DNA of 63,503 nt, from positions 1 through 63,503 of the forward strand of contig JACOVG010000009.1 of the NCBI GenBank assembly GCA_016177405.1. Reading direction: 5' to 3'. Below, one piece after another: positions 1 through 63,503 of this stretch. Within the stretch, counting starts at the first letter, position 1. Each line of letters opens with the position of its first letter. The DNA comes from Candidatus Omnitrophota bacterium (GTDB lineage: Bacteria; Omnitrophota; Gorgyraeia; 1-14-0-20-64-10). The notes below the pieces were generated by a model. It was given only the letters and a program-made list of their open reading frames with translations. It was not told the DNA's origin and searched no databases. A program made the position numbers and the translations under genes.

Positions 1-117
1 CGCGTTTCCCCCCTGGAACGGGTTCCGGCCGTTGAACGTCAGACGCTGCCCCAGCATGCTGCCAGAGAACACTGGACAGCGGTGATTCGGCGTGCGTGGG
101 AACGGCAGGAACTCGTT

Positions 118-189
118 GGGCCGATAGCTCAGTGGGAAGAGCACCAGACTTTTAATCTGTGGAGCAGAGTTCGAATCTCTGTCGGCCCA
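118..189 (+). tRNA. tRNA-Lys (anticodon UUU)
   Basis: 72-nt cloverleaf: acceptor GGGCCGA/TCGGCCC, T-loop TTCGAAT, anticodon loop CTTTTAA. The ORF-track entry 82..624 runs through it, so its first 40 codons are not coding. Confidence 0.85.
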
Positions 190-201
190 CGGAATTATTT
201 C

Positions 202-624
202 ATGATTCCTTACGAGATCACCGAGCACACCGCCGAAATCGGGGTCCGGGCCTATGGGCGAACGCGGGAGGAGCTCTTCGCCCACATGGCCCAGGGGATG
301 ATGAGTCTCATGGTTCCGCCTGCCCAGATCAAACCCGCCGTCACCTATTCCGTCAAGGCCTCCGCCGCCAACGATGAGGAGCGCCTGCTTGTGGCCTGGC
401 TCAAAGAGCTTTTGTACCTGTTTGCCGTGAAGAAGCTGATCGGCAAGACGTTCAAGATCCGGCGGCTTACGGCCGGTTGCGTGGAGGCCGAGGTGTCCGG
501 CGAGAAGCTGGATCTTGCCCGGCACGAGGTGGATAAGGAGGTCAAGGCGGTCACCTACTGCGAGTTAAGCCTCACGCGGGGCGCGGATGGGCTCTGGAGC
601 GCCCAGGTGATCTTCGACATATAA
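202..624 (+). CDS. archease (RtcB activator)
   Basis: Starts MIPYEITEHTAEIGVRAYG, typical archease N-terminus. About 140 aa, 8 nt upstream of rtcB. Start moved to the first ATG after the tRNA. Confidence 0.8.
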   Translation: MIPYEITEHTAEIGVRAYGRTREELFAHMAQGMMSLMVPPAQIKPAVTYSVKASAANDEERLLVAWLKELLYLFAVKKLIGKTFKIRRLTAGCVEAEVSGEKLDLARHEVDKEVKAVTYCELSLTRGADGLWSAQVIFDI

Positions 625-631
625 TCCGTTC

Positions 632-2089
632 ATGGAGCCGCAGCCGATTCAGGTTAAGAAACTCGACGATTACCGCTGGGAGATCCCGAAAGGGGCCAGG
701 CCCGGCATGCGGGTGCCGGGGCTCATCTTCGCCGACGAGGCCCTGATGAAGAATATCCTTAGCGATAAATCCTTGGAGCAGGTGGCCAACGTGGCCACCC
801 TGCCGGGGATCGTCAAGGCCTCCATGGCGATGCCCGACATCCACTGGGGCTACGGTGCCCCCGTCGGCGGGGTGGCCGCCACCGACCCGGAAGCCGGCGG
901 CGTCATTTCTCCCGGTTTAATTGGATATGACATCAATTGCGGCGTCAGACTTTTGCGGACGAATTTGACCGAGGCCGAGGTCCGGCCGGTTTTGAGGAAC
1001 CTCGTGAACCAGCTCTTTCGGGACATCCCCTGCGGGGTGGGGGCCGGCGGCGACATCAAATTCTCCAAAGACCAAGAGCGCAGAATCTTGACGGACGGCG
1101 CCCAATGGATTGTGAAGCAGGGCTACGGCACGGCCAGCGACGTCGAGCACACCGAGGCGCGCGGCCGTTTGGAGGGGGCCGACCCGGACAAGCTTTCCGA
1201 CCGGGCCTACGAGCGGGGAAAAGGGCAGGTGGGGACGCTGGGATCCGGCAACCATTTCCTGGAAGTCCAGGTGGTGGACCAGATCTTCGACGAGAAGGCG
1301 GCCCAGGTGTTCGGACTGCGCGAGGGGTCGGTGACCGTCATGATCCATTCCGGTTCGCGCGGCCTGGGCTACCAGGTCTGCGACGATTACCTGGAGGCGG
1401 CGGGAAGGGCCTGCGCCAAGTACGGGATCTCGCTTGTCGATAGACAGCTCGTCTGCGCTCCTGTAAACTCTCCTGAAGGGCGGGATTACCTGGCCGCCAT
1501 GCGCGCCGCGGCCAACTATGCCTGGGCCAACCGCCAGCTTCTGATGCACCGGGCCCGGGAGGTTTTTGAGCGGATCTTCAGCCAGGGCTGGACCAAGCTC
1601 GGCATGTCGCTCATCTACGACGTGGCCCACAACATCGCCAAGATGGAGAGCTACGAGATGGACGGAAAGGAGAAGACCCTCTGCGTGCATCGCAAGGGGG
1701 CCACCCGGGCCTTCCCGCCGGGGCATCCGGAACTGCCGGAGGATTACCGCCCCCTCGGCCAGCCGGTCATCATCCCCGGCGACATGGGGCGCAACTCCTA
1801 CCTCTTGCTCGGCAGCGCCGGGGCCATCACCGGCTCCTTCGGTTCAGCCTGCCATGGGGCCGGGCGGGTGATGTCCCGGACGGCCGCCGTCCGCTCGGCC
1901 AAGGGGCGCTCGATCCGGCAGGAGCTGGAGGCCAAGGGGATCATCGCCATGGCGCGAGGCCGCGCCGGCCTGGATGAGGAACAGCCCTCCGCCTACAAGG
2001 ATGTCAACGACGTGGTCCGGGTGGTTCACGAGGCCGGCCTCTCCAAGCGGGTGGCCCGGATGCGTCCCATCGGAGTCATCAAGGGATGA
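632..2089 (+). CDS. rtcB: RNA-splicing ligase RtcB
   Basis: 485 aa. Contains GYDINCGVR, GSGNHFLEVQ, HSGSRGLG and GDMG strings characteristic of RtcB; archease neighbour. Confidence 0.9.
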   Translation: MEPQPIQVKKLDDYRWEIPKGARPGMRVPGLIFADEALMKNILSDKSLEQVANVATLPGIVKASMAMPDIHWGYGAPVGGVAATDPEAGGVISPGLIGYDINCGVRLLRTNLTEAEVRPVLRNLVNQLFRDIPCGVGAGGDIKFSKDQERRILTDGAQWIVKQGYGTASDVEHTEARGRLEGADPDKLSDRAYERGKGQVGTLGSGNHFLEVQVVDQIFDEKAAQVFGLREGSVTVMIHSGSRGLGYQVCDDYLEAAGRACAKYGISLVDRQLVCAPVNSPEGRDYLAAMRAAANYAWANRQLLMHRAREVFERIFSQGWTKLGMSLIYDVAHNIAKMESYEMDGKEKTLCVHRKGATRAFPPGHPELPEDYRPLGQPVIIPGDMGRNSYLLLGSAGAITGSFGSACHGAGRVMSRTAAVRSAKGRSIRQELEAKGIIAMARGRAGLDEEQPSAYKDVNDVVRVVHEAGLSKRVARMRPIGVIKG

Positions 2090-2097
2090 AGATCAAG

Positions 2098-2150
2098 GTG
2101 TCATTCCCGCGCAAGCGGGAATCCGATCCTCGCTTTCGCGAGGATGACGG
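2098..2150. repeat. REP-like double hairpin (GTCAT...ATGAC family)
   Basis: ATTCCCGC-gcaa-GCGGGAAT followed by ATCCTCGC-tttc-GCGAGGAT, flanked by GTCAT/ATGAC. Same unit types recur at 4306-4475, 13751-13818 and 21192-21300. Confidence 0.7.
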
Positions 2151-2161
2151 TTGCCTTCACC

Positions 2162-3439
2162 ATGCTTGACCTTAAACTGATTCGCGCCGAACCGGAGCGG
2201 GTCCGGCAGGCCCTGGCCAGCCGCAGCACCTCCTTCGACCTGGACGGCCTCCTGAAGCAGGAGGCCCAACTGCGCCGGCTCACCCAGGAGCTGGAAAAGC
2301 TTCTGCACGAGAAGGGAACCGCCTCCGACGAGGTGGGTCGCTTGAAGCGGGAGGGAAAGTCCGTGGAAAAGCAGTTGGCCGATCTGAAGGAGCTTTCCGG
2401 CCAAGAGGATAAGCTCTCGGCCCAAACCAACGAGCTGGAAACCGCCATCCGCCAACAGCTCCTGTTGATCCCCAATCTGCCCCACGCCTCCCTTCCGGCG
2501 GGGCCGGGGCCCAAGGCCAACCGGGTGGTGAGGAACGTCGGCGAGCCGAAGAAATTCTCCTTCGCCCCGCGCGCCCACATGGAGCTGGCGGAATCCCTGG
2601 GGCTGATTGACTTTGCCCGGGCATCCAAGGTGGCCGGTTCCCATTTCATCCTGTTCACCGGGCGGGGGGCCCGGCTGGAGAGGGCCCTCATCAACTTCAT
2701 GCTGGACCTCCACACGAAGGAGCACGGCTACGTGGAGATCTCTCCGCCCTACCTGGTCAACCGGGCCGCCATGACCGGCACCGGACAGCTTCCGAAGTTC
2801 GAGGAGGACCTCTACCGCCTGCGCGACGACGATCTCTTCCTGGTTCCCACCGCCGAGGTTCCGGTGACCAACCTCCATGCCGGCGAGGTTCTGGAGGCCA
2901 AGGCCCTGCCCAGGCGCTACGCCGCCTACACGGCCTGCTTCCGCCGGGAGGCCGGCTCCTACGGCAGCCAGACCAAGGGCCTCACCCGGGTCCACCAGTT
3001 CGACAAGGTGGAGCTCGTGAAGTTCACCGCGGCGGAGAGCTCCTACGACGAGCTGGAAAAGCTGACGGCCGACGCCGAGCGCGTGCTTGGGCTCCTGGAG
3101 CTTTCCTACCGGGTGGTCCTGCTTTCGACGGGAGACCTGGGGTTTTCCTCGGCCAAGACGTACGACCTGGAGGCCCACTCGCCCGGCACCGACACGTGGC
3201 TCGAGGTTTCCAGCTGCAGCAACTTCGAGGAGTTCCAGGCCCGGCGGGCCAACATCCGCTATCGGGATGCCGCCACGAAAAAGCTCAAGTTCGTCCATAC
3301 CTTAAACGGCTCCGGGGTGGCTCTGGCCAGAACGGTGATCGCCCTCCTGGAACAGCACCAGAACCGGGACGGCTCGGTCGCGATTCCGAAGGCCCTTCAG
3401 CCTTACCTCGACGGGCTGACCCTGCTCACCCCGCCTTAA
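2162..3439 (+). CDS. serS: seryl-tRNA synthetase
   Basis: MLDLKLIR N-terminus, coiled-coil arm, class II core strings (TGQLPKFEEDLY, FRREAGS, GSGVALARTV). Start set at the canonical MLDLK ATG. Confidence 0.9.
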   Translation: MLDLKLIRAEPERVRQALASRSTSFDLDGLLKQEAQLRRLTQELEKLLHEKGTASDEVGRLKREGKSVEKQLADLKELSGQEDKLSAQTNELETAIRQQLLLIPNLPHASLPAGPGPKANRVVRNVGEPKKFSFAPRAHMELAESLGLIDFARASKVAGSHFILFTGRGARLERALINFMLDLHTKEHGYVEISPPYLVNRAAMTGTGQLPKFEEDLYRLRDDDLFLVPTAEVPVTNLHAGEVLEAKALPRRYAAYTACFRREAGSYGSQTKGLTRVHQFDKVELVKFTAAESSYDELEKLTADAERVLGLLELSYRVVLLSTGDLGFSSAKTYDLEAHSPGTDTWLEVSSCSNFEEFQARRANIRYRDAATKKLKFVHTLNGSGVALARTVIALLEQHQNRDGSVAIPKALQPYLDGLTLLTPP

Positions 3440-3446
3440 AAGCCCC

Positions 3447-4109
3447 ATGCTGGCCAAGATCGCGCGGCTCACGTTGGGGCTCGGGCTCATTCCCGCGGTC
3501 ATCGGGTTTGGGGTCTCGTTTTATGGCCAACTCCTCCAGATCCGGCAGGTGCAGACGCCGGAGATCATCTTCCTCTTGGGGATCACCGGCTACCTCGCCT
3601 TTCACGCGCTGATCGCGCCGCCCAGCCGGGCCTATGTCTTTGGCCACGAGCTGACCCATGCCGCCGCCACCTGGGTTTCAGGGGGCCAGGTGAAGGGTTT
3701 CAAGGCGGGGGCGAAGAAGGGGGCCGTCGCGGTGAACAAGGTGACCGGGTTGATCGCCCTGGCCCCGTACCTCATCCCGGTCTATGCCGTGCTCTGGGCC
3801 CTCGGGTTTGGGGCGGCCGGGCTCTTCTGGAACGTGAAGCCCTGGGCCGCCTGGTTCTTCTTTGGGCTGGGGGCCGCGCTCACGTTTCACCTCGTCTTCA
3901 CGGTGACCGCCCTCAAACAGAAGCAGTCGGACCTGGAGGTCCTGGGGCCGGTCCTGTCGCTGGTCCTGATCCTTTTTGGCAATGTATCCTTGGTGATGGC
4001 GGTCTTGGGCCTCTTGATCCCGGAGGTCGGCTTCGGGGCCTATTGGGCCGGCGGCCTCCACCGCTCCCTGGAGCTCTACCGCGCCATCTTCACCCAGCTT
4101 TTCTTTTAA
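3447..4109 (+). CDS. polytopic membrane protein with HExxH motif (putative M50B-like metalloprotease)
   Basis: About six hydrophobic segments and FGHELTHAAA. Family assignment is tentative. Confidence 0.4.
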   Translation: MLAKIARLTLGLGLIPAVIGFGVSFYGQLLQIRQVQTPEIIFLLGITGYLAFHALIAPPSRAYVFGHELTHAAATWVSGGQVKGFKAGAKKGAVAVNKVTGLIALAPYLIPVYAVLWALGFGAAGLFWNVKPWAAWFFFGLGAALTFHLVFTVTALKQKQSDLEVLGPVLSLVLILFGNVSLVMAVLGLLIPEVGFGAYWAGGLHRSLELYRAIFTQLFF

Positions 4110-4197
4110 GGAGGGGTGCCGGAGTGGACGAACGGAGCGGTCCTGAAAACCGCCGAGGTCCTCGTGATCTCCGTAGGTTCGAATCCTACCCCCTCCG
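4110..4197 (+). tRNA. tRNA-Ser (anticodon UGA), class II long variable arm, C at position 33
   Basis: GGAGGGG/CCCCTCC acceptor, long variable arm, T-loop TTCGAAT, anticodon stem GCGGT/ACCGC with loop CCTGAAA. Starts 1 nt after the preceding stop codon. Confidence 0.75.
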
Positions 4198-4305
4198 TTT
4201 CGTAGATCACTCGACCATTGACCGGACTGGGAAGATACAGCCGACTTGCTGGACACTTGACATCCTGGAGTCGGCTGCATCTCGGCCTCTCCGTTTCGCC
4301 CGCCC

Positions 4306-4475
4306 CGTCATTGCGAGGCCCCGAAGGGGCCGAAGCAATCCCCGTTCGTCCTAAGCTTGTCGAAGGATGAACGTCATTCCCGCCCTCGATGTCATCCCCG
4401 ACTCGATCGGGGATCGGTCTCGAGGGCAGGCTCCAGCGGGAATCTCGTCATTGCGAAGGGCCGAAGCAGCCTCCC
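4306..4475. repeat. cluster of nested REP-like hairpins
   Basis: GTCATTGCGAGG..CGAAGCAATC (4307-4340). GTCATTCCCGC...GCGGGAATC contains a complete GTCATCCCCG..CGGGGATC unit (4391-4415) in its loop. A further GTCATTGCGAAGG copy follows. The ORF-track entries 4043..4643 here are translations of these repeats. Confidence 0.7.
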
Positions 4476-4499
4476 CTCGATTCTATGGCCTGCAGGGTA

Positions 4500-4606
4500 T
4501 ATACTGGTGCCAGCAAAAGGGGCCATTTCGGCACCAGTTACCTATGTTTAGGTTATGCCCTACAGGGTATAGAATGGAATGTATTTTCTGCCAGTAACCG
4601 TTTAGG
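4500..4606. repeat. island-1 left boundary repeats (B-type palindrome plus CAGTAACCGTTTAGG)
   Basis: TACTGGTGCC...GGCACCAGTTACC palindrome followed by GTTTAGG (4500-4552), then CAGTAACCGTTTAGG at 4592-4606. The latter is repeated as CAGTAACGGTTTTAGG at 11591-11606. Confidence 0.6.
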
Positions 4607-4620
4607 ATGCCTGACAAATT

Positions 4621-5751
4621 ATGAAAAATTTGTTTCCGGGTAAAACAATCTATGTGCTTGGGGCAGGCGCATCTATGCACACGGGGGCGCCACTCCTGAA
4701 CGATTTTCTAGCCCGGTCGCGGTCCCTGGTGGCGGGCAACAGCGGTTTGAAGTGGAAACCTGCCTTCGAGAACGTGCTGAGCTGGGTTGATTCCCTTCGA
4801 TCGCCAGCGTATTACCTCGACCTCGATCTCGACAATCTGGAGCATATCTTTTCGTTGATCGCCATGATGCAGGAAGTTAGTGAACCGCATGCAGACGAGT
4901 ATTACTCTGACATGTCAAAGTTGGTTTTTGAAACACTGGATAAAGAGTGTCAAGTCCAGCGGGCGGGCGGCCGTTACAATCCGGACCGTGTATATGAAAG
5001 GTTTGCGAAGCACGTAATGGATAGCAATGAAGAACGCAAACTTTCGATGCCCCAGTCCCAAGATGTTATCGTGACTCTGAACTACGACGTTTTGCTTGAC
5101 TATGTATTTTGGTTTGCATATTCAGGTTGTGATTACTGTCTTACCAAAAGCCGCGGGGAAGGGATTAGGTTGCTAAAACTCCATGGCTCAATGAACTGGG
5201 GTAGGCACCGGACGTGCGATGCGGAAGAAGGGAAACAGATTCAGGTTGTCAGAGCGAGTCCGATTGCAGATGGCCACCGCTGGATCTCACACGACGAAGA
5301 GAAAAGCCAAATCTTGCCATTTCAGATGTTTACCCATACGTTATATTACACTAAATGCAGGGGGTGCAAGAAAGACGGTGTTCTGGAACCCGTTTTTATT
5401 CCACCGACCTGGTTTAAAAGTTGCAGGGAGGAGCAGATCGATAATGTTTGGAAGCAAGCTGTAGAGGAGTTTAAAACAGCGCGTCAGATAGTAATAGTGG
5501 GGTATTCGCTTCCTCCAACAGATACTTTCTTGCCCTATTTATTGATGTTGGGTCTCGCGAACAACGCTGGATTGTATCGTGTTGTTGTGGTGAATCCGGA
5601 CAATCGAAATGATTTGCGTTCACGTTATGAGCGAATGTTCTCGAGAAACATGAGTGAACGCGGCCGATTGCAGTTCATGCCAATTGCGTTTGAGGTTTTT
5701 GTCGAAAGGTATTTGAGAGCTATTAGCGAAGGAGCACCAATAGAGGCTTGA
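4621..5751 (+). CDS. stand-alone SIR2-like (SIR2_2-type) protein, predicted NADase effector
   Basis: 376 aa. YVLGAGAS glycine loop, TLNYD Asn motif and LLKLHGSMNW (His188 at 5182-5184). Clear paralogue of 10547..11572. Confidence 0.7.
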   Translation: MKNLFPGKTIYVLGAGASMHTGAPLLNDFLARSRSLVAGNSGLKWKPAFENVLSWVDSLRSPAYYLDLDLDNLEHIFSLIAMMQEVSEPHADEYYSDMSKLVFETLDKECQVQRAGGRYNPDRVYERFAKHVMDSNEERKLSMPQSQDVIVTLNYDVLLDYVFWFAYSGCDYCLTKSRGEGIRLLKLHGSMNWGRHRTCDAEEGKQIQVVRASPIADGHRWISHDEEKSQILPFQMFTHTLYYTKCRGCKKDGVLEPVFIPPTWFKSCREEQIDNVWKQAVEEFKTARQIVIVGYSLPPTDTFLPYLLMLGLANNAGLYRVVVVNPDNRNDLRSRYERMFSRNMSERGRLQFMPIAFEVFVERYLRAISEGAPIEA

Positions 5752-5766
5752 TGGGGAGTAATTTCT

Positions 5767-5976
5767 GTGGACGCGAAGAAGCTCGGTAAGAAGATCAAGC
5801 TGGCCCGGGTGGAGCTGGATCTCACCCAAACCCAGCTTGCCCGGAAGATCGGCGCCAGGCAGAAAAGCATCTCCCGCTACGAGGCAGGGAAGTCAGTCCC
5901 CAAGGTTGAAACCCTTACAAAACTTGCCAGGGCTCTCAAGAAGCCGGCGGCGCATTTCTTGGATGAAACGGCATAA
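5767..5976 (+). CDS. XRE-family HTH regulator (C-protein-like controller)
   Basis: 69 aa, GTG start. LTQTQLARKIGARQKSISRYEAGKSVP helix-turn-helix. Directly precedes or overlaps the methyltransferase gene. Confidence 0.75.
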   Translation: MDAKKLGKKIKLARVELDLTQTQLARKIGARQKSISRYEAGKSVPKVETLTKLARALKKPAAHFLDETA

Positions 5977-7750
5977 CTGCATGTCACGCACTGGTAGATC
6001 TTCCCAATTGGCTCGCCCAAGTCAGCCAAAAGTGAGCACAGAAATTTTTACACAGCTATGTACCAATCAGAGGCCTACGGCAAAGAGCCAAAATTATCAG
6101 ATATGGAGCAAGGAAGAGCTTATAAGGGAAATCCAGAAGCTCGCAAAGCGGAAGAAGTATGGTGTTGTTTGGGAGGATAAACCTGAAGCAGTAGCTGATT
6201 TGTGCAAGGAAAAACTTCCTGTCTTGGCGGAGGATGAATTAAAGGCGGTTGTTTCAACCGAAGATGCGCCGGTGAACATATTGATCGAGGGAGATAATTA
6301 CCACGCCCTCTCGGTCTTGAACTACACCCATAAGGGCAGGGTGGACGTGATCTACATTGACCCGCCATTCAATACAGGGAATCAGAGCTGGAAGTACAAC
6401 AACGATTATGTTGAGAAGGATGATCAATGGAAACACAGCAAGTGGCTCTCATTCATGGACAAGAGGTTGCGATTGGCAAAGAGGTTGCTTGCTCCCAAAG
6501 GTGTGCTGATCTGCGCTATAGATCACAACGAGCAGGAAGGGCTCGGGCTGTTATTGCAGGAATTGTTTCCGAGCAAGGAAATAACCTGTGTGACGATCGT
6601 CCATAATCCAAGAGGAATACAGGGAAAGAATTTTGCCTATTGCCATGAATATGCCTATTTCGTCTATCCTCCCGGAGACAGCATCGGTAGAAAGCAGAGA
6701 CAGGAAGAAGACAAGGAATTTATGAACCTGAGGAACTGGGGTGGGGCTTCACGACGACGGGATGGGAAGAGCCTGTTCTACCCGATCTACTTCAAGAAGG
6801 GGAAGCTCATAAAAATCGGCGAGGTTCCTCAAGACAGCTTCCATCCAAAAAAGGCATACCTTGAATCCAAGGATGGTGTTGTAGAAATCTGGCCCATTGA
6901 TAACAAGGGAATAGAAAGAAAGTGGAGATATTCTCGGGCGTCTCTTGCGGAGCTCACCGAAGACTTACGACTGGCTTCCGTTGGAGGAGCGCTCCAGGTT
7001 CAACTGCTCAAGGATGAGGATAGGTACAAGACTGTCTGGATTGATACGAAATATGACGCCAATGCCTATGGAACGCAGTTAGTCCGAGAGCTCATCGGGA
7101 AGGAATTCCCCTTCCCAAAATCCCTCTATACAGTGAAGGAATGCTTGAACGCGGTTGCTTTGCACAACAAGAACGCGACGGTTCTGGATTTCTTCGCCGG
7201 CTCAGGTACGACTGGTCATGCCGTGTTGGAAATGAACAGAGCGGACGAGGGCGAGAGACGATTCATCTTGTGTACGAATAACGAGGGAAATATCTGCACA
7301 GAAATATGCCATCCTCGCATCAAGAAGGTTATCCAACAGTTAACGAAAGAAGCAAGGGGGGAAGCTGGTTCAGGCCGTCCGGGAGGCCTAAAATATTTCA
7401 GGACGGATTTTGTTGAGGCAACTCCTACTGACAAGAACAAGAAGCGTCTTGTAGACAAATCCACAGAAATGCTCTGCCTGAAGGAGGATTGCTTTGACGA
7501 GGTGAAGCGGACTGTGGACTACGCGATCTTTAGGAACGAGCAGGGTAAGCATCTTGGCATTGTTTATGAGGATGACGGGATTGAATCATTCAAAAGGGAA
7601 GTGAAAAGACTAAGTAGACAAACGGTTGTTTATGTTTTCTCCCTTGACGAGAGTGCGAGGGAAGAGGAGTTTGAGGATGTGCGCCTCCTTGTAGACCTGA
7701 AGCCCATCCCGGCAGTGATCTTGAACGTCTACAAGAGGATTTTCAAATGA
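5963..7750 (+). CDS. mod: type III R-M methyltransferase (Mod), beta-class N6A/N4C MTase
   Basis: IYIDPPFNTG (motif IV) precedes VLDFFAGSGTTGHA (motif I). The ORF-track start 5837 overlaps the HTH gene in another frame; in-frame ATGs at 5963 or 5981 are more plausible. Confidence 0.8.
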   Translation: MKRHNCMSRTGRSSQLARPSQPKVSTEIFTQLCTNQRPTAKSQNYQIWSKEELIREIQKLAKRKKYGVVWEDKPEAVADLCKEKLPVLAEDELKAVVSTEDAPVNILIEGDNYHALSVLNYTHKGRVDVIYIDPPFNTGNQSWKYNNDYVEKDDQWKHSKWLSFMDKRLRLAKRLLAPKGVLICAIDHNEQEGLGLLLQELFPSKEITCVTIVHNPRGIQGKNFAYCHEYAYFVYPPGDSIGRKQRQEEDKEFMNLRNWGGASRRRDGKSLFYPIYFKKGKLIKIGEVPQDSFHPKKAYLESKDGVVEIWPIDNKGIERKWRYSRASLAELTEDLRLASVGGALQVQLLKDEDRYKTVWIDTKYDANAYGTQLVRELIGKEFPFPKSLYTVKECLNAVALHNKNATVLDFFAGSGTTGHAVLEMNRADEGERRFILCTNNEGNICTEICHPRIKKVIQQLTKEARGEAGSGRPGGLKYFRTDFVEATPTDKNKKRLVDKSTEMLCLKEDCFDEVKRTVDYAIFRNEQGKHLGIVYEDDGIESFKREVKRLSRQTVVYVFSLDESAREEEFEDVRLLVDLKPIPAVILNVYKRIFK

Positions 7751-10455
7751 TCGAGCTGAAGAAGTATCAACACGACGCTGCGGATAACCTGAAAGAGCTG
7801 GTTGAGAAGGCGCTTAGATCTTCGGAGAATGAAGTGGTAATCTTCCAGGCGCCGACGGGCTCGGGGAAGACGCTCATGGTTTCCGAAGCCCTTAAGCGAC
7901 TTGTTAAGCACAGACCAGCAGGAGCCGGCCTCAGCTTCGTGTGGGTTTCAGTAAGGATGCTCCATGAGCAGAGCAAGGAGAAGCTCGAACGGTACTATGA
8001 GGACGACAGGCTCATCCAGTGCAGCTACTTCGATAATCTGGAAGACAGAAGAATTGCCGAGAACGAGATCCTGTTCATCAACTGGCACAGCATCAACAAG
8101 AAGGACATCAATATCTACGTCAAGGAAAACGAACAGGACAACAATCTCAATAGTATCGTCCAGAACACGAAGGATGAGGGTAGGCAGATAATCCTGATCA
8201 TTGACGAGAGCCACCATACAGCGAGCTCGGACAAGTCCAGGGAGCTGATTGAGGTAATATCCCCAAAGGCAACAATAGAGGTATCGGCCACGCCGCATCT
8301 CGCGGACGACGTCTCAGGCATTGAGAAGGTTCGCCTCGGGGACGTTAAAGGAGAAGAGATGATCAAATCGGAGATATCCGTGAATCCCGAATTCATGGAC
8401 ATAGAGATTGGCTCCAAGAGCTCGGACGAACTTGTCATAGAGCAGGCCCTGAAGAAGCGCGAGGAATTGGCGAAGCTCTTAAAGAAGCAGGGCTCGGAAG
8501 TGAACCCCCTCCTTCTAATTCAGCTTCCTGACAGGAAGGGAAACCTGATCAACAAAAAGGACACAGTAATAGAAATCCTTCGGAAGAAGGGCATCACTGA
8601 GCAGAAAGGCAATCTGGCTATATGGCTCTCAGAGGAGAAGTCCGACACGTTGCCGAACATCGAGAAGAATGACAACGATGTAGAAGTTCTGGTGTTCAAG
8701 CAAGCCATAGCATTGGGTTGGGACTGCCCTCGGGCAGCCATCCTCGTTATCTTTCGGGAATCGCACAGCTTCGTGTTTACTATCCAGACAATCGGCAGAA
8801 TCATGCGAATGCCAGAGCTTCGCTACTACGGAGAGGAGGAGTTGAACAAGGGCTTTGTGTTCACCAACCTGCCAAATATCGAGATTACCGAGGACTACGC
8901 GAAAGATTACGTTACGGTGTATGAGGCAAAACGGGACGATGCTCTATACAAGGAGGTTGCCCTGCCCTCAATCTATCTCAGAAGGCAGAGGGAAAGGACC
9001 AGGCTGTCAGGGAAGTTTGTAGATATCTTCCTGAGTGTGGCAGAGGAGTATAACTTGCAGAAGAGGATAACCGCAATCCCTTCGAAAGTGGTCAACCCGA
9101 TTATCGCCGATGGAAGAATTGTGAACATAGATCAGTCTGGGGAGGTTGCCCACAAGGGAACTGTTGACGTTCAATTGAATGAGGCGGAGCTACAGGATCG
9201 CTTTGACAGATTCGTGGCAGATATGTGTACACCCTTTGCTCCTGGCGATTCAAGCGACAGGATGAAGACAGCTCTGTATCAGTTCTTCAAGAAGACAACC
9301 AGGATTGATAAGTATAATCCGAGAGTCCAGCGCATTGTTCTTGGAAAGGAAAACGTTCAGACCTTCGTTGACACCATCAATATGGCAAAGGAGAGATTCC
9401 GGGCAGAGGTCATAGGAAAGTTGCAAGAGACGAGAGAAAAGGAGGTCACTCCAAAGTGGGAAATCCCTGCAATCACAAGCTACAACAGCAGGTACAAACG
9501 CCAGGATAAAACCAGATCAATAATGAAGCCGTTCTATGTAGCGAAACAGACTAGGCCCGAAGAGCAATTCGTAGAATTTCTTGAGGATTCAAAGCGTGCG
9601 AAGTGGTGGTTTAAGAATGGCGAGAGTGACCCGAGATATTTTGCTGTGCTTCGCACTGATGGCGCAGCGTTCTATCCCGATTTCATAGTTCAATTTGACA
9701 ACGGCAAGATTGGCATATTTGACACCAAGAGTGGAATAACTGCCAAGGACGCGAAAGAAAGGGCCGAAGGCTTGCAGAAGTACATCAAAGAGCAGGTCAA
9801 GAAGGGCAGGAAACTGTGGGGAGGCATCGTGCTCTCCAAGGACGGAAGTTTCAGGTACAACGATTCAGAGGTTTATTCTTTTGACGAAAAGGCGTTGGGG
9901 ATGGACTGGAAAGTTCTGAGTTTCGAGCGAGTTGAGAGAGAGGCACCTCCTGTCTCCACCATAGCCCCGCTTGAACGTATTGTGCCGGAAGAGGAGGAGA
10001 AGTACCGGACATGCGTTCCCCACCGGACGCTCAAGGCGGCCGCCGGGTCATTTGGAGAGGCGCAGACTGTTGAGCCGGATGGGTGGGTTAAGGTTCCGAC
10101 GTCTCGCCGCCTGCGCCCAGGTATGTTCGTTGCTCAGGTTGTCGGTCGGTCCATGGAGCCGCTCATTCCGTCGGGATCGTGGTGCCTCTTTGTGGGGCCT
10201 GTAGAGGGTAGCCGGCAGGGTCGCATCGTCCTTGTCCAGCACCGCGACATCCAGGATCCGGAGACGGACGGAAGCTACACGGTGAAACGCTATCGGCGCA
10301 CAGGGGAGAGTAACAGGGAAGGGGCAGAGCGCCACGGCGAGATTCGCCTGGAGCCGCTAAATCCCGAGTTTGAGCCGATCATCCTCAAGAATATCCTTGA
10401 GGATGAGGTACAGGTCATTGCTGAGCTCGTGGAAATACTCAAGGTACACCTGTAA
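7747..10455 (+). CDS. res: type III restriction enzyme Res (SF2 helicase plus PD-(D/E)xK nuclease) fused to a C-terminal S24 LexA-like peptidase domain
   Basis: FQAPTGSGKT, IIDESHH, SATP and QTIGRIMR helicase motifs. YPDF...IFDTKSG nuclease motif. The last ~150 aa carry LKAAAG/S (Ala766-Gly767), VVGRSMEP (Ser802) and TVKRY (Lys847). ATGA overlap with mod. Confidence 0.8.
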   Translation: MIELKKYQHDAADNLKELVEKALRSSENEVVIFQAPTGSGKTLMVSEALKRLVKHRPAGAGLSFVWVSVRMLHEQSKEKLERYYEDDRLIQCSYFDNLEDRRIAENEILFINWHSINKKDINIYVKENEQDNNLNSIVQNTKDEGRQIILIIDESHHTASSDKSRELIEVISPKATIEVSATPHLADDVSGIEKVRLGDVKGEEMIKSEISVNPEFMDIEIGSKSSDELVIEQALKKREELAKLLKKQGSEVNPLLLIQLPDRKGNLINKKDTVIEILRKKGITEQKGNLAIWLSEEKSDTLPNIEKNDNDVEVLVFKQAIALGWDCPRAAILVIFRESHSFVFTIQTIGRIMRMPELRYYGEEELNKGFVFTNLPNIEITEDYAKDYVTVYEAKRDDALYKEVALPSIYLRRQRERTRLSGKFVDIFLSVAEEYNLQKRITAIPSKVVNPIIADGRIVNIDQSGEVAHKGTVDVQLNEAELQDRFDRFVADMCTPFAPGDSSDRMKTALYQFFKKTTRIDKYNPRVQRIVLGKENVQTFVDTINMAKERFRAEVIGKLQETREKEVTPKWEIPAITSYNSRYKRQDKTRSIMKPFYVAKQTRPEEQFVEFLEDSKRAKWWFKNGESDPRYFAVLRTDGAAFYPDFIVQFDNGKIGIFDTKSGITAKDAKERAEGLQKYIKEQVKKGRKLWGGIVLSKDGSFRYNDSEVYSFDEKALGMDWKVLSFERVEREAPPVSTIAPLERIVPEEEEKYRTCVPHRTLKAAAGSFGEAQTVEPDGWVKVPTSRRLRPGMFVAQVVGRSMEPLIPSGSWCLFVGPVEGSRQGRIVLVQHRDIQDPETDGSYTVKRYRRTGESNREGAERHGEIRLEPLNPEFEPIILKNILEDEVQVIAELVEILKVHL

Positions 10456-10546
10456 GGCTGGCTGTGTGTCAAGGCAATGCTAGTAGCCTTCGGGATTTAG
10501 GGCGTTTGTATGTAGGTGGTCAAAGTGTGAGTTGGTTACTACCTAA

Positions 10547-11572
10547 ATGAAGATAGCTCGCCTTTCCCTTGAAAAAAGAGCAGCGGTAATTCTTGGTGCG
10601 GGAGCAACAAGGGGCGCAAGTTGTTTCAAGAATACCTGGAAGGTTCCACCTTTGGATGGAGACTTTTTCTCGAAAATCCAGATGATTGCTGACGAACTGC
10701 CAGGAGGCGAGTCGGCAGAGCTTCTTTCGTTAGCTCGTTCAGAATTTGGTGAAGAGTTAGATGTCTCGATGGAGAAATTCTTTACCCAAATTGAATTCCT
10801 CGATACATTTCATAGAGATTTAAGGATACGAGGACCTAGAGTTAGAAGATACGATGACATTTTAAGGAACTATGTTGGAACGATAGCGTCTGTATTCGGG
10901 GCAATTCTTCTCGAGAGCAACGGTCGAGAGAAGTCTTGTGATTATCACGATGCGCTTGCAGCCGCTCTCCAGCCTCGAGATGTGATTCTATCTTTTAATT
11001 ATGATTGTCTCATGGACAGGGCTCTTCAGAAGCACTCTGGAAAACGCTGGAGCGCTGGAAGAGGATATGGTTTCGAGATCAAGAAGGGTATCGAAGGATG
11101 GCAGAATCGTGCTGGTAAGGGGCGGATTGCCAAGGAATCGATTTTGCTTCTGAAGATGCACGGCTCGCTCAATTGGGATAGGCGCTGGAGGGGCTATACA
11201 AAATTGCGCTCGGAACCGTACACTTCAGACGTTCGTGGATCTAACGAGATAATTCCCCCCATTTGGAATAAGGACATTGCTGGCGACAATAAGTTGGCTG
11301 GGGTATGGAAGATGGCGCGGATGGCTTTGAGACGCGGTCCGATTCTATTGGTAGTTGGATATTCTGTTCCAGAGACCGACTTACTGAGCCAGGCCTTGAT
11401 AAGGGTAGCAACCTCCGAAGGTTCAAGGAAGCTATCGCATCTAATCATAGCCAACCCCGATCTCGAAGCGAGAGCGAGAGTTAAACGATTGGTTCGGAAG
11501 GCTATTGGGGATAGGACGAGGGTGATTGAATTGGAAACATTTGAGGAGTTGGCGGAACTACTAAGACCGTAG
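10547..11572 (+). CDS. stand-alone SIR2-like (SIR2_2-type) protein, paralogue of 4621..5751
   Basis: 341 aa. VILGAGATRGAS, SFNYDCLMD, LLKMHGSLNW (His205 at 11159-11161), VVGYSVPETD. Collinear motif order with the first SIR2-like ORF. Confidence 0.7.
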   Translation: MKIARLSLEKRAAVILGAGATRGASCFKNTWKVPPLDGDFFSKIQMIADELPGGESAELLSLARSEFGEELDVSMEKFFTQIEFLDTFHRDLRIRGPRVRRYDDILRNYVGTIASVFGAILLESNGREKSCDYHDALAAALQPRDVILSFNYDCLMDRALQKHSGKRWSAGRGYGFEIKKGIEGWQNRAGKGRIAKESILLLKMHGSLNWDRRWRGYTKLRSEPYTSDVRGSNEIIPPIWNKDIAGDNKLAGVWKMARMALRRGPILLVVGYSVPETDLLSQALIRVATSEGSRKLSHLIIANPDLEARARVKRLVRKAIGDRTRVIELETFEELAELLRP

Positions 11573-11590
11573 TGATTAAATACTGCAGAG

Positions 11591-11744
11591 CAGTAACGGT
11601 TTTAGGGTAAGGTACCTTCTTTGACGTAGATTTCAAAGGTGGTGTCTTGTAGCTTGATGTCTCGGATCCGGGATTTGTGGCGGCTGTACCGCCTGGCGGC
11701 TGTACCGGGTTCCGAGGGGACAGGTAACGAACCGGAGGTTTCAG
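11591..11744. repeat. island-1 right boundary repeats (CAGTAACGGTTTTAGG plus partial A-type element)
   Basis: CAGTAACGGTTTTAGG at 11591-11606. TGTACCGGGTTCCGAGGGGACAGGTAACGA at 11701-11730 resembles the A-type element GGTACCGGGTACGCGGGGGACAGGTAAC of island 2. Confidence 0.55.
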
Positions 11745-11746
11745 AC

Positions 11747-11914
11747 ATGGCGGAAGGTGGATTCTTAGTCACGTTTGACGCGAAGAAGGCAAAACCCCAA
11801 AGGTGTTACGCGGTGGCGTTTGATTACGATGAGTGGGCTTACAGTGTCAATGATAAGAAAAAGGCCGCGATACCCAAGGGAACTGCAAAGATCACCATTG
11901 AGATTGAGCTGTAG
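11747..11914 (+). CDS. small hypothetical protein (55 aa)
   Basis: ATG at 11747 preceded by GGAGGT 8 nt upstream. The longer ORF-track start 11639 lies inside repeat sequence. No recognisable motif. Confidence 0.3.
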   Translation: MAEGGFLVTFDAKKAKPQRCYAVAFDYDEWAYSVNDKKKAAIPKGTAKITIEIEL

Positions 11915-13406
11915 CAGGGGCAACGCCAAGATCGCGCGGTCGGCAGGCGCGCTCGCGCTCACCCTCCTTGCCGCCCCCGCCTATCCCTACCAAGCCGACG
12001 TTGAGCTGATCCCGCCGGGCCGCTACGCGGAGGTCACCGTGCGGGAGATCCGGCAGGCCAAGACCTCCATCCACCTCGTCATGTACCTCATCTCCCTGCC
12101 GCCGACCAAGACCAGCTCGGTGGTGCACCAACTGCTGGATGCCCTCGTCGAAGCCCAATCGCGCGGGGTGGCTGTGCAGGTGGTCCTGGATGAGAACGTG
12201 GATTGGAGCGAGGACAGCGTCCTGAACTTCCAGGCTGTCTCGGAGAAGAATGGGCCGGCTGCCCGGTACCTCCAAGCGCGGGGGGTTCGCGTATTCTTCG
12301 ATGATGCGACAATGTTCACGCACGCGAAGACCCTGGTCATTGACGAAACGACCACCATCCTCGGATCTGCTAACTGGAGCGAGACGGCCCTCACCCAAAG
12401 CGTAGAGACCAACACCTTGATCCGCTCCTCCGCCTTCGCCCGGGAGGTTCTGCGGAGCCTGGCGGCCGTGGCGCGGCATGCCTCGGCGGCGGGGGCCGCG
12501 GAAGGCGTGCCGGTGTCCTGGGCGTTCCTGGGCGATCCGGCATTGCTGGGGCGGCTGGTGGCCGCCCGGGATGTGCGGGCGTTGGATCTCTACCTGCTGT
12601 TGCTGCGGCGGTTCGACGGGAATCCCGAGGGCAGGGTGGCCATTCACGATGAGACCATTCGAGAGGCGCTGGGCGTCCGGAAGTATCCCGACTGGCAGAA
12701 CACCGTCTGGAAGGTACTGCGGCGGCTGGAGCGCCGCTACGGGTTGATCACCGCCACGGCTGGTCAGGATCGGACCGTGCGGCTCAAAACCCCCGGCCGT
12801 CCCTCCGAACCTTACCAGGCGCCGCTCAACGCCACCGTCCGGGTGCCTGCCGGCTACTGGGAGTGGGGCTGGCACCGAACACTGACCTTGCCTGGCAAGG
12901 TGATGTACTTGTTGGGCCAGCATTACGCCGCGGTGTCGCCCACGGCCCCGGTGTGGTTTCACTCGCTGGAGCATCTGCAGGCTGCTCACGGGTTTTCGAG
13001 CGAGTTTGCCCAGCGTGGCCTTCGGGAGCTTCGCCGGCGCAATCTGGTGGACGCGAAGGCGGATGTGTTGGCGCCGGGGCAATACCATCGGCGGAAGGCC
13101 AACCGGTATGTTCTCCGTGCGTTGTATGACCCGGCCGTGCCGGCGAAACAGCTCGCGGCTTTGGAGGTCCGGCACGGGCGCCAGACCGTCCGGCGGGCGG
13201 CGGCCTACGCCGCGCTTGTGTATGAAGACAACGATGTGGGGGCCATCGAACGGTTGATCCAGTTGGAAACGTTGTATGGCCCCTCCGTGGTGCGGACCGC
13301 CGCCCGCAAGATTGGTGCCATGCATGGGAGCAACCCCAAGCGGACGGCAGCGTATCTCATTCGGACCATCGAGGGGATCGGCCGCGACACCGCGCGGGGC
13401 AAGTGA
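11904..13406 (+). CDS. secreted single-HKD phospholipase D/Nuc-like protein with C-terminal winged-helix-like region
   Basis: FTHAKTLVIDETTTILGSANWSETAL (HxK...GSxN; His codon at 12321). Signal-peptide-like ARSAGALALTLLAAPAYP. A TTG at 11904 gives a sensible N-terminus; the ORF-track ATG at 11775 overlaps the upstream small ORF. Confidence 0.6.
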   Translation: MSCSRGNAKIARSAGALALTLLAAPAYPYQADVELIPPGRYAEVTVREIRQAKTSIHLVMYLISLPPTKTSSVVHQLLDALVEAQSRGVAVQVVLDENVDWSEDSVLNFQAVSEKNGPAARYLQARGVRVFFDDATMFTHAKTLVIDETTTILGSANWSETALTQSVETNTLIRSSAFAREVLRSLAAVARHASAAGAAEGVPVSWAFLGDPALLGRLVAARDVRALDLYLLLLRRFDGNPEGRVAIHDETIREALGVRKYPDWQNTVWKVLRRLERRYGLITATAGQDRTVRLKTPGRPSEPYQAPLNATVRVPAGYWEWGWHRTLTLPGKVMYLLGQHYAAVSPTAPVWFHSLEHLQAAHGFSSEFAQRGLRELRRRNLVDAKADVLAPGQYHRRKANRYVLRALYDPAVPAKQLAALEVRHGRQTVRRAAAYAALVYEDNDVGAIERLIQLETLYGPSVVRTAARKIGAMHGSNPKRTAAYLIRTIEGIGRDTARGK

Positions 13407-13484
13407 GGCGCCCTCTGGCCAGGCCAGCAGCCCGTCCCGGACGCGGATCTGGAACGTCCTGTTATAATGTCAGTTGATCGTTCT

Positions 13485-13571
13485 GGAGAGATGCCAGAGT
13501 GGACGATCGGGACCGCCTCGAAAGCGGTTAGGCCCGCAAGGGTCTCGGAGGTTCGAATCCTCCTCTCTCCG
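13485..13571 (+). tRNA. tRNA-Ser (anticodon CGA)
   Basis: GGAGAGA/TCTCTCC acceptor, anticodon stem ACCGC/GCGGT with loop CTCGAAA, long variable arm, T-loop TTCGAAT. Confidence 0.85.
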
Positions 13572-13587
13572 AAGATTCCACTTTCCT

Positions 13588-13679
13588 GGAGAGGTTGCTG
13601 AGTGGCTGAAAGCACGCGACTGGAAATCGCGTAGCTGCCGAAAGGTGGCTCCAGGGTTCGAATCCCTGCCTCTCCGCCA
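13588..13679 (+). tRNA. tRNA-Ser (anticodon GGA), CCA encoded
   Basis: GGAGAGG/CCTCTCC acceptor, anticodon stem CGCGA/TCGCG with loop CTGGAAA, long variable arm, ends GCCA. Confidence 0.85.
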
Positions 13680-13750
13680 TTTTTGCCCGAGTCTTAACAC
13701 TGGCAAAAATGGCGGAATAACTATGCATTGTGTCTATGAGCCCTTTCACA

Positions 13751-13818
13751 ACGTCATCCTCGCGTAAGCGAGGATCGAACGCCCGTCCAGATTCCCGCTT
13801 TCGCGGGAATGACGACGT
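13751..13818. repeat. REP-like double hairpin (mirror arrangement of the 2098-2150 unit)
   Basis: ACGTCATCCTCGC-gtaa-GCGAGGAT ... ATTCCCGC-tttc-GCGGGAATGACGACGT. Confidence 0.7.
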
Positions 13819-13838
13819 TGTTCTGATTTGGCTGAAGA

Positions 13839-14960
13839 TTGCAATCCGACGCTGATCACCACTCGCTAGCCCTCCTCGCCGCTGTCTTCTTCTTTTCGGG
13901 GTGCGCGGCGCTGCCGCTGGACTCCTCAACGATCCCCCATCCCTCCAGCCGGTCGGGGCTTGAATTCCGCGCCGATTACAGGGAGGCGGTGGGGGTGATT
14001 CACATCCACTCGACCTACTCGGACGGCTCTCGTCCCATCGAAGAGATCGCCGAGATCGCCAACCGCCAAGAGCTGGATTTCCTGATCTTCACCGACCACG
14101 ACACCCTGCAGGGGCGACGGGACGGGAAAGAGGGCTGGTACGGCAAGACCCTCGCCCTGATCGATGAAGAGATCTCCACGAAGGGCGGGCATTATCTCGC
14201 CCTGGGTGTGGACCGGGAGGTCCCGCGCCTGCAGGACCCCCAGGGGACCATCGAGGCGGTTTCCGCGCAGGGGGGGCTGGGGTTCGTGGCGCATCCCTTG
14301 TGGCCCAGGCGGCCCTGGAAGAATCTTGGCGCGCGGGGGATGACGGGGCTCGAGATCTACAGCGGCGTTGCCGACGTCACCGAGGAGAATCTCCTTTGGA
14401 TGGGCTTTTGGACCATCTTCGCGGGGTCGGAATTCACCATCCTGGAATGGCTGGACCGGCCGGCCGGATCGCTGGCCTTGTGGGACCGCTGGCTGGCCGC
14501 GGGCGAGCCGGTGGTGGGAATTGGCTCGCCCGATGCCCACGGCCTGCGGCGTTTTGGGCTTCGGCTGGGACCCTACGCGGCGGTGTTCCGGCTGGTCAGG
14601 AATCATCTTTGGGTCCGGGAGCTTTCCAAGGAGGGGATTCACGAGGCGCTGGCCTCCGGCCGGCTTTTTGTGGCGCACGACCTGGTGGCCGACGCGGCCG
14701 GCTTCCAGTTCTTGGCGGTGCGGGAGCAATCGGTGGCCGCGGTCTCGGGCCAGAGGGTGAAGCTTGCCCCGGGGCTCAAGCTGTATGCTTACCTGCCTTC
14801 TCCCGGGAAGATCTTCCTGATGAAGGACGGCGCCAGGGTCGCCGCGGCGGAGGGCCAGCATCTTTGGTTTGAGGCGGCGGCGCCCGGCGTTTACCGGGTG
14901 GAGGCGGCAAAGGGCGGCAAGCCCTGGATCTACAGCAACCCCATCTACGTGTTAGAATAG
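13839..14960 (+). CDS. PHP-domain (CehA/McbA-like) metallohydrolase, probable lipoprotein
   Basis: VIHIHSTYSDGS PHP motif, later FVAHP and SPDAHG. N-terminal AAVFFFSGC lipobox-like signal. Confidence 0.55.
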   Translation: MQSDADHHSLALLAAVFFFSGCAALPLDSSTIPHPSSRSGLEFRADYREAVGVIHIHSTYSDGSRPIEEIAEIANRQELDFLIFTDHDTLQGRRDGKEGWYGKTLALIDEEISTKGGHYLALGVDREVPRLQDPQGTIEAVSAQGGLGFVAHPLWPRRPWKNLGARGMTGLEIYSGVADVTEENLLWMGFWTIFAGSEFTILEWLDRPAGSLALWDRWLAAGEPVVGIGSPDAHGLRRFGLRLGPYAAVFRLVRNHLWVRELSKEGIHEALASGRLFVAHDLVADAAGFQFLAVREQSVAAVSGQRVKLAPGLKLYAYLPSPGKIFLMKDGARVAAAEGQHLWFEAAAPGVYRVEAAKGGKPWIYSNPIYVLE

Positions 14961-14980
14961 GTTCCTCTTGGTGGGTCGTT

Positions 14981-15057
14981 GCGCTCGTAGCTCAGCTGGA
15001 TAGAGCACCAGCTTGCGGAGCTGGGTGTCGCGTGTTCGAATCACGCCGAGCGCGCCA
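14981..15057 (+). tRNA. tRNA-Arg (anticodon GCG), CCA encoded
   Basis: GCGCTCG/CGAGCGC acceptor, anticodon stem CCAGC/GCTGG with loop TTGCGGA, T-loop TTCGAAT. Confidence 0.8.
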
Positions 15058-15083
15058 TTTTCCTTTGTTCCCGTTGGCAGCCG

Positions 15084-15176
15084 GGAGGGGTGGCAGAGCG
15101 GCCGAATGCAACTCACTGCTAATGAGTTAACCTGCCAAAAGCGGGTTCCTGGGTTCAAATCCCAGCCCCTCCGCCA
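15084..15176 (+). tRNA. tRNA-Ser (anticodon GCU), CCA encoded
   Basis: GGAGGGG/CCCCTCC acceptor, anticodon stem ACTCA/TGAGT with loop CTGCTAA, long variable arm, T-loop TTCAAAT. Confidence 0.85.
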
Positions 15177-15217
15177 TTAAAAGCAGTCGTAAGCTGTAAG
15201 AGAAAGATGAGCATTCC

Positions 15218-16846
15218 ATGAGTTACCTTATCTTCGCGCGCAAATACAGGCCGCAGACCTTCAGCGAGATCCTGGGCCAGGAGACGATTGTCACCACCCT
15301 GACCAACACGATCCGGCAGGGAAGGATCGGCCAGGCCTACCTCTTTGCCGGGCCGCGCGGCACCGGCAAAACCTCCACCGCCCGGATCTTCTCCAAGGGG
15401 TTGAACTGCGTCAAGGGGCCTTCCCCCAAGCCCTGCCTCAAGTGCGGGCGCTGTCAGGAGATCGCCGAGGGGCGCTCCCTGGACGTTCTGGAGATCGACG
15501 GCGCCTCCAACCGGGGGATCGACCAGATCCGGGCCCTGCGGGAGCTGGCCAAATTCACCCCGGCCGCCGGCACCCACAAGATTTACATCATCGACGAGGT
15601 TCATCAGATCACCGCCGAGGGGTTCAACGCCCTCCTGAAGATTCTGGAGGAGCCGCCCCCCCACGTGGTCTTCATCCTGGCCACGACCGCGCCCCACAAG
15701 GTTCCGGCCACGATCCTCTCCCGGTGTCAGCGCTACGACTTCAGAAGACTCTCCAACCAGGTGATCCAGGAGAAGATCAAGGGGATCGCCCGCGAGGAGT
15801 CGCTTACCATCACGCCGGAGGCGGTCCTGGGCATCGCCCGGGCGGCGGGGGGAAGCCTCCGGGATGCCGAATCGATCTTGGACCAGGCGGCAAGCTTCAC
15901 CTCCGGGAAGATCCGCGAGGAAGACCTGCGCGCCCTTCTGGGGACCCTGGATGAAACCTCCTTTGCCCAGGCCCTGACCGCCATCCATAAGCACGACGCC
16001 CTGGCGCTCCTCAAGCAGGTGGCCGAGGCGGCCCACGCCGGGACCGATCTCGTCCAGTGGACCTTGGGGTTCCTGGGATACCTGCGCAACCTCCTGGTGG
16101 CCAAGGCCGGGGCAGGCCCCTTGGGCTTTGAGGATCTGGGCGAGGCCGGGATCGAAGAGATCCGGAAGCTGGCCGAATATTTCTCCATGGAAGAATTGAT
16201 GGTCATGATCCAGGTCGTGACCGCGACGGTAGGGACGATGCGGCCGGTCGGAGAGCCGAGGATCCCTTTGGAGATGGCCCTCATTCGCTTAAGCAGCGCG
16301 GATTCCCTGGTGCAGGTCTCCGAGCTTATCGCGCGGCTGGAGGAGATGGAGGGCCGGCTCAAGGGGCCTGGCGCGTCAGCGCCGCCGGTCGCGCCGGCTT
16401 CACCGGCCGCCCCGCCCAACCCCGCGCCGCCTTCCTCCGCCTCGCTGGATGAAATCCGCGCGGCCTGGCCCCGCCTGCTGGAGGAGATCCATAAAGAGAG
16501 GGCCTCGGTGGCGGCTTATCTGGACGCGGCGGCGCCCTTCGCTTTGCAGGTGGGAGATCCGTCCCAGCTCATCGTGGGTTTCCCCAAGGGCTTTGAGTTT
16601 CACCGGGACGCCCTGGACAAGCTCGAGACTCGCCAGCTTCTCCAGAAAACCCTGGAGCTCCTCACGGGGCTGAAGCTCGCGGTTATCTTCCGGATACAGG
16701 AGGGCTTGGCGCCGGTCAAGCGGGACCTGGAAGGGGAGGAAGCCGGCGCGCCCGAGGTCTCCTCAAGCCAGCCCCCGCCCGATCCGTCGTTCCTCAAATC
16801 GGTGACCGAGCTCTTTGAGGGGCGGGTCCTTCCCGGGGAGGGCTAA
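15218..16846 (+). CDS. dnaX: DNA polymerase III subunit gamma/tau
   Basis: ARKYRPQTFSEILGQE, GPRGTGKTS Walker A, CLKCGRCQEI zinc module, IIDEVH. Confidence 0.9.
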   Translation: MSYLIFARKYRPQTFSEILGQETIVTTLTNTIRQGRIGQAYLFAGPRGTGKTSTARIFSKGLNCVKGPSPKPCLKCGRCQEIAEGRSLDVLEIDGASNRGIDQIRALRELAKFTPAAGTHKIYIIDEVHQITAEGFNALLKILEEPPPHVVFILATTAPHKVPATILSRCQRYDFRRLSNQVIQEKIKGIAREESLTITPEAVLGIARAAGGSLRDAESILDQAASFTSGKIREEDLRALLGTLDETSFAQALTAIHKHDALALLKQVAEAAHAGTDLVQWTLGFLGYLRNLLVAKAGAGPLGFEDLGEAGIEEIRKLAEYFSMEELMVMIQVVTATVGTMRPVGEPRIPLEMALIRLSSADSLVQVSELIARLEEMEGRLKGPGASAPPVAPASPAAPPNPAPPSSASLDEIRAAWPRLLEEIHKERASVAAYLDAAAPFALQVGDPSQLIVGFPKGFEFHRDALDKLETRQLLQKTLELLTGLKLAVIFRIQEGLAPVKRDLEGEEAGAPEVSSSQPPPDPSFLKSVTELFEGRVLPGEG

Positions 16847-16849
16847 GCG

Positions 16850-17452
16850 ATGCGCGGCCTGACCGCCTCGATGGAGGCGCTGTTGAAAGCCCTCAACAAA
16901 CTGCCCGGGGTGGGGCCTCGCACCGCGGAGCGATTCGCCTTTTTCCTGCTGACCCAGCCGGGGACCTTCGCCAAGGAGCTGGCCGAGGCGATCCTGAAGG
17001 TCAAGGAGACGATCGGCTTCTGCCGCGTCTGCTTTAACCTGGCCGACGAAGAGCTCTGCGCGATCTGCCGGGATCCTGCGCGGGACAAATCCATCCTCTG
17101 CGTGGTGGAGCACCCCCGCAGCATCATCGCGATGGAAAAATCGGGCGGGTTCAAAGGGATCTACCATGTCCTGCTGGGGGTCCTTTCGCCGCTGGATGGC
17201 GTGGGGCCCAAGGAGCTCAAGATCCACGAGCTCAAGTCCCGGCTCAAGGCGGGAGAAATCCGGGAGGTGATCCTGGCCACCGACACCGACCTGGAAGGGG
17301 AGGCCACCGCGCTGTATCTTTCCAGGGAGCTCAAGGGATTGGCGGCCGTCTCCCGGCTGGCGGCGGGACTGCCGATGGGCTCCTCCGTCGAATTCTCCGA
17401 CCAGGTCACGCTGGGCCGTGCCCTGGAAGGCCGCCGGCAAGTCGCCGGCTGA
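16850..17452 (+). CDS. recR: recombination protein RecR
   Basis: LPGVGPRTAERFAFFLL helix-hairpin-helix, CRVCFNL..CAIC zinc finger, Toprim-like VILATDTDLEGEATA. Confidence 0.9.
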   Translation: MRGLTASMEALLKALNKLPGVGPRTAERFAFFLLTQPGTFAKELAEAILKVKETIGFCRVCFNLADEELCAICRDPARDKSILCVVEHPRSIIAMEKSGGFKGIYHVLLGVLSPLDGVGPKELKIHELKSRLKAGEIREVILATDTDLEGEATALYLSRELKGLAAVSRLAAGLPMGSSVEFSDQVTLGRALEGRRQVAG

Positions 17453-17455
17453 ACC

Positions 17456-20269
17456 TTGCCCAAGGAAACCGACCCCCGCCGCTTCTTGGATCCCGCCCTG
17501 CGGCGGGATGTCCGCTTTCTGACCTCCCTGCTGGGCGACATCATCCGCGAGCAGGAGGGCCCAGCCCTCTTCCGCCTCATCGAAAAAATTCGCAAGCTCG
17601 CCAAGGCGAGCCGGGCCGAGGGCGCGGCCCAATCCGCCCAAGCGCTGAAGCGGGTGATCCAGGGGCTTGCCTTTGACACCGCCTTCAAGGTGGCCCGGGC
17701 CTTCACCCTCTATTTTCAATTGGTGAACCTGGCCGAGGAGGCCCAACGGATCCGCCGCATCCTCTGGTACGAGTCCCAGCCCGGGCCGGGACTGGCCATG
17801 TCTTTTTCCTGGACGGCCCACCGGCTGAAGGCCCAGCGCCCGCGGCCGCGGGAGATCTTCCGGCGATGGGCCCAGTGCGAGGTGACCCCTGTTTTGACGG
17901 CGCATCCCACCGAGGTCCGAAGGCGGACGACCCTGGACCATCTGGCGGACATCGCCGCCGCCCTTCAGGCGCGCGACGAGCGCGCGATCCGGCAGACCCT
18001 GGAGATTCTCTGGGCCACTCACGAGACCCGCCGGAGGAAGCTCACCGTGGCCGACGAGGTCTCGCAAAACCTCTTCTTTGTGGAGCGGACGATCCTGGGG
18101 ATTGTCCCAGGCCTATACGAGCGCTTAACCCAGTTGACCGGGCTTCTTAAACCGCGCCGGCCGCTGCGCCGGGGCGCGTGGCGGCGCTTCCTTCAGCGCC
18201 GGCCGGTCCGCCTACCCGCCTTCCTTAAATTCGGCTCCTGGGTGGGAGGGGACCGGGACGGCAATCCGAACGTCACCCCGCGGGTGAGCTGGGAGACGGC
18301 CCAGGCTCACCGCAGGGTTATCCTGGGCTTCTACCGCAAGCGCCTGGAGGGATTGATCCGGCGCTTCAGCCAGGCCGCCCCCTACCTGCCTGCCTCTCGA
18401 AAATTGGAGCTGTCGCTGGCGCAGGACCGGCGCCAGCTTAAGGCGGCAGCCCGATTGCTGGCCCGGTACGAGGCCGCCGAGCTTTACCGCAAGAAGCTCT
18501 CCTTCATCCATACCCGGCTCGCGCGGACGGCCCACGGGCGGCCCGGCGGCTATCCCTCCCCGGTGGAGCTGGCCCAGGAGCTCAAGCTCGTCCGTGACAG
18601 TCTTGCCCGCTCGGGCAGCCGCTATGCCGTCCTGGAGCTGGAGGGGTTGATCCGCCAGGTGGAAACCTTCGGCTTTCATCTGGTCCACCTGGAGTTTCGC
18701 GACCACCGGGACCGGGTGATTCAGGCGGCCGGGGAGCTCCTTCCCAAACTCCTGAAGCGAAGGATCCTCTACGACGCCCTCCCGGAAAGGGAGCGCCGGC
18801 GGGTTCTTCACCGGGCCCTGGCCCTGCCCGAGCTTGCCGGCCGGCTCTCCCTTCAGGGATTGTCGCCGGTTGCCAGGGATCTCGTGGGCCAATTTCAGAC
18901 GATGGCCCGGATTCAGCAGGAGCTCGACCCGGCCCTGGCCAGGACCTATCTCTTAAGCATGACCCGCGCCCCCAGCGACCCGCTGGCCGTGCTCCTCTTG
19001 GCCCGCCTGGCCGGGCTCGTTGGCCCCCTCTCGGGGCGGGGCGCCTCCTGGGCCCGGTTGGACGTGGTCCCGCTGTTGGAAACGATCCCGGACCTGGAGC
19101 ACGCCCGGAAGATGATGACCGAGCTCTGGTCCGACCCATGCTACCGGCGCTATCTGGCCGGCCGCCGCCAACGCCAGGAGGTGATGCTGGGTTACTCCGA
19201 CTCCAACAAGGACGGCGGCTACCTCGCGGCCAACTGGGCCTTGTATCAGGCCCAGGCCGAGCTTGCCCGCCTGGCCAAGCGCCGCGGCATCCGGCTGGTC
19301 CTCTTTCACGGCAAGGGGGGGACGATTGACCGGGGAGGGGGAGTCAGCCACCGGGCCATCGTGGCCCAGCCCTTCGCGGCCCCGGGCGGCCGCATCAAGA
19401 TCACCGAGCAGGGCGAGGTGGTGGCCGCCAAGTACAGCCATCCGGTGATCGCCCGGCGCAACCTGGAACAGCTGGTCAGCGGCGTATTCCTCGCCTGCGC
19501 CCATGCCGGAGCCGGCCGGCCGCCCACGGCCAGATTCAGGCGCTGGGAGGCGATCATGCGGGAGCTGGCCCACGCCTCCGAGTGGGCCTACCGTTCCCTG
19601 GTCTTCGAGAACACCGATTTCCCGCGCTATTACGCCCAGGCCACGCCGATTCGTTTTCTCCTGGCGCTTCCGGTGGCCGGCACGCGCCCGGGCCTGCGGC
19701 CGGGCGATTTCGCCTCTGGCGCGGCTTCGATTCCGCTCACCCGCCTGCGCGCGATCCCCTGGGTTTTCAGCTGGGTCCAGTGCCGGCAGCTGCTCTCGGC
19801 CTGGTACGGCATCGGCTCGGCCCTCGAGCAGTACAAGAAGCGCCGCGGCCGCGCCGGCTTTAAGGAGCTTATCCGGATGTCCAGGGAATGGCCCTTTGCC
19901 CGGGTCTTGTGGGAGAACGCCCAGGCCTCCCTGGCCAAGGCCGACTTCAGGATCGCCCGGCTCTACGCCGGATTGGTCGAGCCCCCGGAGCTGGGAGAAC
20001 GGCTCTTTTCCCAGATCCAGAAGGAATTCGCCAGGACGGTCCGGGGTATTTTGGAGGTCACCGGCTCCCGGGCCCTGCTGGAAGGCCAGCCGGTTCTGGC
20101 AAACTCCATCGTCCTAAGAAATCCCTACGTGGACCCCCTGCATGTCCTTCAGGTGCGGGCCTTAAGGGAGCTTAAAACGGCGCGGGGCCGGCAGGAGCAG
20201 GCCAGGTGGTCCCAGCTCGCGGGGCTGACCATCCACGGCATCGCCTACGGCATGAAATCCACGGGGTAG
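17456..20269 (+). CDS. ppc: phosphoenolpyruvate carboxylase
   Basis: 937 aa, TTG start. VLTAHPTE, GSWVGGDRDGNP, GYSDSNKDGG, FHGKGGTIDRGGG and C-terminal MKSTG. Confidence 0.9.
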   Translation: MPKETDPRRFLDPALRRDVRFLTSLLGDIIREQEGPALFRLIEKIRKLAKASRAEGAAQSAQALKRVIQGLAFDTAFKVARAFTLYFQLVNLAEEAQRIRRILWYESQPGPGLAMSFSWTAHRLKAQRPRPREIFRRWAQCEVTPVLTAHPTEVRRRTTLDHLADIAAALQARDERAIRQTLEILWATHETRRRKLTVADEVSQNLFFVERTILGIVPGLYERLTQLTGLLKPRRPLRRGAWRRFLQRRPVRLPAFLKFGSWVGGDRDGNPNVTPRVSWETAQAHRRVILGFYRKRLEGLIRRFSQAAPYLPASRKLELSLAQDRRQLKAAARLLARYEAAELYRKKLSFIHTRLARTAHGRPGGYPSPVELAQELKLVRDSLARSGSRYAVLELEGLIRQVETFGFHLVHLEFRDHRDRVIQAAGELLPKLLKRRILYDALPERERRRVLHRALALPELAGRLSLQGLSPVARDLVGQFQTMARIQQELDPALARTYLLSMTRAPSDPLAVLLLARLAGLVGPLSGRGASWARLDVVPLLETIPDLEHARKMMTELWSDPCYRRYLAGRRQRQEVMLGYSDSNKDGGYLAANWALYQAQAELARLAKRRGIRLVLFHGKGGTIDRGGGVSHRAIVAQPFAAPGGRIKITEQGEVVAAKYSHPVIARRNLEQLVSGVFLACAHAGAGRPPTARFRRWEAIMRELAHASEWAYRSLVFENTDFPRYYAQATPIRFLLALPVAGTRPGLRPGDFASGAASIPLTRLRAIPWVFSWVQCRQLLSAWYGIGSALEQYKKRRGRAGFKELIRMSREWPFARVLWENAQASLAKADFRIARLYAGLVEPPELGERLFSQIQKEFARTVRGILEVTGSRALLEGQPVLANSIVLRNPYVDPLHVLQVRALRELKTARGRQEQARWSQLAGLTIHGIAYGMKSTG

Positions 20270-20349
20270 GGGAGATTTCCAGGTTTTTCAGCGCGGCTTG
20301 TGGTATAGTTACATTTGGGAGACTGTAAATAGTACAAGAAGCTACTCCT

Positions 20350-20928
20350 ATGCAAGAGCGGCGCGTATTTGTCCGGATCCCCGTCGGGATCGATCTGACC
20401 TACCAGGTCAACGAGGGGCTCACCCCTCCGCGGCTTGGGATCAGCGAGGATCTGTCCCTGGGGGGGATGCGCTTCCGGCCCTTAGAGAGGCTTGAGGCCG
20501 GGCAGAGGATTGCCGTCACCCTGGATTTCCCCAAGGTGGGCAAGGCGGTTTTAAATGGCCTGGTGGTTTGGTCCCGCGACCTCATGGGAAACTCTCCGGG
20601 CTATCAGGCGGGCCTTCGCTGGGATGAGATCAGCCCCTCGGACCAGACGCGCCTGAACGCCTTCATCGTGGAGCACGCCCGCCCCAAGGCCTCCCCGGAA
20701 GCCGCCGCCCTCGGCAAGGCCCCGGCAACCCTCAACTGGACCCGGGTCGCGGTTCTTAGCGCCGTGAGCTTTCTCCTGTGGCTTGCCATCGCTCGGGTCT
20801 GGACCAACGAAACCCGCTTTCGCATGGAGATCGATTCCCTCCGGCTGGCCAACCGGGTCTACGAGGAACTCGTCTCCTCGCTGGCCGGCTTTCCCCTGCG
20901 CCCCCTGTCCGACTTCACCCAGCCGTAG
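20350..20928 (+). CDS. PilZ-domain protein with C-terminal TM segment
   Basis: RRVFVRIP ... DLSLGGMRF (RxxxR / DxSxxG PilZ signature), then a hydrophobic helix. Confidence 0.65.
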   Translation: MQERRVFVRIPVGIDLTYQVNEGLTPPRLGISEDLSLGGMRFRPLERLEAGQRIAVTLDFPKVGKAVLNGLVVWSRDLMGNSPGYQAGLRWDEISPSDQTRLNAFIVEHARPKASPEAAALGKAPATLNWTRVAVLSAVSFLLWLAIARVWTNETRFRMEIDSLRLANRVYEELVSSLAGFPLRPLSDFTQP

Positions 20929-21049
20929 CTCCCCCCTCTTTTTGCCTATTGAGTTTCCTAAGGTAACGGTTTAGGTTTCTCATCTTCTTCGGGTGCCAGG
21001 TTTGACACCCACTCGGTTTGCCCTTACACTTGTATCGATTGTGGTTCAT

Positions 21050-21398
21050 TCCCCGGTAGCTCAGTTGGTAGAGCGGGTGACTGTACACGAAGTTAGCAGC
21101 CCCGGCCGGAAACGGCCGGGTGAAACAGCGAGTAAATTCAGGGAACCCCGCCAAGATTTGTGGCGGGCAATCCTGAGCCAAGCCCTGTCTTGTCATCCCC
21201 GCGTAGGCGGGGATCGGAAGTTGGGGAAGGTGCAGAGACTAGACACTCGCCACCTAAAGGTACAGACCGTCATTGCGAGCCCCGCAGGGGCGAAGCAATC
21301 TCGCTTGTGCCCATGGTGAAGGGATAGTCCTACCCCCTCGGTAACGAGGGAAGGTCGTAATCACCATGTCCCAGGTTCGAGTCCTGGCCGGGGAGCCA
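21050..21398 (+). tRNA. tRNA-Asn (anticodon GUU) interrupted by a group I intron in the anticodon loop
   Basis: Exon 1 is 21050-21084 (TCCCCGGTAGCTCAGTTGGTAGAGCGGGTGACTGT). Exon 2 is 21358-21398 (TAATCACCATGTCCCAGGTTCGAGTCCTGGCCGGGGAGCCA). Joined they give a canonical class I tRNA with loop CTGTTAA, close to my recollection of E. coli tRNA-Asn. Confidence 0.85.
21085..21357 (+). ncRNA. group I (IC3-like) self-splicing intron
   Basis: 273 nt. The 5' exon ends in U, which can form a U.G pair with intron GCAG (P1 CUGU/GCAG), and the intron ends in G. Core strings AAATTCAGGGAA, CAATCCTGAGCCAAGC and GGTGCAGAGACTAGAC..CCACCTAAAGG closely resemble my recollection of the Azoarcus tRNA-Ile intron. 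Confidence 0.8.
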
Positions 21399-21475
21399 TC
21401 TTTGAGGGTTGCCGTTTTGAGCGACCCCACGTTCGTCTAACGGGCGTCTTAAGGAACAAGCCAAAACACCAGAAA

Positions 21476-21931
21476 CTAATCGAAACAGAAGTGAACCTGA
21501 GGGTTTTCTTCCCGGATCATTCCTTGAATCACGCGGATAAGCTGTGAGGCGGCTTTGAGGGCGTTCTCCGCTTCCGTGAGGGTTCCAAAGGGGTCGGATT
21601 CGTAGAAGAAGATATTTCTCTTGCGCCGCATCTTTTCGAAGTGCTCCACCAGCGAGGCATAATCTCTCCCTAAATGCCGATGGGTCAGCTCCACGACCGT
21701 CCGGTGCTGGCCTCCGTCGGCGGGCAGGTATCCACTTGAGAAAAGAAGGGCCCGACCGGCCCGAAGCATCGCGTGATAGGCAATGGTCGCGGCCCATTCC
21801 GGATCCTTTGCCAGGAGCATTTGTGCCGTATCCAAGTCCTTCTTTGCCCGGACGATCTGTTTTTCGATTTGCTTGAAATTGACCCGCTGGCGCTTGAGCA
21901 GGCCTTTCTTGAGATATGCTTCAAATGGCAT
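21476..21931 (-). CDS. HEPN-domain toxin-like protein
   Basis: 151 aa, all-helical. Overlaps the MNT gene by 11 nt. Layout and size typical of HEPN partners of minimal nucleotidyltransferases. Confidence 0.6.
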   Translation of the reverse strand: MPFEAYLKKGLLKRQRVNFKQIEKQIVRAKKDLDTAQMLLAKDPEWAATIAYHAMLRAGRALLFSSGYLPADGGQHRTVVELTHRHLGRDYASLVEHFEKMRRKRNIFFYESDPFGTLTEAENALKAASQLIRVIQGMIREENPQVHFCFD

Positions 21932-22487
21932 AGGGGTCCCCTTTCAAGAGGATCTTACTGTCGGTCAGCACCTCCTCCAGGAAGGGGTCGCCTTTGTTTC
22001 GTTTCTGGCGGTATTCGTCTTCGCTGTACAACTTATAGTTAATCTCCCGTTGGAACTTCTTCTCAAGGCGGGCGATTTCCCTGATCAGTCTGTTCTCCAC
22101 GTGGGATTTTCCAACGATCAACAGATCGATGTCAGAATCCTTCCGCTGGCTGCCCTTTGCGAAGGAGCCGTAAATCAAAGCCGTCTTCACCTCGGGGAGC
22201 CGTTTGACCATCTCCCGCAGGACCCCTTCCACGCCGGACGTCTTGGCGACGATCCTTTTGAGTTCAGGGTAAAGAGGGTGGCGGGTATCTGCCTGAAAGA
22301 AGCGGGCGTGGCCCCGGTATTCGCTCTTGAGGAGCCCTTCTTCCACCAAAGCGTTCAGGGTGCGTTGAAAAACCCCGGGTTTTTTGCCCAGAATTCTCCC
22401 CGCCTCTTGCATGTAAAAGGATTTTTTAGGGTTCGTGTAGAACAATCCGAGCAGAAGGAGCCGGTTTGGGCTTAAGAGTTGTTTCAT
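21921..22487 (-). CDS. minimal nucleotidyltransferase (MNT) with N-terminal winged-helix domain
   Basis: IYGSFAKGSQRKDSDIDLLIVG (GSx10-DxD NTase signature). N-terminal wHTH-like FYMQEAGRILGKKPGVFQRTLNALVEEGLL. Start moved to MKQLL (ATG at 22487). Confidence 0.7.
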   Translation of the reverse strand: MKQLLSPNRLLLLGLFYTNPKKSFYMQEAGRILGKKPGVFQRTLNALVEEGLLKSEYRGHARFFQADTRHPLYPELKRIVAKTSGVEGVLREMVKRLPEVKTALIYGSFAKGSQRKDSDIDLLIVGKSHVENRLIREIARLEKKFQREINYKLYSEDEYRQKRNKGDPFLEEVLTDSKILLKGDPYAI

Positions 22488-22515
22488 CGGATCTGCATAC
22501 GATTGTATGCGGATC
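22488..22515. promoter_or_regulatory. 11-bp inverted repeat abutting the MNT start codon (candidate operator)
   Basis: GATCTGCATAC-gatt-GTATGCGGATC, 10 of 11 positions complementary. Confidence 0.3.
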
Positions 22516-22793
22516 ACATAGATTTGCAAGGGAATTGCTCCGCGCTCTTATTCGGGCTGCCGCTGTCTGGCCTTCCGGCGCTGGTCCTTTACCGCCCGCC
22601 TCGCCGCCCCTCTTTTATCCCCGGCCCCAAGGAGGCGCCTCCAGACCAGCCACGATTTTGCGTGGGACGGGCGCACCTGCCGCCGCCCAGGTGCGCCCGG
22701 AACACGCGACAGGCTCGCTCCAAGTCCACCTTTTCTCGGGGAGAAAAGGAGAACTCGGCGGTCTGAAGTTTTGTTACAATTAATGCAACCCCG

Positions 22794-22967
22794 ATGAAGA
22801 CAAACACGCAATTTCTGACGCCAAACGAACTTTCCCTCATCCTTAAGCTGCATCCCTTACCGTCACCCATCTTGCCCACGAAGGCAAAGCTACGGCGCGC
22901 CGGGAAGCACTTCGGGAGTGTACGCGTCTTGATGTGGAGATTGCGCGCCTGCGCGCGGCTACGGTAA
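22794..22967 (+). CDS. possible 57-aa ORF upstream of the RT (weak HTH-like LTPNELSLILKL)
   Basis: ATG at 22794, TAA at 22965-22967; below the ORF-track cutoff. Coding status is uncertain and it may instead belong to a structured leader RNA. Confidence 0.2.
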   Translation: MKTNTQFLTPNELSLILKLHPLPSPILPTKAKLRRAGKHFGSVRVLMWRLRACARLR

Positions 22968-23046
22968 AGCAGATGGTACGGAAGATCGAAATGAATCTCG
23001 AGATCAAACGCATCGCGGCGGACCTTGTGTCTCTGAAGGGGCGGCT

Positions 23047-24711
23047 ATGACTCGTCTCCCGGAAGGCAGAGAGGACAGCGTGTTGGACGCTACCCAGGAA
23101 GCGAAGGCGCCCGCAACCAAAATCGATCCCCATGAGTTGCCAGTGGCGGGCGCGGAAGCGAAACCTGAAGGGTATGACATGGTCAGAAGCCGCCGACCTA
23201 AAAAGGGGAATCCGCCGCAGGAACAATCCATCCTTGATATGGATAGCTCGGAGGCCAGAAAGTTTTTGCTCAAGCCGGAGAGCTACTGCAGTATCGACCT
23301 CCCTCCCTATCTGCGATTCGACCAAGTGCTGTCCAACGTATCGAAAGCAATCGGTAACAAGAAGCTTTTGGGAATGCAGAGGATTAGTCCCGGGAAATGT
23401 GAGGGGGTCAATTATCCGCTGCTGTCGAACAAAGACGGTCGGTATGCATGGCGACCGCTTCAGTTGATTCATCCTGCGCTCTATGTCTCGCTCGTGAATG
23501 ATGTCACTACGGAGTCCAACTGGGAAGGCATCCGAAAGCGTTTCTCAACCTTTCAGGCGCTCGACAAAATTCGGTGCCTAAGCATCCCCGTGCGATCTCG
23601 GACGGGTCGCAAGGACCAGGCTACACGAATTCGGCACTGGTGGCAGGGCATCGAACAGGGCTCGGTCGAGTTGGCACTCGATTACGCGTATGTTTTGCAC
23701 GCCGACATCACAGATTGTTATGCTGCAATCTACACGCATTCGATCGCGTGGGCTCTCCACGGGAAACCCTTGGCGAAGGAAAGAAGGCCCGAGGATGACT
23801 CATTGATCGGTAATGTGATCGACCGACACATCCAGAACATGCGGTACGGTCAGACCAACGGGATTCCTCAAGGATCTGTTTTGATGGATCTTATCGCAGA
23901 GATGGTTCTAGGATACGCGGACTTGGAGCTGAGTAGCCGGCTCAAGAAGGACGGGATCGGTGATTACCAGATTCTTCGCTATCGCGACGACTACCGCATC
24001 TTTGCCAATAATCCTCGGCTTGGCGAAGCCATATTGAAGGCCTTGACTGAGGTGTTAATCGGCCCTGGGCTTAAGCTCAATACCGCGAAGACCACAAGTC
24101 ACGAATCGGTGGTGAGCAGTTCCTTGAAGCCGGATAAGGTCGCGTGGTTAAGGAGCAAACAAGATAACCGGGATCTACAGAAATACTTGCTCTTGATTCA
24201 CGCTCATGGACTGGACTATCCGAATTCGGGCAGTTTGGTCGTCGCGTTAACTCACTTCTACGAATGCCTTAGCAAAGCCAAGACCATTAAGAATCCGCGG
24301 TCGCTGATAAGCATTGCAGTGGACATTGCCTACCGCAGTCCGCGAATATTTCCCGTCTGTGCGGCCATCACTAGTAAGGTTTTAAGCACGCTGGAAAGCG
24401 ATGCAGAGAAAGTCGATCTAATTAGGAGGATTCATAAAAAGCTATCGCAGATGCCCAATACTGGCCACATGGAGATATGGCTCCAGCGGATCAGCCATCC
24501 GTACGATAGGGGAATTGCCCTAGAGGAAAGCCTATGCCAACTCGTCAATGGTAAGGAGGATGTGCGGCTTTGGAATAATGAGTGGATATCCGCTAAACAA
24601 TTACTAGCCGCTCTCAATCCCAAGACTATCGTGGATATGCGGAAGCTGAAGTCACTAAAACCGGTTGTACCGCCTGCGGAGATTAAACTGTTTTCCTATG
24701 AGAGGTACTGA
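23047..24711 (+). CDS. reverse transcriptase, Abi/UG (defence-associated) type with helical C-terminal extension
   Basis: 554 aa. HADITDCYAAIYTHSIAWAL (motif A region), GIPQGSVLMDLIAEMVL (motif B), ILRYRDDYRIF (YxDD box at 23980-23991). No endonuclease or maturase signatures seen. Confidence 0.8.
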   Translation: MTRLPEGREDSVLDATQEAKAPATKIDPHELPVAGAEAKPEGYDMVRSRRPKKGNPPQEQSILDMDSSEARKFLLKPESYCSIDLPPYLRFDQVLSNVSKAIGNKKLLGMQRISPGKCEGVNYPLLSNKDGRYAWRPLQLIHPALYVSLVNDVTTESNWEGIRKRFSTFQALDKIRCLSIPVRSRTGRKDQATRIRHWWQGIEQGSVELALDYAYVLHADITDCYAAIYTHSIAWALHGKPLAKERRPEDDSLIGNVIDRHIQNMRYGQTNGIPQGSVLMDLIAEMVLGYADLELSSRLKKDGIGDYQILRYRDDYRIFANNPRLGEAILKALTEVLIGPGLKLNTAKTTSHESVVSSSLKPDKVAWLRSKQDNRDLQKYLLLIHAHGLDYPNSGSLVVALTHFYECLSKAKTIKNPRSLISIAVDIAYRSPRIFPVCAAITSKVLSTLESDAEKVDLIRRIHKKLSQMPNTGHMEIWLQRISHPYDRGIALEESLCQLVNGKEDVRLWNNEWISAKQLLAALNPKTIVDMRKLKSLKPVVPPAEIKLFSYERY

Positions 24712-24725
24712 TGAGGGTGAGGGGA

Positions 24726-24795
24726 GGAGGCGTTACTGTGGGTGCCAGGCAGGGATCGGCAGCATGGCGCTGATAATAACGCCTCCAGTTTTAGG
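24726..24795. repeat. B-type palindromic element B1
   Basis: GGAGGCGTTACTG ... ATAACGCCTCC followed by AGTTTTAGG. Same architecture as 34199-34269. Confidence 0.65.
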
Positions 24796-24835
24796 TCCAG
24801 TTTCGATGACGTCCACGAAATAGAACCGTCCCATA

Positions 24836-25494
24836 TTGCATATGAGCCTGTTCAAGTCAAGACAACGTGTAGCAGACCACGGGGAAGTGTTCACACCCCC
24901 GTGGATGGTCGAAGCGATGCTCGATCTCGTCAAAGGCGAGACCGAGCGAATTGACTCCCGCTTTTTGGAACCGGCGTGCGGGAGTGGGAATTTCCTTGTT
25001 CAGGTCCTGAAGCGCAAGCTCGCCGCAGTCGAGCTCAAGTTCGGGAAGTCCGACTTTGAAAAGCGGCACTACGCCCTTCTCGCTCTGATGTGCACTTACG
25101 GGATTGAGCTTTTGGCGGACAACATCGCCGAGTGCCGCGCGAATATGCTGGAGATCCTTGCCGAGTACCTGAATCTCGAAGAGTCGGGCGATCTGTATCG
25201 AGCGGCTTTCTATGTGCTGTCGCAGAACCTTGTCCACGGTGACGCCTTAACGATGCGCACCTGTGCTGGCCAGGCGATCACCTTCGCCGAATGGGGTTAC
25301 CTCGGTAAGGGGAAGTTCCAGCGACGTGATTTTCGCTTGGATGCCCTCACTCAAATGTCGGCCTTAAGTGAGCCGGGCACGCTCTTCGCGCATCTGGGCA
25401 AGCACGAGATTTTCACGCCGGATAAAAACTATCCGCCAATGACGGTGAGTGACCTTGCTAGCGCGGCAGTCAGTGATGTCCCGAGGGAATCCGT

Positions 25495-25498
<4 letters not shown>
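24836..25498 (+). CDS. methyltransferase-like protein A: intact SAM-binding motif I, no catalytic (D/N)PPY
   Basis: HGEVFTPPWMVEAMLDL and FLEPACGSGNFL (24968-24988). 220 aa with no NPPY/DPPY anywhere. GTGA overlap with the next ORF. Confidence 0.65.
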
Positions 25499-27085
<1,587 letters not shown>

Positions 27086-27102
<17 letters not shown>

Positions 27103-29635
27103 GCCTACAATCGAGGAAATCCTTGCGCCTAAGCCAACAGCTCGGCCGCGCATCTATTCTTATTCTATTGAAGATAAGGCGCACAAGGGTCTCCTGAAGA
27201 TAGGCCAGACGACGCGCGATGTGAAACGCCGCATCGCCGAACAGGTTAAGACCGCTGCAATCAAGAACTACAAGATCGAACTTGACGAATGTGCTGAGTG
27301 CCATGACGGCTCAATCTTTACCGATTATCAAGTGCGCGCGACTCTCATAAAAAAGGGTTTTGTGAAGAAGGAGTTGGAATGGATGCGGTGTGCGGTCGCT
27401 GATGTGCAGACCGTAGTTACCGAGCTTCGTACTGGCCAGCAGCTTACCGGAACGCATCACGAGACGTTCCCCATGCGAGCGGAACAAGCCGAGGCTGTGA
27501 ACAAGACGCACGCTTATTTTCATTCGATCTGGAAGGAGGATATGAACGCCGCTCCTCGCTTCCTCTGGAATGCGAAGATGCGCTTCGGCAAGACCTTTAC
27601 AACCTACCAGTTAGCCAAAAAGCTCGGCGCCAAGCGTGTGCTTGTGGTGACTTTCAAGCCCGCCGTGGAGGATGCGTGGCAGACCGATCTTGAGACCCAT
27701 ATGGATTTCGACGGCTGGCAATACCTCTCTCGCCACTCCGAGAGGGATCCCACCAAGATTGACCGCAAGAAGCCGGTGGTCTATTTCGGTTCTTTTCAGG
27801 ACCTCCTCGGCCGTGATAAGGCGGGGAACATCAAGCCTAAGAACGAATGGGTCCACAAGGTAAAGTGGGATCTTGTGGTCTTTGACGAATACCACTTCGG
27901 CGCATGGCGGGAGACTGCGAAAGAACTCTTCGAAGGGGAGGAAGAGGCGGTCGCCAAGAAGGAGACCGGGCTCGAATACGCAGCCAGCCTGGAAGAGGTG
28001 AACGAAGACCTGGGCGTGCTTTCGGAGAAGGAGGCAGAGTTCCTTCCCATTACGACCAGGGCGTATCTCTACCTGTCTGGTACGCCGTTCAAGGCGCTGG
28101 CTACGGGCGAGTTCATCGAGGAGCAAATCTTCAACTGGACGTATACCGACGAACAGCGCGCCAAGGAAGAGTTCGCCTCCAGGAACCCTGGCAAATGGAA
28201 CCCCTACGGCGCGCTACCGCAGATGCGACTGCTGACCTATCAAATGCCGGACGAGCTCCTAGCGATTGCGAATGCGGGGGAGTTCGATGAGTTCGACCTC
28301 AAGGAGTTCTTCGCGGCCTCCGGCAGAGGCAAGAACGCGCAGTTCAAGCACGAGGGCGATGTGCAAAAGTGGTTGGACATCATCAGAGGCTCGTACACAC
28401 AACAAGCGGTCGAGAGCCTCAAGACCGGAACACGACCGCCGTTTCCATACTCGGACGTCCGCCTACTGCCGTACCTTCAACACTCATTCTGGTTCTTGCC
28501 AGACGTTGCCGCTTGTCACGCGATGGCGAAACTACTGGCTGAAAAACACAACACCTTCTGGCACGACTATAAGGTTGTTGTAGCGGCCGGCGCATTAGCG
28601 GGCATCGGGGTCGATGCGCTGCCGCCCGTGCGTTCAGCTATTGGAAGCGGATTTGAGACAAAGACGATAACGCTTTCGTGCGGTAAGCTCACGACCGGTG
28701 TGACCGTACCTCAGTGGTCCTCGATCTTGATGCTTCGCAACCTAAAGTCGCCTGAAACTTATTTCCAGGCTGCATTCCGGGTGCAGTCACCGTGGTCCAT
28801 CAAGAATCCCAACGGCGACAACCCAAATGAAGATGAGATCCTTAAGCCCGTCTGCTTCGTATTCGACTTTGCGCCTACCCGTGCGTTGCGCCAGCTATCC
28901 GAATACGGGATTCGACTTTCACCCGGCGAGTCGAATCCTGAGAACGCCGTCAAGGATCTCGTGTCCTTCCTGCCGGTGCTTGCCTACGACGGTGCCAATA
29001 TGACGCAGATTGATGCAGGCGGCATTCTTGATATCGCGATGGCTGGCACCTCGGCTACCCTCCTAGCTCGAAAATGGGAATCCGCGCTGCTCGTGAATGT
29101 TGATAACGACACCCTGCGCCGCATCTTGGACAATCCCGAAGCAATGGCCGCAGTAGAGCGCATTGAAGGCTGGCGCGCGCTTGGCGACAACATCATCGAG
29201 ACGATCATCAACAAGAGCGATATGGTTAAGGAACTCAAGAAAAAAGCCAAGAACGGCGACCTGACAGCGAAGCAAAAGAAACAGCTCACTGAGGAGGAGA
29301 AGGAATACAAGTCCAGGCGCAAGCGTGTCCAGGAGAAGCTGATCAAGTTCGCCACGCGCATCCCCGCATTCATGTACCTGACCGACTTCCGCGAGAACAC
29401 GCTCGAGGATGTCATCACCAAGCTCGAACCGGACTTGTTTCTCGCCGTCACCGGCCTGACGGTGAAGGATTTTCACTTGCTCGTGCGTCTGAATGTGTTC
29501 AACACGGAACAAATGGACCAGGCTGTCTTCGCCTTCCGCCGTTACGAAGACGCTTCGCTCCGCTACACGGGGATCGACAGTCATGAAGGCTTGACCCACT
29601 ACGGTCTCTATACCACCGTGGTGGCGAGGGAGTAA
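27086..29635 (+). CDS. T5orf172 (GIY-YIG-like) domain fused to SF2 DEAD/DEAH-type helicase; candidate restriction/translocase subunit
   Basis: N-terminal IYSYSIEDKAHKGLLKIGQTTRDVKRRIAEQ. Walker A MRFGKT (27578-27595) and VVFDEYH (DEYH at 27884-27895). Start set at MATTNK (ATG 27086), overlapping MTase B by 17 nt. Confidence 0.7.
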
Positions 29636-29716
29636 GACTGCGGTGATCGCGCTTCGGGGGTAGCATCTGGAGCAAGCAGGCGGCCTCAAAGGATTGAGAG
29701 CGAGTCGTTGGAGCTC

Positions 29717-29787
29717 GTTGGAGTACCATTTCCGGGAGTGCCGGGTCTCTGAGGTGCGCGAAGGAACCTGGCACGTTTGGAAATGGT
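29717..29787. repeat. C-type / D-type repeat junction
   Basis: GTTGGAGTACCATTTCCGGGAGTGCCGGGT (29717-29746) matches 35953-35982 at 28/30. GCGAAGGAACCTGGCACGTTTGGAAATGGT (29758-29787) is repeated perfectly at 30466-30495. Confidence 0.7.
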
Positions 29788-29820
29788 TCCGGGCCGGGTA
29801 ACGCCCAACCGCTAGATCAT

Positions 29821-30390
29821 ATGGCTGTCCTTTCCGGCAAATTTGACGAGGCGTTGCAGTTTGCCTCCAAAGCGCATCGGCAGCAGACGCGCAAAGGAAC
29901 GACAACCCCTTACGTTACGCATTTGATGGCGGTATCGGCGATTGTCGGAGAAAATGGCGGTGATGAAGATCTAATGATCGCCGCTCTTCTTCACGACTCT
30001 ATGGAGGATCAGGGAGTAACCAGGGAGGAAATCGGCAGTCGGTTCGGATCGCGTGTGGCAAGCATGGTTGAGGCTTGCTCGGACTGCACCTCAAAACCGA
30101 AGCCCCCGTGGCGGCAAAGGAAAGAGATGTATCTTGCTCATCTTCGCGCAGCCGGACCGGACGTTCGTCTGATTTCATTGGCGGATAAGCTTCACAACGC
30201 CCGGACGCTGTTGGGCGACCTTCGCGACGTCGGTCCGGAAGTCTGGAAACGGTTCAATGCAGGCCCAGCAGAGACCCTTTGGTATTATCGTTCAGTAATT
30301 GAAGCTCTTCGGCTGGGGTGGAACCACCCGCTGATTCCAGAGTTGGAGCGGATTATCGACGAGATCGACAGTCTGATTAAGATTAAATGA
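29821..30390 (+). CDS. HD-domain RelA/SpoT-type (p)ppGpp hydrolase-like protein (small alarmone hydrolase-like)
   Basis: 189 aa. YVTHLMAVSAIV ... AALLHDSMEDQGVT ... ADKLHNARTL, the layout of SpoT-type HD hydrolase domains without a synthetase domain. Confidence 0.65.
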   Translation: MAVLSGKFDEALQFASKAHRQQTRKGTTTPYVTHLMAVSAIVGENGGDEDLMIAALLHDSMEDQGVTREEIGSRFGSRVASMVEACSDCTSKPKPPWRQRKEMYLAHLRAAGPDVRLISLADKLHNARTLLGDLRDVGPEVWKRFNAGPAETLWYYRSVIEALRLGWNHPLIPELERIIDEIDSLIKIK

Positions 30391-30394
30391 AGAG

Positions 30395-30462
30395 TAACGG
30401 TACCGGGTACGCGGGGGACAGGTAGCAGCGTAACGTGTCCCTCCGGAACCCGGTACGAATAG
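30395..30462. repeat. A-type palindromic element A1
   Basis: TAACGGTACCGGGTACGCGGGGGACAGGTAGCAGCGTAACGTGTCCCTCCGGAACCCGGTACGAATAG. Starts 5 nt after the HD gene stop. About 90 percent identical to A2 and A3. Confidence 0.75.
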
Positions 30463-30618
30463 CGTGCGAAGGAACCTGGCACGTTTGGAAATGGTACCAG
30501 TCCTACCTTGGGCGCGTCCCTGGCGCCCTCTGGCAAAGCGTCGGAAGGGGTAATACCCTTAAAAGAGGGTAAAAGAGGGGGTATTATCAACCTGCCGACC
30601 GACGCCGGATGTGAGGGG

Positions 30619-30624
30619 TATAAT
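30619..30624 (+). promoter_or_regulatory. TATAAT box 6 nt upstream of an ATG (possible leaderless transcript)
   Basis: GGTATAATGTTCGCATG. A similar arrangement, GTTATAATCTAGTTGAATG, occurs at 36126-36142. Confidence 0.25.
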
Positions 30625-30630
30625 GTTCGC

Positions 30631-30822
30631 ATGAAGCAGGCAACCTTCAACCGCCCTGCCGGGACCATCTTCCTGCTAATAGCCATACTGCACGTCCTGC
30701 GGATTCTCCTTGGTTGGGAGGCCGTCATCGCCGGCTGGAAGGTCCCCATAGGACTAAGCTGGCTGGCGTTCGCGTTAGCCGGTTTCCTCGCCTGCTCAGC
30801 CTTCAGCCGCAAGAATGGCTAG
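30631..30822 (+). CDS. small two-TM membrane protein (63 aa)
   Basis: MKQATFNRPAGTIFLLIAILHVLRILLGW...GLSWLAFALAGFLACSAF. Overlaps the next ORF by 8 nt. The ORF-track start 30508 lies in repeat-derived sequence. Confidence 0.45.
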   Translation: MKQATFNRPAGTIFLLIAILHVLRILLGWEAVIAGWKVPIGLSWLAFALAGFLACSAFSRKNG

Positions 30823-31720
30823 CACACAGAAGGCCTTCGTCGCAGTAACGGACTATGACTGGTACCGTTTCCTCGCCGACTTGCCTAACCTTGATGAGGT
30901 TAATTTCTGGCAGCCGGGCGGATCTACCAGGTTCCAGGCTCTCCAACCAGGAGAACCCTTCCTATTTAAGCTTCACAGCCCGAGGAATTTCATCGTCGGG
31001 GGCGGATTCTTCGTTCAGTGGTCGCGCCTGCCTCTCCAGCTTGCCTGGGAAGTTTTTGAGCAGAAGAATGGAGCGACCTCCCTGGCTGAAATGAGCGATC
31101 GGATCCGTAAATATCGCAAGGGGCAAGGGAACGGAGAGATCGGCTGCATCCTCTTGGGTTCACCGTTCTTCTTGCAGGAGCGAGAATGGATTCGGGTTCC
31201 CTCTGATTGGAAGCCCAACATCGTCACAGGCAAGGGCTACTCTCTTCTGGAAGGTGAAGGCAAGAAGCTTTGGGATGAAGCGAGAGCGCGAATTGCGATA
31301 CGCCTCATTGATACACTGCCTCGCTACGGGAAACCGACGACTATCCTTCCGAGGATCGGGCAGGGAATCTTCCGGGTAATCGTGACTGACGCTTATTCGC
31401 GAAAATGCGCTGTTACCGGCGAGCGTGTATTACCAGCGCTTGAAGCAGCTCACATCAAGCCATATGCAACTGGCGGCCCTCATTCGATCAACAACGGAAT
31501 TTTGCTTCGTTCGGACCTGCACCGCCTCTTCGATAAAGGTTATCTAACCGTTACTCCCGATTATCGTCTGGATGTCAGTAGGCGGATCCGGGAAGAGTTC
31601 CACAATGGACGGGAGTACTACGGTTTCAAAGGTCACGCGCTACTGCTTCCTCAAAAGACGGCCGAGCAGCCTAGTGCCGACTTCCTGAATTGGCACAATG
31701 AGGAAGTGTTTCTCTCGTGA
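30815..31720 (+). CDS. HNH endonuclease with N-terminal PUA/EVE-like domain (type IV restriction-like)
   Basis: GQGIFRVIVTDAYSRKCAVTG...LEAAHIKPY...NNGILLRSDLHRLFDKGYLTV (HNH_2-type signature). N-terminal FVAVTDYDWYRFL...PGEPFLFKL beta-barrel-like region. Confidence 0.65.
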   Translation: MASTQKAFVAVTDYDWYRFLADLPNLDEVNFWQPGGSTRFQALQPGEPFLFKLHSPRNFIVGGGFFVQWSRLPLQLAWEVFEQKNGATSLAEMSDRIRKYRKGQGNGEIGCILLGSPFFLQEREWIRVPSDWKPNIVTGKGYSLLEGEGKKLWDEARARIAIRLIDTLPRYGKPTTILPRIGQGIFRVIVTDAYSRKCAVTGERVLPALEAAHIKPYATGGPHSINNGILLRSDLHRLFDKGYLTVTPDYRLDVSRRIREEFHNGREYYGFKGHALLLPQKTAEQPSADFLNWHNEEVFLS

Positions 31721-31850
31721 CAAAGTCATCCCCGTAAGAATATGAACTGTCCCGGAATGAAGCGTCCCTTAACACGCCACTGCTCCCCAAAAACCGGGCC
31801 AGTTGCTATGAGAGTCTCCGGGTGATAGAAGCGATGGGAGGAGGGTTACG

Positions 31851-32366
31851 ATGAGCCGGCTCAAATTGAATGCCAACTCGATTTCTTTGGCAGGCGAGTT
31901 CGCGGTGCTTTCGCAGCTGGTCCTTCGAGGATACGACGCCAACATGACGCTGGGCCATACAAAGGGAGTCGATATTCTGGTTTCCAACCCCAAGACCAAG
32001 CGCATGTACCAGTTAGAGGTTAAAGCGGGCATCAAAAACATCCACCAAAAGCCCAGAACGTCCAAATTGTTCGGGAAATTTGTGGCTGGGTGGATCATGA
32101 GATCAAAACACGAGCGCATTCAAACTCCAACCCTGTTCTATTGCTTTGTCAGCATTCACAAGAAAACCAACGCTTTTCGTTTTTTCATCGTCCCGAGCCG
32201 CCTGGTTGCCAGGTACGTGAAAACGCAGCACCGTCGTTGGCTGAACGCCAGTCCGAAACATCACAATAGCGATATGCGACAGTTCCGTATCGGACTGCCA
32301 GGGGGGAAATATCCCATCCCGACTCCGACAACTAAGTATGAAGACAACTGGAATTTCATGCGCTGA
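31851..32366 (+). CDS. PD-(D/E)xK nuclease-fold protein (DUF4365/Hjc-like)
   Basis: AGEFAVLSQLVLRGYDANMTLGHTKGVDILV...YQLEVKA (D...ExK arrangement). GGAGGAGGG RBS upstream. Confidence 0.45.
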   Translation: MSRLKLNANSISLAGEFAVLSQLVLRGYDANMTLGHTKGVDILVSNPKTKRMYQLEVKAGIKNIHQKPRTSKLFGKFVAGWIMRSKHERIQTPTLFYCFVSIHKKTNAFRFFIVPSRLVARYVKTQHRRWLNASPKHHNSDMRQFRIGLPGGKYPIPTPTTKYEDNWNFMR

Positions 32367-32380
32367 GCTGAGCGTCAAAG

Positions 32381-33046
32381 ATGGATATGCTGGATAGCAT
32401 AAAAGAACGCGAGAAACTGCAGGATACATTGGAGCGTAGCAGCGAGCAGACCAAGACGACCAACGAGATGCTGGCCGCCACGCGGCTGATCTCGGAAAAG
32501 TTCTACTATCAGGCGGCCCTGCTCTCTGGCGGAACCATCGTACTTAGCGTGACGTTCTTGGGTTACTTGGAAACTTCCGGTCAACCTGTCCTTTGGTTGC
32601 CGCTTCTGATGCTTTCCTGGATGTCATTGCTGGCGGCATTCCTGGGTGCCTTGTACCGCAATCATCATTGGATGCGGCAGACGCATTTTCATGCGATGAG
32701 CGCTGCTCTCGAGCACAAGAAAGCGACAGCAGACCAAATGCTAAAGGTTGTGTCTGCGGACCCGGCAGCCTTCGTGAATCTTCGAACACCGGAAGAGCTC
32801 AAGGAATTTCGAGACAGGCAGGCGGACAAAATCGGGAAGATTGAGAAGAATGAACCTTGGTACTCCGCGCGAGCAAAGAGAGCCGAGTTGTTGACGCAAG
32901 TCTGCGAATGGGCCACACACCTGGGGCTGACTGTCGGGTTGATTCTTTTATTGGTGTTTGCAGGGATCAACGTTTGGCTGAACATAGGGTCAGGTCTTGC
33001 AATGATACATGCGCCTAACGGTACCGGGTACGCGGGGGACAGGTAA
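32381..33046 (+). CDS. membrane protein: coiled N-terminus, TM hairpin, long helix, C-terminal TM (SLATT-like topology)
   Basis: Hydrophobic stretches GGTIVLSVTFLGYL, LWLPLLMLSWMSLLAAFLGAL and GLTVGLILLLVFAGINVWL. Begins 14 nt after the previous stop. Last 10 codons run into repeat A2. Confidence 0.4.
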   Translation: MDMLDSIKEREKLQDTLERSSEQTKTTNEMLAATRLISEKFYYQAALLSGGTIVLSVTFLGYLETSGQPVLWLPLLMLSWMSLLAAFLGALYRNHHWMRQTHFHAMSAALEHKKATADQMLKVVSADPAAFVNLRTPEELKEFRDRQADKIGKIEKNEPWYSARAKRAELLTQVCEWATHLGLTVGLILLLVFAGINVWLNIGSGLAMIHAPNGTGYAGDR

Positions 33047-33083
33047 CGGCGTGCCGGGTCCCTCCGGAACCCGGTACGAATAG
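33016..33083. repeat. A-type palindromic element A2
   Basis: Preceded by GCC, giving GCCTAAC. TAACGGTACCGGGTACGCGGGGGACAGGTAACGGCGTGCCGGGTCCCTCCGGAACCCGGTACGAATAG. Confidence 0.75.
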
Positions 33084-33369
33084 ACCCAAGGTCTGGCGGC
33101 ATCCCCTTCTTAAAGAATTGCTTAAGATTCAGCCCCTTATAGACAATTTTGGCACGATCAATCTTCTCAGGCGTTAAGCCGTATTCCTTGGCTATCCCGA
33201 TATTCAATCGAGTAACCCAAGCGCGGCGGGATGGTTTCTTTTGGGCTTTCCATCAGGCTTTGCATCGTCTAGCATAATATAGCGTAGAAAGCCCACCACC
33301 GAAAACATCTTCCCCCAACCAGGAAGGCGGGGTTCTCAGATACATGGAATTTCGAGATATATTGGGCCA

Positions 33370-34137
33370 ATGAGCAAACTAATCTTTGTCAGTTGCGGGC
33401 AACAGACAACCCTAGAGAAGGAGCTAGCCGAGGCAATTTGCTCGACGGTAGATGCCACGGCAGGTTTTAAGGCATTTTATGCCGATCAGGTACAGAGCTT
33501 AGATGCACTCACGGAGAAGATTTTTGAGGCTCTAAAAATCTGCTCAGGGATGATAAGCGTGTTGCATCCACGCGGCCAGGTTCAATGGCCTGCCGAGACC
33601 CCATGGGGTGTGAGATCATCCGTGTGGATCAATCAGGAGATCGCAATTCTCGCGTTTCGGCAATTCAGTCACAGGGTCAAGGCACCTCTTCTGACTTTCA
33701 TGGCTAAGGTTAAGCTTGAGGGGGCAATGACCGGCCTAATAACAAACCCAATCCCATTAGGCACGAAGAATGAGACTGTTGCAAAGGTAGCGGAGTGGCT
33801 TGCGGCTGGAGGTTTCCCAGACGCTCCGTATCAAGTCTCCGAAGCAATCTTCAGGCAGGGTTGGGAATCTCTTCGGCCAGAAAGTCGTATAGCTATCATG
33901 GCACTTGTTGAGGAAGGCGGAGTTGATGTCAAGGAGCACCGAGTCAGAAGGGCGATGGAAGCGCGACATGGGTTGGAAAAAGTAGGCAACATATTTTTGG
34001 AACTCCGTAGCGATTTGATAAATGCGGACTTAGTAAAATGGAAGCAAGATAGTTATAGCGGAAATGAGATGTCTGTGAATCCGACCTATAGAGATCAGAT
34101 ATTGGAAGCGGTCAACAAGCTGCGAGAGATGCACTGA
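33370..34137 (+). CDS. TIR-like / nucleoside 2-deoxyribosyltransferase-like N-terminal domain protein with helical C-terminal domain
   Basis: LIFVSCGQ first strand, ISVLHP, SSVWINQEIAIL (SxWxxxEI-type motif seen in DUF1863/ThsB-like TIR folds). Assignment by eye only. Confidence 0.35.
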   Translation: MSKLIFVSCGQQTTLEKELAEAICSTVDATAGFKAFYADQVQSLDALTEKIFEALKICSGMISVLHPRGQVQWPAETPWGVRSSVWINQEIAILAFRQFSHRVKAPLLTFMAKVKLEGAMTGLITNPIPLGTKNETVAKVAEWLAAGGFPDAPYQVSEAIFRQGWESLRPESRIAIMALVEEGGVDVKEHRVRRAMEARHGLEKVGNIFLELRSDLINADLVKWKQDSYSGNEMSVNPTYRDQILEAVNKLREMH

Positions 34138-34198
34138 GCGCAGATGAGTAGCATGGATGGAACGAGATTTATACGGAAGCTGATCGCTGAGTGAGAGG

Positions 34199-34269
34199 GG
34201 AGGCGTTACTGGGTGTGCCATGCTGGACGGTGGCTAGGCTGGCACCGGCAGTAACGCCTCCGTTTTATC
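34199..34269. repeat. B-type palindromic element B2
   Basis: GGAGGCGTTACTGGGTGTGCC...GGCACCGGCAGTAACGCCTCC followed by GTTTTATC. Confidence 0.7.
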
Positions 34270-34282
34270 AAGGGAGAATACG

Positions 34283-34474
34283 ATGATCATCCTCACGGGG
34301 TTTTGGCCAAAGGTGTTTCTGGCGGCGATCCTGACGGCGGCGATCGCCAAGGCATTCCGCTGCCCGGTGAGCTTTCCCGCGCTCTTCTTCTTTGCCTCCA
34401 TCGGTTGGGTGGCCCTGTGGATCCTGCTGCTGCTGGCGGAGAGGCGGCTGGAGAAGTGGAGGAGCCGGAAGTAA
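34283..34474 (+). CDS. small two-TM membrane protein (63 aa)
   Basis: GFWPKVFLAAILTAAIAKAF and FFFASIGWVALWILLLLA. AAGGGAG RBS upstream. Confidence 0.4.
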   Translation: MIILTGFWPKVFLAAILTAAIAKAFRCPVSFPALFFFASIGWVALWILLLLAERRLEKWRSRK

Positions 34475-34530
34475 TCTTTTTTATCTATCAGGATATAGTG
34501 TATAATCTATATTGAGGGAGGGAAGCCAAG

Positions 34531-35244
34531 GTGGAGTCGAAGGTCAGAGGGGCGCAGAGGGCTGTTCTGCGGGTCTTTTCCAGGCAGGCGGGCGATTTCG
34601 CGCTGGCCGGAGGGACGGCGCTGGAGCTGTATTACCTGCATCACCGGTTTTCCGCCGATCTGGATTTCTTCTCTCCCAGGTACGGCCTTTCGGAGATTGA
34701 GCGGTTGGTTTCGGCGTTCGAAAAGGGCCTGCGCCAGAAGATGCGGCTGGAGTCTGAATCGGAGGCGGGCGGGAGGGCAAGGGTCCGGGTTTACTCGATG
34801 CCCGTGAAGGGGTCACCGCGGCCGCTTAAGATCGATTTTGTGGAGGACGTCCTGGTGAAGAAGCCGGAGATCCGGAAGGCGGACGGCGTTCGGGTCTACA
34901 GCCCGGAGAATATTTATTTCATGAAGATCGCCGCCATCTCCGGGATCCGGCCTATGGTGGATGAGGTGGGAAGGGAAGTGATGGAGGGGCGGGGTCAGGC
35001 GCGCGACGTCTTCGATGTGCACCTTCTCTCAAAGTGCTTTGAGCCCCTGCGTCTTTTCCTCAAGGCTGTCCCCGCGCCCTGGCAGAAAGGGATCGTCCAT
35101 TGGTACAGGACCTTTTCCCGGCAAGAGTTGAAGCTTGCCCTGATGGATCTGGACATTTATGACGCGAAATTCGATTCGGGAGAGATGATCCGGTACCTGG
35201 AGGATGAAGTGAGGCAATTTGCCAAGGCGGTCCTTGAGGCATGA
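34531..35244 (+). CDS. AbiEii/AbiGii-family nucleotidyltransferase toxin-like protein
   Basis: FALAGGTALELYYLHHRFSADLDFF NTase core. GTG start with GAGGGAGGG RBS. TATAAT at 34501-34506. Confidence 0.65.
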   Translation: MESKVRGAQRAVLRVFSRQAGDFALAGGTALELYYLHHRFSADLDFFSPRYGLSEIERLVSAFEKGLRQKMRLESESEAGGRARVRVYSMPVKGSPRPLKIDFVEDVLVKKPEIRKADGVRVYSPENIYFMKIAAISGIRPMVDEVGREVMEGRGQARDVFDVHLLSKCFEPLRLFLKAVPAPWQKGIVHWYRTFSRQELKLALMDLDIYDAKFDSGEMIRYLEDEVRQFAKAVLEA

Positions 35245-35747
35245 GGATCGCCAGGTACTTCTGGGATTTGAACGGGGCGGCCCTCCGGGAGACGGAGAGG
35301 GTCCTTAAAAATCCCAAGCACCCCCTGTTTGGCCGGCGAATGATTGCTCTTTTATCGCGCTGTGACCAGCCCCGGGAACTCTTCTCGATCCTTCCCAAAA
35401 GGGAGTTTCTGGAGGCCTGGCCCACGATTCGAACGCAGTGGCTGAAGCGAGTCCGGCGCTCGGACTCAAGAGACTGGTGGGAGACCCTCTATGAGGAGAT
35501 GGTCAGGGCGGATCCGCGCGGGCCCATCCCCGTGAGGGGGGAAACCCCTGATTTTTTCCGCCGGCTTGGGGCCACGGTCAAGGAGGCGAGGTTTGAGAAG
35601 GGTTTAAGCCAAAGGCAGTTGGCCCTCCGGGTCGGGATGAGGCAGCCGGATATCTCCAGGATTGAAGAGGGCAAGAAGAATGTCACCCTCTTTACGCTGA
35701 CTCGGCTGTGCAGGGTGCTGGGGATCAAGAAAATCGAGATTGCCTAG
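35241..35747 (+). CDS. XRE-type HTH protein with N-terminal YFWDLN domain (candidate antitoxin/regulator)
   Basis: 4-nt overlap with the NTase gene. C-terminal GLSQRQLALRVGMRQPDISRIEEGKKNVTLFTLTRL. Confidence 0.6.
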   Translation: MRIARYFWDLNGAALRETERVLKNPKHPLFGRRMIALLSRCDQPRELFSILPKREFLEAWPTIRTQWLKRVRRSDSRDWWETLYEEMVRADPRGPIPVRGETPDFFRRLGATVKEARFEKGLSQRQLALRVGMRQPDISRIEEGKKNVTLFTLTRLCRVLGIKKIEIA

Positions 35748-35787
35748 AAAGCAGACAGAATGGGAGGAATCACCGATTTGTGAGCCG

Positions 35788-35855
35788 TAACGGTACCGGG
35801 TACGCGGGGGACAGGTAACAGCGTAATGGGTCCCGCCGGAACCCGGTACGGAAAC
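35788..35855. repeat. A-type palindromic element A3
   Basis: TAACGGTACCGGGTACGCGGGGGACAGGTAACAGCGTAATGGGTCCCGCCGGAACCCGGTACGGAAAC. Confidence 0.75.
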
Positions 35856-35868
35856 GGTCCGAAGGAAC

Positions 35869-36057
35869 ATGGAACGCTTTCCGGAAGGTTTCATGTTTCA
35901 GCTGACGCGGGAAGAACATCAATCTCTAAGGTTCCAATTTGGAACCTTAGAAGTTGGGGTACCGTTTCCGGGAGTGCCGGGTTTAAGGGAGAAAAAGGGG
36001 ACGCTTCATAGGGGGACAGTTCACCAGGCCCCCAAGCGTCCCAAAACCACGTGTTGA
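35869..36057 (+). pseudogene. ORF6N/KilA-N-type DNA-binding domain remnant
   Basis: MERFPEGFMFQLTREEHQSLRFQFGT matches the conserved ERFPEDFMFQLT..E...LRSQ core of ORF6N proteins. The reading frame then degenerates into repeat sequence. Confidence 0.55.
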
Positions 36058-36065
36058 ACAGGCCC

Positions 36066-36090
36066 CAGCGGTAACGCCTCCGGTTTACTC
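36066..36090. repeat. B-type half element B3
   Basis: CAGCGGTAACGCCTCCGGTTTACTC: right arm only. Confidence 0.55.
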
Positions 36091-36139
36091 GCAGATTTTA
36101 TCAACAAATTGTATATACAGAATGTTATAATCTAGTTGA

Positions 36140-36400
36140 ATGAAAGAGATCCGGTGGAATCTACTGAAGAGCGAGAGGATTAAACGTGCCAGGGGCGCTT
36201 CTTTTGAAGAGATCCTCCAAGCTCCTTTGATCGCGGTCAAGAAGCATCCCAAAAAAGAACATCAAAATATCATGCTCTTTGAGCGCAAGGGATACGTTTG
36301 GGTGGTTCCGTATGTTGAGAATGACGACGAGATATTCCTGAAAACCCTATACCCGAGCCGGAGGTACACGAAGATGTACAGAAGGGGCGAATTGAAATGA
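36140..36400 (+). CDS. brnT: BrnT-family (DUF497) toxin
   Basis: 86 aa. RGASFEEILQA...FERKGYVWVVPYVENDDEIFLKTLYPSRRYTKMY, typical BrnT layout. TATAAT at 36126-36131. Confidence 0.7.
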   Translation: MKEIRWNLLKSERIKRARGASFEEILQAPLIAVKKHPKKEHQNIMLFERKGYVWVVPYVENDDEIFLKTLYPSRRYTKMYRRGELK

Positions 36401-36654
36401 GACAGCTCAAATTGACCAGGCAGGAGAGGGCGCTTGAGGGTGCTTTGGTTCGCGGCGAATACCAGGATGTTTCGAAATTGGAGTTTGAGGGAATCGCCCG
36501 GGCAGTCGCCCACAGAAAGAAGGATGCCGTCCTCAACCTCCGCGTGAACAGCCAAGATCTGGAAGATGTGAAGCACAAGGCCAGGAAGCTGGGCGTCAAG
36601 TATCAAGCCTTCTTGTCGGAGCTTATTCACCGCGTTGCCCATAGCGAACTTTGA
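36397..36654 (+). CDS. brnA: BrnA-family antitoxin (RHH/CopG-like C-terminus)
   Basis: 4-nt overlap with brnT. VLNLRVNSQDLEDVKHKARKLGVKYQAFLSELIH. Confidence 0.7.
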   Translation: MRQLKLTRQERALEGALVRGEYQDVSKLEFEGIARAVAHRKKDAVLNLRVNSQDLEDVKHKARKLGVKYQAFLSELIHRVAHSEL

Positions 36655-36677
36655 AGCTTGAGCCTAACGGTACCGTA

Positions 36678-37805
36678 ATGGCAGGGTATACCTGCGTGGA
36701 TAACGCGCAAGACCTCGCCCGTTTAACCCAAAGGCTGCATGCCGCGGCCCGCGTGGGCATGGACACCGAAGCCGACAGCCTGCACCATTACTACGAGAAG
36801 GTCTGCCTGATCCAGCTAAGCTTTTTGGGAGCGAATTATATCGTCGATCCCCTCGGCGGTTTTTCCCTTTCGGAGTTTCTTGAGGTGTTGTCTCAAAAAG
36901 AGATGATCTTCCAGGGCGCGGACTATGACCTCCGCATCTTGAAGAAGTCATTCGGGTTCCGGCCGAAAGCCCCCATCTTCGACACCATGCTGGCCGCCCA
37001 GGTTCTGGGCTATGAAAAGATCGGACTCGCGGCGCTGGTCGAAAGATTCTTCGGAGTTTTCATGTCGAAGGCAGGGCAGAAATCCGACTGGTCCAAGCGG
37101 CCTTTGCCCGCGCGGCTGCTTGCCTATGCCTCGGATGACACAAAATATCTGGAAACGATCGCCGACGCCCTGACGGAAAACCTTCAAAAACTCAACCGAA
37201 TCACCTGGCACCGGGAATGCTGCGAGCGCGTGGTCAAAACCTCCGGGCTTGCCGATAGAAGCGAAGAGAAAGAGGCGTGGCGCGTTAAGGGATCTTCCCT
37301 GTTATCCCCCCGGGAGCTTGTCTTTGTGCGGGAGCTCTGGAAATGGCGGGACGAGGAAGCCCGGAAAAAAGACCGGCCGGCTTTTCATATCTTGAAGAAC
37401 GAGGAACTTATCGAGCTTGCCGGATGGCAGGCGAGGAATCAGAAAAGCCCGCTTCACCAGGGCCCCTCGTTTCTGAAGAGGTTCACCGGAGAAAATCTCG
37501 CGCGGCTTGAAAACGCGGTTCGGTCCGCGAAGAACATCCCCCCGGCGGAATGGCCGCTCCCGAGAGAGAGGACGAGGCGGGCCTATGAGCAGCCCGATCA
37601 GGAGAAGCTGGAGTCGCTGCTGGCCGCCTGCGGAACGCTGGCGAAGAAACTGGAAATCGAACCCTCCTTTCTGGCCTCCCGCGGCGCGTTAACGGCCGTG
37701 GTTCAGCATCGGCCCCGATCCATCGAAAAGGTAATGGAAGTCAGCGGCATGATGCGTTGGCAGGCCGAGTTGATGATGCCCGCGATCCACGGGCTGAATG
37801 GGTAG
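36678..37805 (+). CDS. rnd: ribonuclease D (DEDD 3'-5' exonuclease plus HRDC)
   Basis: VGMDTEADSLHHYYEKVCLIQLS, GADYDLRIL, YASDDTKYL. Start set at ATG 36678; the ORF-track TTG start lies in the A-type half element GCCTAACGGTACCG at 36660-36673. Confidence 0.8.
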   Translation: MAGYTCVDNAQDLARLTQRLHAAARVGMDTEADSLHHYYEKVCLIQLSFLGANYIVDPLGGFSLSEFLEVLSQKEMIFQGADYDLRILKKSFGFRPKAPIFDTMLAAQVLGYEKIGLAALVERFFGVFMSKAGQKSDWSKRPLPARLLAYASDDTKYLETIADALTENLQKLNRITWHRECCERVVKTSGLADRSEEKEAWRVKGSSLLSPRELVFVRELWKWRDEEARKKDRPAFHILKNEELIELAGWQARNQKSPLHQGPSFLKRFTGENLARLENAVRSAKNIPPAEWPLPRERTRRAYEQPDQEKLESLLAACGTLAKKLEIEPSFLASRGALTAVVQHRPRSIEKVMEVSGMMRWQAELMMPAIHGLNG

Positions 37806-37828
37806 GCAGTGACGCCTCCGGTTTATTC
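37806..37828. repeat. B-type half element B4
   Basis: GCAGTGACGCCTCCGGTTTATTC, immediately after the rnd stop. Confidence 0.5.
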
Positions 37829-38395
37829 CCAGGAGAGGAAGAGGAGGTTGCCGGAGGCGGGGAGGGCGACGTCGTTGAGCGTTGGCCCCAGGCGGCGGAA
37901 GTAGCCCATCAGGTGGCGTGCGGCGCAGCGGCCGCAGTAGGTTTTGACCTCGTCGGGGCGGGGGGCCTTGAAGCCGCCAAACCCTCCTTTCTGGGAACTC
38001 TTGTAGAGGGAGTGGCCCACCCAGTTGAAGGAAGCGATCTTCTGGCATTGCTTGCAGCGGCCGTCTGCCGGCGGCAGGAGCGAAGCGATCAACGCGGCGT
38101 CCTGGCCGCTGAAGCCCCAGTCCTTCAGGTCCCCGACCCGGTAGCCCTGGTAGGAGCTCCAGCTCTTTCCGGCCAGGGGCTGGGTCACGACGCCCTGGCC
38201 CTGGAACATGTAGAAGGCCTCATCCATCTGATGCCCGAGGCAGGCGGGGCAAAGGAGCCGGTCGGAGAGGGTCTTATCGAGGAGCTCGCGGCCCCGTTTC
38301 TCGGTCCGGGTGATCCGGAAGCGGATCTGGCTCTCCCGCCTTCGGCAGTCGGCGCATGGCTGGGGCGGTTTCTTCCGGAACGGCCAGATCACCAC
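37823..38395 (-). CDS. cysteine-rich zinc-ribbon protein, translationally coupled to the upstream giant secreted protein
   Basis: GTG GTG at 38395-38390 overlaps the upstream TGA. CADC, CPAC, CKQC and CGRC pairs. Confidence 0.45.
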   Translation of the reverse strand: MVIWPFRKKPPQPCADCRRRESQIRFRITRTEKRGRELLDKTLSDRLLCPACLGHQMDEAFYMFQGQGVVTQPLAGKSWSSYQGYRVGDLKDWGFSGQDAALIASLLPPADGRCKQCQKIASFNWVGHSLYKSSQKGGFGGFKAPRPDEVKTYCGRCAARHLMGYFRRLGPTLNDVALPASGNLLFLSWE

Positions 38396-41300
38396 TCGAT
38401 GGAGAGGAGGGTGGAGCCGTGCATCCGGGGGGCGAAGGCCCTGGCGTCCATCTCCCACACATTCCCGTTCCAGGGGTCCCCGAATTGGACAACGTTGCGG
38501 CCGTCCGCGTGGTGGCCGATCTCCTTGACGCGAACCCAGTGGTAAGCGGCCGGCCGGCCCGGCCCCGCGACGTTGACGATGGCGACAACCTGCCTGCCCC
38601 TGATCAGCTCCCGCTCGACGGTGCGTAAGGTGGCGATTTTCCCCGGCTGGACGCCGAGAATCTGCTTGGCCCCATCGGTGTGGAGGAAGACGGCCACGTC
38701 CCGGGTCCTCATCCCCTCCCCGGCCTTGTAGAGGAATCCCTTCCAGGAAGCCCGCTCAAGATTCTGCGCCTCGGTGCGGGCGGCCAGCCCGGCGTCGCGC
38801 CGGCAGGACTCGATCACCCCCAGGCCGCAGGTGTCGTTCTTCACCTGCAATCCCACGCTGAATTGGCCTCCGCTGCCCGGACCCGGAGACTTGCCCGGGG
38901 AGCCCTTGGACCCGAGCACCATGGTGGCCCCCGGCATGGTGACATCCTCGTGGACCGGCCGGGCGGATACGATCACCGCGCTTTCTTCCGCGTCCTTGGC
39001 GCCCTTTCCGATCCTGATGGAAGAGCCCCCTTTTCGGCCTGCCGGGGGCGCGGCCGCGCCCCGGAGGAACGGCCCCTCCTCCATCTTCTGAATCTTGGCG
39101 GCGATCCACCGCCCGGCGGCCGCCCCCAGCACGAGCTGTGAGCCGAACCGCACGCCGGCCATGAGGCGATCGGTCCCGCTGACCCGCTCGCCGCGGGGGG
39201 TGATGCCGTAAGCCACAATGAGAACCTGGTCAACGCCGGTGGAGCTCACGTAAACCTCGTAAAGGTCCACCGTCAGGTTGGCGATGGAACGGAACGCCTT
39301 GTCCTTCCACTGCCTCTCCCCCGCCTCCAGGGAAAGATCCACCTCGTGCCTCTCGTAGCCGGTGAGGTATTCCACCCCGGGGAAGCGGGGATCCGGCCCC
39401 TTGGTGCGGGATATCTTTCCCCACCCGGGCTGATGGTCCCAAATGGAGGGGTCGGTCCCCGCCATGTTCAGGTACGCCTCGCCGATGTGCACCCGGGTGT
39501 AGTCGTTGAAGTAGAACTTATCGTCCGGTTTCGAAACGTAGCTCATCAGGATATTGGCGTTGGCCAGCATCTTAAGCTGTTGGCCGGCGAACCCGCGGAT
39601 CTCGGCGCTCTGCGTCGAATCTTGAGCCACCCCCTCGTAGAACGCCTCCAGGATGTGGAGCTCCTTCCAGAGGTGCGCGATTCTCAATTTTTCGGGGGTG
39701 TCGAACACCGCCGCCTCGGTGAGGAGGCCGCCGGAGGTCACACGGACCAGCTCCCCGTTCTGGGTGGCCAGCTTCGACAGGCCGCCGCGGGAAAATTCAA
39801 ACCCCAAAAGGCTCCATTTCCCGCCGCCTGACCCGCCGCCGGAGAAGGTCAGGGGAGAGTCGGTCGTGTAAAAGACAGGTCCTCGGAAGCCGCCGTGGGA
39901 AGCCAGCGTCAGCGTGCCGGTCTTTCCGGAGGCGGTCTCGAACGTCACGGTGAGACTCTTGCCAGCTTTCGCGGCCTCATCCTGGCTCAACCAGACGTCA
40001 ACGAAGAAGGGCTGATCCTTGGTGAGATAGGTCAGGCTCATCTGGTCGAGGGAAGGGGAACGGTTCGCCGAGCGCACCATGATCCGCGCGAAGTCCAAGG
40101 CCTCGAAGACCTCCTCGACCGGCTCGGACTCCTCCTTCTTTTCCTGGGGGGTCTCCTCCGGGGGAGCCTTGCTTTCCTGGGGCGGAGGCGGAGGGGGAGG
40201 GGTTTCTTCCCTTGGCCCGGTGGGTTTCCTCTTGGGAGGAGGCAGGCCCTCCTCCTCGTCCGGGGGCGCGCCCGGGGTTTCGCCGGGTGGTTTGGAGGAA
40301 CCCTCGTCCGGGGGAAGCGGCACCGGCCCGGCGGATTCCTCTTCGGTGGGGTCCACCTTATCCTGGCCGGGCTGGCCCTCGCGCATCGCCTCCACCGGCG
40401 GCGTTCGGAAGACCGGGTTCATCTTGAAGAGGCCCCGGAGCCCCTCGACGTGCTCTATCGTCGCTTGGTGGGGCGCGGCCAGTTGGGAGGCCTTCTCCTC
40501 CGGCAGGACGGTGAAGCCCAGCACCAGGCGGTCCGGGCTTCCCGGGGTGTTGACAAACAGGTCGAGCGTCGAGCTTAGCCCGTGGTCGAAGCCGAAGAGG
40601 CGGATCAGCAGGCCGCGCGGCTGTTTTCCGAGATCGTACGCGAATTGCTCGTAGATGAACCTCTCCGTCTCTTTCATCTCATCCTTGAGCTTGAATTGAT
40701 CGGCCGCGGCGTGCCAGCGCCAGGCCTCCTTGCCCTGAACGCGCCGGGCGAGGGCCGCCTTCTTCGCCACCCCGGCGTAGCTCTTCAGCGCCTCCTGGGC
40801 CAGGGCCGCCTCCTTGGCCGCCAGGGAATTCTTGAGCTTTTCCCTCTCCTCCTCCTTCAGGCCGCCGGAGGTATACCATTGGTTGCTGACCTGGTCCTGG
40901 GGCTGGGCATGGGCCTTCTTCACCAGGACGACCTCGTACTTCGCCTCGTCCAGGTCCGCCTGCCAGGCCGTCTTGATGCCGCTTCGGACCAGGTCGAAGG
41001 CGACGTGCAGGAACTCCTCTTCGCGGATGGTCCCTTTCTTGAGCCACTCGAAGTTCTGTTCCAGGCGCTTTTCAAGCCTTTGGGCCAGGGCCTCGTAATC
41101 CTTGATCTTCCAGCTCACATCCTCGCCGACCTTTCCCTGGAAGGCGGACAGCCAGCGTGCCTCCTTGGCCGCGAGCGAGGCGCGGATGAACTGAAGGAGC
41201 GACTTGGCGCTCTGGTAGATCTGCTGGGTCCGGGCGCCGGTGGAGGGAACAACGATCACCTGGAAGGTGACGGAGAAGGGAACGTTTTCCTGAAGGGGGA

Positions 41301-41613
41301 TGTTGGTCCCGGCCTGGTAGCGGACGACCTGGCCGGAGACGGTGATGGAGGTCCGCCCGACCTGGCCTCCGGCGATGACAACCTTGTTGTCGTCGCGGAA
41401 CTTGCCGGTGGCGATCTCCGGGTTGGCGCTCGACACCGCGACGTCCTGAACCTGCTTGGTGAAGGAGGCGGTTGTTGTCTGGCCCTGCTTCACCGTGACC
41501 TGCCGCTCGGCGGCGTCTGCCGAGGGGCCGACGGCGGCAGCGGCGCACGCCCAAACCGCCGCGGCGAACACCCAGACACGCGGGACGCGATCCACGGCAT
41601 CAGTATATTCCAT
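38389..41613 (-). CDS. 1074-aa secreted protein with Pro/Glu-rich linker and C-terminal papain-fold (C39-like) Cys-His-Asp domain
   Basis: Signal-like VWVFAAAVWACAAAAVGPSADA. PPPPPPQESKAPPEETPQEKKEESEP linker. C-terminal NDTCGLGVIESC ... AAYHWVRV ... FGDPWNG. Confidence 0.55.
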   Translation of the reverse strand: MEYTDAVDRVPRVWVFAAAVWACAAAAVGPSADAAERQVTVKQGQTTTASFTKQVQDVAVSSANPEIATGKFRDDNKVVIAGGQVGRTSITVSGQVVRYQAGTNIPLQENVPFSVTFQVIVVPSTGARTQQIYQSAKSLLQFIRASLAAKEARWLSAFQGKVGEDVSWKIKDYEALAQRLEKRLEQNFEWLKKGTIREEEFLHVAFDLVRSGIKTAWQADLDEAKYEVVLVKKAHAQPQDQVSNQWYTSGGLKEEEREKLKNSLAAKEAALAQEALKSYAGVAKKAALARRVQGKEAWRWHAAADQFKLKDEMKETERFIYEQFAYDLGKQPRGLLIRLFGFDHGLSSTLDLFVNTPGSPDRLVLGFTVLPEEKASQLAAPHQATIEHVEGLRGLFKMNPVFRTPPVEAMREGQPGQDKVDPTEEESAGPVPLPPDEGSSKPPGETPGAPPDEEEGLPPPKRKPTGPREETPPPPPPPQESKAPPEETPQEKKEESEPVEEVFEALDFARIMVRSANRSPSLDQMSLTYLTKDQPFFVDVWLSQDEAAKAGKSLTVTFETASGKTGTLTLASHGGFRGPVFYTTDSPLTFSGGGSGGGKWSLLGFEFSRGGLSKLATQNGELVRVTSGGLLTEAAVFDTPEKLRIAHLWKELHILEAFYEGVAQDSTQSAEIRGFAGQQLKMLANANILMSYVSKPDDKFYFNDYTRVHIGEAYLNMAGTDPSIWDHQPGWGKISRTKGPDPRFPGVEYLTGYERHEVDLSLEAGERQWKDKAFRSIANLTVDLYEVYVSSTGVDQVLIVAYGITPRGERVSGTDRLMAGVRFGSQLVLGAAAGRWIAAKIQKMEEGPFLRGAAAPPAGRKGGSSIRIGKGAKDAEESAVIVSARPVHEDVTMPGATMVLGSKGSPGKSPGPGSGGQFSVGLQVKNDTCGLGVIESCRRDAGLAARTEAQNLERASWKGFLYKAGEGMRTRDVAVFLHTDGAKQILGVQPGKIATLRTVERELIRGRQVVAIVNVAGPGRPAAYHWVRVKEIGHHADGRNVVQFGDPWNGNVWEMDARAFAPRMHGSTLLSIEW

Positions 41614-41712
41614 GGCCGGCGGAATTCAATACCTGAAGCGCCCGCGTGGGCAATGTGATGCAGGTCATATGGAGTCGGCGGCGCTCCGGTAGAATGAAGG
41701 GAGATCACGCAA

Positions 41713-42657
41713 ATGCGAGCCTCTCTTCCCGTGGAAATCCGTTTTGAGTCCATCGGCGGGCTGGGCGCCCACCTGGCGTCCCAGCTTCTGGCCGAGTCGC
41801 TGGTCCTTCGCCAGAATCTGAACGCCTCGCAGTTCTCCTCCTTCGGGTCGGAAAAGAAGGGCACCCCGGTCCGGTCGTCCATCCGGGCGGCCGAAAAAAA
41901 CCAGCCGATCCGGGTCACGAGCCCGGTGACCCGGCCGGACGTGCTGGCGGTCTTTCACGAGGCGCTCCTGGCGCGCCCGGCGACCCTGGCCGGCTTGAAG
42001 CTGGGCGGCGTGCTGGTGGTCAACGCCCCGGCGGCGGCGGCGGACCTTCCGCTTCCCAGGGGCCGGGCCCTGGTGGTGGACGCGATGGCGATCGCCATGG
42101 AGGAGCAGACCAGAATCAACACCGCGATCCTGGGCGCGGTGGCGAAGGCCTGCCCCCTGATCGATCCCAAGGCGCTCGCCGAGACGCTGGAAGGGCATTT
42201 TGGAAAACGCTCGCCCAAGCTGGCCCAGGCCAACGGCAAGACCTTCTGGAGGGGCTACCGGGAGGCGGTGGAGCGGGCGGTCGAAGACAGGCCGGACGCC
42301 CCGGCCCCTGAAAGGGGGGCGTCCTCCCCCCGATGGGGCTACTTCACGGCCCCGCTGGGCGGGGCGATTCTGGAGGCCGGCAACACGGCGGCCAACGATC
42401 TCTCGGTCTCCCGCCAGGGGTTCGCGCCGAGGTTCAACACGGCCCGGTGCGTCCATTGCGGCGTCTGCGATCTGGTCTGCCCGGACTATTGCTTTGTGTG
42501 GGAGGACATTCGGCTGATGGGCATCGACTACCAGTACTGCAAGGGGTGCCTGCGCTGTGTCGAGTCGTGCCCCTCCGGGGCCCTCACCAAGGAACGGGAG
42601 GGGGCCTGGACCCGGACCGAACGGGTGCCCCTCCGCCAGCAGAAGGCGGCGCGATGA
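41713..42657 (+). CDS. 2-oxoacid:ferredoxin oxidoreductase gamma subunit fused to delta (2x[4Fe-4S]) module
   Basis: IRFESIGGLGAHLASQLL gamma N-terminus. C-terminal CVHCGVCDLVCP and CKGCLRCVESCP. Confidence 0.75.
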   Translation: MRASLPVEIRFESIGGLGAHLASQLLAESLVLRQNLNASQFSSFGSEKKGTPVRSSIRAAEKNQPIRVTSPVTRPDVLAVFHEALLARPATLAGLKLGGVLVVNAPAAAADLPLPRGRALVVDAMAIAMEEQTRINTAILGAVAKACPLIDPKALAETLEGHFGKRSPKLAQANGKTFWRGYREAVERAVEDRPDAPAPERGASSPRWGYFTAPLGGAILEAGNTAANDLSVSRQGFAPRFNTARCVHCGVCDLVCPDYCFVWEDIRLMGIDYQYCKGCLRCVESCPSGALTKEREGAWTRTERVPLRQQKAAR

Positions 42658-44960
42658 AGGCGAGCGCCCTGGCCGCGGCCCCCAAGAAGCGGGTGAAGGC
42701 CCAGGCCGCCCAGCGGCTGGTCTTCCTAAGCGGCAACGAGCTCGCCGCCCTGGCGGCCTCGCAGATCGACTACCACCTCATGGGCTACTACCCCATCACC
42801 CCCTCGACCGAGATCTCCGAGCATTTGAGCCGCATGAAATCGAAGGGGGAGCACCGGATCGCGATGATCCCCGCCGACGGCGAGCACAGCGCGGCGGGCA
42901 TTTGCTACGGCGCCTCCACGGGCGGCGGCCGGGTCATGAACGCCACGAGCTCCCAGGGCCTGCTTTACGCGCTGGAACAGCTTCCGGTGCAGTCCGGGAC
43001 CCGCTTCCCCATGGTCCTGAATCTGGCCACCCGGGCGGTGAACGGACCGCTGAACATCCGGTGCGACCACTCCGACCTTTACTTCGCCCTGAACACGGGC
43101 TGGATCATCCTCCTGGCCAGGGACCCGCAGGCCGTGTACGACTTGAACTTGCTCGCGGTCAGAATCGGCGAGCATCCCAAGATCCGCCTGCCGGTGATCG
43201 TGGCGTACGACGGCTTTTTCACCAGCCACCAGAAGCAAAGGGTCAGCGTCTTTGACGCCAAGGCGGCGCAGGGGTTTGTGGGAAAGCCGCGGCCGCCGTT
43301 CACCGCGCTGGACCCCGGGCGGCCCGTCACCATCGGCCCCTACATGAACGATCCCGACCTCATCAACAACAAGTACCAGCTCAAGCTGGCCTTCGACGCC
43401 GCCCGGGAGGTTATACCCCGGCTCTTTGGGGAGTTCGGCAAGCTCTCGGGCCGGCCGCGTGAGATGGTGGACCGTTACGCCATGGACGACGCCGAGGCGG
43501 CCCTGGTGCTGATCAACTCGGCCGCGGAGACCGCCAAGGAAGCCGCGGATCAACTGCGCCGGGAGGGACTGCGGGTGGGGGTGGTCAGCCCCACGGTGAT
43601 GCGGCCGTTCCCGGCCAAGGAAATCAGCTCCGCGCTGGGGCGGGTCCGGGCGGCCCTGATCGCCGACCGGGCCGATTCCTACGGCGCCGACGGAGGCAAC
43701 TTGAGTTTGGAGGTCCGGGCCGCGCTGAAGGGGGACCCGGCCAACAAGACCCTCTGCCTCTCCCGCGTCTACGGGCTGGGCGGCAAGGATTTCACCGTCG
43801 AGGACGCCCTGCTCCTGTTCAGGCAGGCGCTCGCCGCGCTGAAACCCGGCGCCGCGGCGGTCCGCTTTGACTATCTGGGTGTCACCTCCGGCAGTGAGGC
43901 CCCGTTTCCGCCGGCGCCCGCCGCCCTGCCGCGGCTGACCACCGAAGAGGTCAGCCGGCATCACGCCCGCCTGACCCAGGATCCCGCCACCGGCCGCCTG
44001 CGGGTCAGCCTGGACCCGTTTTGGAAGATGGCGTCCACCCCGCACCGGATCGCTCCGGGCCACGGGGCCTGTCCGGGCTGCGGGGCGTTCACCACCCTCA
44101 AGCAGTTCTTCCGCATCTTGGACGGGCACGTGGTGGTGCTCTACCAGACCGGGTGCGCCATGGTGGTCACCACCGGCTACCCCGCCACGGCCCACCGGGT
44201 CACCTATCTGCACAACCTTTTTCAGAACGGGGCCGCCACCCTCTCGGGGCTGGTGGAGATGTACCACGAGCGCGTGAGAAGGGGAGAGATTCCCTCCGGC
44301 GAGGAGCCCCTCTTTGTGATGGTAAGCGGCGACGGCGGCATGGACATCGGCCTGGGCTCGGCGCTGGGCACGGCGCACCGCGGCCACCGGATGATCGTGA
44401 TCGAATACGACAACGAGGGCTACATGAACACGGGCGGGCAGTTGTCTTACTCGACCCCGCTGGGCCACCAGACCAGCACGAGCCCCGCCGGGCCGCGCAG
44501 CTTAGGCAACGCCTTTCAGCACAAGGACACGCCCCAGCTGTTCGCCGCGGCCGGGGCGGCCTACGTCTTCACGGCGGCGGAGGGATTTCCGGAGGACCTC
44601 ATGAAGAAGGCCGCCAAGGCGCAGTGGTACGCGCGGCGCGAGGGATTTGTCTACGGGAAGATCCTCTCCTCCTGCCCTCTGAATTGGGGCGCCCCGGACG
44701 ATTCGGCCGAGGCGATCCTTCAGGCCGCGGTGGACTGCTGTTTCTTCCCTCTGTATGAGGTGGAGCGGGGCAAGACGGTGATCACCTATGACCCCGAGGA
44801 GCTCGGCCGCAGGCGGCCGGCGCGGGAGTGGCTGACGCTGATGGCCAAGACCAGGCATTTGCTGGCCCCGGAGCGCGCCGACGCGGTTCAGGCGCTCACA
44901 GCCGAAGTGGAGCGCCGGTGGAAGCGCTTGAAGGCCAAACACCTGCATCCGGAGCTTTAG
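42654..44960 (+). CDS. 2-oxoacid:ferredoxin oxidoreductase fused alpha-beta subunit
   Basis: ATGA overlap with the gamma-delta gene. GYYPITPSTEI alpha N-terminus. Beta TPP motif VSGDGGMDIGLGSALGTAHRGHRMIVIEYDNEGYMNTGGQ. The ORF-track start 42333 is an out-of-gene extension. Confidence 0.75.
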   Translation: MKASALAAAPKKRVKAQAAQRLVFLSGNELAALAASQIDYHLMGYYPITPSTEISEHLSRMKSKGEHRIAMIPADGEHSAAGICYGASTGGGRVMNATSSQGLLYALEQLPVQSGTRFPMVLNLATRAVNGPLNIRCDHSDLYFALNTGWIILLARDPQAVYDLNLLAVRIGEHPKIRLPVIVAYDGFFTSHQKQRVSVFDAKAAQGFVGKPRPPFTALDPGRPVTIGPYMNDPDLINNKYQLKLAFDAAREVIPRLFGEFGKLSGRPREMVDRYAMDDAEAALVLINSAAETAKEAADQLRREGLRVGVVSPTVMRPFPAKEISSALGRVRAALIADRADSYGADGGNLSLEVRAALKGDPANKTLCLSRVYGLGGKDFTVEDALLLFRQALAALKPGAAAVRFDYLGVTSGSEAPFPPAPAALPRLTTEEVSRHHARLTQDPATGRLRVSLDPFWKMASTPHRIAPGHGACPGCGAFTTLKQFFRILDGHVVVLYQTGCAMVVTTGYPATAHRVTYLHNLFQNGAATLSGLVEMYHERVRRGEIPSGEEPLFVMVSGDGGMDIGLGSALGTAHRGHRMIVIEYDNEGYMNTGGQLSYSTPLGHQTSTSPAGPRSLGNAFQHKDTPQLFAAAGAAYVFTAAEGFPEDLMKKAAKAQWYARREGFVYGKILSSCPLNWGAPDDSAEAILQAAVDCCFFPLYEVERGKTVITYDPEELGRRRPAREWLTLMAKTRHLLAPERADAVQALTAEVERRWKRLKAKHLHPEL

Positions 44961-44962
44961 AA

Positions 44963-45793
44963 ATGAGCCAGGGATTTCGCATCCTCAAGAAAGAGCGGCT
45001 GACCCCGGTGACCAACCGGTTCGTGCTGGAGGCCCCGTGGGTTGCCCGCGCCGCGCGGCCGGGCCAGTTCGTGATTGTCCGGGTCCACGAACACGGCGAG
45101 CGGATTCCGGTGACCATCGCGGATTTCGATCCGGCCCAGGGGACGGTGACCGTGGTGGTGCAGGAGGTCGGGCGGACCTCCAAGCTCTTCGGTGCCCTGA
45201 CCGAAGGCGGCGTGGTTCTGGATCTTGTCGGCCCGCTGGGCGAGCCCTTCCGGGCTGGCCGCGGGGGAAAGCTCGTCATCGGGGTGGGCGGCGGGTTCGG
45301 GGCGGCGGCCCTTTACCCGGTGGTCCGCTCCCTGCACCAGCAGGGGGTGAAGGTGGAGGCGATCATCGGCGCCAGGAGCCGGGAGTTTGTCATCCTGGAG
45401 GGGGAGCTGGGCCGGGTCTGCGAGCGGCTCACCACCTGCACGGACGACGGCTCCTACGGATTCCGGGGCTTCGTCACGGACTGCCTCAAGCTTCGCCTGG
45501 AGGAATTGAAGGGGCAAGACGGCGTCGAGGTTGTCGCGGTCGGCCCCATGCCGATGATGCGGGCGGTCGCCGGCCTCACAGCCGCCTATCACGTCCCCAC
45601 CCAGGTCTCGCTGGACCCCATCATGATTGACGGCACCGGCATGTGCGGCGGCTGCCGGGTCACGGTGGCCAGCGAGGTGAAGTTCGCCTGCGTGGATGGG
45701 CCGTTCTTCGACGCCCATCAGGTGGACTTCGCCGAGTGCGTGAGGCGGGGCAAGATGTACGCGTGCGAGGAGGCCGCGGCCCGTGCCGCTTAA
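44963..45793 (+). CDS. NfnA/SudB/PyrK-like FAD plus [2Fe-2S] electron-transfer subunit
   Basis: FVLEAPWVARAARPGQFVIVRV, GVGGGFGAAALYPV and DGTGMCGGCRV cluster motif. Confidence 0.7.
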   Translation: MSQGFRILKKERLTPVTNRFVLEAPWVARAARPGQFVIVRVHEHGERIPVTIADFDPAQGTVTVVVQEVGRTSKLFGALTEGGVVLDLVGPLGEPFRAGRGGKLVIGVGGGFGAAALYPVVRSLHQQGVKVEAIIGARSREFVILEGELGRVCERLTTCTDDGSYGFRGFVTDCLKLRLEELKGQDGVEVVAVGPMPMMRAVAGLTAAYHVPTQVSLDPIMIDGTGMCGGCRVTVASEVKFACVDGPFFDAHQVDFAECVRRGKMYACEEAAARAA

Positions 45794-47168
45794 GAGCGTC
45801 TCCAAGACGGCGATGCCCCAACAGCCGCCCCGCGAGCGGGCGCGGACCTTTGACGAGGTGAACCTGGGCTACACGGAGGCCCGCGCCCGATACGAGGCCA
45901 GCCGGTGCCTGCAGTGCCAGGAGCCGGCCTGCGAAGCGGGCTGTCCGGTGGGGGTGCCGATTCGGGCCTTCTTGAAGGAGGCGGCCGACGGCCTGTTTCA
46001 GGAGGCGTTCGGCCTGGTGAAGGGCGCCCATCCCCTGCCGGCGATGTGCGGCCGCGTCTGTCCCCAGGAGAGCCAGTGCGAGAAGCTCTGCCACATGGCG
46101 GCCCGGTTCGAGCCGGTAGCCATCGGCCATCTGGAGCGCTTCGTGGCCGACTGGGAGCGCGCCCACCGCGAGGCGAAGACCACCCCGCCGGCGAAGCGAA
46201 GCGGACCCGCTGTCGCCATCGTGGGATCGGGCCCGGCGGGCCTGACGGCCGCCGGCGAGCTGGCCAAGCTGGGCCATCGGGTCACGGTCTTTGAGGCCCT
46301 GCATGAGCCCGGCGGCGTTTTGCGGTACGGCATCCCGGAGTTCCGATTGCCCAAGGCGGTCCTGGACGACGAGATCGAACAGCTCAAGGCGCTGGGGGTG
46401 GAGATCGTCTGCAACGTGGTGATCGGCAAGACGATCGGCTTGGATCAGCTCATGGGGGAGATGGGCTTTCGCGCGGTCTTCATCGGAACCGGCGCGGGCC
46501 TGCCGCGCTTTCTCTCGATCCCCGGAGAGAACCTAAACGGCGTCTATTCGGCCAACGAATTCCTCACCCGCATCAACCTCATGAAGGCGTACCGGTTTCC
46601 GGTGGCTCACACCCCGCTTAAGGTGGGCTCGCGCGTCGCGGTGGTGGGGGCCGGGAACACCGCCATGGACGCCGCCCGCAGCGCCCTGCGGATGGGCGCG
46701 TCGGAGGTGCGCGTCGTCTACCGGCGCTCCGAGCAGGAGATGAGCGCCCGGGAGGAAGAGTATCATCATGCCATAGAGGAAGGGGTGCTCTTCCAGTGGC
46801 TGACCAACCCGGCGCGCGTGGTCGGCAGCAACGAAGGGTGCGTGACCGGCCTGGAGTGCCAGCCGATGCGCCTGGGCGAGCCCGATGAGTCCGGCCGGCC
46901 GCGCCCGGAGCCCTCCGGAGAGCCACCCTTCATCGTCCCGATCGATACGCTGGTGGTCGCCATCGGCACCAGGCCCAACCGCCTGCTGACCAAGGGCGGG
47001 GGGTTGGCCACCGCCTCCTGGGGCGGGCTCATCGTGAGCGACGATTCCCTGGAGACCTCGCGGCCGGGTGTCTTTGCCGGCGGCGACGCGGTGACCGGCG
47101 CGGCGACAGTTATTCTGGCCGCCGGGGCAGGGCGCCGGGCGGCCGCGGCGATCCACGCCAAGTTCTAA
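45783..47168 (+). CDS. NfnB / glutamate synthase small-chain (GltD)-like NADPH oxidoreductase
   Basis: CLQCQEPACEAGCPV, CGRVCPQESQCEKLC, AIVGSGPAGLTAAGELAKLGHRVTVFE. Confidence 0.75.
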   Translation: MPLKSVSKTAMPQQPPRERARTFDEVNLGYTEARARYEASRCLQCQEPACEAGCPVGVPIRAFLKEAADGLFQEAFGLVKGAHPLPAMCGRVCPQESQCEKLCHMAARFEPVAIGHLERFVADWERAHREAKTTPPAKRSGPAVAIVGSGPAGLTAAGELAKLGHRVTVFEALHEPGGVLRYGIPEFRLPKAVLDDEIEQLKALGVEIVCNVVIGKTIGLDQLMGEMGFRAVFIGTGAGLPRFLSIPGENLNGVYSANEFLTRINLMKAYRFPVAHTPLKVGSRVAVVGAGNTAMDAARSALRMGASEVRVVYRRSEQEMSAREEEYHHAIEEGVLFQWLTNPARVVGSNEGCVTGLECQPMRLGEPDESGRPRPEPSGEPPFIVPIDTLVVAIGTRPNRLLTKGGGLATASWGGLIVSDDSLETSRPGVFAGGDAVTGAATVILAAGAGRRAAAAIHAKF

Positions 47169-47175
47169 ATCAGCC

Positions 47176-48534
47176 ATGGCCGAGGTGAAGCCGAGGATCC
47201 GGCCCCGCGTTCAGCCACCTCCGGCCCGGCGCCGGAACTTCGACGAGGTCGTCCAGGGCTACACCGCGGAGGAGGCGCTCGCCGAGGCCCAGCGGTGCAT
47301 CCTGTGCAGGAACGCCCGTTGTCAAACCGCCTGTCCGCTCACGAATCAGATTCCCCGCTGGATCGCCGAGTTACAGCAAGGCCGCCCCCAGGAGGCGTAC
47401 CGGATCCTCCGGGAGACCAGCCCCATGCCGGAGCTGTGCAGCCGGCTCTGCCCCCAGGAGCGGCTGTGCGAGGGCTCGTGCGCCATCGGGATCAAGCATG
47501 AGCCGGTGGCGATCGGACTGCTGGAGCGCTTCGTCTCCGATCAAGGCCGCGCGGCCGCGGCTGGCGAAAACGGCGCCACCAGCCCCTCCAAACGTGTTGC
47601 TGCGGTCGGCTCCGGGCCGGCCAGCCTTGCCCTGGCGCAATGCCTGGCCCGCGCCGGACAGGCGGTGACGGTCTTCGAGCGCTGGCCTCATCCGGGCGGC
47701 GTGCTTCGCTGGATCCCCCGCTTCAAACTGCCCCGCGAGATCCTGGAGGCCCACCTGGATGGGCTGACGGCGCTGGGGGTGGCGTTCCGCGAGAAGACCG
47801 AGATCCGAGAGGTTCAACAGCTTTTGACCGGCGAGGGCTTTGACGCCGTTTTCCTGGGGATCGGAGCCAGCCGCCCCTCCGTTCCCAATCTGCCCGGCGT
47901 CTCGCTGGAAGGGATTCTTTCCTCCACGGAGTTCCTGGTCAGGTCCTGCTGGGGCGGGCCGGATCTTCCCAACGGCTGGCAGCCGATCACCGATCTGGCC
48001 GGCCGGCGGGTGGTGGTGCTGGGCGGGGGCGACAGCGCCATGGACTGCGTGAGAACCGCCATCCGGCTGGGTGGGGCTCAAGTCACCTGCCTCTACCGGC
48101 GTGATGAAGCCAACATGCCCGGCAGCAGGAAAGAGGTGAAGGCGGCCAGGGAGGAAGGGGCGGAGTTTCAGTTCCTCGCCTCGCCGGCGGCCTTCCACTC
48201 GGCCGACGGCCGCTCCGTGTCGCGGGTCGAGTGCCTGCGCATGGAGCTTGGGGCGCCGGACGCCTCCGGGCGGCGCTCGCCCCAGCCGGTTGCCGGCTCC
48301 GCCTTTGAGACGGAGGCCGAGCTCGTTGTGCTGGCCTTCGGCTACGAGGTGGAGACGGGCGCCGTGAAGATCAATCCCGCCACAGGAGCCACTCGGGAGC
48401 AAGGGGTGTTTGCCGGCGGCGACTGCGTGACCGGCCCAAGCCTGGTCTCCACGGCCGCCCGCGCCGGCCTTACCGCGGCGCGGGGAATGCTCCGGTACTT
48501 CGCCGGAGAGCCCTGGGATGCCCTGGCGGGATAA
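47176..48534 (+). CDS. second GltD-like NADPH oxidoreductase paralogue
   Basis: CILCRNARCQTACPL, CSRLCPQERLCEGSC, AAVGSGPASLALAQCLARAGQAVTVFE. Confidence 0.7.
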   Translation: MAEVKPRIRPRVQPPPARRRNFDEVVQGYTAEEALAEAQRCILCRNARCQTACPLTNQIPRWIAELQQGRPQEAYRILRETSPMPELCSRLCPQERLCEGSCAIGIKHEPVAIGLLERFVSDQGRAAAAGENGATSPSKRVAAVGSGPASLALAQCLARAGQAVTVFERWPHPGGVLRWIPRFKLPREILEAHLDGLTALGVAFREKTEIREVQQLLTGEGFDAVFLGIGASRPSVPNLPGVSLEGILSSTEFLVRSCWGGPDLPNGWQPITDLAGRRVVVLGGGDSAMDCVRTAIRLGGAQVTCLYRRDEANMPGSRKEVKAAREEGAEFQFLASPAAFHSADGRSVSRVECLRMELGAPDASGRRSPQPVAGSAFETEAELVVLAFGYEVETGAVKINPATGATREQGVFAGGDCVTGPSLVSTAARAGLTAARGMLRYFAGEPWDALAG

Positions 48535-48548
48535 GGTAAAATAGCGGG

Positions 48549-49424
48549 GTGACCCCCGACCAGTTTGCCGCCAACGAGTACCGCGATTACATCTCCTATC
48601 GCGAGCTGGCGAAGATTGAAACCGTGCCCGCCTTCAAGCGGATCCTCGAAGAGCTGGTCCAGCACGAGCTGGAGGATTACCGCTTCTGGCTTCCGCTCTC
48701 TTCCCAGAAGAGGCACCGCGTGGGTCCTCTCCAGATCGCGTGCCTCAAGCTGATGCGTAAGCTTCTCGGCCTAACCTTCACGGCCAAGTTCCTGGAGCTG
48801 CACGAGCGGGACGCGGTCCGCAATTACGCCCTCCTGCTGGAATCGGCCGAGCCCAAGGTGAAGGCGAGGCTTCAGGAGATCATCGCCCACGAGAGACAGC
48901 ACGAGCGGGGGCTCATCCAGCAGATCAAGGAAGAGCACGTGAAGTTCTTGAGCAGCATCGTGCTGGGGGTGAACGACGGCCTGGTGGAGCTCACCGGCGC
49001 CCTGGTGGGTTTTGCCTTCGCCCTCCGGCATTCCGCGCTGGCCGGCTTGTTCGGCGTGGTGACGGGGATCGCGGCGAGCCTCTCCATGGCCGCCTCGGCC
49101 TACATGCAGGCCAGGCACGAAGAGGGCAGGGACCCGAAGAAGGCGGCCCTTTACACGGGGCTGGCGTACCTGACCGTGGTGGTTCTTTTGGTCCTGCCGT
49201 TTTTCGCCTTCGCCCGGGTGGGGGCGGCCCTAGGGGCGATGTTCGGCGTGATCCTTGGGTTGATCGCGGGCCTTTCCTTCTATTCCTCGGTCCTTTTCGA
49301 GCGGGACTTCAAGCGGCAATTCCGTGAGATGCTTCTTTTCAGCCTGGGGGTGTCGGGGATCGCCTTCCTGCTGGGGAGCGCCGCCCGCGCGCTGATGGGG
49401 GTTTTGAAGGTCCCCTTGGGGTAA
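48549..49424 (+). CDS. VIT1/CCC1-family membrane protein with ferritin-like N-domain
   Basis: N-terminal helical E...H repeats (ELVQHELEDY, IIAHERQHERG). VLGVNDGLVELTGALVGF and multiple TM segments. Confidence 0.6.
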   Translation: MTPDQFAANEYRDYISYRELAKIETVPAFKRILEELVQHELEDYRFWLPLSSQKRHRVGPLQIACLKLMRKLLGLTFTAKFLELHERDAVRNYALLLESAEPKVKARLQEIIAHERQHERGLIQQIKEEHVKFLSSIVLGVNDGLVELTGALVGFAFALRHSALAGLFGVVTGIAASLSMAASAYMQARHEEGRDPKKAALYTGLAYLTVVVLLVLPFFAFARVGAALGAMFGVILGLIAGLSFYSSVLFERDFKRQFREMLLFSLGVSGIAFLLGSAARALMGVLKVPLG

Positions 49425-49521
49425 GCGGAAAAAAAGTGGTGTGCCGGGGGTCGGTGTGGTATCGTACTCCAATTCGGTTGCGGGTAAGAAAGGTTGCAGG
49501 TAAAAAAAGGAGATAAGAGAG

Positions 49522-49704
49522 ATGGCGTTTCAACCAGGTGGTGGTGGATACGGTGGCGGCGGGTTTGGCGGCGGACAGCGGGAGATGTTCAAGGCGGTTT
49601 GCGCGGACTGCAAGAAGGAGTGCGAAGTTCCCTTCAAGCCCAGCGGAGACCGGCCGGTCTACTGCAAGGAGTGTTTCTCAAAGCGCAAGGGCGGTCCCCG
49701 CTAA
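49522..49704 (+). CDS. small Gly-rich CxxC...CxxC zinc-ribbon protein
   Basis: GGGGYGGGGFGGG then CADCKKECEVPFKPSGDRPVYCKECF. GGAG RBS upstream. Confidence 0.55.
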   Translation: MAFQPGGGGYGGGGFGGGQREMFKAVCADCKKECEVPFKPSGDRPVYCKECFSKRKGGPR

Positions 49705-49754
49705 CCTAAGCGTTTGCGGTAGTACCCTGGGGGTCATTTAAGGAGGGATAGCCC

Positions 49755-49994
49755 ATGACGAACGGGAAATGCTGCGCGGGCTGTAAGGTGGTGACCCTGG
49801 TGGTTGGCGTGGGGGCCCTGAACTGGGGTTTGGTGGCCCTCTGGAATTTGAATCTTGTCGCCAGGGTGCTGGGGACCGGGGCGGCGGCCAAGGCGGCTTA
49901 CGTCCTGATCGGGATCGCGGGAGCGCTCAAGCTCCTTTCTCTTGTGAAGGCCTGCCCCTGCTGCAAGGGCGGAAGCTGCGAGACGAAGAAGTAA
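49755..49994 (+). CDS. DUF378-like small membrane protein
   Basis: VVGVGALNWGLVALWNLNLV signature and a second TM segment. Confidence 0.55.
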   Translation: MTNGKCCAGCKVVTLVVGVGALNWGLVALWNLNLVARVLGTGAAAKAAYVLIGIAGALKLLSLVKACPCCKGGSCETKK

Positions 49995-50006
49995 CGAAGC
50001 AGTAAG

Positions 50007-50609
50007 CTAAAACCAGAGGTCGGCTTTTCGACTCACCACGACGGCATCCAAGAGGGATTCGCCGTCGGCCAGCCGTTTGGATGATTCCGCGCCCCAGGGA
50101 GAGGTCTTCGGGCTTTGCCGGTCAATCCGCAGGGCGCGGGAAGCCTCTCCCCCGGTGAGAACAATCTCAAAGAAATCGGGGGTCACCTGAAGGGACGAGA
50201 CCCGCGATCCGGCAAGGTCGCGGAGCTTATCCTCCCGCAGGGGATGGCCCGCCTCCGAAACCCATTCCACCGCCGACCAGAGGCTGACGACCAGCCACAC
50301 CGGTCGGGAGGAGCCCTTGGGCTTGAGCTTGAACCCCAGGAAACCGGCCCCGCCCATCCCGTAAGAGCCAAGGTCCGTCTCCACGCCAAGGAGGCGGGCC
50401 TCTTGAAGGTCAATCCCCGGTTTATCCACCCACCTGCGGGCAGGCCGCGTAAACCTCCAGATTCCTAGAAGGGAGAGGAGAAACCCCGGGATGAGCCTCG
50501 GCCCCCGAAGCGCCAGGAGGTCCGGCCTCCAGCCCTTGGGCCAGCGCCAGAGAACGCTCCAGAAGGGGGCCACCTCATCTTCCCGGCAGGCGATGATCGC
50601 GCGGTTCAT
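50007..50609 (-). CDS. hypothetical protein
   Basis: 200-aa ORF with no competing ORF of similar quality and no recognisable motif. Confidence 0.35.
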   Translation of the reverse strand: MNRAIIACREDEVAPFWSVLWRWPKGWRPDLLALRGPRLIPGFLLSLLGIWRFTRPARRWVDKPGIDLQEARLLGVETDLGSYGMGGAGFLGFKLKPKGSSRPVWLVVSLWSAVEWVSEAGHPLREDKLRDLAGSRVSSLQVTPDFFEIVLTGGEASRALRIDRQSPKTSPWGAESSKRLADGESLLDAVVVSRKADLWF

Positions 50610-50724
50610 TTCTTCCCGAGTTTACCACGCCCCCTTTTCGTTTTTGTGGTATTCTTGTTCGCGGAAGAAAGGGGGCTGAATTCTCTACAAGGTTTCCTCT
50701 TTCGGATCGTTCGCCTGGAGCTAT

Positions 50725-53403
50725 TTGAGGCGCCGCTTTCTCCAGGTCCTCCTCATGGGCGCGGCCACCTTCGCGGCCAGCGCCATCCTTCACATCTGGG
50801 TCATGGCCGTGAAGTACGAGGGCTTCAACGTCAGCCCCGGCGCCAACGTCGTCGCCCCAGGGAATTACCTCATCGGCTACCTCAAATGGACCTTGTGGCC
50901 CTTCGCCGGGTTCTACCTCTTCGGTTTCCTGCGCTCCTACGGGACCGGTTTCCTCGCGCGCGGCCTTCAGCGGGCTCCGGCCGATTTCGTCGCCGTCTTA
51001 AAAGAAACGCGAAGCCATCTGATGGAGCGCCTGGTTCAGGAGCGGTTTCTGCTGGCCGTGGGGCTGGCCTCCCTGGCGGGCGGCTTCCTGGACCGGTCGC
51101 TCGGCAGGCCGTGGCTTCTCTTGGCGGCAGTGGCGGCCCTGGGGGCGGCCTTTCACGACGTCCGCTCCGCGGGTCCCAAACAGGCGGCTCTTCCGGCGCA
51201 TCGACGAAGGTGGCTCTTGGGTTTTGGCGCGGCCCTGGGACTGCTCATGGCGTATGCGGGGTATCGCTTTTGGGGGATCGCCGCGCTGGCGGCGGGAGCG
51301 TTCCTCTGGTGGAAGAGGACCCAGCCGCCTGCCTCTTCGCCGGGCGGGAAGGCGGTTTGCTGGCTGGTGACCGCGGTGGGCTGGGGGCTCGCGTGGAGAT
51401 ATCTGGGCGAAGAGCTCGGCTGGGCGGATGACGGCGGGGCGGATGAGTTCAGGGCGGATAACCCCAACGGCACCGTCGTTGACTACCTGAAGACCAAGGA
51501 AGGCCAGCAGGTGGTCGGCTACGGCATCCGGGCGGGCGGCGCCGCCGCGGGCGGGGCGGTCGCCGGGGATGTGGCCGGAACGGCCACCGGGACGGCCCTG
51601 GGCGGAGGAGAAGGGACGCCGGAAATGAAGACGCCCAAGGATTACGGGCCGGGCAAGGATAACCCGTGGGATCCGCCGATCGAGAAACAGCGGGAGATGT
51701 GGGAGAAGGAGGGGCTGGTCTGGGATCCCGACACCCTCTCCTGGCGCAAGCCGCGGCCGAACGAGATCCCGCCGCCCAAGGGGATGCCGGAGAAGCCCAC
51801 CCCCTACGAGAGGCAGAAGCCCCGATCCGAGGTGCCGGGCGCTTGCGTGGTCTTTTACGACCGGTACGTGGCGGCTCAAGCCAAGGTCTTGGACTTAAGA
51901 CGTCAAGTGGACGCGGCCCGGGACAAGCACCTGAAGGCGCAGGACCACTTGAACAAACAGCTGGCGAAATTCACCATCAAGCTGGGGCTGGATGTGGGCC
52001 AGATCGCCGGGGGAGGCCTTCAGGGCATCAAGGACGCGGGGAGGGTGCTCAAGGGGCCGCACGGGCTGGGCCAGAAGGACACCTGGACCGGCCCAGGCAA
52101 GCCGCCGGGGGCCGTCACCCAGGCCCTCTCGGCCGCGCGCGCCAAACTGGAGCTGGCCCTGGCCAAAATCAAGGAGCTGGGCGCCAAGATCGCCGGCCTG
52201 ACGCGCGCGGCGGAAATCAAGAACCAGGCGGTGGAGAAATTCAGATCCCTCGCCGGTCAGGCGCGGGAGAAGGTTGCCTCCGCGCGGGCTCTCCTGGAGA
52301 CGGCGGAGGGCCGGGCCAGGCAGGCCGCGGAAAAGCTGGGGGTTGTCCGGAAACTCCAGGCCCTGGAAAGCGAGATGGAAAACCTGATGGCCAAGGGAAG
52401 GCCCCTGCGGGATAAGGTCAACCAGATCCGGGAGCGCGATCATCTGTCCGCCAAGCGAACCAAGCTTTATGAAGAATGGGTCATGAACAAGCCGGGCGCG
52501 GTGAGGGGCGGGCCCCTGGGCGATGAGATGAACGAGCTGGACATCCTGGAGACCGACATCGGCCTCCTGCAGAAGGGCCCCGCGCCCCTCACCGCGGACC
52601 AGGCGGCCGACCTGGCCAAGAAGCAGGCCCGGGCGGACCATCTGGCCAAAAGGATCAACGAGGCCTCGGCCAAGTACCCGGAGCTGGATGATTTCATCCG
52701 TCAGAAGGATCCCTCCGGCGCGGCGGCCTGGGAAGCCAACCCTTACCGGAACGTGGACGCCCACACCCGGGGCAGGGAGCTGGAGAGTTTGGAGACCGCT
52801 TTGAAGGATGGGAAGACCCGGTGCGATCAGATTGAAGCCGAGATGGGAAGCTTGAAGCCATCGGCGCCGCGGGGCCAGACCCTCGATTCCATGGAGGCCG
52901 AGGCCAGGGCCGCCGACAAGGAGCTGGCCAAGCATCGGCAAGAGCTGAAAGAGGTTCAGGGCTCGGCCGAGGAGGCCGAGGCCCAAGCCGAGCGGGCGGT
53001 CAAGGAAGCGGCCGAGGCCGAGGCGGAGCGGAAGGCGAAGAACCAGGAGCTTCAAGCCTTGAAGGAGGAGTCGGAAAAGGCCCAGAATGAGATTCGGGAG
53101 CTTGAGGCCCAGACCCGGGAGGGCCCGGGCGAGCACGGCACCGATCCAACCCAGGATCCCGGCGGGATTGCCCAGGCCCTCAAGAACGCCGCGGCCCAAG
53201 CCGGGAAGAAATACGAGCGGGCGTTCGGAAAGGAGCAGTCGCCGGAGGAGGTGGCCGCGATTCTCATGCAGTGCAAACGGTCGGTGGCCGACAGCGCGGC
53301 CCTCCTGAACCGCCTGCTGGCCGAATACGACGGGCAGTTGAGCTCCTTGAGCGGCCTCAAGCAGAAGCTGGACGACTGCGTCGCCAGGGAGAGCGGAGGG
53401 TGA
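50725..53403 (+). CDS. large membrane-anchored coiled-coil protein
   Basis: About 6 N-terminal hydrophobic segments, a Gly/Ala-rich spacer, then roughly 500 aa of heptad-like K/E/A/L-rich sequence. Confidence 0.5.
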   Translation: MRRRFLQVLLMGAATFAASAILHIWVMAVKYEGFNVSPGANVVAPGNYLIGYLKWTLWPFAGFYLFGFLRSYGTGFLARGLQRAPADFVAVLKETRSHLMERLVQERFLLAVGLASLAGGFLDRSLGRPWLLLAAVAALGAAFHDVRSAGPKQAALPAHRRRWLLGFGAALGLLMAYAGYRFWGIAALAAGAFLWWKRTQPPASSPGGKAVCWLVTAVGWGLAWRYLGEELGWADDGGADEFRADNPNGTVVDYLKTKEGQQVVGYGIRAGGAAAGGAVAGDVAGTATGTALGGGEGTPEMKTPKDYGPGKDNPWDPPIEKQREMWEKEGLVWDPDTLSWRKPRPNEIPPPKGMPEKPTPYERQKPRSEVPGACVVFYDRYVAAQAKVLDLRRQVDAARDKHLKAQDHLNKQLAKFTIKLGLDVGQIAGGGLQGIKDAGRVLKGPHGLGQKDTWTGPGKPPGAVTQALSAARAKLELALAKIKELGAKIAGLTRAAEIKNQAVEKFRSLAGQAREKVASARALLETAEGRARQAAEKLGVVRKLQALESEMENLMAKGRPLRDKVNQIRERDHLSAKRTKLYEEWVMNKPGAVRGGPLGDEMNELDILETDIGLLQKGPAPLTADQAADLAKKQARADHLAKRINEASAKYPELDDFIRQKDPSGAAAWEANPYRNVDAHTRGRELESLETALKDGKTRCDQIEAEMGSLKPSAPRGQTLDSMEAEARAADKELAKHRQELKEVQGSAEEAEAQAERAVKEAAEAEAERKAKNQELQALKEESEKAQNEIRELEAQTREGPGEHGTDPTQDPGGIAQALKNAAAQAGKKYERAFGKEQSPEEVAAILMQCKRSVADSAALLNRLLAEYDGQLSSLSGLKQKLDDCVARESGG

Positions 53404-54419
53404 CGCCCCAGGAGATCGACGCGCGGATGGAGCGCCTCAAGCAGGAGCTTGCCCACGGCTTGATCTCCGAGGCGGAGCTCAAGGCAGGGGCAGGAACGTT
53501 TCGGTGGGCGGACGCGCGGGGGATGTGCTGGAGCCGCGGGATCGAGAGCGGGCAGTGGCATGTTTGGAACGGCCGGATCTGGCTTCCGTCCGTCCCGCCC
53601 GATTCGTTGGAGCCGTGGCCGGACGAGCGGCAAGGCCGGAGCGCTCCTCCTCCTCCTCCGAAGCCGGCCCGAAAAGGCCCTGGCTTCCTCCAAAAGGCCG
53701 GCACCCTCATGCTGACCGCGCTGGTGGGAGGCCTGGCCTATGGGGTTCAGCAGTTTGTCTCGCGTCAGATGGCGGCGATTCCCGCCGCGAGGGGGCTGCC
53801 GCCCGCCGCGGGCCCTCCCGCGGCCCCGGTTTCCCGGCCGGTCCCTCCTCCCACCCCGGACACGTCGGCGCTGTATGCCCAGGCCGAGGCTCTGGTGGGA
53901 CAGAAGAGCTACCCGGAGGCGATCGCCAAATACGGCGAGATCATCCGGTTGAACCCCTCCGACGCCAGGGCTTTCTTCAGGCGGGGATTGCTCCACTACG
54001 AGCTTAGGCAGTTACAGCAGGCCTTTCAGGACTATTCCATGACGATCAGCTTGGACGCCGCCAACGCGCCGGCGTACAACGAATTGGGGAATGTTCTTTT
54101 TGAGCAGAAGAGATGGCAGGATTCAGAGGGGGCGTACCGGGAGGCCCGCCGGCTGGATCCCTTCAATGCCATCTTTCCGGCCAATCTGGCCGGAGCGCTT
54201 TATCAGCAGGGGCGGATGGAGGAGGCCCGCCAGGCGGCCGACGAGGCGATCCGCCTGGGACACCCCCAGGACCACTGGGTCTTCAAGGCCCTGGCCGGCG
54301 CGGGCGCTTCCGGCGCTTCCGACGCCCCTCCCTCGTCCGCCGGCGATCAAGATGCCCAGGCGGTCGTGGACATCCTCAACACCATCCTGGGGCAGGGGGG
54401 TCAGGGCTCCGGCGAGTAG
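53400..54419 (+). CDS. SHOCT-like N-terminus, TM segment and TPR-repeat protein
   Basis: GTGA overlap with the upstream gene. RLKQELAHGLISEAEL. TPR-like YPEAIAKYGEIIRLNPSDARAFFRRGL and AYNELGNVLFEQKRWQDSEGAYREARRLDP. Confidence 0.5.
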   Translation: MTPQEIDARMERLKQELAHGLISEAELKAGAGTFRWADARGMCWSRGIESGQWHVWNGRIWLPSVPPDSLEPWPDERQGRSAPPPPPKPARKGPGFLQKAGTLMLTALVGGLAYGVQQFVSRQMAAIPAARGLPPAAGPPAAPVSRPVPPPTPDTSALYAQAEALVGQKSYPEAIAKYGEIIRLNPSDARAFFRRGLLHYELRQLQQAFQDYSMTISLDAANAPAYNELGNVLFEQKRWQDSEGAYREARRLDPFNAIFPANLAGALYQQGRMEEARQAADEAIRLGHPQDHWVFKALAGAGASGASDAPPSSAGDQDAQAVVDILNTILGQGGQGSGE

Positions 54420-55381
54420 TTGGGTCCTTCGTGCACCGCGATAAAAATAGATCGCCAGGATTTTTTGTCGGGCAGTCCTATCTGGTAGATCCCCCGCTCG
54501 GTCAATTCCAGGGTTCCGGTCTGCCCGCTTTCCAAGCGAAGGGACTCCGGTTTCTTAAGCGGGGTGGAGGGCCGTCGGAACTTCAGCGTCACCCCCTCGG
54601 GCAGCCGGCTGGCGAGGGTGAGCTTGCTTCCCCGCGCGAGGTCGCTCCAGCCCGGATAAAAGGCGTCGGGTCCCACCTCGATCTGACCGGGGACCAGGGC
54701 CGGCTGATGACCGATCGGCTGCCAGGCGGTCATGAACCAGGCCCAGCAGAAGAGAAGCAGCAGGGTATGGTTGGGCCTCCAGGCGGCCCACTCCGGCCGC
54801 CGGCAGGCCCTGCCCAGGGGATAGCCGTAGAGAAGATGCGCCGCGTATGCCAGGCCCAGGGCCTGGTAGGCGAACTTGAGTCGGTAGATGACCCCGAAGG
54901 GGGTGAAAACCGCGAAGCTCTCTAAGACCAGCCCCCACACCACCGCCCAGGCGACGCGCCGGTTCAGGAAAAGGAACGAGTAGATCCACCCGAAGGTGAT
55001 GCCGTTCCCGAAATGATACGCAAAACCCAGGAGGTCGGTCCAGGGGTTGGAGAAGGGAGCCCCCGCCAGCCACAGGCCGTAAGAGCGGATGGGAGGGAAG
55101 GGGTTCTGGCCCGCGAGATGAAAAGGGATTCTCACGAGGTCGTATCCGATGGTTCCCCACAGGCCTCCGATGAACCCGGAGCGCACCCGAAGCAGGAAGT
55201 CGTTGTCCTGGACCTTCTCGCCCCAGAGCCAGATTCCCAGCATGGCCGCCGACACCGGCAGCCACACCCACCTGGCGAAGCCGTACATCGAGGTGAGGCC
55301 GTACATCTGAACGAGCAAGGTGGCGATCGAGGCAAAGCTTCCCAGCCAGAAAACCGACCGGCGAATCGTTCCGGGCGTCAT
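54401..55381 (-). CDS. polytopic membrane protein, function unknown
   Basis: Start set at MTPGTIRRSVFWLG (ATG 55381). About 7 hydrophobic segments then a soluble C-terminal domain. Confidence 0.4.
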   Translation of the reverse strand: MTPGTIRRSVFWLGSFASIATLLVQMYGLTSMYGFARWVWLPVSAAMLGIWLWGEKVQDNDFLLRVRSGFIGGLWGTIGYDLVRIPFHLAGQNPFPPIRSYGLWLAGAPFSNPWTDLLGFAYHFGNGITFGWIYSFLFLNRRVAWAVVWGLVLESFAVFTPFGVIYRLKFAYQALGLAYAAHLLYGYPLGRACRRPEWAAWRPNHTLLLLFCWAWFMTAWQPIGHQPALVPGQIEVGPDAFYPGWSDLARGSKLTLASRLPEGVTLKFRRPSTPLKKPESLRLESGQTGTLELTERGIYQIGLPDKKSWRSIFIAVHEGPNYSPEP

Positions 55382-56223
55382 TCGTCCTCCTCGCGCGGTC
55401 TTTTCCAGGTGATCCTCTCCTCCCAGGGCCCCGGGTGGGGCTGGGGGGCCGCCTCCCAGAGAATTTTTCCGGTTTCCGCTTCCAGGCAAAAGAGTTCCCC
55501 ATAGCCGTTGTGGATGAGGAGATTCCCATCGTTGTAGAAAAGAGGGGAAAGGATCGGGAACCGGGAATCAAAGGTCCAGAGAATTTTTCCGGTTCCGAGA
55601 TCTTTCGCCTGCACCCGGTCGCCGGTTTGCTGGAAGGCGCCGTTTTCGGTGAGGTAGGACCAGGCCTCTCCGTCTCCACGCGAGATCCGCGCGCCTTGGC
55701 CGGTCGCTGCTTCAAAGAGGGCGATGGAGCCCTCCGCGAGCGGCAGGACGAACCAACGCTCATCCCTTGAGAATCCCGCCGGGATGGGCGATTCCTCGTC
55801 CATCCAGAAGTAGTGGCTCGCGGTGCGCTCCGGCTTGAAGGGCTCCGGCAGGAGGTCCAGGACCCGCCAGCTCTTCAGCAGGCGGCCCTCCTCATAAAAG
55901 GCGGCCGCCAAATCCGAACGGCCCTCGAGGTCCTGGGCCCAGGGGCCCAGGCGGACCAGGTGCCTGCCGTCGGAGGCCAGGAAAACCCTCAAGGCGAACC
56001 AGTCCACCTTCCAGAGGGGCCGCGGCTTGCCGGCGGCGTAGGCGGTGCCGCTGCCTTTCTCTCCGAAGGACTCCTCCGGGACCATCTCGATGAAGAATTT
56101 CTTGCTGGAGGAAGAAACCCGCTGTTTCTGATTGGGAAGGAGGGTGTCCCCTTGCGCGAGCAAGGGAAGTGCCGCAAGGATGGCCAGAGCCGCGGCCAGG
56201 GATCTGCTCACCGGTAAGCTCAT
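55378..56223 (-). CDS. secreted protein with PQQ/beta-propeller-like repeats
   Basis: Signal AAALAILAALPLLAQG. Repeated TGKILW strings near the C-terminus. 4-nt overlap with the downstream gene. Confidence 0.4.
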   Translation of the reverse strand: MSLPVSRSLAAALAILAALPLLAQGDTLLPNQKQRVSSSSKKFFIEMVPEESFGEKGSGTAYAAGKPRPLWKVDWFALRVFLASDGRHLVRLGPWAQDLEGRSDLAAAFYEEGRLLKSWRVLDLLPEPFKPERTASHYFWMDEESPIPAGFSRDERWFVLPLAEGSIALFEAATGQGARISRGDGEAWSYLTENGAFQQTGDRVQAKDLGTGKILWTFDSRFPILSPLFYNDGNLLIHNGYGELFCLEAETGKILWEAAPQPHPGPWEERITWKRPREEDE

Positions 56224-56301
56224 CCGTTTGTGAGGGCCATCTTACCACTTCCGATTTTTGTGAAGTGGTAAAATAGAGCCCTTGCTTAAAGGAGGCAGCC
56301 G

Positions 56302-56721
56302 ATGAAGCATTGGTTTCTTATCGTTTTCCTTTTGGCGGGGTGCGCCACCGCGCGCTCCTTGGATGACACGCGCCTGAAAACCCCGGGGCGGGTCGTCTCC
56401 GACACCTATGACTTTGCCTTCGATGAGGTTTACCGGGCGGCCCGGCAGTCGGTCTTGGACCTTGAGTTTGTGGTGGAACGGGAGGTTGCGCGGGAGGGGA
56501 AGATCTACGCCAAGACCGCCCCGAACATGGCCAAGGTGCTGATCTACAAAACCGGTTTCGGGGAGCACGTCGGGGTTTACGTGACGCCGCTTTCGGAGCG
56601 CCAAACGAAGGTGGAGGTGGCCACCCAGAAGTCGAACCGCCTGGAGGTCGGCTTCCGGGATTACCGCCGGGTGATCCTGAAGCTGATCCGCGCCCGCTTG
56701 GAGGGAAATAAGGCGCCCTAA
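56302..56721 (+). CDS. lipoprotein, function unknown
   Basis: MKHWFLIVFLLAGCATA lipobox. Confidence 0.5.
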   Translation: MKHWFLIVFLLAGCATARSLDDTRLKTPGRVVSDTYDFAFDEVYRAARQSVLDLEFVVEREVAREGKIYAKTAPNMAKVLIYKTGFGEHVGVYVTPLSERQTKVEVATQKSNRLEVGFRDYRRVILKLIRARLEGNKAP

Positions 56722-56730
56722 GCGCCGGCG

Positions 56731-57717
56731 ATGACCAAGGCGCTGGTGTTGGGGGCCACCGGGCACATCGGGGCCCACATCGCGCGGGCCCTGCTGGCCG
56801 AAGGGCACGAGGTCCGGGCCGCTTACCGCGACGAACGCTACCTGCACGTCCTGGAAGGCCTTCCGGTGGAGCGGGTCCGGGTGGATTTGGATCGTCCCCA
56901 AGAATTGCGGCGGGCCCTGGAGGGCCGCGAATGGGTCTTTCACGCGGCCGGCTACTACCCCTTTCCACCCAAGCCCAGGCGTGAGGCGATCGAGCAGGGG
57001 GTCTCCTCCACCCGGAGGATCCTGGCGGAGATCGGGCGCGCCCGGCCGGTGAGAATCGTCTACACGAGCTCGGCCGCCACCATCCGTTCGGTGCCCGGCA
57101 AGGAGGCGGACGAATCCGACCTGGAATCGTGGCCCCTCACCGAATGGCGCAGTCTTTACACCACCGTCAAGATCGCCATGGAGCAGGAGGCCCTTCGGGC
57201 TGTCCAGGAAGGGCTTCCGATCACGATCACCCACCCCAGCATCTGCATCGGCGAGTACGACGCCCACCTCCTGTCCGGACGTTTGCTCACGGCCTTCGCC
57301 AAGCACCGGCTTCCCTGGATCACCCGGGCTTGCTTCAACGTGGTTTACACCGGCGATGTGGGAGTGGGGCACGCGCGCGCGGCCGAACGGGGCCGGGCGG
57401 GAGAGCATTACATCCTCTGCGGCGAGAACATCTCGCTGAAGGAATTCGCCTCCTGTGTCGCGCTGGAAACAGGGGTTCCCGCGCCGAAATGGAACCTCCC
57501 TTATTCCCTGGCCTATGCCGCCGGCCTGGGGGCGGAGGCGATGGCGTGGCTCACCCGCCGCGAGCCCCTCTTCACCCGCCAGGAGGTGCGCCGGGTCGCC
57601 GGCGGCTATCGGTTGGACGGCAGCAAGGCGCGCCGGGAGCTTGGGCTTACCCCTACCCCTATTAAGGAAGCGATCCGAAAGGCGCTGGTCTGGTTTCGGG
57701 CGCACGGGATGCTATAA
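56731..57717 (+). CDS. NAD-dependent epimerase/dehydratase-family (extended SDR) protein
   Basis: LVLGATGHIGAHIARALL Rossmann motif and YTTVKIAME (YxxxK). Confidence 0.7.
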   Translation: MTKALVLGATGHIGAHIARALLAEGHEVRAAYRDERYLHVLEGLPVERVRVDLDRPQELRRALEGREWVFHAAGYYPFPPKPRREAIEQGVSSTRRILAEIGRARPVRIVYTSSAATIRSVPGKEADESDLESWPLTEWRSLYTTVKIAMEQEALRAVQEGLPITITHPSICIGEYDAHLLSGRLLTAFAKHRLPWITRACFNVVYTGDVGVGHARAAERGRAGEHYILCGENISLKEFASCVALETGVPAPKWNLPYSLAYAAGLGAEAMAWLTRREPLFTRQEVRRVAGGYRLDGSKARRELGLTPTPIKEAIRKALVWFRAHGML

Positions 57718-57720
57718 TGC

Positions 57721-59580
57721 GTGAAATCAATGCCTGACACCGACGAACCGCGCGCCCTTTCCGGCGGCAACGAGACCCTCGAGGTCATCGAGGCGGCTCG
57801 CGAGGCCAAATGGGAGCGCCCCACCTTTGCCGGCCAGCTTTTCCTGGGACGGGTCTTGACCCCCCTCCTCTTTCCTTACGCCGTTCAGCCCGAGGAGGAC
57901 CGGAAGATCGGCGACGCCTTCCTGGGCGAGCTGGAGGCCTTCCTCAAGCGGGAGGTGGATCCCGACGCCATAGACCGCACCGGCGAGATGCCCGCCTCGG
58001 TGATTCAAGGATTGGCGAGGCTGGGCTGTTTCGGGATGAAGATCCCCAAGGAGTACGGCGGTCTAGGATTCTCGCAGGTCAACTACAACCGGGCCATTGC
58101 CTTAATCGGCAGCCACTGCGGCTCCACCGCGGTGTGGCTGTCGGCCCACCAATCCATCGGGGTGCCCCAGCCGCTGAAGATGTTCGGCACCGAGGCGCAG
58201 AAGAGGAAGTATCTTCCGCTTTGCGCCAAGGGAGGAATCTCGGCCTTTGCCTTGACCGAGTTGGACGTTGGCTCCGACCCGGCCAAGATGTCCACCACCG
58301 CCCTCCCGGTGGAGGGCGGGGCTTACTACCTCATCAACGGCCAGAAGCTCTGGTGCACCAACGGCCCGGTGGCCGAGGTGATGGTGGTGATGGCCCAGAC
58401 CCCCGAGCGGGTGATCGGCGGCAAGGCGCGCAAACAGATCACCGCTTTCCTGGTGGAGCGGAGCATGCCAGGGGTGGAGGTGGTCCACCGCTGCGGCTTC
58501 ATGGGGCTCAAAGGGATCCAGAACGGCCTGCTGAAGTTCACCAACGTCAAGGTCCCGAAGGAGAACGTCCTCTGGGGCTTGGGCCGGGGGCTGAAGCTCG
58601 CCCTCATGACGCTGAACACCGGTCGGCTGACCCTGCCGGCGGCCTGCATTGGGGCGTCCAAGCTTTGCCTTCGGATTTCCAGGGATTGGGCCCTGGAACG
58701 AAAGCAGTGGGGCGGTTCCATCGGCTCCCACGAGGCGATCGCCGGGAAGCTCGCCTGGATGGCGAGCCACCTCTTCGCCATGGAGTCGGTGGTGTGGCTG
58801 ACCTCGGCCTGGGCCGACCGCGGCGACATGGACATCCGGATCGAGGCGGCCATGGCCAAGCTCTTCGGCTCGGAGGCCGCCTGGGCCATCGTGGAGCATA
58901 CCCTGCAGATCCGGGGCGGCCGGGGCTACGAGACGGCCGACTCCCTGAAGGCCAGGGGAGAGGCGCCGATCCCGGTGGAGCGGATCTTCCGGGATCTCCG
59001 GATCAACCTGATCATCGAGGGGACGAGCGAGATCATGCGGCTGTTCATCGCCCGGGAGGCGCTGGATCCCCACCTTCAGGTTGCCTTTGATGTGATCCTG
59101 CCCAGGGTCCCGCTTCAACGGCGGCTCAAGGCGGCGGTCCGGGCCGGTCTCTTTTATGCCGGCTGGTATCCGCGGCTGTGGCTGCCTGTCCCCGGCGGCT
59201 TGGGCGCTCCGGCCGGGCTTCCGGAGCGGCTTCGCGGGCATTGGTCTTTTGTGGGCTCGGCCAGCCGGCGCCTGGCCCGGAACCTCTTCCACCAGATGGC
59301 GATCCACGGGCAGAAGTTGGAGAAGCGGCAGGCGCTCCTTTCCAGGGTGGTGGATGCCGGCGTGGATCTCTTCGCCATGTCGGCGGCCATCTCCCGGGCC
59401 TCCAGCCTGCCCGCGGGCAACGCGGTGGAGCTGGCCGACCTTTTCTGCCGGCAGGCCAGGCGGCGCTTCAACCGGAGCCTCGCGGGCTTGAGCCTTCCGG
59501 AAGACCGCTTGGGCTATCGGGTGGCCCAGGAGCTTTTGGCGGGCCGCTTCGCCTGGCTCGAAGAAGGCATCGTCCGTTAG
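57721..59580 (+). CDS. acyl-CoA dehydrogenase family protein (long C-terminal extension)
   Basis: GLGFSQVNYNRA, FALTELDVGSDPA, QIRGGRGYETA. GTG 57721 or ATG 57730 as start. Confidence 0.75.
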   Translation: MKSMPDTDEPRALSGGNETLEVIEAAREAKWERPTFAGQLFLGRVLTPLLFPYAVQPEEDRKIGDAFLGELEAFLKREVDPDAIDRTGEMPASVIQGLARLGCFGMKIPKEYGGLGFSQVNYNRAIALIGSHCGSTAVWLSAHQSIGVPQPLKMFGTEAQKRKYLPLCAKGGISAFALTELDVGSDPAKMSTTALPVEGGAYYLINGQKLWCTNGPVAEVMVVMAQTPERVIGGKARKQITAFLVERSMPGVEVVHRCGFMGLKGIQNGLLKFTNVKVPKENVLWGLGRGLKLALMTLNTGRLTLPAACIGASKLCLRISRDWALERKQWGGSIGSHEAIAGKLAWMASHLFAMESVVWLTSAWADRGDMDIRIEAAMAKLFGSEAAWAIVEHTLQIRGGRGYETADSLKARGEAPIPVERIFRDLRINLIIEGTSEIMRLFIAREALDPHLQVAFDVILPRVPLQRRLKAAVRAGLFYAGWYPRLWLPVPGGLGAPAGLPERLRGHWSFVGSASRRLARNLFHQMAIHGQKLEKRQALLSRVVDAGVDLFAMSAAISRASSLPAGNAVELADLFCRQARRRFNRSLAGLSLPEDRLGYRVAQELLAGRFAWLEEGIVR

Positions 59581-59598
59581 AAAAATGAGGATACGTCC

Positions 59599-59910
59599 AT
59601 GACCATCACCCAAGAGCAGGTTCTGGAAGCCTTAAAGGATTGCTACGACCCGGAGGTCCCGGTCAACATCGTGGATCTGGGGTTGATCTACGGGGTGGAG
59701 GTTTCCGCCGAGGACAAGGTGAACGTCACCATGACCCTCACCACCCCGGGCTGCGGGATGGCCTACGCCATCGCCCTATCGGCCAAGCAGAGGGTCTTGA
59801 AGATCCCCGGCGTGAAGGACGCCGTCATCAACGTGGTCTGGGAACCGCCCTGGGACCCCAGCCGGATGTCCGAGGAAGCCAAGAAGAAGCTCGGCATGGC
59901 CCAGGGCTAA
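59599..59910 (+). CDS. DUF59/MIP18-family Fe-S assembly protein (SufT/PaaD-like)
   Basis: DCYDPEVPVNIVDLGLIY ... TLTTPGCGMA. Confidence 0.75.
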   Translation: MTITQEQVLEALKDCYDPEVPVNIVDLGLIYGVEVSAEDKVNVTMTLTTPGCGMAYAIALSAKQRVLKIPGVKDAVINVVWEPPWDPSRMSEEAKKKLGMAQG

Positions 59911-61931
59911 AGCGAGCGGCGAAGCTCCGCCTCGGCGTCCACCTCGTCCCGGTTGATCCTGCGAAGAAGCTCCTTGGCCCTCTCCTTGAGCGCCGGGCTT
60001 GCCGCCTTGGCGTAGGCGAGCGAACGGGCCAACTGCACCGTCATCCGGAAATAGCGGATGAGCTCCCCCTCGGCGCACTGGGAAGGGTCCACCGTCTTCT
60101 CGAAGCCGGCCCCGGCCACCCACTTCTCCATCGCGAAGGAAAGCTGAAAAGCGGGCCTTTTGGTCAAGGGGCTGATCCGAAGCTTCCTTTCCTCGTGATG
60201 GATCCTCTCCAAATAACTCTCCACCTCCTCGGCCAGGCCCCGAATGCGCCGGGGCAGGCGGACCGGCGCCAGGCCCCTTCTCGGCTCGTAGGCCATCGCC
60301 AACAGGAGCAGGCTCAAGTCGGTCAGATCCAGCGAGGCGAGCAACCCCTTCTCGAAGAGCTCCGACAGAATCAGCTCGGTGCCGTAAAACTGCAGGGCGA
60401 ATTCTCCCTTGGGGGTCAGGCGCTCTCCCTCGAGGTAGCGCCACCGGGTGAGGAGCTCCCGCCGCCGCTCGATCAGCTCGAAGGCCTGCCGCTGATGGAA
60501 GCTCGGGGCCTGGAAGGCGTGCAGGGTCTTCTGATAAAAGGGAAGCAGGCTTTTGCCGTAGCTTCGATGGAGGCTCAAAATGGTGGCGTAGGTGAGGGAG
60601 AATCGGCTGATCACCTCTTCCGGTTTCCCCTGGATCAGCTTGGCCACCTCCGGGAAGGGGGCCTCCCACGGGTTCACCCGAAGGGTGACGAAGCCGGCCT
60701 CATCCATCCCCCGCCGCCCGGCTCGCCCGGCCATCTGAAAGAATTCCCTGACCCGCATCACCTTCCGGGGGCCGTCGGCCCTTTTCAAGAGGGAGTCCAG
60801 GACCACCGACCGGGCCGGCATGTTGACCCCCAGGGCGAAGGTCTCGGTGGTCACGATCACCTGAAGAAGCCGGCTGGCGAAGAGGATCTCCACCACCTCT
60901 TTGAGCGTGGGCAAGAGCCCGGCGTGGTGAAAGGCCACCCCCTGGCGGACCAGCTCCCGCATCTGGCCGACCGAGGGCTCGTGGGGGATCTGATACTTCT
61001 GGACCAAGGCCTCAAACCGCTCATCCAAGAGGCGGCCCGTTTCAGGGTCGGTGAGATTCAGCCCGGCGAATTCCCAGGCGAGCTCCTCCACCCGCCGGCG
61101 GCTGAAGGCGAACCAAAGGCAGGGAAAACCTCCGGAGCCCTGGACCTTCCGGATGAGGTGATCCGCGCGGTTCGCGCGGCCCTTGGGCTCCCAGGAGCTC
61201 AGGGCCGGGCCGGCGCGCCCCTTGAAGAACCTCCTTCCGCCGCGCGCCCTGCGCGTCCGAAAAGGGGAGCGCTGAAAACCGGTGAGCCGCTCCCTGCCGG
61301 AGTAGCCGGAGGTTTTGAGGCTGGCCAGGTCCCGGTACCATTCGTCCTGGCACTGAAAGGAGAACCTTAACGGCACCGGGCGAACGCTCTCTTCGATCAC
61401 CCGGACCGGCCGCTCGTGGATCTTCTCGATCCAGGCGGCGAGCTGTTTGGCGTTGGGGATGGTGGCGCTAAGAGCCAGGATCTCGGTCTCGCGGGGGGTC
61501 AGCAGGAGGGCTTCCTCCCAGACGGTCCCGCGCTCCGGGTCGTCCAGGTAGTGGACCTCGTCGAAGATGATCCACCGGCAGCGGCCGAAACGCCCCCTTT
61601 CCTCGAGCAAGCTGTTGCGGTAGATCTCGGTCGTCATGATGAGGAAGGGGGCTTCGGGATTCAGGGTGACGTCTCCGGTCAGGATCCCGACCCGGTCGCC
61701 GTAGCGGGCGTGGAAATCCCGGTATTTCTGGTTGCTCAAGGCCTTGATCGGGGCGGTGTAGATGGCCATCCCCTTTTCGCGGAGGGCTTCCTCCACCGCG
61801 ACCTCGGCGATGACGGTCTTGCCTGCTCCGGTGGGGGCCGAGACGAAGGCCGACAGCCCTTGGCGGATGGCGGAGATCGCCTCTTCCTGAAAACGATCGT
61901 ATTTAAAGGGGTGCATTCCTCTATGATACAA
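59907..61931 (-). CDS. Ski2/HelY-like DEAD/DEAH-box SF2 helicase
   Basis: SAPTGAGKT, FDEVHYLDD, LSATIPN, HHAGLLP, QMAGRAGRRG. Confidence 0.75.
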   Translation of the reverse strand: MYHRGMHPFKYDRFQEEAISAIRQGLSAFVSAPTGAGKTVIAEVAVEEALREKGMAIYTAPIKALSNQKYRDFHARYGDRVGILTGDVTLNPEAPFLIMTTEIYRNSLLEERGRFGRCRWIIFDEVHYLDDPERGTVWEEALLLTPRETEILALSATIPNAKQLAAWIEKIHERPVRVIEESVRPVPLRFSFQCQDEWYRDLASLKTSGYSGRERLTGFQRSPFRTRRARGGRRFFKGRAGPALSSWEPKGRANRADHLIRKVQGSGGFPCLWFAFSRRRVEELAWEFAGLNLTDPETGRLLDERFEALVQKYQIPHEPSVGQMRELVRQGVAFHHAGLLPTLKEVVEILFASRLLQVIVTTETFALGVNMPARSVVLDSLLKRADGPRKVMRVREFFQMAGRAGRRGMDEAGFVTLRVNPWEAPFPEVAKLIQGKPEEVISRFSLTYATILSLHRSYGKSLLPFYQKTLHAFQAPSFHQRQAFELIERRRELLTRWRYLEGERLTPKGEFALQFYGTELILSELFEKGLLASLDLTDLSLLLLAMAYEPRRGLAPVRLPRRIRGLAEEVESYLERIHHEERKLRISPLTKRPAFQLSFAMEKWVAGAGFEKTVDPSQCAEGELIRYFRMTVQLARSLAYAKAASPALKERAKELLRRINRDEVDAEAELRRSL

Positions 61932-61960
61932 TGACCCCGCCGTTACAAAGGAGGGATAAG

Positions 61961-62335
61961 ATGCGCGTAAAATTATTGGTGTTGGTTCTGATCACAGCGG
62001 TGGCGCTGGTGTCGTGCCCGCAGGCTTGGGCGCTGGGGGCCGAGGTGGATACCGGTGCTCTGGTGGTGACCAAGCTTTTCCGCGGGATCGTGAACGCCGC
62101 GACCGGCTGGATTGAGATTCCCAAGCACGTCTCGCTCACCTGGCAGGCGAGCGGGCCCGGCGTCGGCATGACGTGGGGCCTGGTCAAGGGGTTGGGTTTC
62201 GCGGTGGCCCGGTCCGTGGCGGGCGGTTATGAGATCGCCACCTTCCCCATGCCGATTCCGGAGGGCTACCGGCCGATCATGCATCCGGAGTACGTGCTGT
62301 CGGATCTTCCGGGCAGCTCGCAGCCTTCTCGATAA
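61961..62335 (+). CDS. exosortase-system-associated TIGR04073-like secreted protein
   Basis: Signal LLVLVLITAVALVSCPQAWA. KLFRGIVNAATGWIEIP and GGYEIATFP motifs as I recall for that family. AAGGAGGG RBS before ATG 61961. Confidence 0.5.
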   Translation: MRVKLLVLVLITAVALVSCPQAWALGAEVDTGALVVTKLFRGIVNAATGWIEIPKHVSLTWQASGPGVGMTWGLVKGLGFAVARSVAGGYEIATFPMPIPEGYRPIMHPEYVLSDLPGSSQPSR

Positions 62336-62375
62336 GTTGAGCGGGCTGTAAGCCGGCTTCGCCGAAGCAAAGGCG

Positions 62376-63353
62376 ATGCGGTATCGGCGTTTTGGCCCAA
62401 GCCGGTGGAAGGTTTCGGAGATCGGCTTCGGCTGTTGGGCGATGGGCGGCTGGTGGGGCCCGCGGGACGATGCCCAGGCCCGCGACGCCGTGCATCTGGC
62501 CCTCGCGCGGGGCGTCAATTTCTTTGACACCGCCTACGTTTATGGCGAGGGCCACAGCGAGAAACTTCTGGGCGAGGCCCTGCGCGGCGCGAGACCGAAG
62601 CCCTTTGTCGCCACCAAGGTTCCCTCCAAGAACATGGCCTGGCCGGCCACGCCCCGCATGCGGATTCAAGACTGCTTTCCCGTCTCCTGGATCGTCCGCT
62701 GCACCGAGATCTCCCTCAAGCGGCTGGGCCTCAAGCGCCTGGACCTTCAGCAGATGCACGTTTGGACCGATGCCTGGGTTCAGGCGGAGGAATGGCGCAA
62801 GGCGGCCGAGCTCCTCAAACGCCAGGGCAAGATCCGGGCCTTCGGGGTCTCGGTGAACGACCACCAGCCGGATTCGGTCTTGAAATTGGCCGCCACCGGC
62901 GAGATCGACTCGGTGCAGGTGATTTACAACCTCTTCGATCCCTCCCCGGCGGAAGAGCTGCTTCCCCTGGCCAAGCGAAAAGGGGTGGCCGTCATCGCGC
63001 GGGTCCCCCTCGATGAAGGATCCTTGACCGGCGCCTTCACCCCAGCGACCCGTTTTCCCCGGGGCGATTGGCGCTCCGGCTATTTCAAGGGGGAGCGCCT
63101 CCGGCAGACCTGCGAGCGGGTGGAGAGGCTGCGGGGCTTTTTGAGGCCGGGGATTCCCACCTTATCCGCGCTGGCCCTCAAGTTCTGTTTGGAGCACCCG
63201 GCGGTTTCCACGGTGATCCCGGGAATGCGCCGCCCCAGCCATGTGGAGCTGAACTGCTCGGCCTCGAACGGCGTAAGAATTTCCCGGGAGGAACTGGCGG
63301 CCCTTCGGCTCCACGCCTGGAAGCGCAACTTCTACCAGGGGGCCTGGGACTAG
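62376..63353 (+). CDS. aldo/keto reductase
   Basis: GFGCWAMGG, NFFDTAYVYGEGHSE, AFGVSVN, IPGMRRPSHVELN. Confidence 0.8.
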   Translation: MRYRRFGPSRWKVSEIGFGCWAMGGWWGPRDDAQARDAVHLALARGVNFFDTAYVYGEGHSEKLLGEALRGARPKPFVATKVPSKNMAWPATPRMRIQDCFPVSWIVRCTEISLKRLGLKRLDLQQMHVWTDAWVQAEEWRKAAELLKRQGKIRAFGVSVNDHQPDSVLKLAATGEIDSVQVIYNLFDPSPAEELLPLAKRKGVAVIARVPLDEGSLTGAFTPATRFPRGDWRSGYFKGERLRQTCERVERLRGFLRPGIPTLSALALKFCLEHPAVSTVIPGMRRPSHVELNCSASNGVRISREELAALRLHAWKRNFYQGAWD

Positions 63354-63441
63354 GGTGACCCCGCCCCTCCTCAAACCCCAGCTTGCGACTCCCCGCGTCT
63401 CAACAAGCGGCCACGGGTCCTGCCGCCTGCGGGTACTCCCG

Positions 63442-63472
<31 letters not shown>

Positions 63473-63503
63473 CGGCGGCGGGTCCTCCCTCCGGCGTCAC
63501 CCG

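Follow-up and report, generated by a model that had tools for sequence, protein, structure and literature searches.

Type III restriction-modification (R-M) systems cleave DNA in an ATP-dependent reaction that requires two inversely oriented unmodified sites and the cooperation of two enzyme complexes. In EcoP15I and EcoP1I, mod precedes res with a stop/start overlap, and the products are a β-class methyltransferase and a Res subunit with SF2 helicase and PD..D.K nuclease motifs. Restriction carries a risk of self-harm after DNA damage, recombination or the acquisition of a new system, and to our knowledge the control of such self-killing has been explained for certain type I enzymes alone, via ClpXP-dependent alleviation. 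In the CapH/CapP pair, defence expression is activated by proteolysis upon DNA damage, and the C-terminal domains of LexA and λ CI are known to dimerise. In the EcoprrI operon, an abortive effector (the anticodon nuclease PrrC) is embedded among the R-M genes, the only precedent known to us for the idea of a "backup" effector. Published work further describes the degradation of HsdR by ClpXP in restriction alleviation (PMC4231737), the exposure of latent ClpX signals by LexA cleavage (as stated in PMC10584840, citing Neher 2003), and the gap between hmaA and hmaB as an insertion hotspot for independent systems (Septu, PARIS, Ppl), with inserts in 66.5% of hma loci (PMC11232893).

Here we describe a defence block in a 63,503-nt window, the whole stretch of contig JACOVG010000009.1 (Candidatus Omnitrophota bacterium) that was analysed. 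We read the block, with a probability of about 0.6, as a horizontally acquired defence island of separable modules whose core is an S24-tailed type III R-M system. The cassette would span ~7.4 kb (about 4476-11914) beside tRNA-Ser. Its core module, HTH-Mod-Res, would be an HTH-regulated type III R-M system in which a LexA/UmuD-type S24 autoprotease domain forms the C-terminus of Res, while two SIR2 genes in variable slots, one at each end, would serve as independent single-gene NAD-consuming abortive-infection effectors and not as obligatory subunits.

Table 1. Features of the defence block and its borders (positions in the window).
Feature	Position	Strand	Evidence or remark
tRNA-Ser(UGA)	4110-4197	+	ARAGORN; nearest host landmark to the left
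Left regulatory region of the element	4476-4620	+	blastn, 81% identity to L002 46-104, plus alignment
Left repeat copy, CAGTAACCGTTTAGG	4592-4606	+	sequence
SIR2-A, stand-alone, 376 aa	4621-5751	+	AF2 pLDDT 90; Foldseek; motifs; variable slot
XRE-family HTH, 69 aa, putative operon controller	5767-5976	+	HTH_3 9.5e-16
Type III Mod, β-class N6-adenine methyltransferase	5981-7750	+	N6_N4_Mtase 7e-26; PADLOC MTase_III 4.5e-72
Type III Res fused to C-terminal S24 tail	7747-10455	+	ResIII 9.4e-23; PADLOC REase_III 1.3e-17; motifs
Linker and LexA/UmuD-type S24 domain	9901-10452	+	Peptidase_S24 (PF00717), residues 765-895
SIR2-B, stand-alone, 341 aa	10547-11572	+	SIR2_2 30.6 bits (cutoff 24.5); AF2 pLDDT 92.6
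Right repeat copy, CAGTAACGGTTTTAGG	11591-11606	+	similarity to L002 begins again here
Right flank of the element	11610-11914	+	directly after Res-S24 in L002; small ORF from ATG, 11748-11914 (MAEGGFLVTFD...)

The first-pass annotation had called five genes in this order, all on the + strand, and the ORF coordinates bear this out (Table 1), as do domain and profile matches, motifs and SIR2 structure predictions for the assigned identities (SIR2-like, HTH, Mod, Res-S24, SIR2-like). The Mod ORF starts at 5837 or 5981, the latter being an in-frame ATG 4 nt past the HTH stop. Intergenic distances along the block are 15, 4, -4 and 91 nt, and the ATGA overlap of Mod with Res is present as claimed. 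The block is also AT-richer than its GC-rich surroundings, as had been noted (GC ~0.46-0.50 inside, 0.62-0.69 outside). Its composition is heterogeneous, with GC and GC3 varying from module to module (GC 0.478 in SIR2-A, 0.571 in HTH, 0.477 in Mod, 0.49 in the Res core, 0.599 in the S24 tail and 0.476 in SIR2-B).

Mod shows the order DPPF (residue 127), a variable target recognition domain (TRD) and then FAGSG (residue 405). Res carries GSGKT (38), DESHH (153), QTIGR (347) and YPDF..FDTK (643-661), the motifs of an SF2 helicase with a C-terminal PD..D.K nuclease. In motif order, SF2 and PD-(D/E)xK motifs and the position of res directly after mod, the pair has the type III features that were checked, and it resembles EcoP15I and EcoP1I in gene order, stop/start overlap, Mod class and Res architecture. 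It differs from them in the extra ~180-aa linker and S24 domain on Res and in the small HTH gene before mod. The HTH protein is 96% identical in amino acid sequence to that of the sister element L002 (tblastn), and the TRD region of Mod is not alignable to L002. Controller proteins of R-M systems are small HTH proteins encoded ahead of the R-M genes, with palindromic C-boxes preceding their own gene. In PADLOC, Control_protein matches the HTH at 2e-4, and the RmrA N-terminus and CapH score better. The HTH gene lies immediately upstream of mod with no conserved non-coding DNA directly before it, the conserved repeats being upstream of gene 1. A role as dedicated partner or antitoxin of SIR2-A was rejected, as a similar small HTH gene is nearby in only 1 of 120 SIR2 loci.

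The S24 tail reported by the first-pass annotation is an intact domain (Peptidase_S24 9e-11; 41.9 bits, cutoff 23.3) that has both the Ala-Gly site and the Ser-Lys dyad. Cleavage is predicted at A766-G767 (KAAA|GS, residues 763-768, nt 10033-10050), with Ser802 (GRSMEP) as nucleophile and Lys847 (TVKRY) as general base. Across 21 tails AAAG, Ser and Lys are near-invariant, with Ser802 and Lys847 shared by at least 90% of the aligned tails. A PDB search with the tail profile matched LexA and λ CI structures with weak E-values, and one with the single tail sequence returned nothing useful. As in LexA, UmuD and λ CI (MEROPS S24), the Ala-Gly site lies upstream of the Ser-Lys core, and VP..L.AAAG, G.SMEP and TVKRY align to LexA; the tail family differs in forming its own clade and in having a nuclease/helicase, not a DNA-binding repressor domain, as N-terminal partner. 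In the S24 proteins the internal site is Ala-Gly or Cys-Gly, and RecA-ssDNA filaments stimulate their autocleavage. Thousands of ~726-aa Res relatives at ~70% identity have no tail, and among the relatives it occurs only in P0002 and P0003. An assembly or frameshift artefact was rejected as the source of the fusion, since 6 contigs drawn from several samples encode the identical protein, and proteins of 72-80% identity retain the fusion.

The tail is a promiscuous C-terminal module recurring on many unrelated defence nucleases. A search with it found 1714 representative clusters (E < 1e-3); in 135 of the 150 best matches it lies at the extreme C-terminus, and the proteins that carry it belong to no fewer than 23 unrelated groups, among them type I, ISP, IIG and III restriction enzymes, DruE, AbiO/Nhi-like and Schlafen-like helicases, HNH, PLD and STAND proteins. 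The tail in the window shares 57-63% identity with tails of unrelated proteins and only 50% with that of the orthologous Res of locus L001, whereas the two Res cores are 78% identical; the tail being closer to those of unrelated partners than to that of its orthologue shows module shuffling. None of 50,697 phage records contains a match at 1e-6; plasmids gave one unannotated, apparently frameshifted Halomonas match, and IMG/VR one good match, locus L128. A full-text search of one literature library found no description of S24-tailed restriction or defence enzymes, an absence that is no proof of novelty.

On so many DNA-targeting enzymes, the tail may be a portable safety or regulatory switch, and its LexA-like features suggest autoproteolysis triggered by RecA filaments. 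We give slightly less than even odds to its working as an off-switch, a built-in form of restriction alleviation. By sequence, Mod methylates its own site, and Res is a helicase with a PD-(D/E)xK nuclease. RecA-ssDNA filaments, formed for example after chromosome cuts at unmodified sites or general DNA damage, would then trigger LexA-like self-cleavage of the tail at A766-G767 via Ser802 and Lys847. This would leave Res ending in ...LKAAA-COOH, an end like those of ssrA and of the LexA N-terminal domain (NTD) that ClpXP-type proteases would recognise; the ClpX signal of LexA reportedly comprises VAA-COOH. Degradation of the degron-marked Res would shut off restriction, amounting to restriction alleviation encoded in cis. 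If true, the tail on more than 1000 clusters would be a simple cis-encoded answer to self-harm, coupling immune enzymes directly, and at protein level, to the SOS signal. The proposal resembles the ClpXP alleviation of EcoKI in that proteolysis takes away the nuclease subunit once the host chromosome is endangered (PMC4231737), and differs in that the signal for HsdR is a stalled translocating enzyme seen in trans, whereas here it would be read by a built-in, RecA-responsive autoprotease.

The conserved cleavage site and dyad fit equally well with the opposite polarity, in which Res is auto-inhibited and RecA filaments on phage replication or recombination intermediates remove the tail and so unleash or boost the nuclease. 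DruE, STAND NTPases and Schlafen-like helicases are not guided by methylation and would gain from such an infection signal, and CapH/CapP offer a precedent for proteolytic activation upon DNA damage. We nevertheless consider an on-switch rather unlikely, as most partners are classical restriction enzymes, their close tailless relatives (~70-77% identity in the case of this Res) need no activation step, and activation by host DNA damage would risk autoimmunity. Alongside the off-switch that we favour, a broader reading that embraces either polarity may be put forward tentatively: the tail could be a general, portable RecA-filament-sensing layer of immunity, with the SIR2 pair as a possible backup in this block after restriction has been turned off. 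Such a layer might span type I, ISP, IIG and III enzymes, Druantia DruE and Schlafen/Nhi-like helicases, sitting on the nuclease or motor subunit. Its off route would conceivably run through the exposed ...AAA-COOH degron, its on route through DNA damage or phage replication intermediates.

The genes at the two ends had been described as SIR2_2 paralogues. The fold is borne out for both by AF2 models and Foldseek (probability 1.0 to SIR2 structures), while the SIR2_2 profile supports SIR2-B and not SIR2-A (18.1 bits, under the Pfam gathering cutoff of 24.5). SIR2-A contains GAGAS (14), NYD (154), HGS (188) and conserved Cys 199, 246 and 249, and SIR2-B GAGAT (17), NYD (151) and HGS (205); in neither family do the catalytic N and H motifs vary. 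The two are distant paralogues (25% identity, E 6e-17). SIR2-A has the SIR2 of SIR2-HerA as best Foldseek match (E 3e-9); SIR2-B matches the same protein (E 7e-10, TM 0.57-0.61), ThsA and DSR2. PADLOC gave weak partial matches to the SIR2 proteins (best E 2e-8). From fold and motifs, both are probably NADase-type effectors.

The best structural matches, SIR2 of SIR2-HerA (Nezha), ThsA and DSR2, share with them the Rossmann GAGxS and the catalytic N and H motifs, and yet each assignment to a described SIR2 system was rejected. For SIR2-HerA the HerA-type ATPase partner is missing, no HerA/DUF87 domain being found in the five genes or their flanks. Thoeris pairs the TIR protein ThsB with a ThsA that bears a SLOG/Macro sensor domain; here there is no TIR or SLOG match and the proteins have SIR2-only lengths. 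DSR1 and DSR2 are ~1000 aa long and end in a sensor region, against 341 and 376 aa here, and DSR2 aligns over the SIR2 domain only. SPARSA joins a SIR2-APAZ fusion to a short pAgo; the block has no APAZ/pAgo, and Aga_SIR2 matches are weak and partial.

Set against further loci with an S24-tailed type III core, the SIR2 genes prove to be optional, swappable add-ons and not fixed parts of the type III system. L002 has in common with the block the left regulatory region, HTH, Mod, Res-S24 (80%) and right flank; its SIR2-A slot is filled by an AAA_14/DUF4143 gene, and its SIR2-B position is empty. In L001, Mod-Res-S24 is followed by an AbiJ_NTD4 gene, with neither HTH nor SIR2, and L128 has an S24-tailed system of a different Res lineage, again lacking SIR2. 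SIR2 is thus present at none of these three loci. Tidy co-oriented blocks in defence islands need not be single systems, and the sister element shows SIR2 behaving as swappable cargo.

The first-pass annotation had proposed a five-gene composite system, with restriction coupled to an NAD-depleting abortive backup. In such a system the SIR2 proteins would be wired to the R-M enzyme and would use up NAD+ whenever restriction is blocked or evaded by a phage; until then Mod/Res might silence them, in the way that EcoprrI silences PrrC, or cleavage of the S24 tail might set them free. All five genes are co-oriented in an operon-like layout, and SIR2-A is probably co-transcribed with the R-M genes, since it follows the conserved promoter region and precedes the HTH gene. 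As with PrrC-EcoprrI, a suicide-type effector gene lies inside or beside a restriction operon; here the effector is a sirtuin where EcoprrI has an anticodon nuclease, and the association is facultative. We surveyed 120 loci that encode a relative of SIR2-A or SIR2-B: a restriction-type enzyme lies within 500 nt in 25 of them, compared with 5/67 at 5-10 kb, leaving room for functional coupling. The neighbours of either family are type IIG, Hma, Mod-like or helicase-nuclease genes. They mostly share the strand of the SIR2 gene and stand very close to it, many loci having gaps of -22 to +45 nt, and either family can fill the HmaA-SIR2-HmaB position (L045; L085-L090). Since that position is a published insertion hotspot (PMC11232893), adjacency alone does not prove coupling. 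The SIR2 relatives there show the same slot behaviour as around the type III core, in another host system, and SIR2 is not among the inserts named in the text of that paper.

The linkage to restriction genes that was to be expected of a composite system stands in part, since some restriction-type enzyme adjoins the SIR2 relative in 25/120 loci; a conserved link to type III mod/res with an S24-tailed Res does not, no such Res being found in the 120 loci. Both paralogues occur together in none of the 120, and ~80% of the SIR2 relatives have no adjoining R-M-type gene. At L071, a SIR2 relative lies among DarTG, IIG/DrmMI-like and DruE-S24 genes; a link between SIR2 and the S24 tail drawn from this locus was rejected, L071 being an ordinary defence island. 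Together with the SIR2-free cores of L002, L001 and L128 and the non-significant bracketing repeats described below, these counts make an integrated five-gene system improbable, and we retain the reading of an island of separable modules.

It is very improbable that the tail serves solely for dimerisation or as a scaffold, pairing two Res subunits or enzymes with no regulated cleavage, for although LexA/CI C-terminal domains dimerise and type III cleavage needs two cooperating complexes, catalysis would then be dispensable, and an Ala-Gly site, Ser and Lys near-invariant over highly diverged tails on unrelated partners would not be expected.

The block had been placed directly downstream of tRNA-Ser(UGA); the tRNA is indeed upstream, but ~280 nt with REP-like repeats lie between, so the two do not abut. 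The left region holds two ~24-nt direct repeats (4484-4507 and 4554-4577; TATGSCCTNCAGGGTATA...) of repeat family D6 and is probably the promoter/operator for gene 1, HTH, mod and res. The direct repeats said to bracket the block are present at both ends, differing by one mismatch and one indel, and do not form a meaningful bracket: in local alignments of both boundary regions against shuffles the pair does not exceed chance (p = 0.13-0.36), a pattern search finds a third, related copy at 4535-4552, and the core GTAAC(S)GTTT(T)AGG recurs at 20963-20975, 9 kb beyond the island. An interpretation as att sites was rejected on these grounds, the motif also being absent from L001 and L002 and the copies showing no match to the tRNA 3' end. 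No second copy of the 3' 25 nt of tRNA-Ser (up to 3 mismatches) was found, so the tRNA is not duplicated at the right end, and a domain search found no integrase; a tRNA-integrated genomic island was accordingly rejected. On the right, the small ORF of the flank has no Pfam match, and similarity to the sister element resumes, with 85% identity between 11702-11766 and L002 6546-6610 (blastn).

An otherwise complete type III Res carries the predicted cleavage-site and catalytic residues of a C-terminal LexA-type autoprotease, and this Res-S24 fusion is a new form of type III R-M. GSGKT, DESHH and QTIGR mark the helicase part of the Res core (ResIII 9.4e-23; PADLOC REase_III 1.3e-17), and residues 643-661 (YPDF...FDTK) supply its PD..D.K nuclease motif. 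Residues 765-895 match Peptidase_S24 (41.9 bits, cutoff 23.3), with predicted cleavage in KAAAGS between A766 and G767, Ser802 in GRSMEP and Lys847 in TVKRY. The partner Mod (N6_N4_Mtase 7e-26; PADLOC MTase_III 4.5e-72) has DPPF at residue 127 ahead of FAGSG at residue 405, which is the beta-class motif order that type III methylases have. Pfam, PADLOC and the motifs thus agree with the first-pass annotation in assigning a type III pair with an S24-tailed Res, and the ATGA overlap of the two genes is present. The HTH protein matches HTH_3 (9.5e-16). For the two flanking proteins, SIR2-B exceeds the Pfam SIR2_2 cutoff (30.6 bits) and SIR2-A fails it (18.1 bits). GAGxS, NYD and HGS occur in both and are invariant within each family, AlphaFold models are confident (pLDDT 90 for SIR2-A, 92.6 for SIR2-B), and the closest PDB structures of both models are the SIR2 of SIR2-HerA, followed by ThsA, DSR2 and classical sirtuins; motifs, models and structural matches therefore back the proposed SIR2 folds. 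At 25% identity to each other (E 6e-17), SIR2-A and SIR2-B are distantly related paralogues, and their most likely role is that of abortive effectors that consume NAD+.

The ORF listing of the window places all five genes where they had been claimed, on the plus strand. A TTG start for Mod at 5837 was rejected as an artefact of this listing in favour of the in-frame ATG, 4 nt past the HTH stop. The tRNA-Ser(UGA) gene indeed lies upstream, but does not abut the block directly, being separated by a spacer of ∼280 nt. Past this spacer GC falls from ∼0.65 to ∼0.48, in keeping with the AT-richer block reported earlier, and composition within the block is mosaic (SIR2-A 0.478, HTH 0.571, Mod 0.477, Res core 0.49, S24 tail 0.599, SIR2-B 0.476), with flanking serS and PLD genes at 0.65. 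The PLD gene, directly past the island and of host-like GC, may be a defence gene older than the island, in the same hotspot.

Features of the block, its surroundings and related loci (window coordinates unless a locus is named)
Feature	Location	Strand	Remarks
tRNA-Ser(UGA)	4110-4197		
REP-like element, two copies	4306-4331 and 4446-4471		spacer from tRNA-Ser to island; CGTCATTGCGAGG..CCGAAG..
SIR2-A	4621-5751	+	
HTH	5767-5976	+	
Mod	5981-7750	+	
Res-S24	7747-10455	+	
SIR2-B	10547-11572	+	
Small ORF MAEGGFLVTFDAKK...	11748-11914 (or GTG start at 11639)	+	no Pfam match
PLD-family protein	11904-13406	+	PLDc_2 2e-23; DrmC-like 1e-16, under NCBIfam cutoff
Repeat core GTAACGGTTTAGG	20963-20975	+	host DNA, ∼70 nt upstream of intron-containing tRNA
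tRNA gene with group I intron	21050-21398	+	Rfam RF00028, 70 bits, 21056-21351
Type III Mod/Res with S24 tail	L128 (IMG/VR contig), 3622-9556		unrelated type III lineage
SIR2 neighbour type IIG/MmeI-like	L009, L036, L043, L051, L055, L063, L071, L072		
SIR2 in HmaA-[SIR2]-HmaB	L045, L082, L085-L090, L108, L116, L118		PADLOC HmaA 5e-189, HmaB 2e-130
SIR2 neighbour helicase-nuclease	L006, L013, L034		
SIR2 neighbour Mod-like methylase	L030, L064		

The Res core belongs to a very large, strongly conserved family (thousands of ∼726-aa proteins, ∼70% identical) whose members occur in CPR bacteria, archaea and other lineages, and among 5.8 billion proteins the tail is found on this core elsewhere only in P0002 (80% identical) and P0003 (72%). 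The two loci of these relatives differ in their surroundings. In L001 an AbiJ_NTD4 gene comes after Mod-Res-S24, amid housekeeping genes, with neither HTH nor SIR2 at the locus, and L002 has the order AAA_14/DUF4143 - HTH - Mod - Res-S24. Window positions 4476-4606, including 24-nt repeats at 4484 and 4554, align to the L002 stretch 5' of gene 1; the HTH genes share 90.6% nucleotide and 96% amino acid identity; and ∼11610-11766 matches L002 DNA immediately behind Res-S24. By these alignments the window block and L002 are the same element, and since left region, HTH and right flank all match, gene 1 has been swapped (SIR2-A for AAA_14/DUF4143). SIR2-B was either inserted relative to L002 or lost from it by deletion. 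The small ORF (MAEGGF...) is probably part of the mobile cassette, because its start and upstream stretch are kept in L002 right behind Res-S24. Further contigs that encode proteins identical to the window's share its arrangement and were produced by the same study.

The first-pass annotation had read the SIR2 genes and the type III R-M as a candidate composite defence system. Its gene-level observation is largely correct; the comparative evidence does not support that reading, as tailed type III cores occur without SIR2 in L001, L002 and L128, where a 352-aa gene downstream of Res is not a sirtuin. SIR2-A and SIR2-B each belong to a family of stand-alone proteins of matching length (closest relatives 64% and 52% identical, respectively). 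The 120 loci compared (80 genomic, with SIR2-B relatives; 40 metagenomic, with SIR2-A relatives) include none with both paralogues, none with the window's HTH and none with an S24-tailed type III Res, so the recurrent synteny expected of such a system is not seen, and neighbour genes vary. A restriction-type enzyme lies within 500 nt in 16 of the 80 SIR2-B loci and 9 of the 40 SIR2-A loci, compared with 5/67 loci at 5-10 kb, a contrast inflated by search seeds having been taken from such neighbours. The tendency to adjoin such enzymes is nonetheless real, and the neighbours are usually co-oriented and almost without spacing. We conclude from gene neighbourhoods that the SIR2 genes are facultative cargo with a liking for restriction loci, and the block as a whole is a modular defence cassette. 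A guard-type coupling, in which SIR2 and R-M would be linked in the style of PrrC-EcoprrI, appears improbable beside this cargo reading.

The HmaA/HmaB interval holds SIR2-A relatives (L088, 6496-15695; L085-L090) and, in L045, a SIR2-B relative, with frames overlapping or nearly so; in L088 the gene past HmaB has a pAgo-like PADLOC match (1e-26). Gene insertions are carried by 66.5% of hma systems, in a region called a hotspot, and those of Halomonas include Septu, PARIS and Ppl (PMC11232893). The only SIR2 locus with an S24-tailed protein (L071: DrmD-like, IIG/DrmMI-like, SIR2, DarT, DarG, DruE-S24) was considered as a link between SIR2 and the tail, and set aside as an ordinary island.

With Res residues 731-902 as query, 1.84 billion cluster representatives yield 1714 matches below E 1e-3; 1060 of them lie below 1e-10 and 156 below 1e-30, and identity reaches 64%. 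In 135 of the 150 best, no more than 15 residues separate the end of the match from the C-terminus, and the 89 matches with at least 100 upstream residues sort into 23 or more unrelated groups. In 59 long examples the Pfam partners are ResIII (11), Type_ISP_C (10), Eco57I (7), Schlafen-type helicase (6), MZB/DUF1998 (6), HsdR C-terminal domain (3), HNH (3), STAND NTPases and PLD, and the PADLOC partners type IIG (10), type I (9), DruE (6), AbiO/Nhi (6), type III (4) and DrmMI (3). The AAAG site, Ser and Lys are near-invariant across tails, and the tail profile matches LexA and lambda CI structures. The window tail is 57-63% identical to tails of unrelated proteins but 50% to that of the orthologous L001 Res, whose core is 78% identical, and tail GC exceeds that of the fused enzyme in all three loci. 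The tail thus moves between enzymes, because its similarity crosses unrelated partners and it is GC-richer than its partner. Phage records are essentially devoid of it; the L128 tail (42% identical) is the sole good match among 2.9 million viral contigs. A search of the full-text literature found no account of the tail family, and Res-S24 is one case of a widespread family, apparently undescribed. In the Halomonas sp. PA16-9 replicon (L127, NZ_CP040452.1, 6995-9465, unannotated), the tail homologue (41% identity) is a separate 159-aa ORF; it overlaps the last part of a 686-aa ORF read in a different frame, and the pair may be a frameshifted fusion.

Self-cleavage in the LexA-type family is stimulated by RecA-ssDNA filaments. 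Cleavage at A766-G767 would leave a Res terminus ...TLKAAA-COOH, which we take to be similar to the ssrA and LexA-NTD ends, and this likeness favours a damage-triggered off-switch. LexA cleavage uncovers latent ClpX signals leading to destruction of the N-terminal fragment (PMC10584840, citing Neher 2003), and in restriction alleviation HsdR is removed by ClpXP (PMC4231737). We tentatively prefer an off-switch that would spare the chromosome (probability about 0.45). Activation of Res by cleavage upon infection ranks below the off-switch and seems rather unlikely, and a purely structural tail, also ranked below it, is very doubtful.

The repeats proposed as block ends (4592-4606 and 11591-11606) exist, one mismatch and one indel apart; their significance as a pair is not upheld (p 0.13-0.36, local alignment of boundary regions against shuffles). 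A third copy lies at 4535 under a looser pattern, and the copy at 20963 places the GTAAC(S)GTTT(T)AGG core outside the island too. GTAAC-N1-3-TTTAGG has 3 exact matches in the window versus 0.01 expected; the core is a short dispersed motif. It is found in neither L001 nor L002, no integrase is present, and the tRNA-Ser 3' end is not duplicated. The right copy coincides with the point where L002 similarity resumes, possibly by coincidence. With introns allowed, ARAGORN tentatively assigns the interrupted tRNA as tRNA-Asn(GTT) with a 273-nt intron. The group I intron contains a REP-like element (GTCATTGCGAG...GCGAAGCAATC) resembling the two spacer copies.

Follow-up and report, generated by a model that had tools for sequence, protein, structure and literature searches.

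What a type III-like restriction subunit might gain from ending in a LexA-like autopeptidase is the question raised by the res gene of a 63,503-nucleotide stretch from a Candidatus Omnitrophota bacterium (the window, to whose positions all coordinates refer). A sequence-only reading had described an S24 autopeptidase domain fused to the C-terminus of Res, suggested a recent domain acquisition and left the direction of its action open, with restriction "switched or unleashed" by DNA damage. In the 902-aa protein, residues 1-726 form a type III-like Res body and the remaining 176 the tail, and the features of the locus are collected in Table 1. A type III-class Mod partner adjoins res, the mod stop codon overlapping the res start (ATGA); the start of mod is uncertain, the frame being open from 5837 and an independent gene call giving 595 aa. 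At locus L010, which carries the orthologue P0002, mod is likewise preceded by a small HTH gene. An island-boundary check found no att-like repeat and no integrase between the flanking tRNA-Ser genes, and promoter and terminator scans gave no signals above chance.

Table 1 Features of the mod-res locus and of the Res-S24 protein, with the evidence for each
Feature	Position (nt)	Strand	Evidence
Small HTH_3 (XRE/C-protein-like) gene, head of the operon	5767..5976	+	Pfam HTH_3 9.5e-16
mod, type III-class N6/N4 DNA methyltransferase	5963..7750	+	Pfam N6_N4_Mtase 7e-26; PADLOC MTase_III 4.5e-72
res-S24 fusion gene, 902 aa, single unbroken frame	7747..10455	+	
ResIII / SF2 ATPase N-lobe, aa 2-184	7750..8298	+	Pfam ResIII PF04851 9.4e-23
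Candidate PD-(D/E)xK nuclease motif, P644-D645 ... D659-T-K661	9676..9729	+	Sequence reading
Linker and pre-cleavage segment, aa 727-766	9925..10044	+	S24-less homologues end at aa 726-728
Predicted scissile bond, Ala766-Gly767	10042..10047	+	Invariant in 83/83 clade members
S24 catalytic core, predicted cleavage product, aa 767-902	10045..10452	+	Pfam S24; AlphaFold2; LexA/CI/UmuD' fold
Predicted nucleophile, Ser802 in GRSMEP	10150..10152	+	83/83 invariant; aligns with LexA S119
Predicted general base, Lys847 in TVKRY	10285..10287	+	83/83 invariant; aligns with LexA K156 (TVKRL)

The Res body carries the SF2 motifs GSGKT38, DESHH153 and SATP180, and motif VI (QTIGR347) was read from the sequence further downstream. 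The candidate PD-(D/E)xK motif is also present in the S24-less homologues shown in the alignment, and neither a profile nor a solved-structure match supports it as a nuclease. Searching the Res body against PDB sequences gave no match at E<=0.01, and the PADLOC REase_III models match it only partially (1e-17).

The junction was examined at the level of the reading frame, of related proteins and of base composition. The open reading frame (7747..10455) contains no stop or frameshift, the identical 902-aa protein is encoded on six independently assembled contigs, and the orthologues P0002 and P0003, whose Res bodies are 80% and 78% identical to that of the window, carry the same fusion with the same junction in different genomic contexts. 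An assembly chimera, a frameshifted pseudogene or a two-gene read-through, which the abrupt GC change near the junction and the existence of broken or split relatives (locus L006, and an out-of-frame copy in Halomonas) might suggest, is thereby effectively refuted and has next to no probability, given in addition that GC3 is continuous over the junction and that dozens of independent full-length fusions exist among other enzyme classes. The boundary between Res and tail, previously put at 9960, was moved to aa 726 (nt 9924), the point at which homologues without S24 end. No tail is present in 117 of the 120 closest Res homologues, which end at aa 726-728, so the tail is, on this comparison, an optional add-on outside the enzyme core. 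The only S24-less relative whose downstream neighbour was checked (P0004) is followed by an integrase and not by an S24 gene; an origin by fusion with a downstream S24 gene was dropped as a candidate, this single case being too little to generalise from.

The jump in GC content is real, rising from 0.46-0.49 to 0.63 at about 9950-10400 and then returning to 0.45. Its interpretation as a sign of recent acquisition was abandoned following codon-position analysis. From body to tail, GC1 rises from 0.51 to 0.71 and GC2 from 0.32 to 0.43, whereas GC3 is nearly equal (0.638 to 0.670), and in both parts lies far below the host GC3 of 0.86 (dnaX, PEP carboxylase). The jump reflects the composition of the domain, which is poor in Lys and Asn and rich in Arg, Pro, Gly and Val. 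The same jump is seen in the orthologues with approximately 80% identical Res bodies, and the fusion is therefore, as far as these sequences indicate, old.

Profile, fold and residue register agree that a LexA-like S24 domain is fused in frame to the type III-like Res. Peptidase_S24 (PF00717) matches aa 765-895 with an E-value of 9e-11 (41.9 bits, cut-off 23.3), improving to 8.1e-12 when the tail is scored by itself. The tail was modelled with AlphaFold2 (pLDDT 88, pTM 0.82) and the model compared with the PDB using Foldseek; the top 38 matches were all LexA, the lambda CI C-domain or UmuD', with E-values as low as 2.7e-5 and TM scores reaching 0.74. PDB sequence searches with the tail, both as a single sequence and as a clade profile, gave no match at E<=0.01, and the link to LexA among PDB entries comes from fold comparison only. 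In an hhalign comparison with E. coli LexA, the clade profile scored a probability of 93% (E 2.4e-7) and paired S802 with S119 and K847 with K156; the AAAG motif falls on LexA VAAG (A84-G85), one residue off, and lies 35 residues ahead of Ser802 as against 34 in LexA. The predicted scissile bond and the Ser-Lys dyad lie at the residues and nucleotides that the sequence-only reading had assigned to them. Upstream of the site, aa 729-740 have a pLDDT below 50 in the full-length model (a disordered linker), and similarity to the tails of other enzymes begins at about aa 731-741.

Conservation across the clade bears on whether the tail is a working peptidase or only a retained fold. A766, G767, S802, M803 and K847 are invariant in 83/83 clade sequences from five enzyme architectures, and the alanines preceding the site are nearly so (A765 in 82/83, A764 in 68/83), which indicates, at the level of sequence, selection for self-cleavage and not for the fold alone. 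A tail that does not cleave and instead pairs or tethers enzyme molecules, as a dimerisation or RecA-filament docking module, would be consistent with the S24 C-domains of LexA, CI and UmuD', which are dimerisation domains, with the dimeric PDB entries among the Foldseek matches, and with the multi-subunit or cooperating complexes in which Type I and type III enzymes work; this is quite improbable, as invariance of Ser, Lys and Ala-Gly would be unexpected if catalysis were dispensable. On these comparisons it is highly probable that the module is genuine, competent for catalysis and regulates restriction enzymes at the post-translational level.

The tail had been taken for a one-off, which holds for type III Res, where it is rare, but not for restriction enzymes as a whole, since Type I HsdR and Type ISP/IIG enzymes commonly carry the module. 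At least 478 stretches in species-representative genomes encode a relative of the tail, and 1739 cluster representatives match at E<=1e-10, the match being nearly always C-terminal. Among the best 80 of these at least 478 loci there are 48 Type I HsdR subunits (approximately 1180 aa, with HsdS genes upstream), 16 Type ISP/IIG-like methylase-nucleases and 3 giant DEAD helicases (DEAD-MZB, approximately 2000 aa); enzymes combining a methylase with Type_ISP_C (1130-2347 aa) account for 11 of the 80 loci and Eco57I/MmeI-like enzymes for 5, and in all of these groups S24 forms the extreme C-terminus. The tail belongs to a distinct S24 clade that ends large restriction enzymes in uncultured bacteria. 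No match to the module was found in the phage collection, and the plasmid collection contained a single distant match, in Halomonas.

In a neighbour-joining tree the tails do not sort by enzyme class but are intermixed. The tail of the window is 66% identical to that of a Planctomycetota HsdR, but only 49% identical to that of its own orthologue P0003, whose Res body is far closer. The domain preceding the tail also differs, being a nuclease domain in Res, a T1RH-like_C region in HsdR-derived enzymes and a target-recognition domain in ISP/IIG enzymes; in split ISP-like systems (e.g. L035) it is the methylase/target-recognition polypeptide, rather than the PLD-SNF2 nuclease-motor polypeptide, that bears the tail. 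Copies of the module that are short or more distant adjoin defence NTPases outside restriction-modification, namely a Schlafen-group-3 helicase (Halomonas) and an AAA_15/AAA_21 ATPase (L002).

Short, apparently stand-alone S24 proteins (12 loci) were considered as independent regulators and set aside, as at least some of them are the final fragment of an enzyme that is broken or split: in L006 the domains found in the 2347-aa L080 enzyme are spread over three pieces, and P0125 and P0179 keep T1RH-like_C or Type_ISP_C stubs. Many genes annotated as "LexA", "phage repressor" or "S24 peptidase" on short metagenomic contigs probably encode the C-terminal part of a restriction enzyme.

The reading that we favour is of a portable proteolytic fuse. 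A self-contained module of approximately 170 aa, comprising an intact LexA-family S24 autopeptidase and its own Ala-Gly substrate loop, would be joined through a flexible linker to the native C-terminus of a functional Res subunit (aa 726). A DNA-damage signal, most probably RecA-ssDNA filaments (RecA*) as with LexA, UmuD and CI, would drive the loop into the Ser802/Lys847 site, and the protein would cut itself between A766 and G767. The S24 core would then depart, leaving an enzyme that ends in ...TLKAAA-COOH, and the new ...KAAA end would behave like the C-degron buried in LexA (...VAA) or like the ssrA tag (...LAA), such that the enzyme is cleared by ClpXP-type proteases. Restriction would thereby be alleviated for as long as repair and recombination produce unmethylated sites in the host chromosome, and the fuse would also operate in other large defence NTPases, Type I HsdR and Type ISP/IIG among them. 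Argued by analogy, the whole chain, including the RecA* trigger and the "off" outcome, is a tentative proposal to which we give a little less than an even chance.

The occurrence of the module beside unrelated domains, and its swapping between enzyme classes, suggests that a neighbour-independent mechanism such as degron exposure fits better than a co-evolved autoinhibitory interface. Neither lambda CI (VQA/G, the slash marking the cut) nor UmuD (VQC/G) has Ala-Ala at P2 and P3, and the near-invariant AAA of this clade hence suggests an additional constraint; its conservation may reflect substrate-loop geometry alone. Buried ClpXP C-degrons lying right at the cleavage site are described for LexA-like proteins in PMC5742171 (citing Neher 2003 and Niu 2010), and for Type I enzymes DNA damage leads to degradation of HsdR by ClpXP, sparing unmodified chromosomal sites (PMC3874165; PMC4231737).

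The trigger may be something other than RecA*, with self-cleavage occurring as slow constitutive maturation or in response to another stress signal or a phage protein, and the tail serving as a timer or sensor apart from the SOS signal. The clade is too divergent for a PDB match at E<=0.01, and given this divergence from LexA, CI and UmuD the RecA-contact surfaces need not be conserved. To our knowledge, however, all well-studied S24 autopeptidases of this layout respond to RecA*, and the biology of restriction alleviation offers a ready reason for a DNA-damage trigger, which together make a different signal distinctly unlikely. A precedent on the other side is IrvR, a LexA-like protein that undergoes autocleavage without RecA, according to PMC7101444.

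The "unleashed" version of the sequence-only reading has the tail holding the enzyme inactive until RecA* on intermediates of phage replication or recombination, or on damaged DNA, induces self-cleavage and sets free an active nuclease. The catalytic evidence for this is identical to that for switching off, the module is found beside abortive-infection-type NTPases (those of L002 and Halomonas named above), and defence triggered by DNA damage or ssDNA is known, AbpAB reportedly being an example. However, restriction must reach incoming DNA ahead of its methylation, an advantage forfeited by awaiting RecA*, and self and non-self are already told apart by methylation. Restraint by the tail would also need specific interfaces with the Res nuclease, the HsdR C-terminal helical region and the ISP/IIG recognition domain, yet the module swaps freely among them; the Res body, tail-less in nearly all of its closest homologues, needs no tail for restraint or activation, and the full-length AlphaFold2 model, which is poor (pLDDT 69.5, pTM 0.38), shows no confident tail-body docking. 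Unleashing of the enzyme by self-cleavage is for these reasons unlikely, and alleviation by switching off is the more likely direction as we infer it. Two observations count against an off-switch in every carrier: removal of an L035-type methylase/recognition subunit would also abolish methylation, which fits classic alleviation less well, and an activation logic is equally conceivable where the module lies beside defence NTPases outside restriction-modification. Reports of damage-induced alleviation exist for Type I enzymes; for type III we know of none.

Taken further, restriction enzymes that cleave themselves could form a large class that has escaped description, to which an S24 fuse would repeatedly have been added and in which RecA-ssDNA filaments would lead directly to destruction of the enzyme in contact with them; its carriers would be Type I HsdR, Type ISP/IIG, type III Res and giant defence helicases. 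This extension is speculative and rather doubtful as it stands. Restriction enzymes can kill their host when repair or recombination leaves chromosomal sites unmethylated, and the prevention of such self-restriction is understood only for the E. coli Type IA/IB enzymes, where the recognition signal is unknown (PMC4231737). A built-in LexA-type autoprotease would be a concrete and directly testable answer, supplying the missing sensor for restriction alleviation in the many bacteria in which no degron is known for a ClpXP mechanism of the E. coli kind. It would also be the first case of a defence effector, and not a repressor, as a direct substrate of the SOS signal. Since the module is small, self-contained and apparently functional on unrelated scaffolds, it has potential as a damage-responsive tag for protein removal.

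The searchable full-text literature outside subscription journals yielded no paper or curated family describing S24-restriction fusions and no characterised restriction enzyme regulated in this way, in agreement with the earlier reading. Comparison was made with systems that share single elements. The locus resembles the type III systems EcoP15I and EcoP1I in having mod followed by an overlapping res in an operon, ResIII SF2 motifs, a candidate C-terminal PD..DxK motif and a type III-class Mod; it differs in its short Res body (726 aa), which has no sequence match to solved structures, and in the S24 tail, which characterised type III enzymes do not have. With LexA, UmuD and lambda CI (MEROPS S24) the tail shares the fold, the Ser-Lys dyad in G-x-S-M and T-V-K-R, an Ala-Gly substrate loop approximately 35 residues upstream and PxNxxFxPI after the Lys. 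Unlike LexA, it has no DNA-binding domain and its N-terminal partner is a 726-aa helicase-nuclease (elsewhere HsdR, ISP/IIG or others); it scores 16.7 bits against a cut-off of 110.95 for the LexA equivalog TIGR00498, i.e. it is not LexA proper, and its clade conserves a pre-site segment of its own, Y-x-T-C-V-P-L-x-x-L-K-A-A-A/G-x-F.

As regards regulation, CapH/CapP control CBASS, a transcriptional coupling of defence to DNA damage, and RptR is said to control restriction-modification at the level of transcription. The fusion would likewise make immunity depend on the condition of the cellular DNA. In those systems control is transcriptional and exerted by separate regulators, whereas here the sensor-protease lies within the effector polypeptide. 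Set beside the latent C-degrons of LexA-like repressors (LexA, IrvR, HdiR), the predicted new C-terminus ...KAAA is rich in small non-polar residues, as is that of the E. coli LexA 1-84 fragment, which ends in VAA, but the cargo would be a large enzyme and not a small DNA-binding domain, and the ...KAAA degron is putative. The closest parallel is the ClpXP-dependent alleviation of the Type IA/IB enzymes EcoKI and EcoAI, in which the restriction subunit HsdR is proteolysed after DNA damage (PMC3874165; PMC4231737), as proposed here, and HsdR subunits are also the most frequent carriers of the tail. For E. coli HsdR neither a degron nor a sensor has been found, and it is translocating complexes that ClpXP recognises (PMC4231737), whereas the autoprotease built into the enzymes described here would supply both sensor and degron.

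The fusion gene was a single unbroken ORF whose ATG overlaps the stop codon of the type III-class methyltransferase gene directly upstream (Pfam N6_N4_Mtase, 7e-26; PADLOC MTase_III, 4.5e-72), which is itself preceded by a 69-aa HTH_3 gene (Pfam). The Ala-Gly bond, Ser and Lys proposed in the sequence-only reading all lie where that reading had placed them. The identical protein appears among the gene calls of six contigs, each assembled separately, and two Res orthologues, P0002 and P0003, have the same fusion architecture in other genomic settings (Res bodies 80% and 78% identical to that of the window, respectively); together with the clean frame, this argues that the fusion is real and not the product of a frameshift or assembly chimera. 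Within the closest 120 Res homologues the S24 tail occurs in 3; the type III form is thus rare, and the Type I form is the common one. The other 117 are about 726 aa long, are 68-77% identical over the body and end at ...WK(V/I)LSF, equivalent to aa 726 of the window protein, so the tail (aa 727-902) is an optional addition set exactly on the native C-terminus.

Features of the window and of loci encoding relatives of the S24 tail
Feature	Position	Strand	Detail
res-S24 ORF	7747-10455	+	902 aa; ORF translation
ResIII	aa 2-184		Pfam 9.4e-23
Helicase motifs, Res body	GSGKT38, DESHH153, SATP180, QTIGR347		read from sequence
Nuclease-like motif, Res body	PD644...D659-T-K661		read from sequence
Peptidase_S24	aa 765-895		Pfam 9e-11; 41.9 bits, cut-off 23.3
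Predicted scissile bond A766/G767	10042-10047	+	
S802	10150-10152	+	nucleophile candidate
K847	10285-10287	+	general base candidate
Low-GC defence island	about 4.2-11.7 kb		between tRNA-Ser(tga) (4110-4197) and two further tRNA-Ser genes (13484-13679)
SIR2_2-like genes	4621-5751; 10547-11572		PADLOC SIR2 / Aga_SIR2
CGTCATTGCGAG...GAAGCAATC repeat	4306-4348; 4446-4479; 21268-21305		hairpin-like, GC-rich
PLDc_2 (DrmC-like) ORF	11775-13406		543 aa
tRNA gene broken by group I intron	21045-21398		Rfam RF00028, 70.1 bits at 21056-21351
RVT_1 reverse-transcriptase ORF	23047-24711		
L035, ISP-like system	6449-13636		
L006, ISP-like system	1564-8765		
L091, Halomonas sp. PA16-9	NZ_CP040452.1 1645241-1659702		S24 at 6986-7465, 41% identity

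GC content climbs from 0.46-0.49 to 0.63 over about 9950-10400, as had been noted, but its attribution to recent acquisition was rejected: the rise sits in codon positions 1 (0.51 to 0.71) and 2 (0.32 to 0.43), GC3 is almost flat between body and tail (0.638 to 0.670), and the same jump is present in P0002 and P0003. The tail is low in Lys/Asn and high in Arg/Pro/Gly/Val, and GC3 of host housekeeping genes in the window (0.86; dnaX, PEP carboxylase) is well above both parts of res. The jump therefore reflects the composition of the domain itself, and the fusion is older than the divergence of the three genes.

The proposal of a LexA-like S24 domain at the Res C-terminus was borne out by the Pfam profile, the predicted fold and the register of the dyad. 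An AlphaFold2 model of the tail was confident (pLDDT 88.1, pTM 0.82), and its best 38 Foldseek PDB matches comprised only LexA, the lambda CI C-terminal domain and UmuD' (E down to 2.7e-5, target-normalised TM up to 0.74), with signal peptidases as the next group at E of about 0.1. The full-length model (pLDDT 69.5, pTM 0.38) leaves domain packing unreadable at that confidence; aa 729-740 are disordered in it, in agreement with a flexible linker. A profile of the tail's own S24 clade aligned with 93% probability to E. coli LexA. In this alignment GRS802M pairs with LexA GMS119M, TVK847RY...LEPLNPEFEPI pairs with TVK156RL...LLPENSEFKPI, and the AAAG motif falls within one residue of VAA|G, the Gly767-to-Ser802 spacing being 35 residues against 34 in LexA. 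No PDB chain matched the tail at E<=0.01, either as a single sequence or as a profile. The S24 assignment is sound, yet the clade is remote from known LexA/CI/UmuD proteins.

The nearest tail relatives (60-72% identity) first surfaced as short proteins, several with stubs of HsdR (PF11867) or Type ISP (PF18135) C-terminal domains. Among 1.84 billion cluster representatives, E<=1e-10 was reached by 1739 proteins and E<=1e-30 by 601, the match lying almost always at their C-terminal end. The clade alignment, run against a single genome for each species, gave at least 478 encoded relatives, and frames were extended in the best 80 loci, all from metagenome-assembled genomes of many phyla. These encode Type I HsdR of about 1180 aa (HSDR_N + SWI2_SNF2 + T1R_D3; 48 loci), N6_Mtase + Eco57I + Type_ISP_C enzymes, 1130-2347 aa long and in some cases also with PLD and SNF2 domains (11), Eco57I/MmeI-like enzymes of about 1500 aa (5), DEAD + Helicase_C + MZB proteins about 2000 aa long (3), an unclassified fragment at a contig edge (1) and short forms (12), at least some of which are remnants or split pieces of large enzymes. 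Every long form ends in the tail, and HsdS genes lie just upstream of those HsdR-S24 genes examined. The module occurs on Type I HsdR, Type ISP/IIG, type III Res and giant helicases. L006 splits into three pieces the domains of the 2347-aa single-chain L080 enzyme. The ISP-like systems have a separate PLD-SNF2 gene upstream of the S24-tailed methylase/recognition gene, and L035 also has a reverse-transcriptase-domain gene downstream. In L091, from a cultured strain, a more distant S24 copy lies in another frame, overlaps the closing part of a 686-aa Schlafen-group-3 (DUF2075) helicase ORF and adjoins PIN_8 and AbiEi/AbiEii genes; the arrangement reflects either a frameshift in a fusion gene or two genes that overlap.

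A766, G767, F769, G800, S802, M803 and K847 are fixed in all 83 tails (the 80 best loci and the three Res proteins), A765 is kept in 82 and A764 in 68. Large NTP-dependent restriction enzymes end in an S24 autopeptidase domain that is catalytically complete, brings its own substrate loop and is held under strong purifying selection. The Res bodies of the window, P0002 and P0003 are 78-80% identical among themselves and the first ~15 linker residues are alike, whereas the window tail is 81% identical to that of P0002, 66% to an HsdR tail from Planctomycetota and no more than 49% to that of P0003. This mismatch, and the interleaving of tails of different enzyme classes in a neighbour-joining tree (83 tails, no support values), indicates that the module has been exchanged among restriction enzymes.

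Elsewhere in the window, mod-res is flanked on either side, on the same strand, by SIR2_2-like genes that are distantly related to each other (25% identity, E 6e-17); the pair is not conserved beside P0002 and P0003, which makes them probably independent defence genes belonging to the island. Neither an att-like direct repeat nor an integrase was found at the island between the tRNA-Ser genes. Two repeat copies lie just past tRNA-Ser(tga) and a third inside the group I intron, and the 11-nt core on its own is no more frequent than expected by chance (3 matches in 13 of 100 shuffles). tRNA-like 5' and 3' halves flank the intron, where ARAGORN reports no tRNA. The PLDc_2 nuclease ORF has a long C-terminal extension and host-like high GC, and a stretch of lower GC, at about 20-35 kb, contains the RVT_1 ORF.

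It is very probable that the module is a real, competent, post-translational proteolytic regulator of restriction enzymes. Exposure to UV, 2-aminopurine or nalidixic acid lowers Type I restriction, sparing unmodified chromosomal sites that arise in repair and recombination; in E. coli this alleviation is due to ClpXP acting on HsdR, in which the degron has not been identified (PMC3874165; PMC4231737). LexA-like proteins hide ClpXP degrons right at the cleavage site (PMC5742171). By analogy with LexA, UmuD and CI, RecA-ssDNA filaments (RecA*) would trigger self-cleavage at A766|G767, and the enzyme would be lost, its new C-terminus (...LKAAA) resembling the buried LexA degron (...VAA) and the ssrA tag; the net effect would be built-in restriction alleviation. 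This full chain from RecA* through degradation to alleviation is advanced tentatively. The AAA conservation could reflect loop geometry alone, and RecA-independent S24 cleavage exists (PMC7101444). A generic, degron-type mechanism is favoured over a tailored inhibitory domain because the module works beside a nuclease (Res), a region annotated T1RH-like_C (HsdR) or a recognition domain (ISP/IIG) and swaps among them, and because most sister enzymes act without any tail. It is less likely that the tail is an on-switch, inhibiting the enzyme until cleavage, since restriction must strike incoming DNA before it is methylated. The off-switch reading is itself weakened by split ISP-like systems that carry the tail on the methylase/recognition chain. 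Related copies also adjoin abortive-infection-type ATPases, which points against it.

In their source annotations such proteins go under the names LexA, phage repressor, S24 peptidase or HsdR, and none of the NCBIfam models covers the tail. The earlier statement that no characterised restriction enzyme is known to be regulated in this way agrees with the searchable literature: no paper describing S24-restriction enzyme fusions was found in searchable full text (subscription journals lying outside this scope), and a 2025 review of restriction-modification biology does not mention S24, LexA or peptidase. The parts are known; judged against that literature, the architecture and the implied mode of control are new. 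The tail has the Ser-Lys dyad and Ala-Gly site in common with LexA, whereas its score against the LexA equivalog model (16.7 bits) is far below the cut-off of 110.95.

Follow-up and report, generated by a model that had tools for sequence, protein, structure and literature searches.

An interrupted tRNA-Asn gene

The window, by which we mean the whole 63.5-kb stretch of DNA analyzed here, contains a tRNA-Asn(GUU) gene at positions 21050–21398 in which a 273-nt group I intron separates nucleotides 35 and 36 (Table 1). A group I intron of this length in the anticodon loop of tRNA-Asn(GUU) had been proposed in a first-pass annotation of the same DNA, and two independent programs agree with it. 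The Rfam group I model (Intron_gpI, RF00028; gathering score 50 bits) matches 21056–21351 over its full length (model positions 1–253 of 253) with 70.1 bits and an E value of 9.8e-16, which is the significant covariance-model match that the annotation had called for, and the tRNA-Asn intron is the single group I match of the Rfam scan in the whole window. ARAGORN, when allowed to search for introns in the genomic DNA, returns tRNA-Asn i(36,273), and when the exons are joined it reports a canonical 76-nt cloverleaf of tRNA-Asn(GTT) with a 7-nt anticodon loop, U33 and G73, so that the proposed junction CTGT|TAA does restore the loop, U33 and the anticodon GUU. Neither default ARAGORN nor the Rfam tRNA model reports the gene. 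The 5′ exon is identical to exon 1 of two related loci, L113 and L075 (L numbers denote loci compared with the window), and the minimum free energy of the intron has a z-score of −5.2 relative to shuffled sequences.

Table 1. Positions of the intron-bearing tRNA-Asn gene, its structural elements and adjoining features in the window
Feature	Positions	Strand	Description
Promoter-like site	21002..21030	+	TTGACA-17-TACACT, ~20 nt upstream of the tRNA; consensus match only
tRNA-Asn 5′ exon	21050..21084	+	35 nt, nucleotides 1–35, ends C32 U33 G34 U35 (CTGT); reads TCCCCGGTAGCTCAGTTGGTAGAGCGGGTGACTGT
P1	21081..21099	+	exon CUGU (21081–21084) pairs with GCAG (21096–21099); read from sequence
Group I (IC3-like) intron	21085..21357	+	273 nt, starts ACACG, ends GGTCG; no homing-endonuclease ORF
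P10 guide half	21092..21095	+	GUUA pairs with 3′ exon UAAU 21358–21361; read from sequence
P2 hairpin	21101..21120	+	8 bp, GAAA tetraloop 21109–21112
P3 5′ strand	21128..21133	+	GCGAGU pairs with ACUCGC 21245–21250
P4 enclosing P5	21138..21176	+	P4 21138–21143/21171–21176; P5 21147–21152/21162–21167
P6 (GCC/GGU) and P6a	21177..21231	+	hairpin repeat inserted at tip, 21192–21215
P7 5′ strand	21235..21241	+	G(A)GACUA pairs with UAGUCC 21325–21330; guanosine-binding helix, bulged A
P8 (CACC/GGUG)	21251..21318	+	receptor-like CCUAAAG...CAUGG motif; hairpin repeat inserted at 21269–21301
P9 hairpin	21335..21350	+	CCCUCG-GUAA-CGAGGG
omega-G	21357..21357	+	final intron nucleotide
tRNA-Asn 3′ exon	21358..21398	+	41 nt, U36 to G73 plus encoded CCA; TAATCACC...GCCA; full TAATCACCATGTCCCAGGTTCGAGTCCTGGCCGGGGAGCCA
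Low-GC stretch of defence-type genes	21400..38300	.	starts right after the tRNA, ~17 kb

The metagenomic source of the sequence, and the repetition of the exons and of the P8 hairpin in the community, could raise the suspicion that assembly or binning stitched a foreign group I intron between two tRNA halves. However, contigs that are 100% identical to the window pass through both exon–intron junctions in four independent metagenome runs (over 20990–21298 and 21272–21460, at the depth of the flanks) and therefore exclude an assembly chimera; given that the same arrangement also recurs in 79 independent genomes, we regard such an artefact as scarcely credible. The element is a real, canonical group I intron in tRNA-Asn that, judged from its sequence, is almost certainly functional and would be expected to splice.

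Splice sites and conserved fold

A single segment, GUUAGCAG (21092–21099), constitutes the internal guide sequence and serves P1 and P10 side by side. U35 (21084) forms a U·G wobble with G 21096 at the 5′ splice site, so that both hallmarks named in the first-pass annotation, the exon-final U paired as U·G with intron GCAG and the intron-final G, are present in the sequence. P1 is invariant in 46/46 homologues, yet the search pattern by which these were collected demanded the CUGU...GCAG pairing, and P1 and P10 are both uninformative for covariation because that pattern fixes them. The equivalent of P10 in L113 is AUUA/UAAU. The omega-G is kept in nearly all of 83 parsed homologues, the sole A belonging to a mis-parsed locus. 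The splice sites are confirmed by an intron-less allele, L110, which reads GACTGT|TAATCAG and whose alignment gap coincides exactly with the proposed intron borders, ending at 21357.

We assigned the helices with the help of two alignments, that of Rfam and the seed of Williams 2020, and tested them on 46 homologous tRNA-Asn introns aligned with MAFFT; of the P1–P9 fold that the first-pass annotation had wanted drawn, P2–P9 have comparative support across these homologues. Standard pairs occupy 86.7% of the structure cells, against 34–47% when the 3′ partners are slid by 1–3 columns, and cells with double changes number 371, against 55–168 with slid partners and 129 ± 10 in shuffles. Compensatory changes among the homologues back P2, P3, P5, P6, P7, P8 and P9. 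All eight pairs of P2 have changes on both sides, with 96% of cells paired, and covariation is found in four of the six pairs of P3 and three of the four of P8 (46 homologues in each case); the third pair of P6 is C-G in some homologues and U-A in others, and P7 is 98.5% paired, its last pair changing from A-U to U-A in 19 sequences. RNAalifold, with no structure supplied, recovered P1, P2, P3, P4, P5, P8 and P9 with compensatory changes in 26 pairs, including 15–21 double changes per pair in four of the six pairs of P9, and even found the final two base pairs of the anticodon stem of the tRNA. A minimum-free-energy fold of the single sequence yields P2, P4, P5 and P9; the pseudoknot of P3 and P7 is beyond the reach of this method, and we therefore relied on the comparative counts. 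The CCUAAAG...CAUGG motif of P8 departs from what we take to be the canonical 11-nt receptor.

Hairpin repeats in the P6 and P8 loops

The tips of P6 and P8 each carry a hairpin that recurs elsewhere. The P6-tip hairpin (21192–21215) has the form GTCATYCYCGCG-NNN-GCGRGRATC, of which the window holds five copies where 0.01 would be expected; the other four form two inverted pairs between genes (window 2100–2148 and 13753–13813), and the stems of the copies differ from one another by compensatory changes. The P8-tip hairpin (21269–21301), of the form GTCATTGCGAG-CCCCGCAGGGG-CGAAGCAATC, is single-copy in the window. At 100% identity it reaches ~6 times the depth of the flanks and genome, with unrelated flanks, in runs X2–X4, and ~13 times in X1. 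Its flanking motif is also found in P8 of four further loci (L066, L082, L086 and L095). L075 and L036 carry the P6-type hairpin in both P6 and P8, and L113, L109 and L088 have neither hairpin. The inserts look like REP- or MITE-like elements lodged in expendable loops of the ribozyme, and we consider this hairpin-invaded state the only, and mildly, unusual aspect of the intron.

It is conceivable, though in our view doubtful, that the sole tRNA-Asn of the cell depends on a hairpin-colonized ribozyme whose inserts have been co-opted, perhaps to serve as modules in protein binding or folding and so to adjust the supply of tRNA-Asn; if true, small mobile hairpins would here have reshaped a catalytic RNA that the cell cannot do without.

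Kinship with known introns

Both the host tRNA and the insertion site are already catalogued. The survey of Williams (bioRxiv 2020, doi 10.1101/2020.01.27.920355) lists Asn.4Ug, with the seed Pam37.Asn.4Ug, as one of 21 types of bacterial tRNA group I introns, to which number it extends the four classical types (Leu.3Ug, fMet.2Ug, Ile2.5Ug and Arg.5Ug), and places Lys.4Ug, Tyr.4Ug and Asp.4Ug at the same position 4. The suggestion in the first-pass annotation that tRNA-Asn might be a new host is therefore refuted, by this type catalogued in 2020 as well as by the 79 genomes and four viral contigs described below, and the window intron is a further example of it; nor is the split anticodon, also singled out there, exceptional, since the tRNA-Leu(UAA) intron splits nucleotides 34|35 and the Lys, Tyr and Asp types sit at position 4. 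The window intron shares with Asn.4Ug the host tRNA, the site after the fourth nucleotide of the anticodon loop (35|36), the U at position −1 and the omega-G. It differs from the Pam37 seed in having no additional hairpins downstream of P2 or between P7 and P3. Pairwise matches of the window intron are 0.73 to Arg.3Ug, 0.71 to Leu.3Ug, 0.70 to the Azoarcus-type Ile2.5Ug and 0.64 to the Asn seed; in sequence it is nearer to the classical IC3 introns than to the published Asn seed.

The likeness of the core to the IC3 ribozyme of Azoarcus tRNA-Ile, pointed out in the first-pass annotation, holds in an alignment with the Azoarcus-type seed Aol6.Ile2.5Ug, in which 146 of 173 aligned positions are identical. 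The two introns have in common a compact ORF-less core, a GAAA loop on P2, a receptor-type motif in P8 and a GNRA loop on P9, as well as the sequence blocks AAAUUC, GAGCCAAGC, GAAGGUG.AGAGACUAGAC, CACCUAA and GGUGAAGG.AUAGUCC. They differ in host and site (tRNA-Ile2 after nucleotide 36 in Azoarcus), in guide sequence and in length, the window intron having 273 nt against ~205 in Azoarcus because its P5 loop is longer and hairpins are inserted in P6 and P8. The Azoarcus tRNA-Ile(CAU) IC3 intron was reportedly described by Reinhold-Hurek and Shub in 1992. Features of the IC3 subgroup, in a list said to go back to Michel and Westhof in 1990, are a compact core that lacks P5abc and P2.1, GNRA loops on P2 and P9 with partners in P8 and P5, 3-nt J3/4 (AAA) and J6/7 segments, and a sequence related to the introns of Azoarcus and Anabaena. 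In its layout and sequence blocks the window intron agrees with this list, and on these features we call it IC3-like.

The cyanobacterial and plastid tRNA-Leu(UAA) intron (Leu.3Ug) likewise splits the anticodon (34|35) and has 68–71% pairwise matches to the window intron. It is an IC3 intron that in most cases has no ORF and descends vertically within a phylum, and it differs from the window intron in tRNA, site and guide sequence. The Synechocystis tRNA-fMet intron, which encodes the PD-(D/E)XK endonuclease I-Ssp6803I, resembles the Asn family in that members of the latter carry endonuclease ORFs too; in contrast, the window copy has no ORF, and its relative L113 has an HNH ORF in the P1 loop that runs into the ribozyme. 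The "group I introns" of 22–49 nt in cyanobacterial Arg, Gly and Lys tRNAs (Mohanta 2017) were set aside as too short for group I and not in tRNA-Asn.

Distribution among bacterial and viral genomes

One genome per GTDB species was scanned with the pattern GGTAGAGC-N6-CTGT-N(3-20)-TTAGCAGC, which gave 97 genome loci. Seventy-nine of them are tRNA-Asn(GUU) genes interrupted at 35|36 by an intron that ends in G and has the core blocks AGAGACU and AGUCC; the remaining 18 were left unparsed, mostly because the contig ends within the intron. By record title the 79 comprise 25 Omnitrophota, ~17 Clostridia, at least 12 Patescibacteria, Melainabacteria/Cyanobacteria and others, and viral contigs yielded four further intron-bearing tRNA-Asn genes with the same pattern. 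The pattern is strict, and these counts are therefore lower bounds. Fourteen of 18 sampled loci reach the Rfam gathering score. The ribozymes fall into at least three sub-lineages with a common site and guide sequence. The window belongs to the one marked by AGAGACUAGAC, and its nearest loci are L088 (0.91 matches per shorter length), L075 and L036; L075, an Omnitrophota MAG from groundwater, is 79% identical by BLASTN, and the scan of species representatives returned no locus identical to the window copy. Introns of this kind are already widespread in public data; the window example leaves knowledge of group I introns unchanged.

Several matches of the scan proved to be of other kinds. L001 and L006 are uninterrupted tRNA-Asn genes with TTAGCAG in the acceptor stem, L015 (Micrarchaeota) and L054 (Methanosarcinales) are archaeal tRNA-Asn genes with introns of ~21 nt that are not group I, and L040, L042, L063 and L064 are chance matches in coding DNA. 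L089, labelled Woesearchaeota, has a bacterial-type tRNA-Asn group I intron near that of the window and is probably a mis-binned bacterial contig. Ten loci (L010, L012, L028, L057, L061, L068, L071, L087, L090 and L104) come from TPA MAGs titled "uncultured Gammaproteobacteria"; their introns are of sub-types found in Patescibacteria MAGs (L090 resembles L009 and L100, and L087 resembles L079 and L102), and these record titles may therefore be unreliable.

The distribution has a practical consequence for annotation. Standard tRNA finders miss the gene, and ARAGORN often misplaces the intron and calls intron-bearing tRNA-Asn genes Thr or Leu; Omnitrophota, Patescibacteria, Clostridia and some phages would thus seem to lack tRNA-Asn, a seeming absence that a search for group I introns would remedy.

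Relatives with and without the intron

Among the closest metagenome relatives by PEP carboxylase (59–62% identical), L109 and L111 carry the intron, L113 and L108 carry the intron together with an ORF, and L110 has none; from this mixed presence among close relatives we conclude that the intron is polymorphic. The intron-less tRNA-Asn of L110 (8492–8567) lies in the syntenic order tRNA-Arg, tRNA-Ser, PEP carboxylase, tRNA-Asn. One metagenome (Ga0209515) is the source of both L110 and the intron-bearing L109, and the anticodon stems of the two are identical.

The closest ORF-bearing relative is L113 (8485–9008, identical there to L108), the intron of which begins ACACG like that of the window. 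Its P1 loop contains an insertion of ~290 nt with a 156-aa ORF (8508–8978) that has the motif CxxC...HH...CxxCH, matches Pfam HNH with an E value of 5.8e-4 and 20.4 bits, just below the cut-off of 21.4 bits, and stays open through the guide sequence into the catalytic core; the rest of the L113 intron aligns with that of the window except at the two hairpin inserts of the latter. A viral contig (L005, IMGVR_UViG_3300029692_000002) has a 598-nt tRNA-Asn intron with a 184-aa PD-(D/E)XK ORF (PF11645, E 1.4e-19), the Pfam family being that of I-Ssp6803I, and all that is left of an ORF in the 624-nt introns of L008 and L022 is a remnant of 69 aa. The ORFs that overlap 21085–21357 in the window match no Pfam family at E≤0.1, and thus no homing endonuclease, the feature by which mobility was judged. 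Given that relatives have homing-endonuclease genes and the window copy has none, we infer that the latter descends from a mobile family but is itself immobile.

Together these loci form an evolutionary series at a single site, from empty (L110) through ORF-less (window, L109, L088) to endonuclease-bearing and presumably mobile (L113, L005), with hairpin-invaded copies (window, L075, L036) as a further class; work on how introns are gained, lost or degraded could draw on them.

Function and proposed splicing pathway

ARAGORN found no other tRNA-Asn within the 63.5-kb window. In runs X3 and X4 neither exon has a second copy at 100% identity; contigs there are unbroken and the depth of the exons equals that of the flanks, so that no other locus in these samples has the same exon sequences. 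The first-pass annotation had recommended a search for an uninterrupted tRNA-Asn elsewhere in the genome; none appears in the window or at 100% identity in X3 and X4, which leaves room for a diverged copy elsewhere. Similar exons (≥90%) joined without the window intron do occur in the same samples at ~1/5 of the depth of the genome, none of them at 100%, and at 90% likeness other contigs carry different introns at the same site; the intron-less contigs at ≥90% most likely come from other organisms. An intron-less allele of the window genome itself was considered and rejected, because the joints seen at 90% vanish at 100% identity.

The promoter-like site upstream of the gene agrees with the consensus at 10 of 12 positions, where 0.3 such sites would be expected by chance, and a similar TTTACA...TAMACT spacing precedes the syntenic genes of L113, L109 and L110. 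Indexed transcriptome runs gave 5% word matches only, none from the organism of the window.

We hold with considerable confidence that this is a working tRNA-Asn(GUU) gene with an ORF-less, IC3-like group I ribozyme between U35 and U36. The analysis shows what the element is, where its borders lie, that its fold is conserved and covaries, and how widely it occurs; splicing itself, and the dependence of the cell on it, we infer from the anatomy. One could instead regard the intron as a decayed, non-catalytic relic and the gene as a pseudogene, with asparagine decoded by another, uninterrupted tRNA-Asn: the ribozyme bears two foreign hairpins in P6 and P8, there is no homing endonuclease, a second tRNA-Asn could sit outside the 63.5-kb window, and similar intron-less tRNA-Asn contigs occur in the same metagenomes. 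However, all core helices and joining segments are intact and fit the covarying consensus, the insertions are confined to helix tips, where relatives vary too, X3 and X4 hold no second 100%-identical exon copy, and the synteny and the promoter-like site are conserved, and we therefore consider decay to a relic very improbable.

For a working, self-splicing gene, the anatomy and the established chemistry of group I introns predict the following pathway. The gene would give one precursor transcript, in which GUUAGCAG would pair with both exon ends, GCAG with CUGU as P1, the U35·G pair marking the 5′ splice site, and GUUA with UAAU as P10. Free guanosine bound in P7 would attack after U35; the terminal G (21357) would then occupy the guanosine site, and the freed 3′-OH of U35 would attack the 3′ splice site, to give the 76-nt tRNA-Asn and the released intron. 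The fold would probably be braced by the GAAA loop of L2 docking into the receptor-like motif of P8 and by the GUAA loop of L9 on P5, as in Azoarcus; its P6 and P8 tips have acquired the two dispersed hairpin repeats. A point against this pathway is that the nearest relatives, whether ORF-less or ORF-bearing, have neither the 24-nt insertion in P6 nor the 33-nt insertion in P8, and that these insertions could make folding slower or less efficient.

Many organellar group I introns require a protein cofactor. By analogy, the window intron might be removed but not autonomously, with a protein cofactor, a chaperone or special conditions gating the supply of tRNA-Asn, and the peripheral inserts and non-canonical P8 receptor may weaken the tertiary fold. 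We give this little credence: nothing in the window suggests a cofactor, L2 and L9 are GNRA loops whose P5 and P8 partners are conserved, and the closest characterized relatives, bacterial IC3 tRNA introns such as that of Azoarcus, self-splice without protein (PMC13168695).

Gene neighborhood

Upstream of the tRNA-Asn gene lie genes for PEP carboxylase (17456–20269) and a PilZ protein (20350–20928), with ~71% amino-acid identity to those of L075. The order PEP carboxylase, PilZ, tRNA-Asn is kept in L075, L088, L036, L113 and many Omnitrophota loci, and on this ground we regard the host as an Omnitrophota-like bacterium of groundwater.

Downstream of the gene, GC content drops from 64–69% to 51–57% over 21.4–38 kb, and the low-GC stretch encodes HEPN/MNT proteins, a reverse transcriptase (23047–24711), an Eco57I-type methylase, a ResIII helicase, and HD, HNH and AbiEii proteins, in keeping with the first-pass annotation, which had made the tRNA-Asn gene the border of a defence island. 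Of the features expected of an integrative island, an integrase domain is absent from the ORFs scanned in 21400–38300, and a search for repeats of at least 14 nt of the tRNA 3′ end found none; the island label rests on the GC drop and the content of defence genes. A second low-GC stretch (48–52%) lies at window positions 4001–12000, directly after a tRNA-Ser(TGA) gene (4110–4197). Just downstream of the intron-bearing tRNA-Asn of L036, positions 4172–4265 match the Rfam DUF3800-V RNA with 37.7 bits against a cut-off of 37.4 bits.
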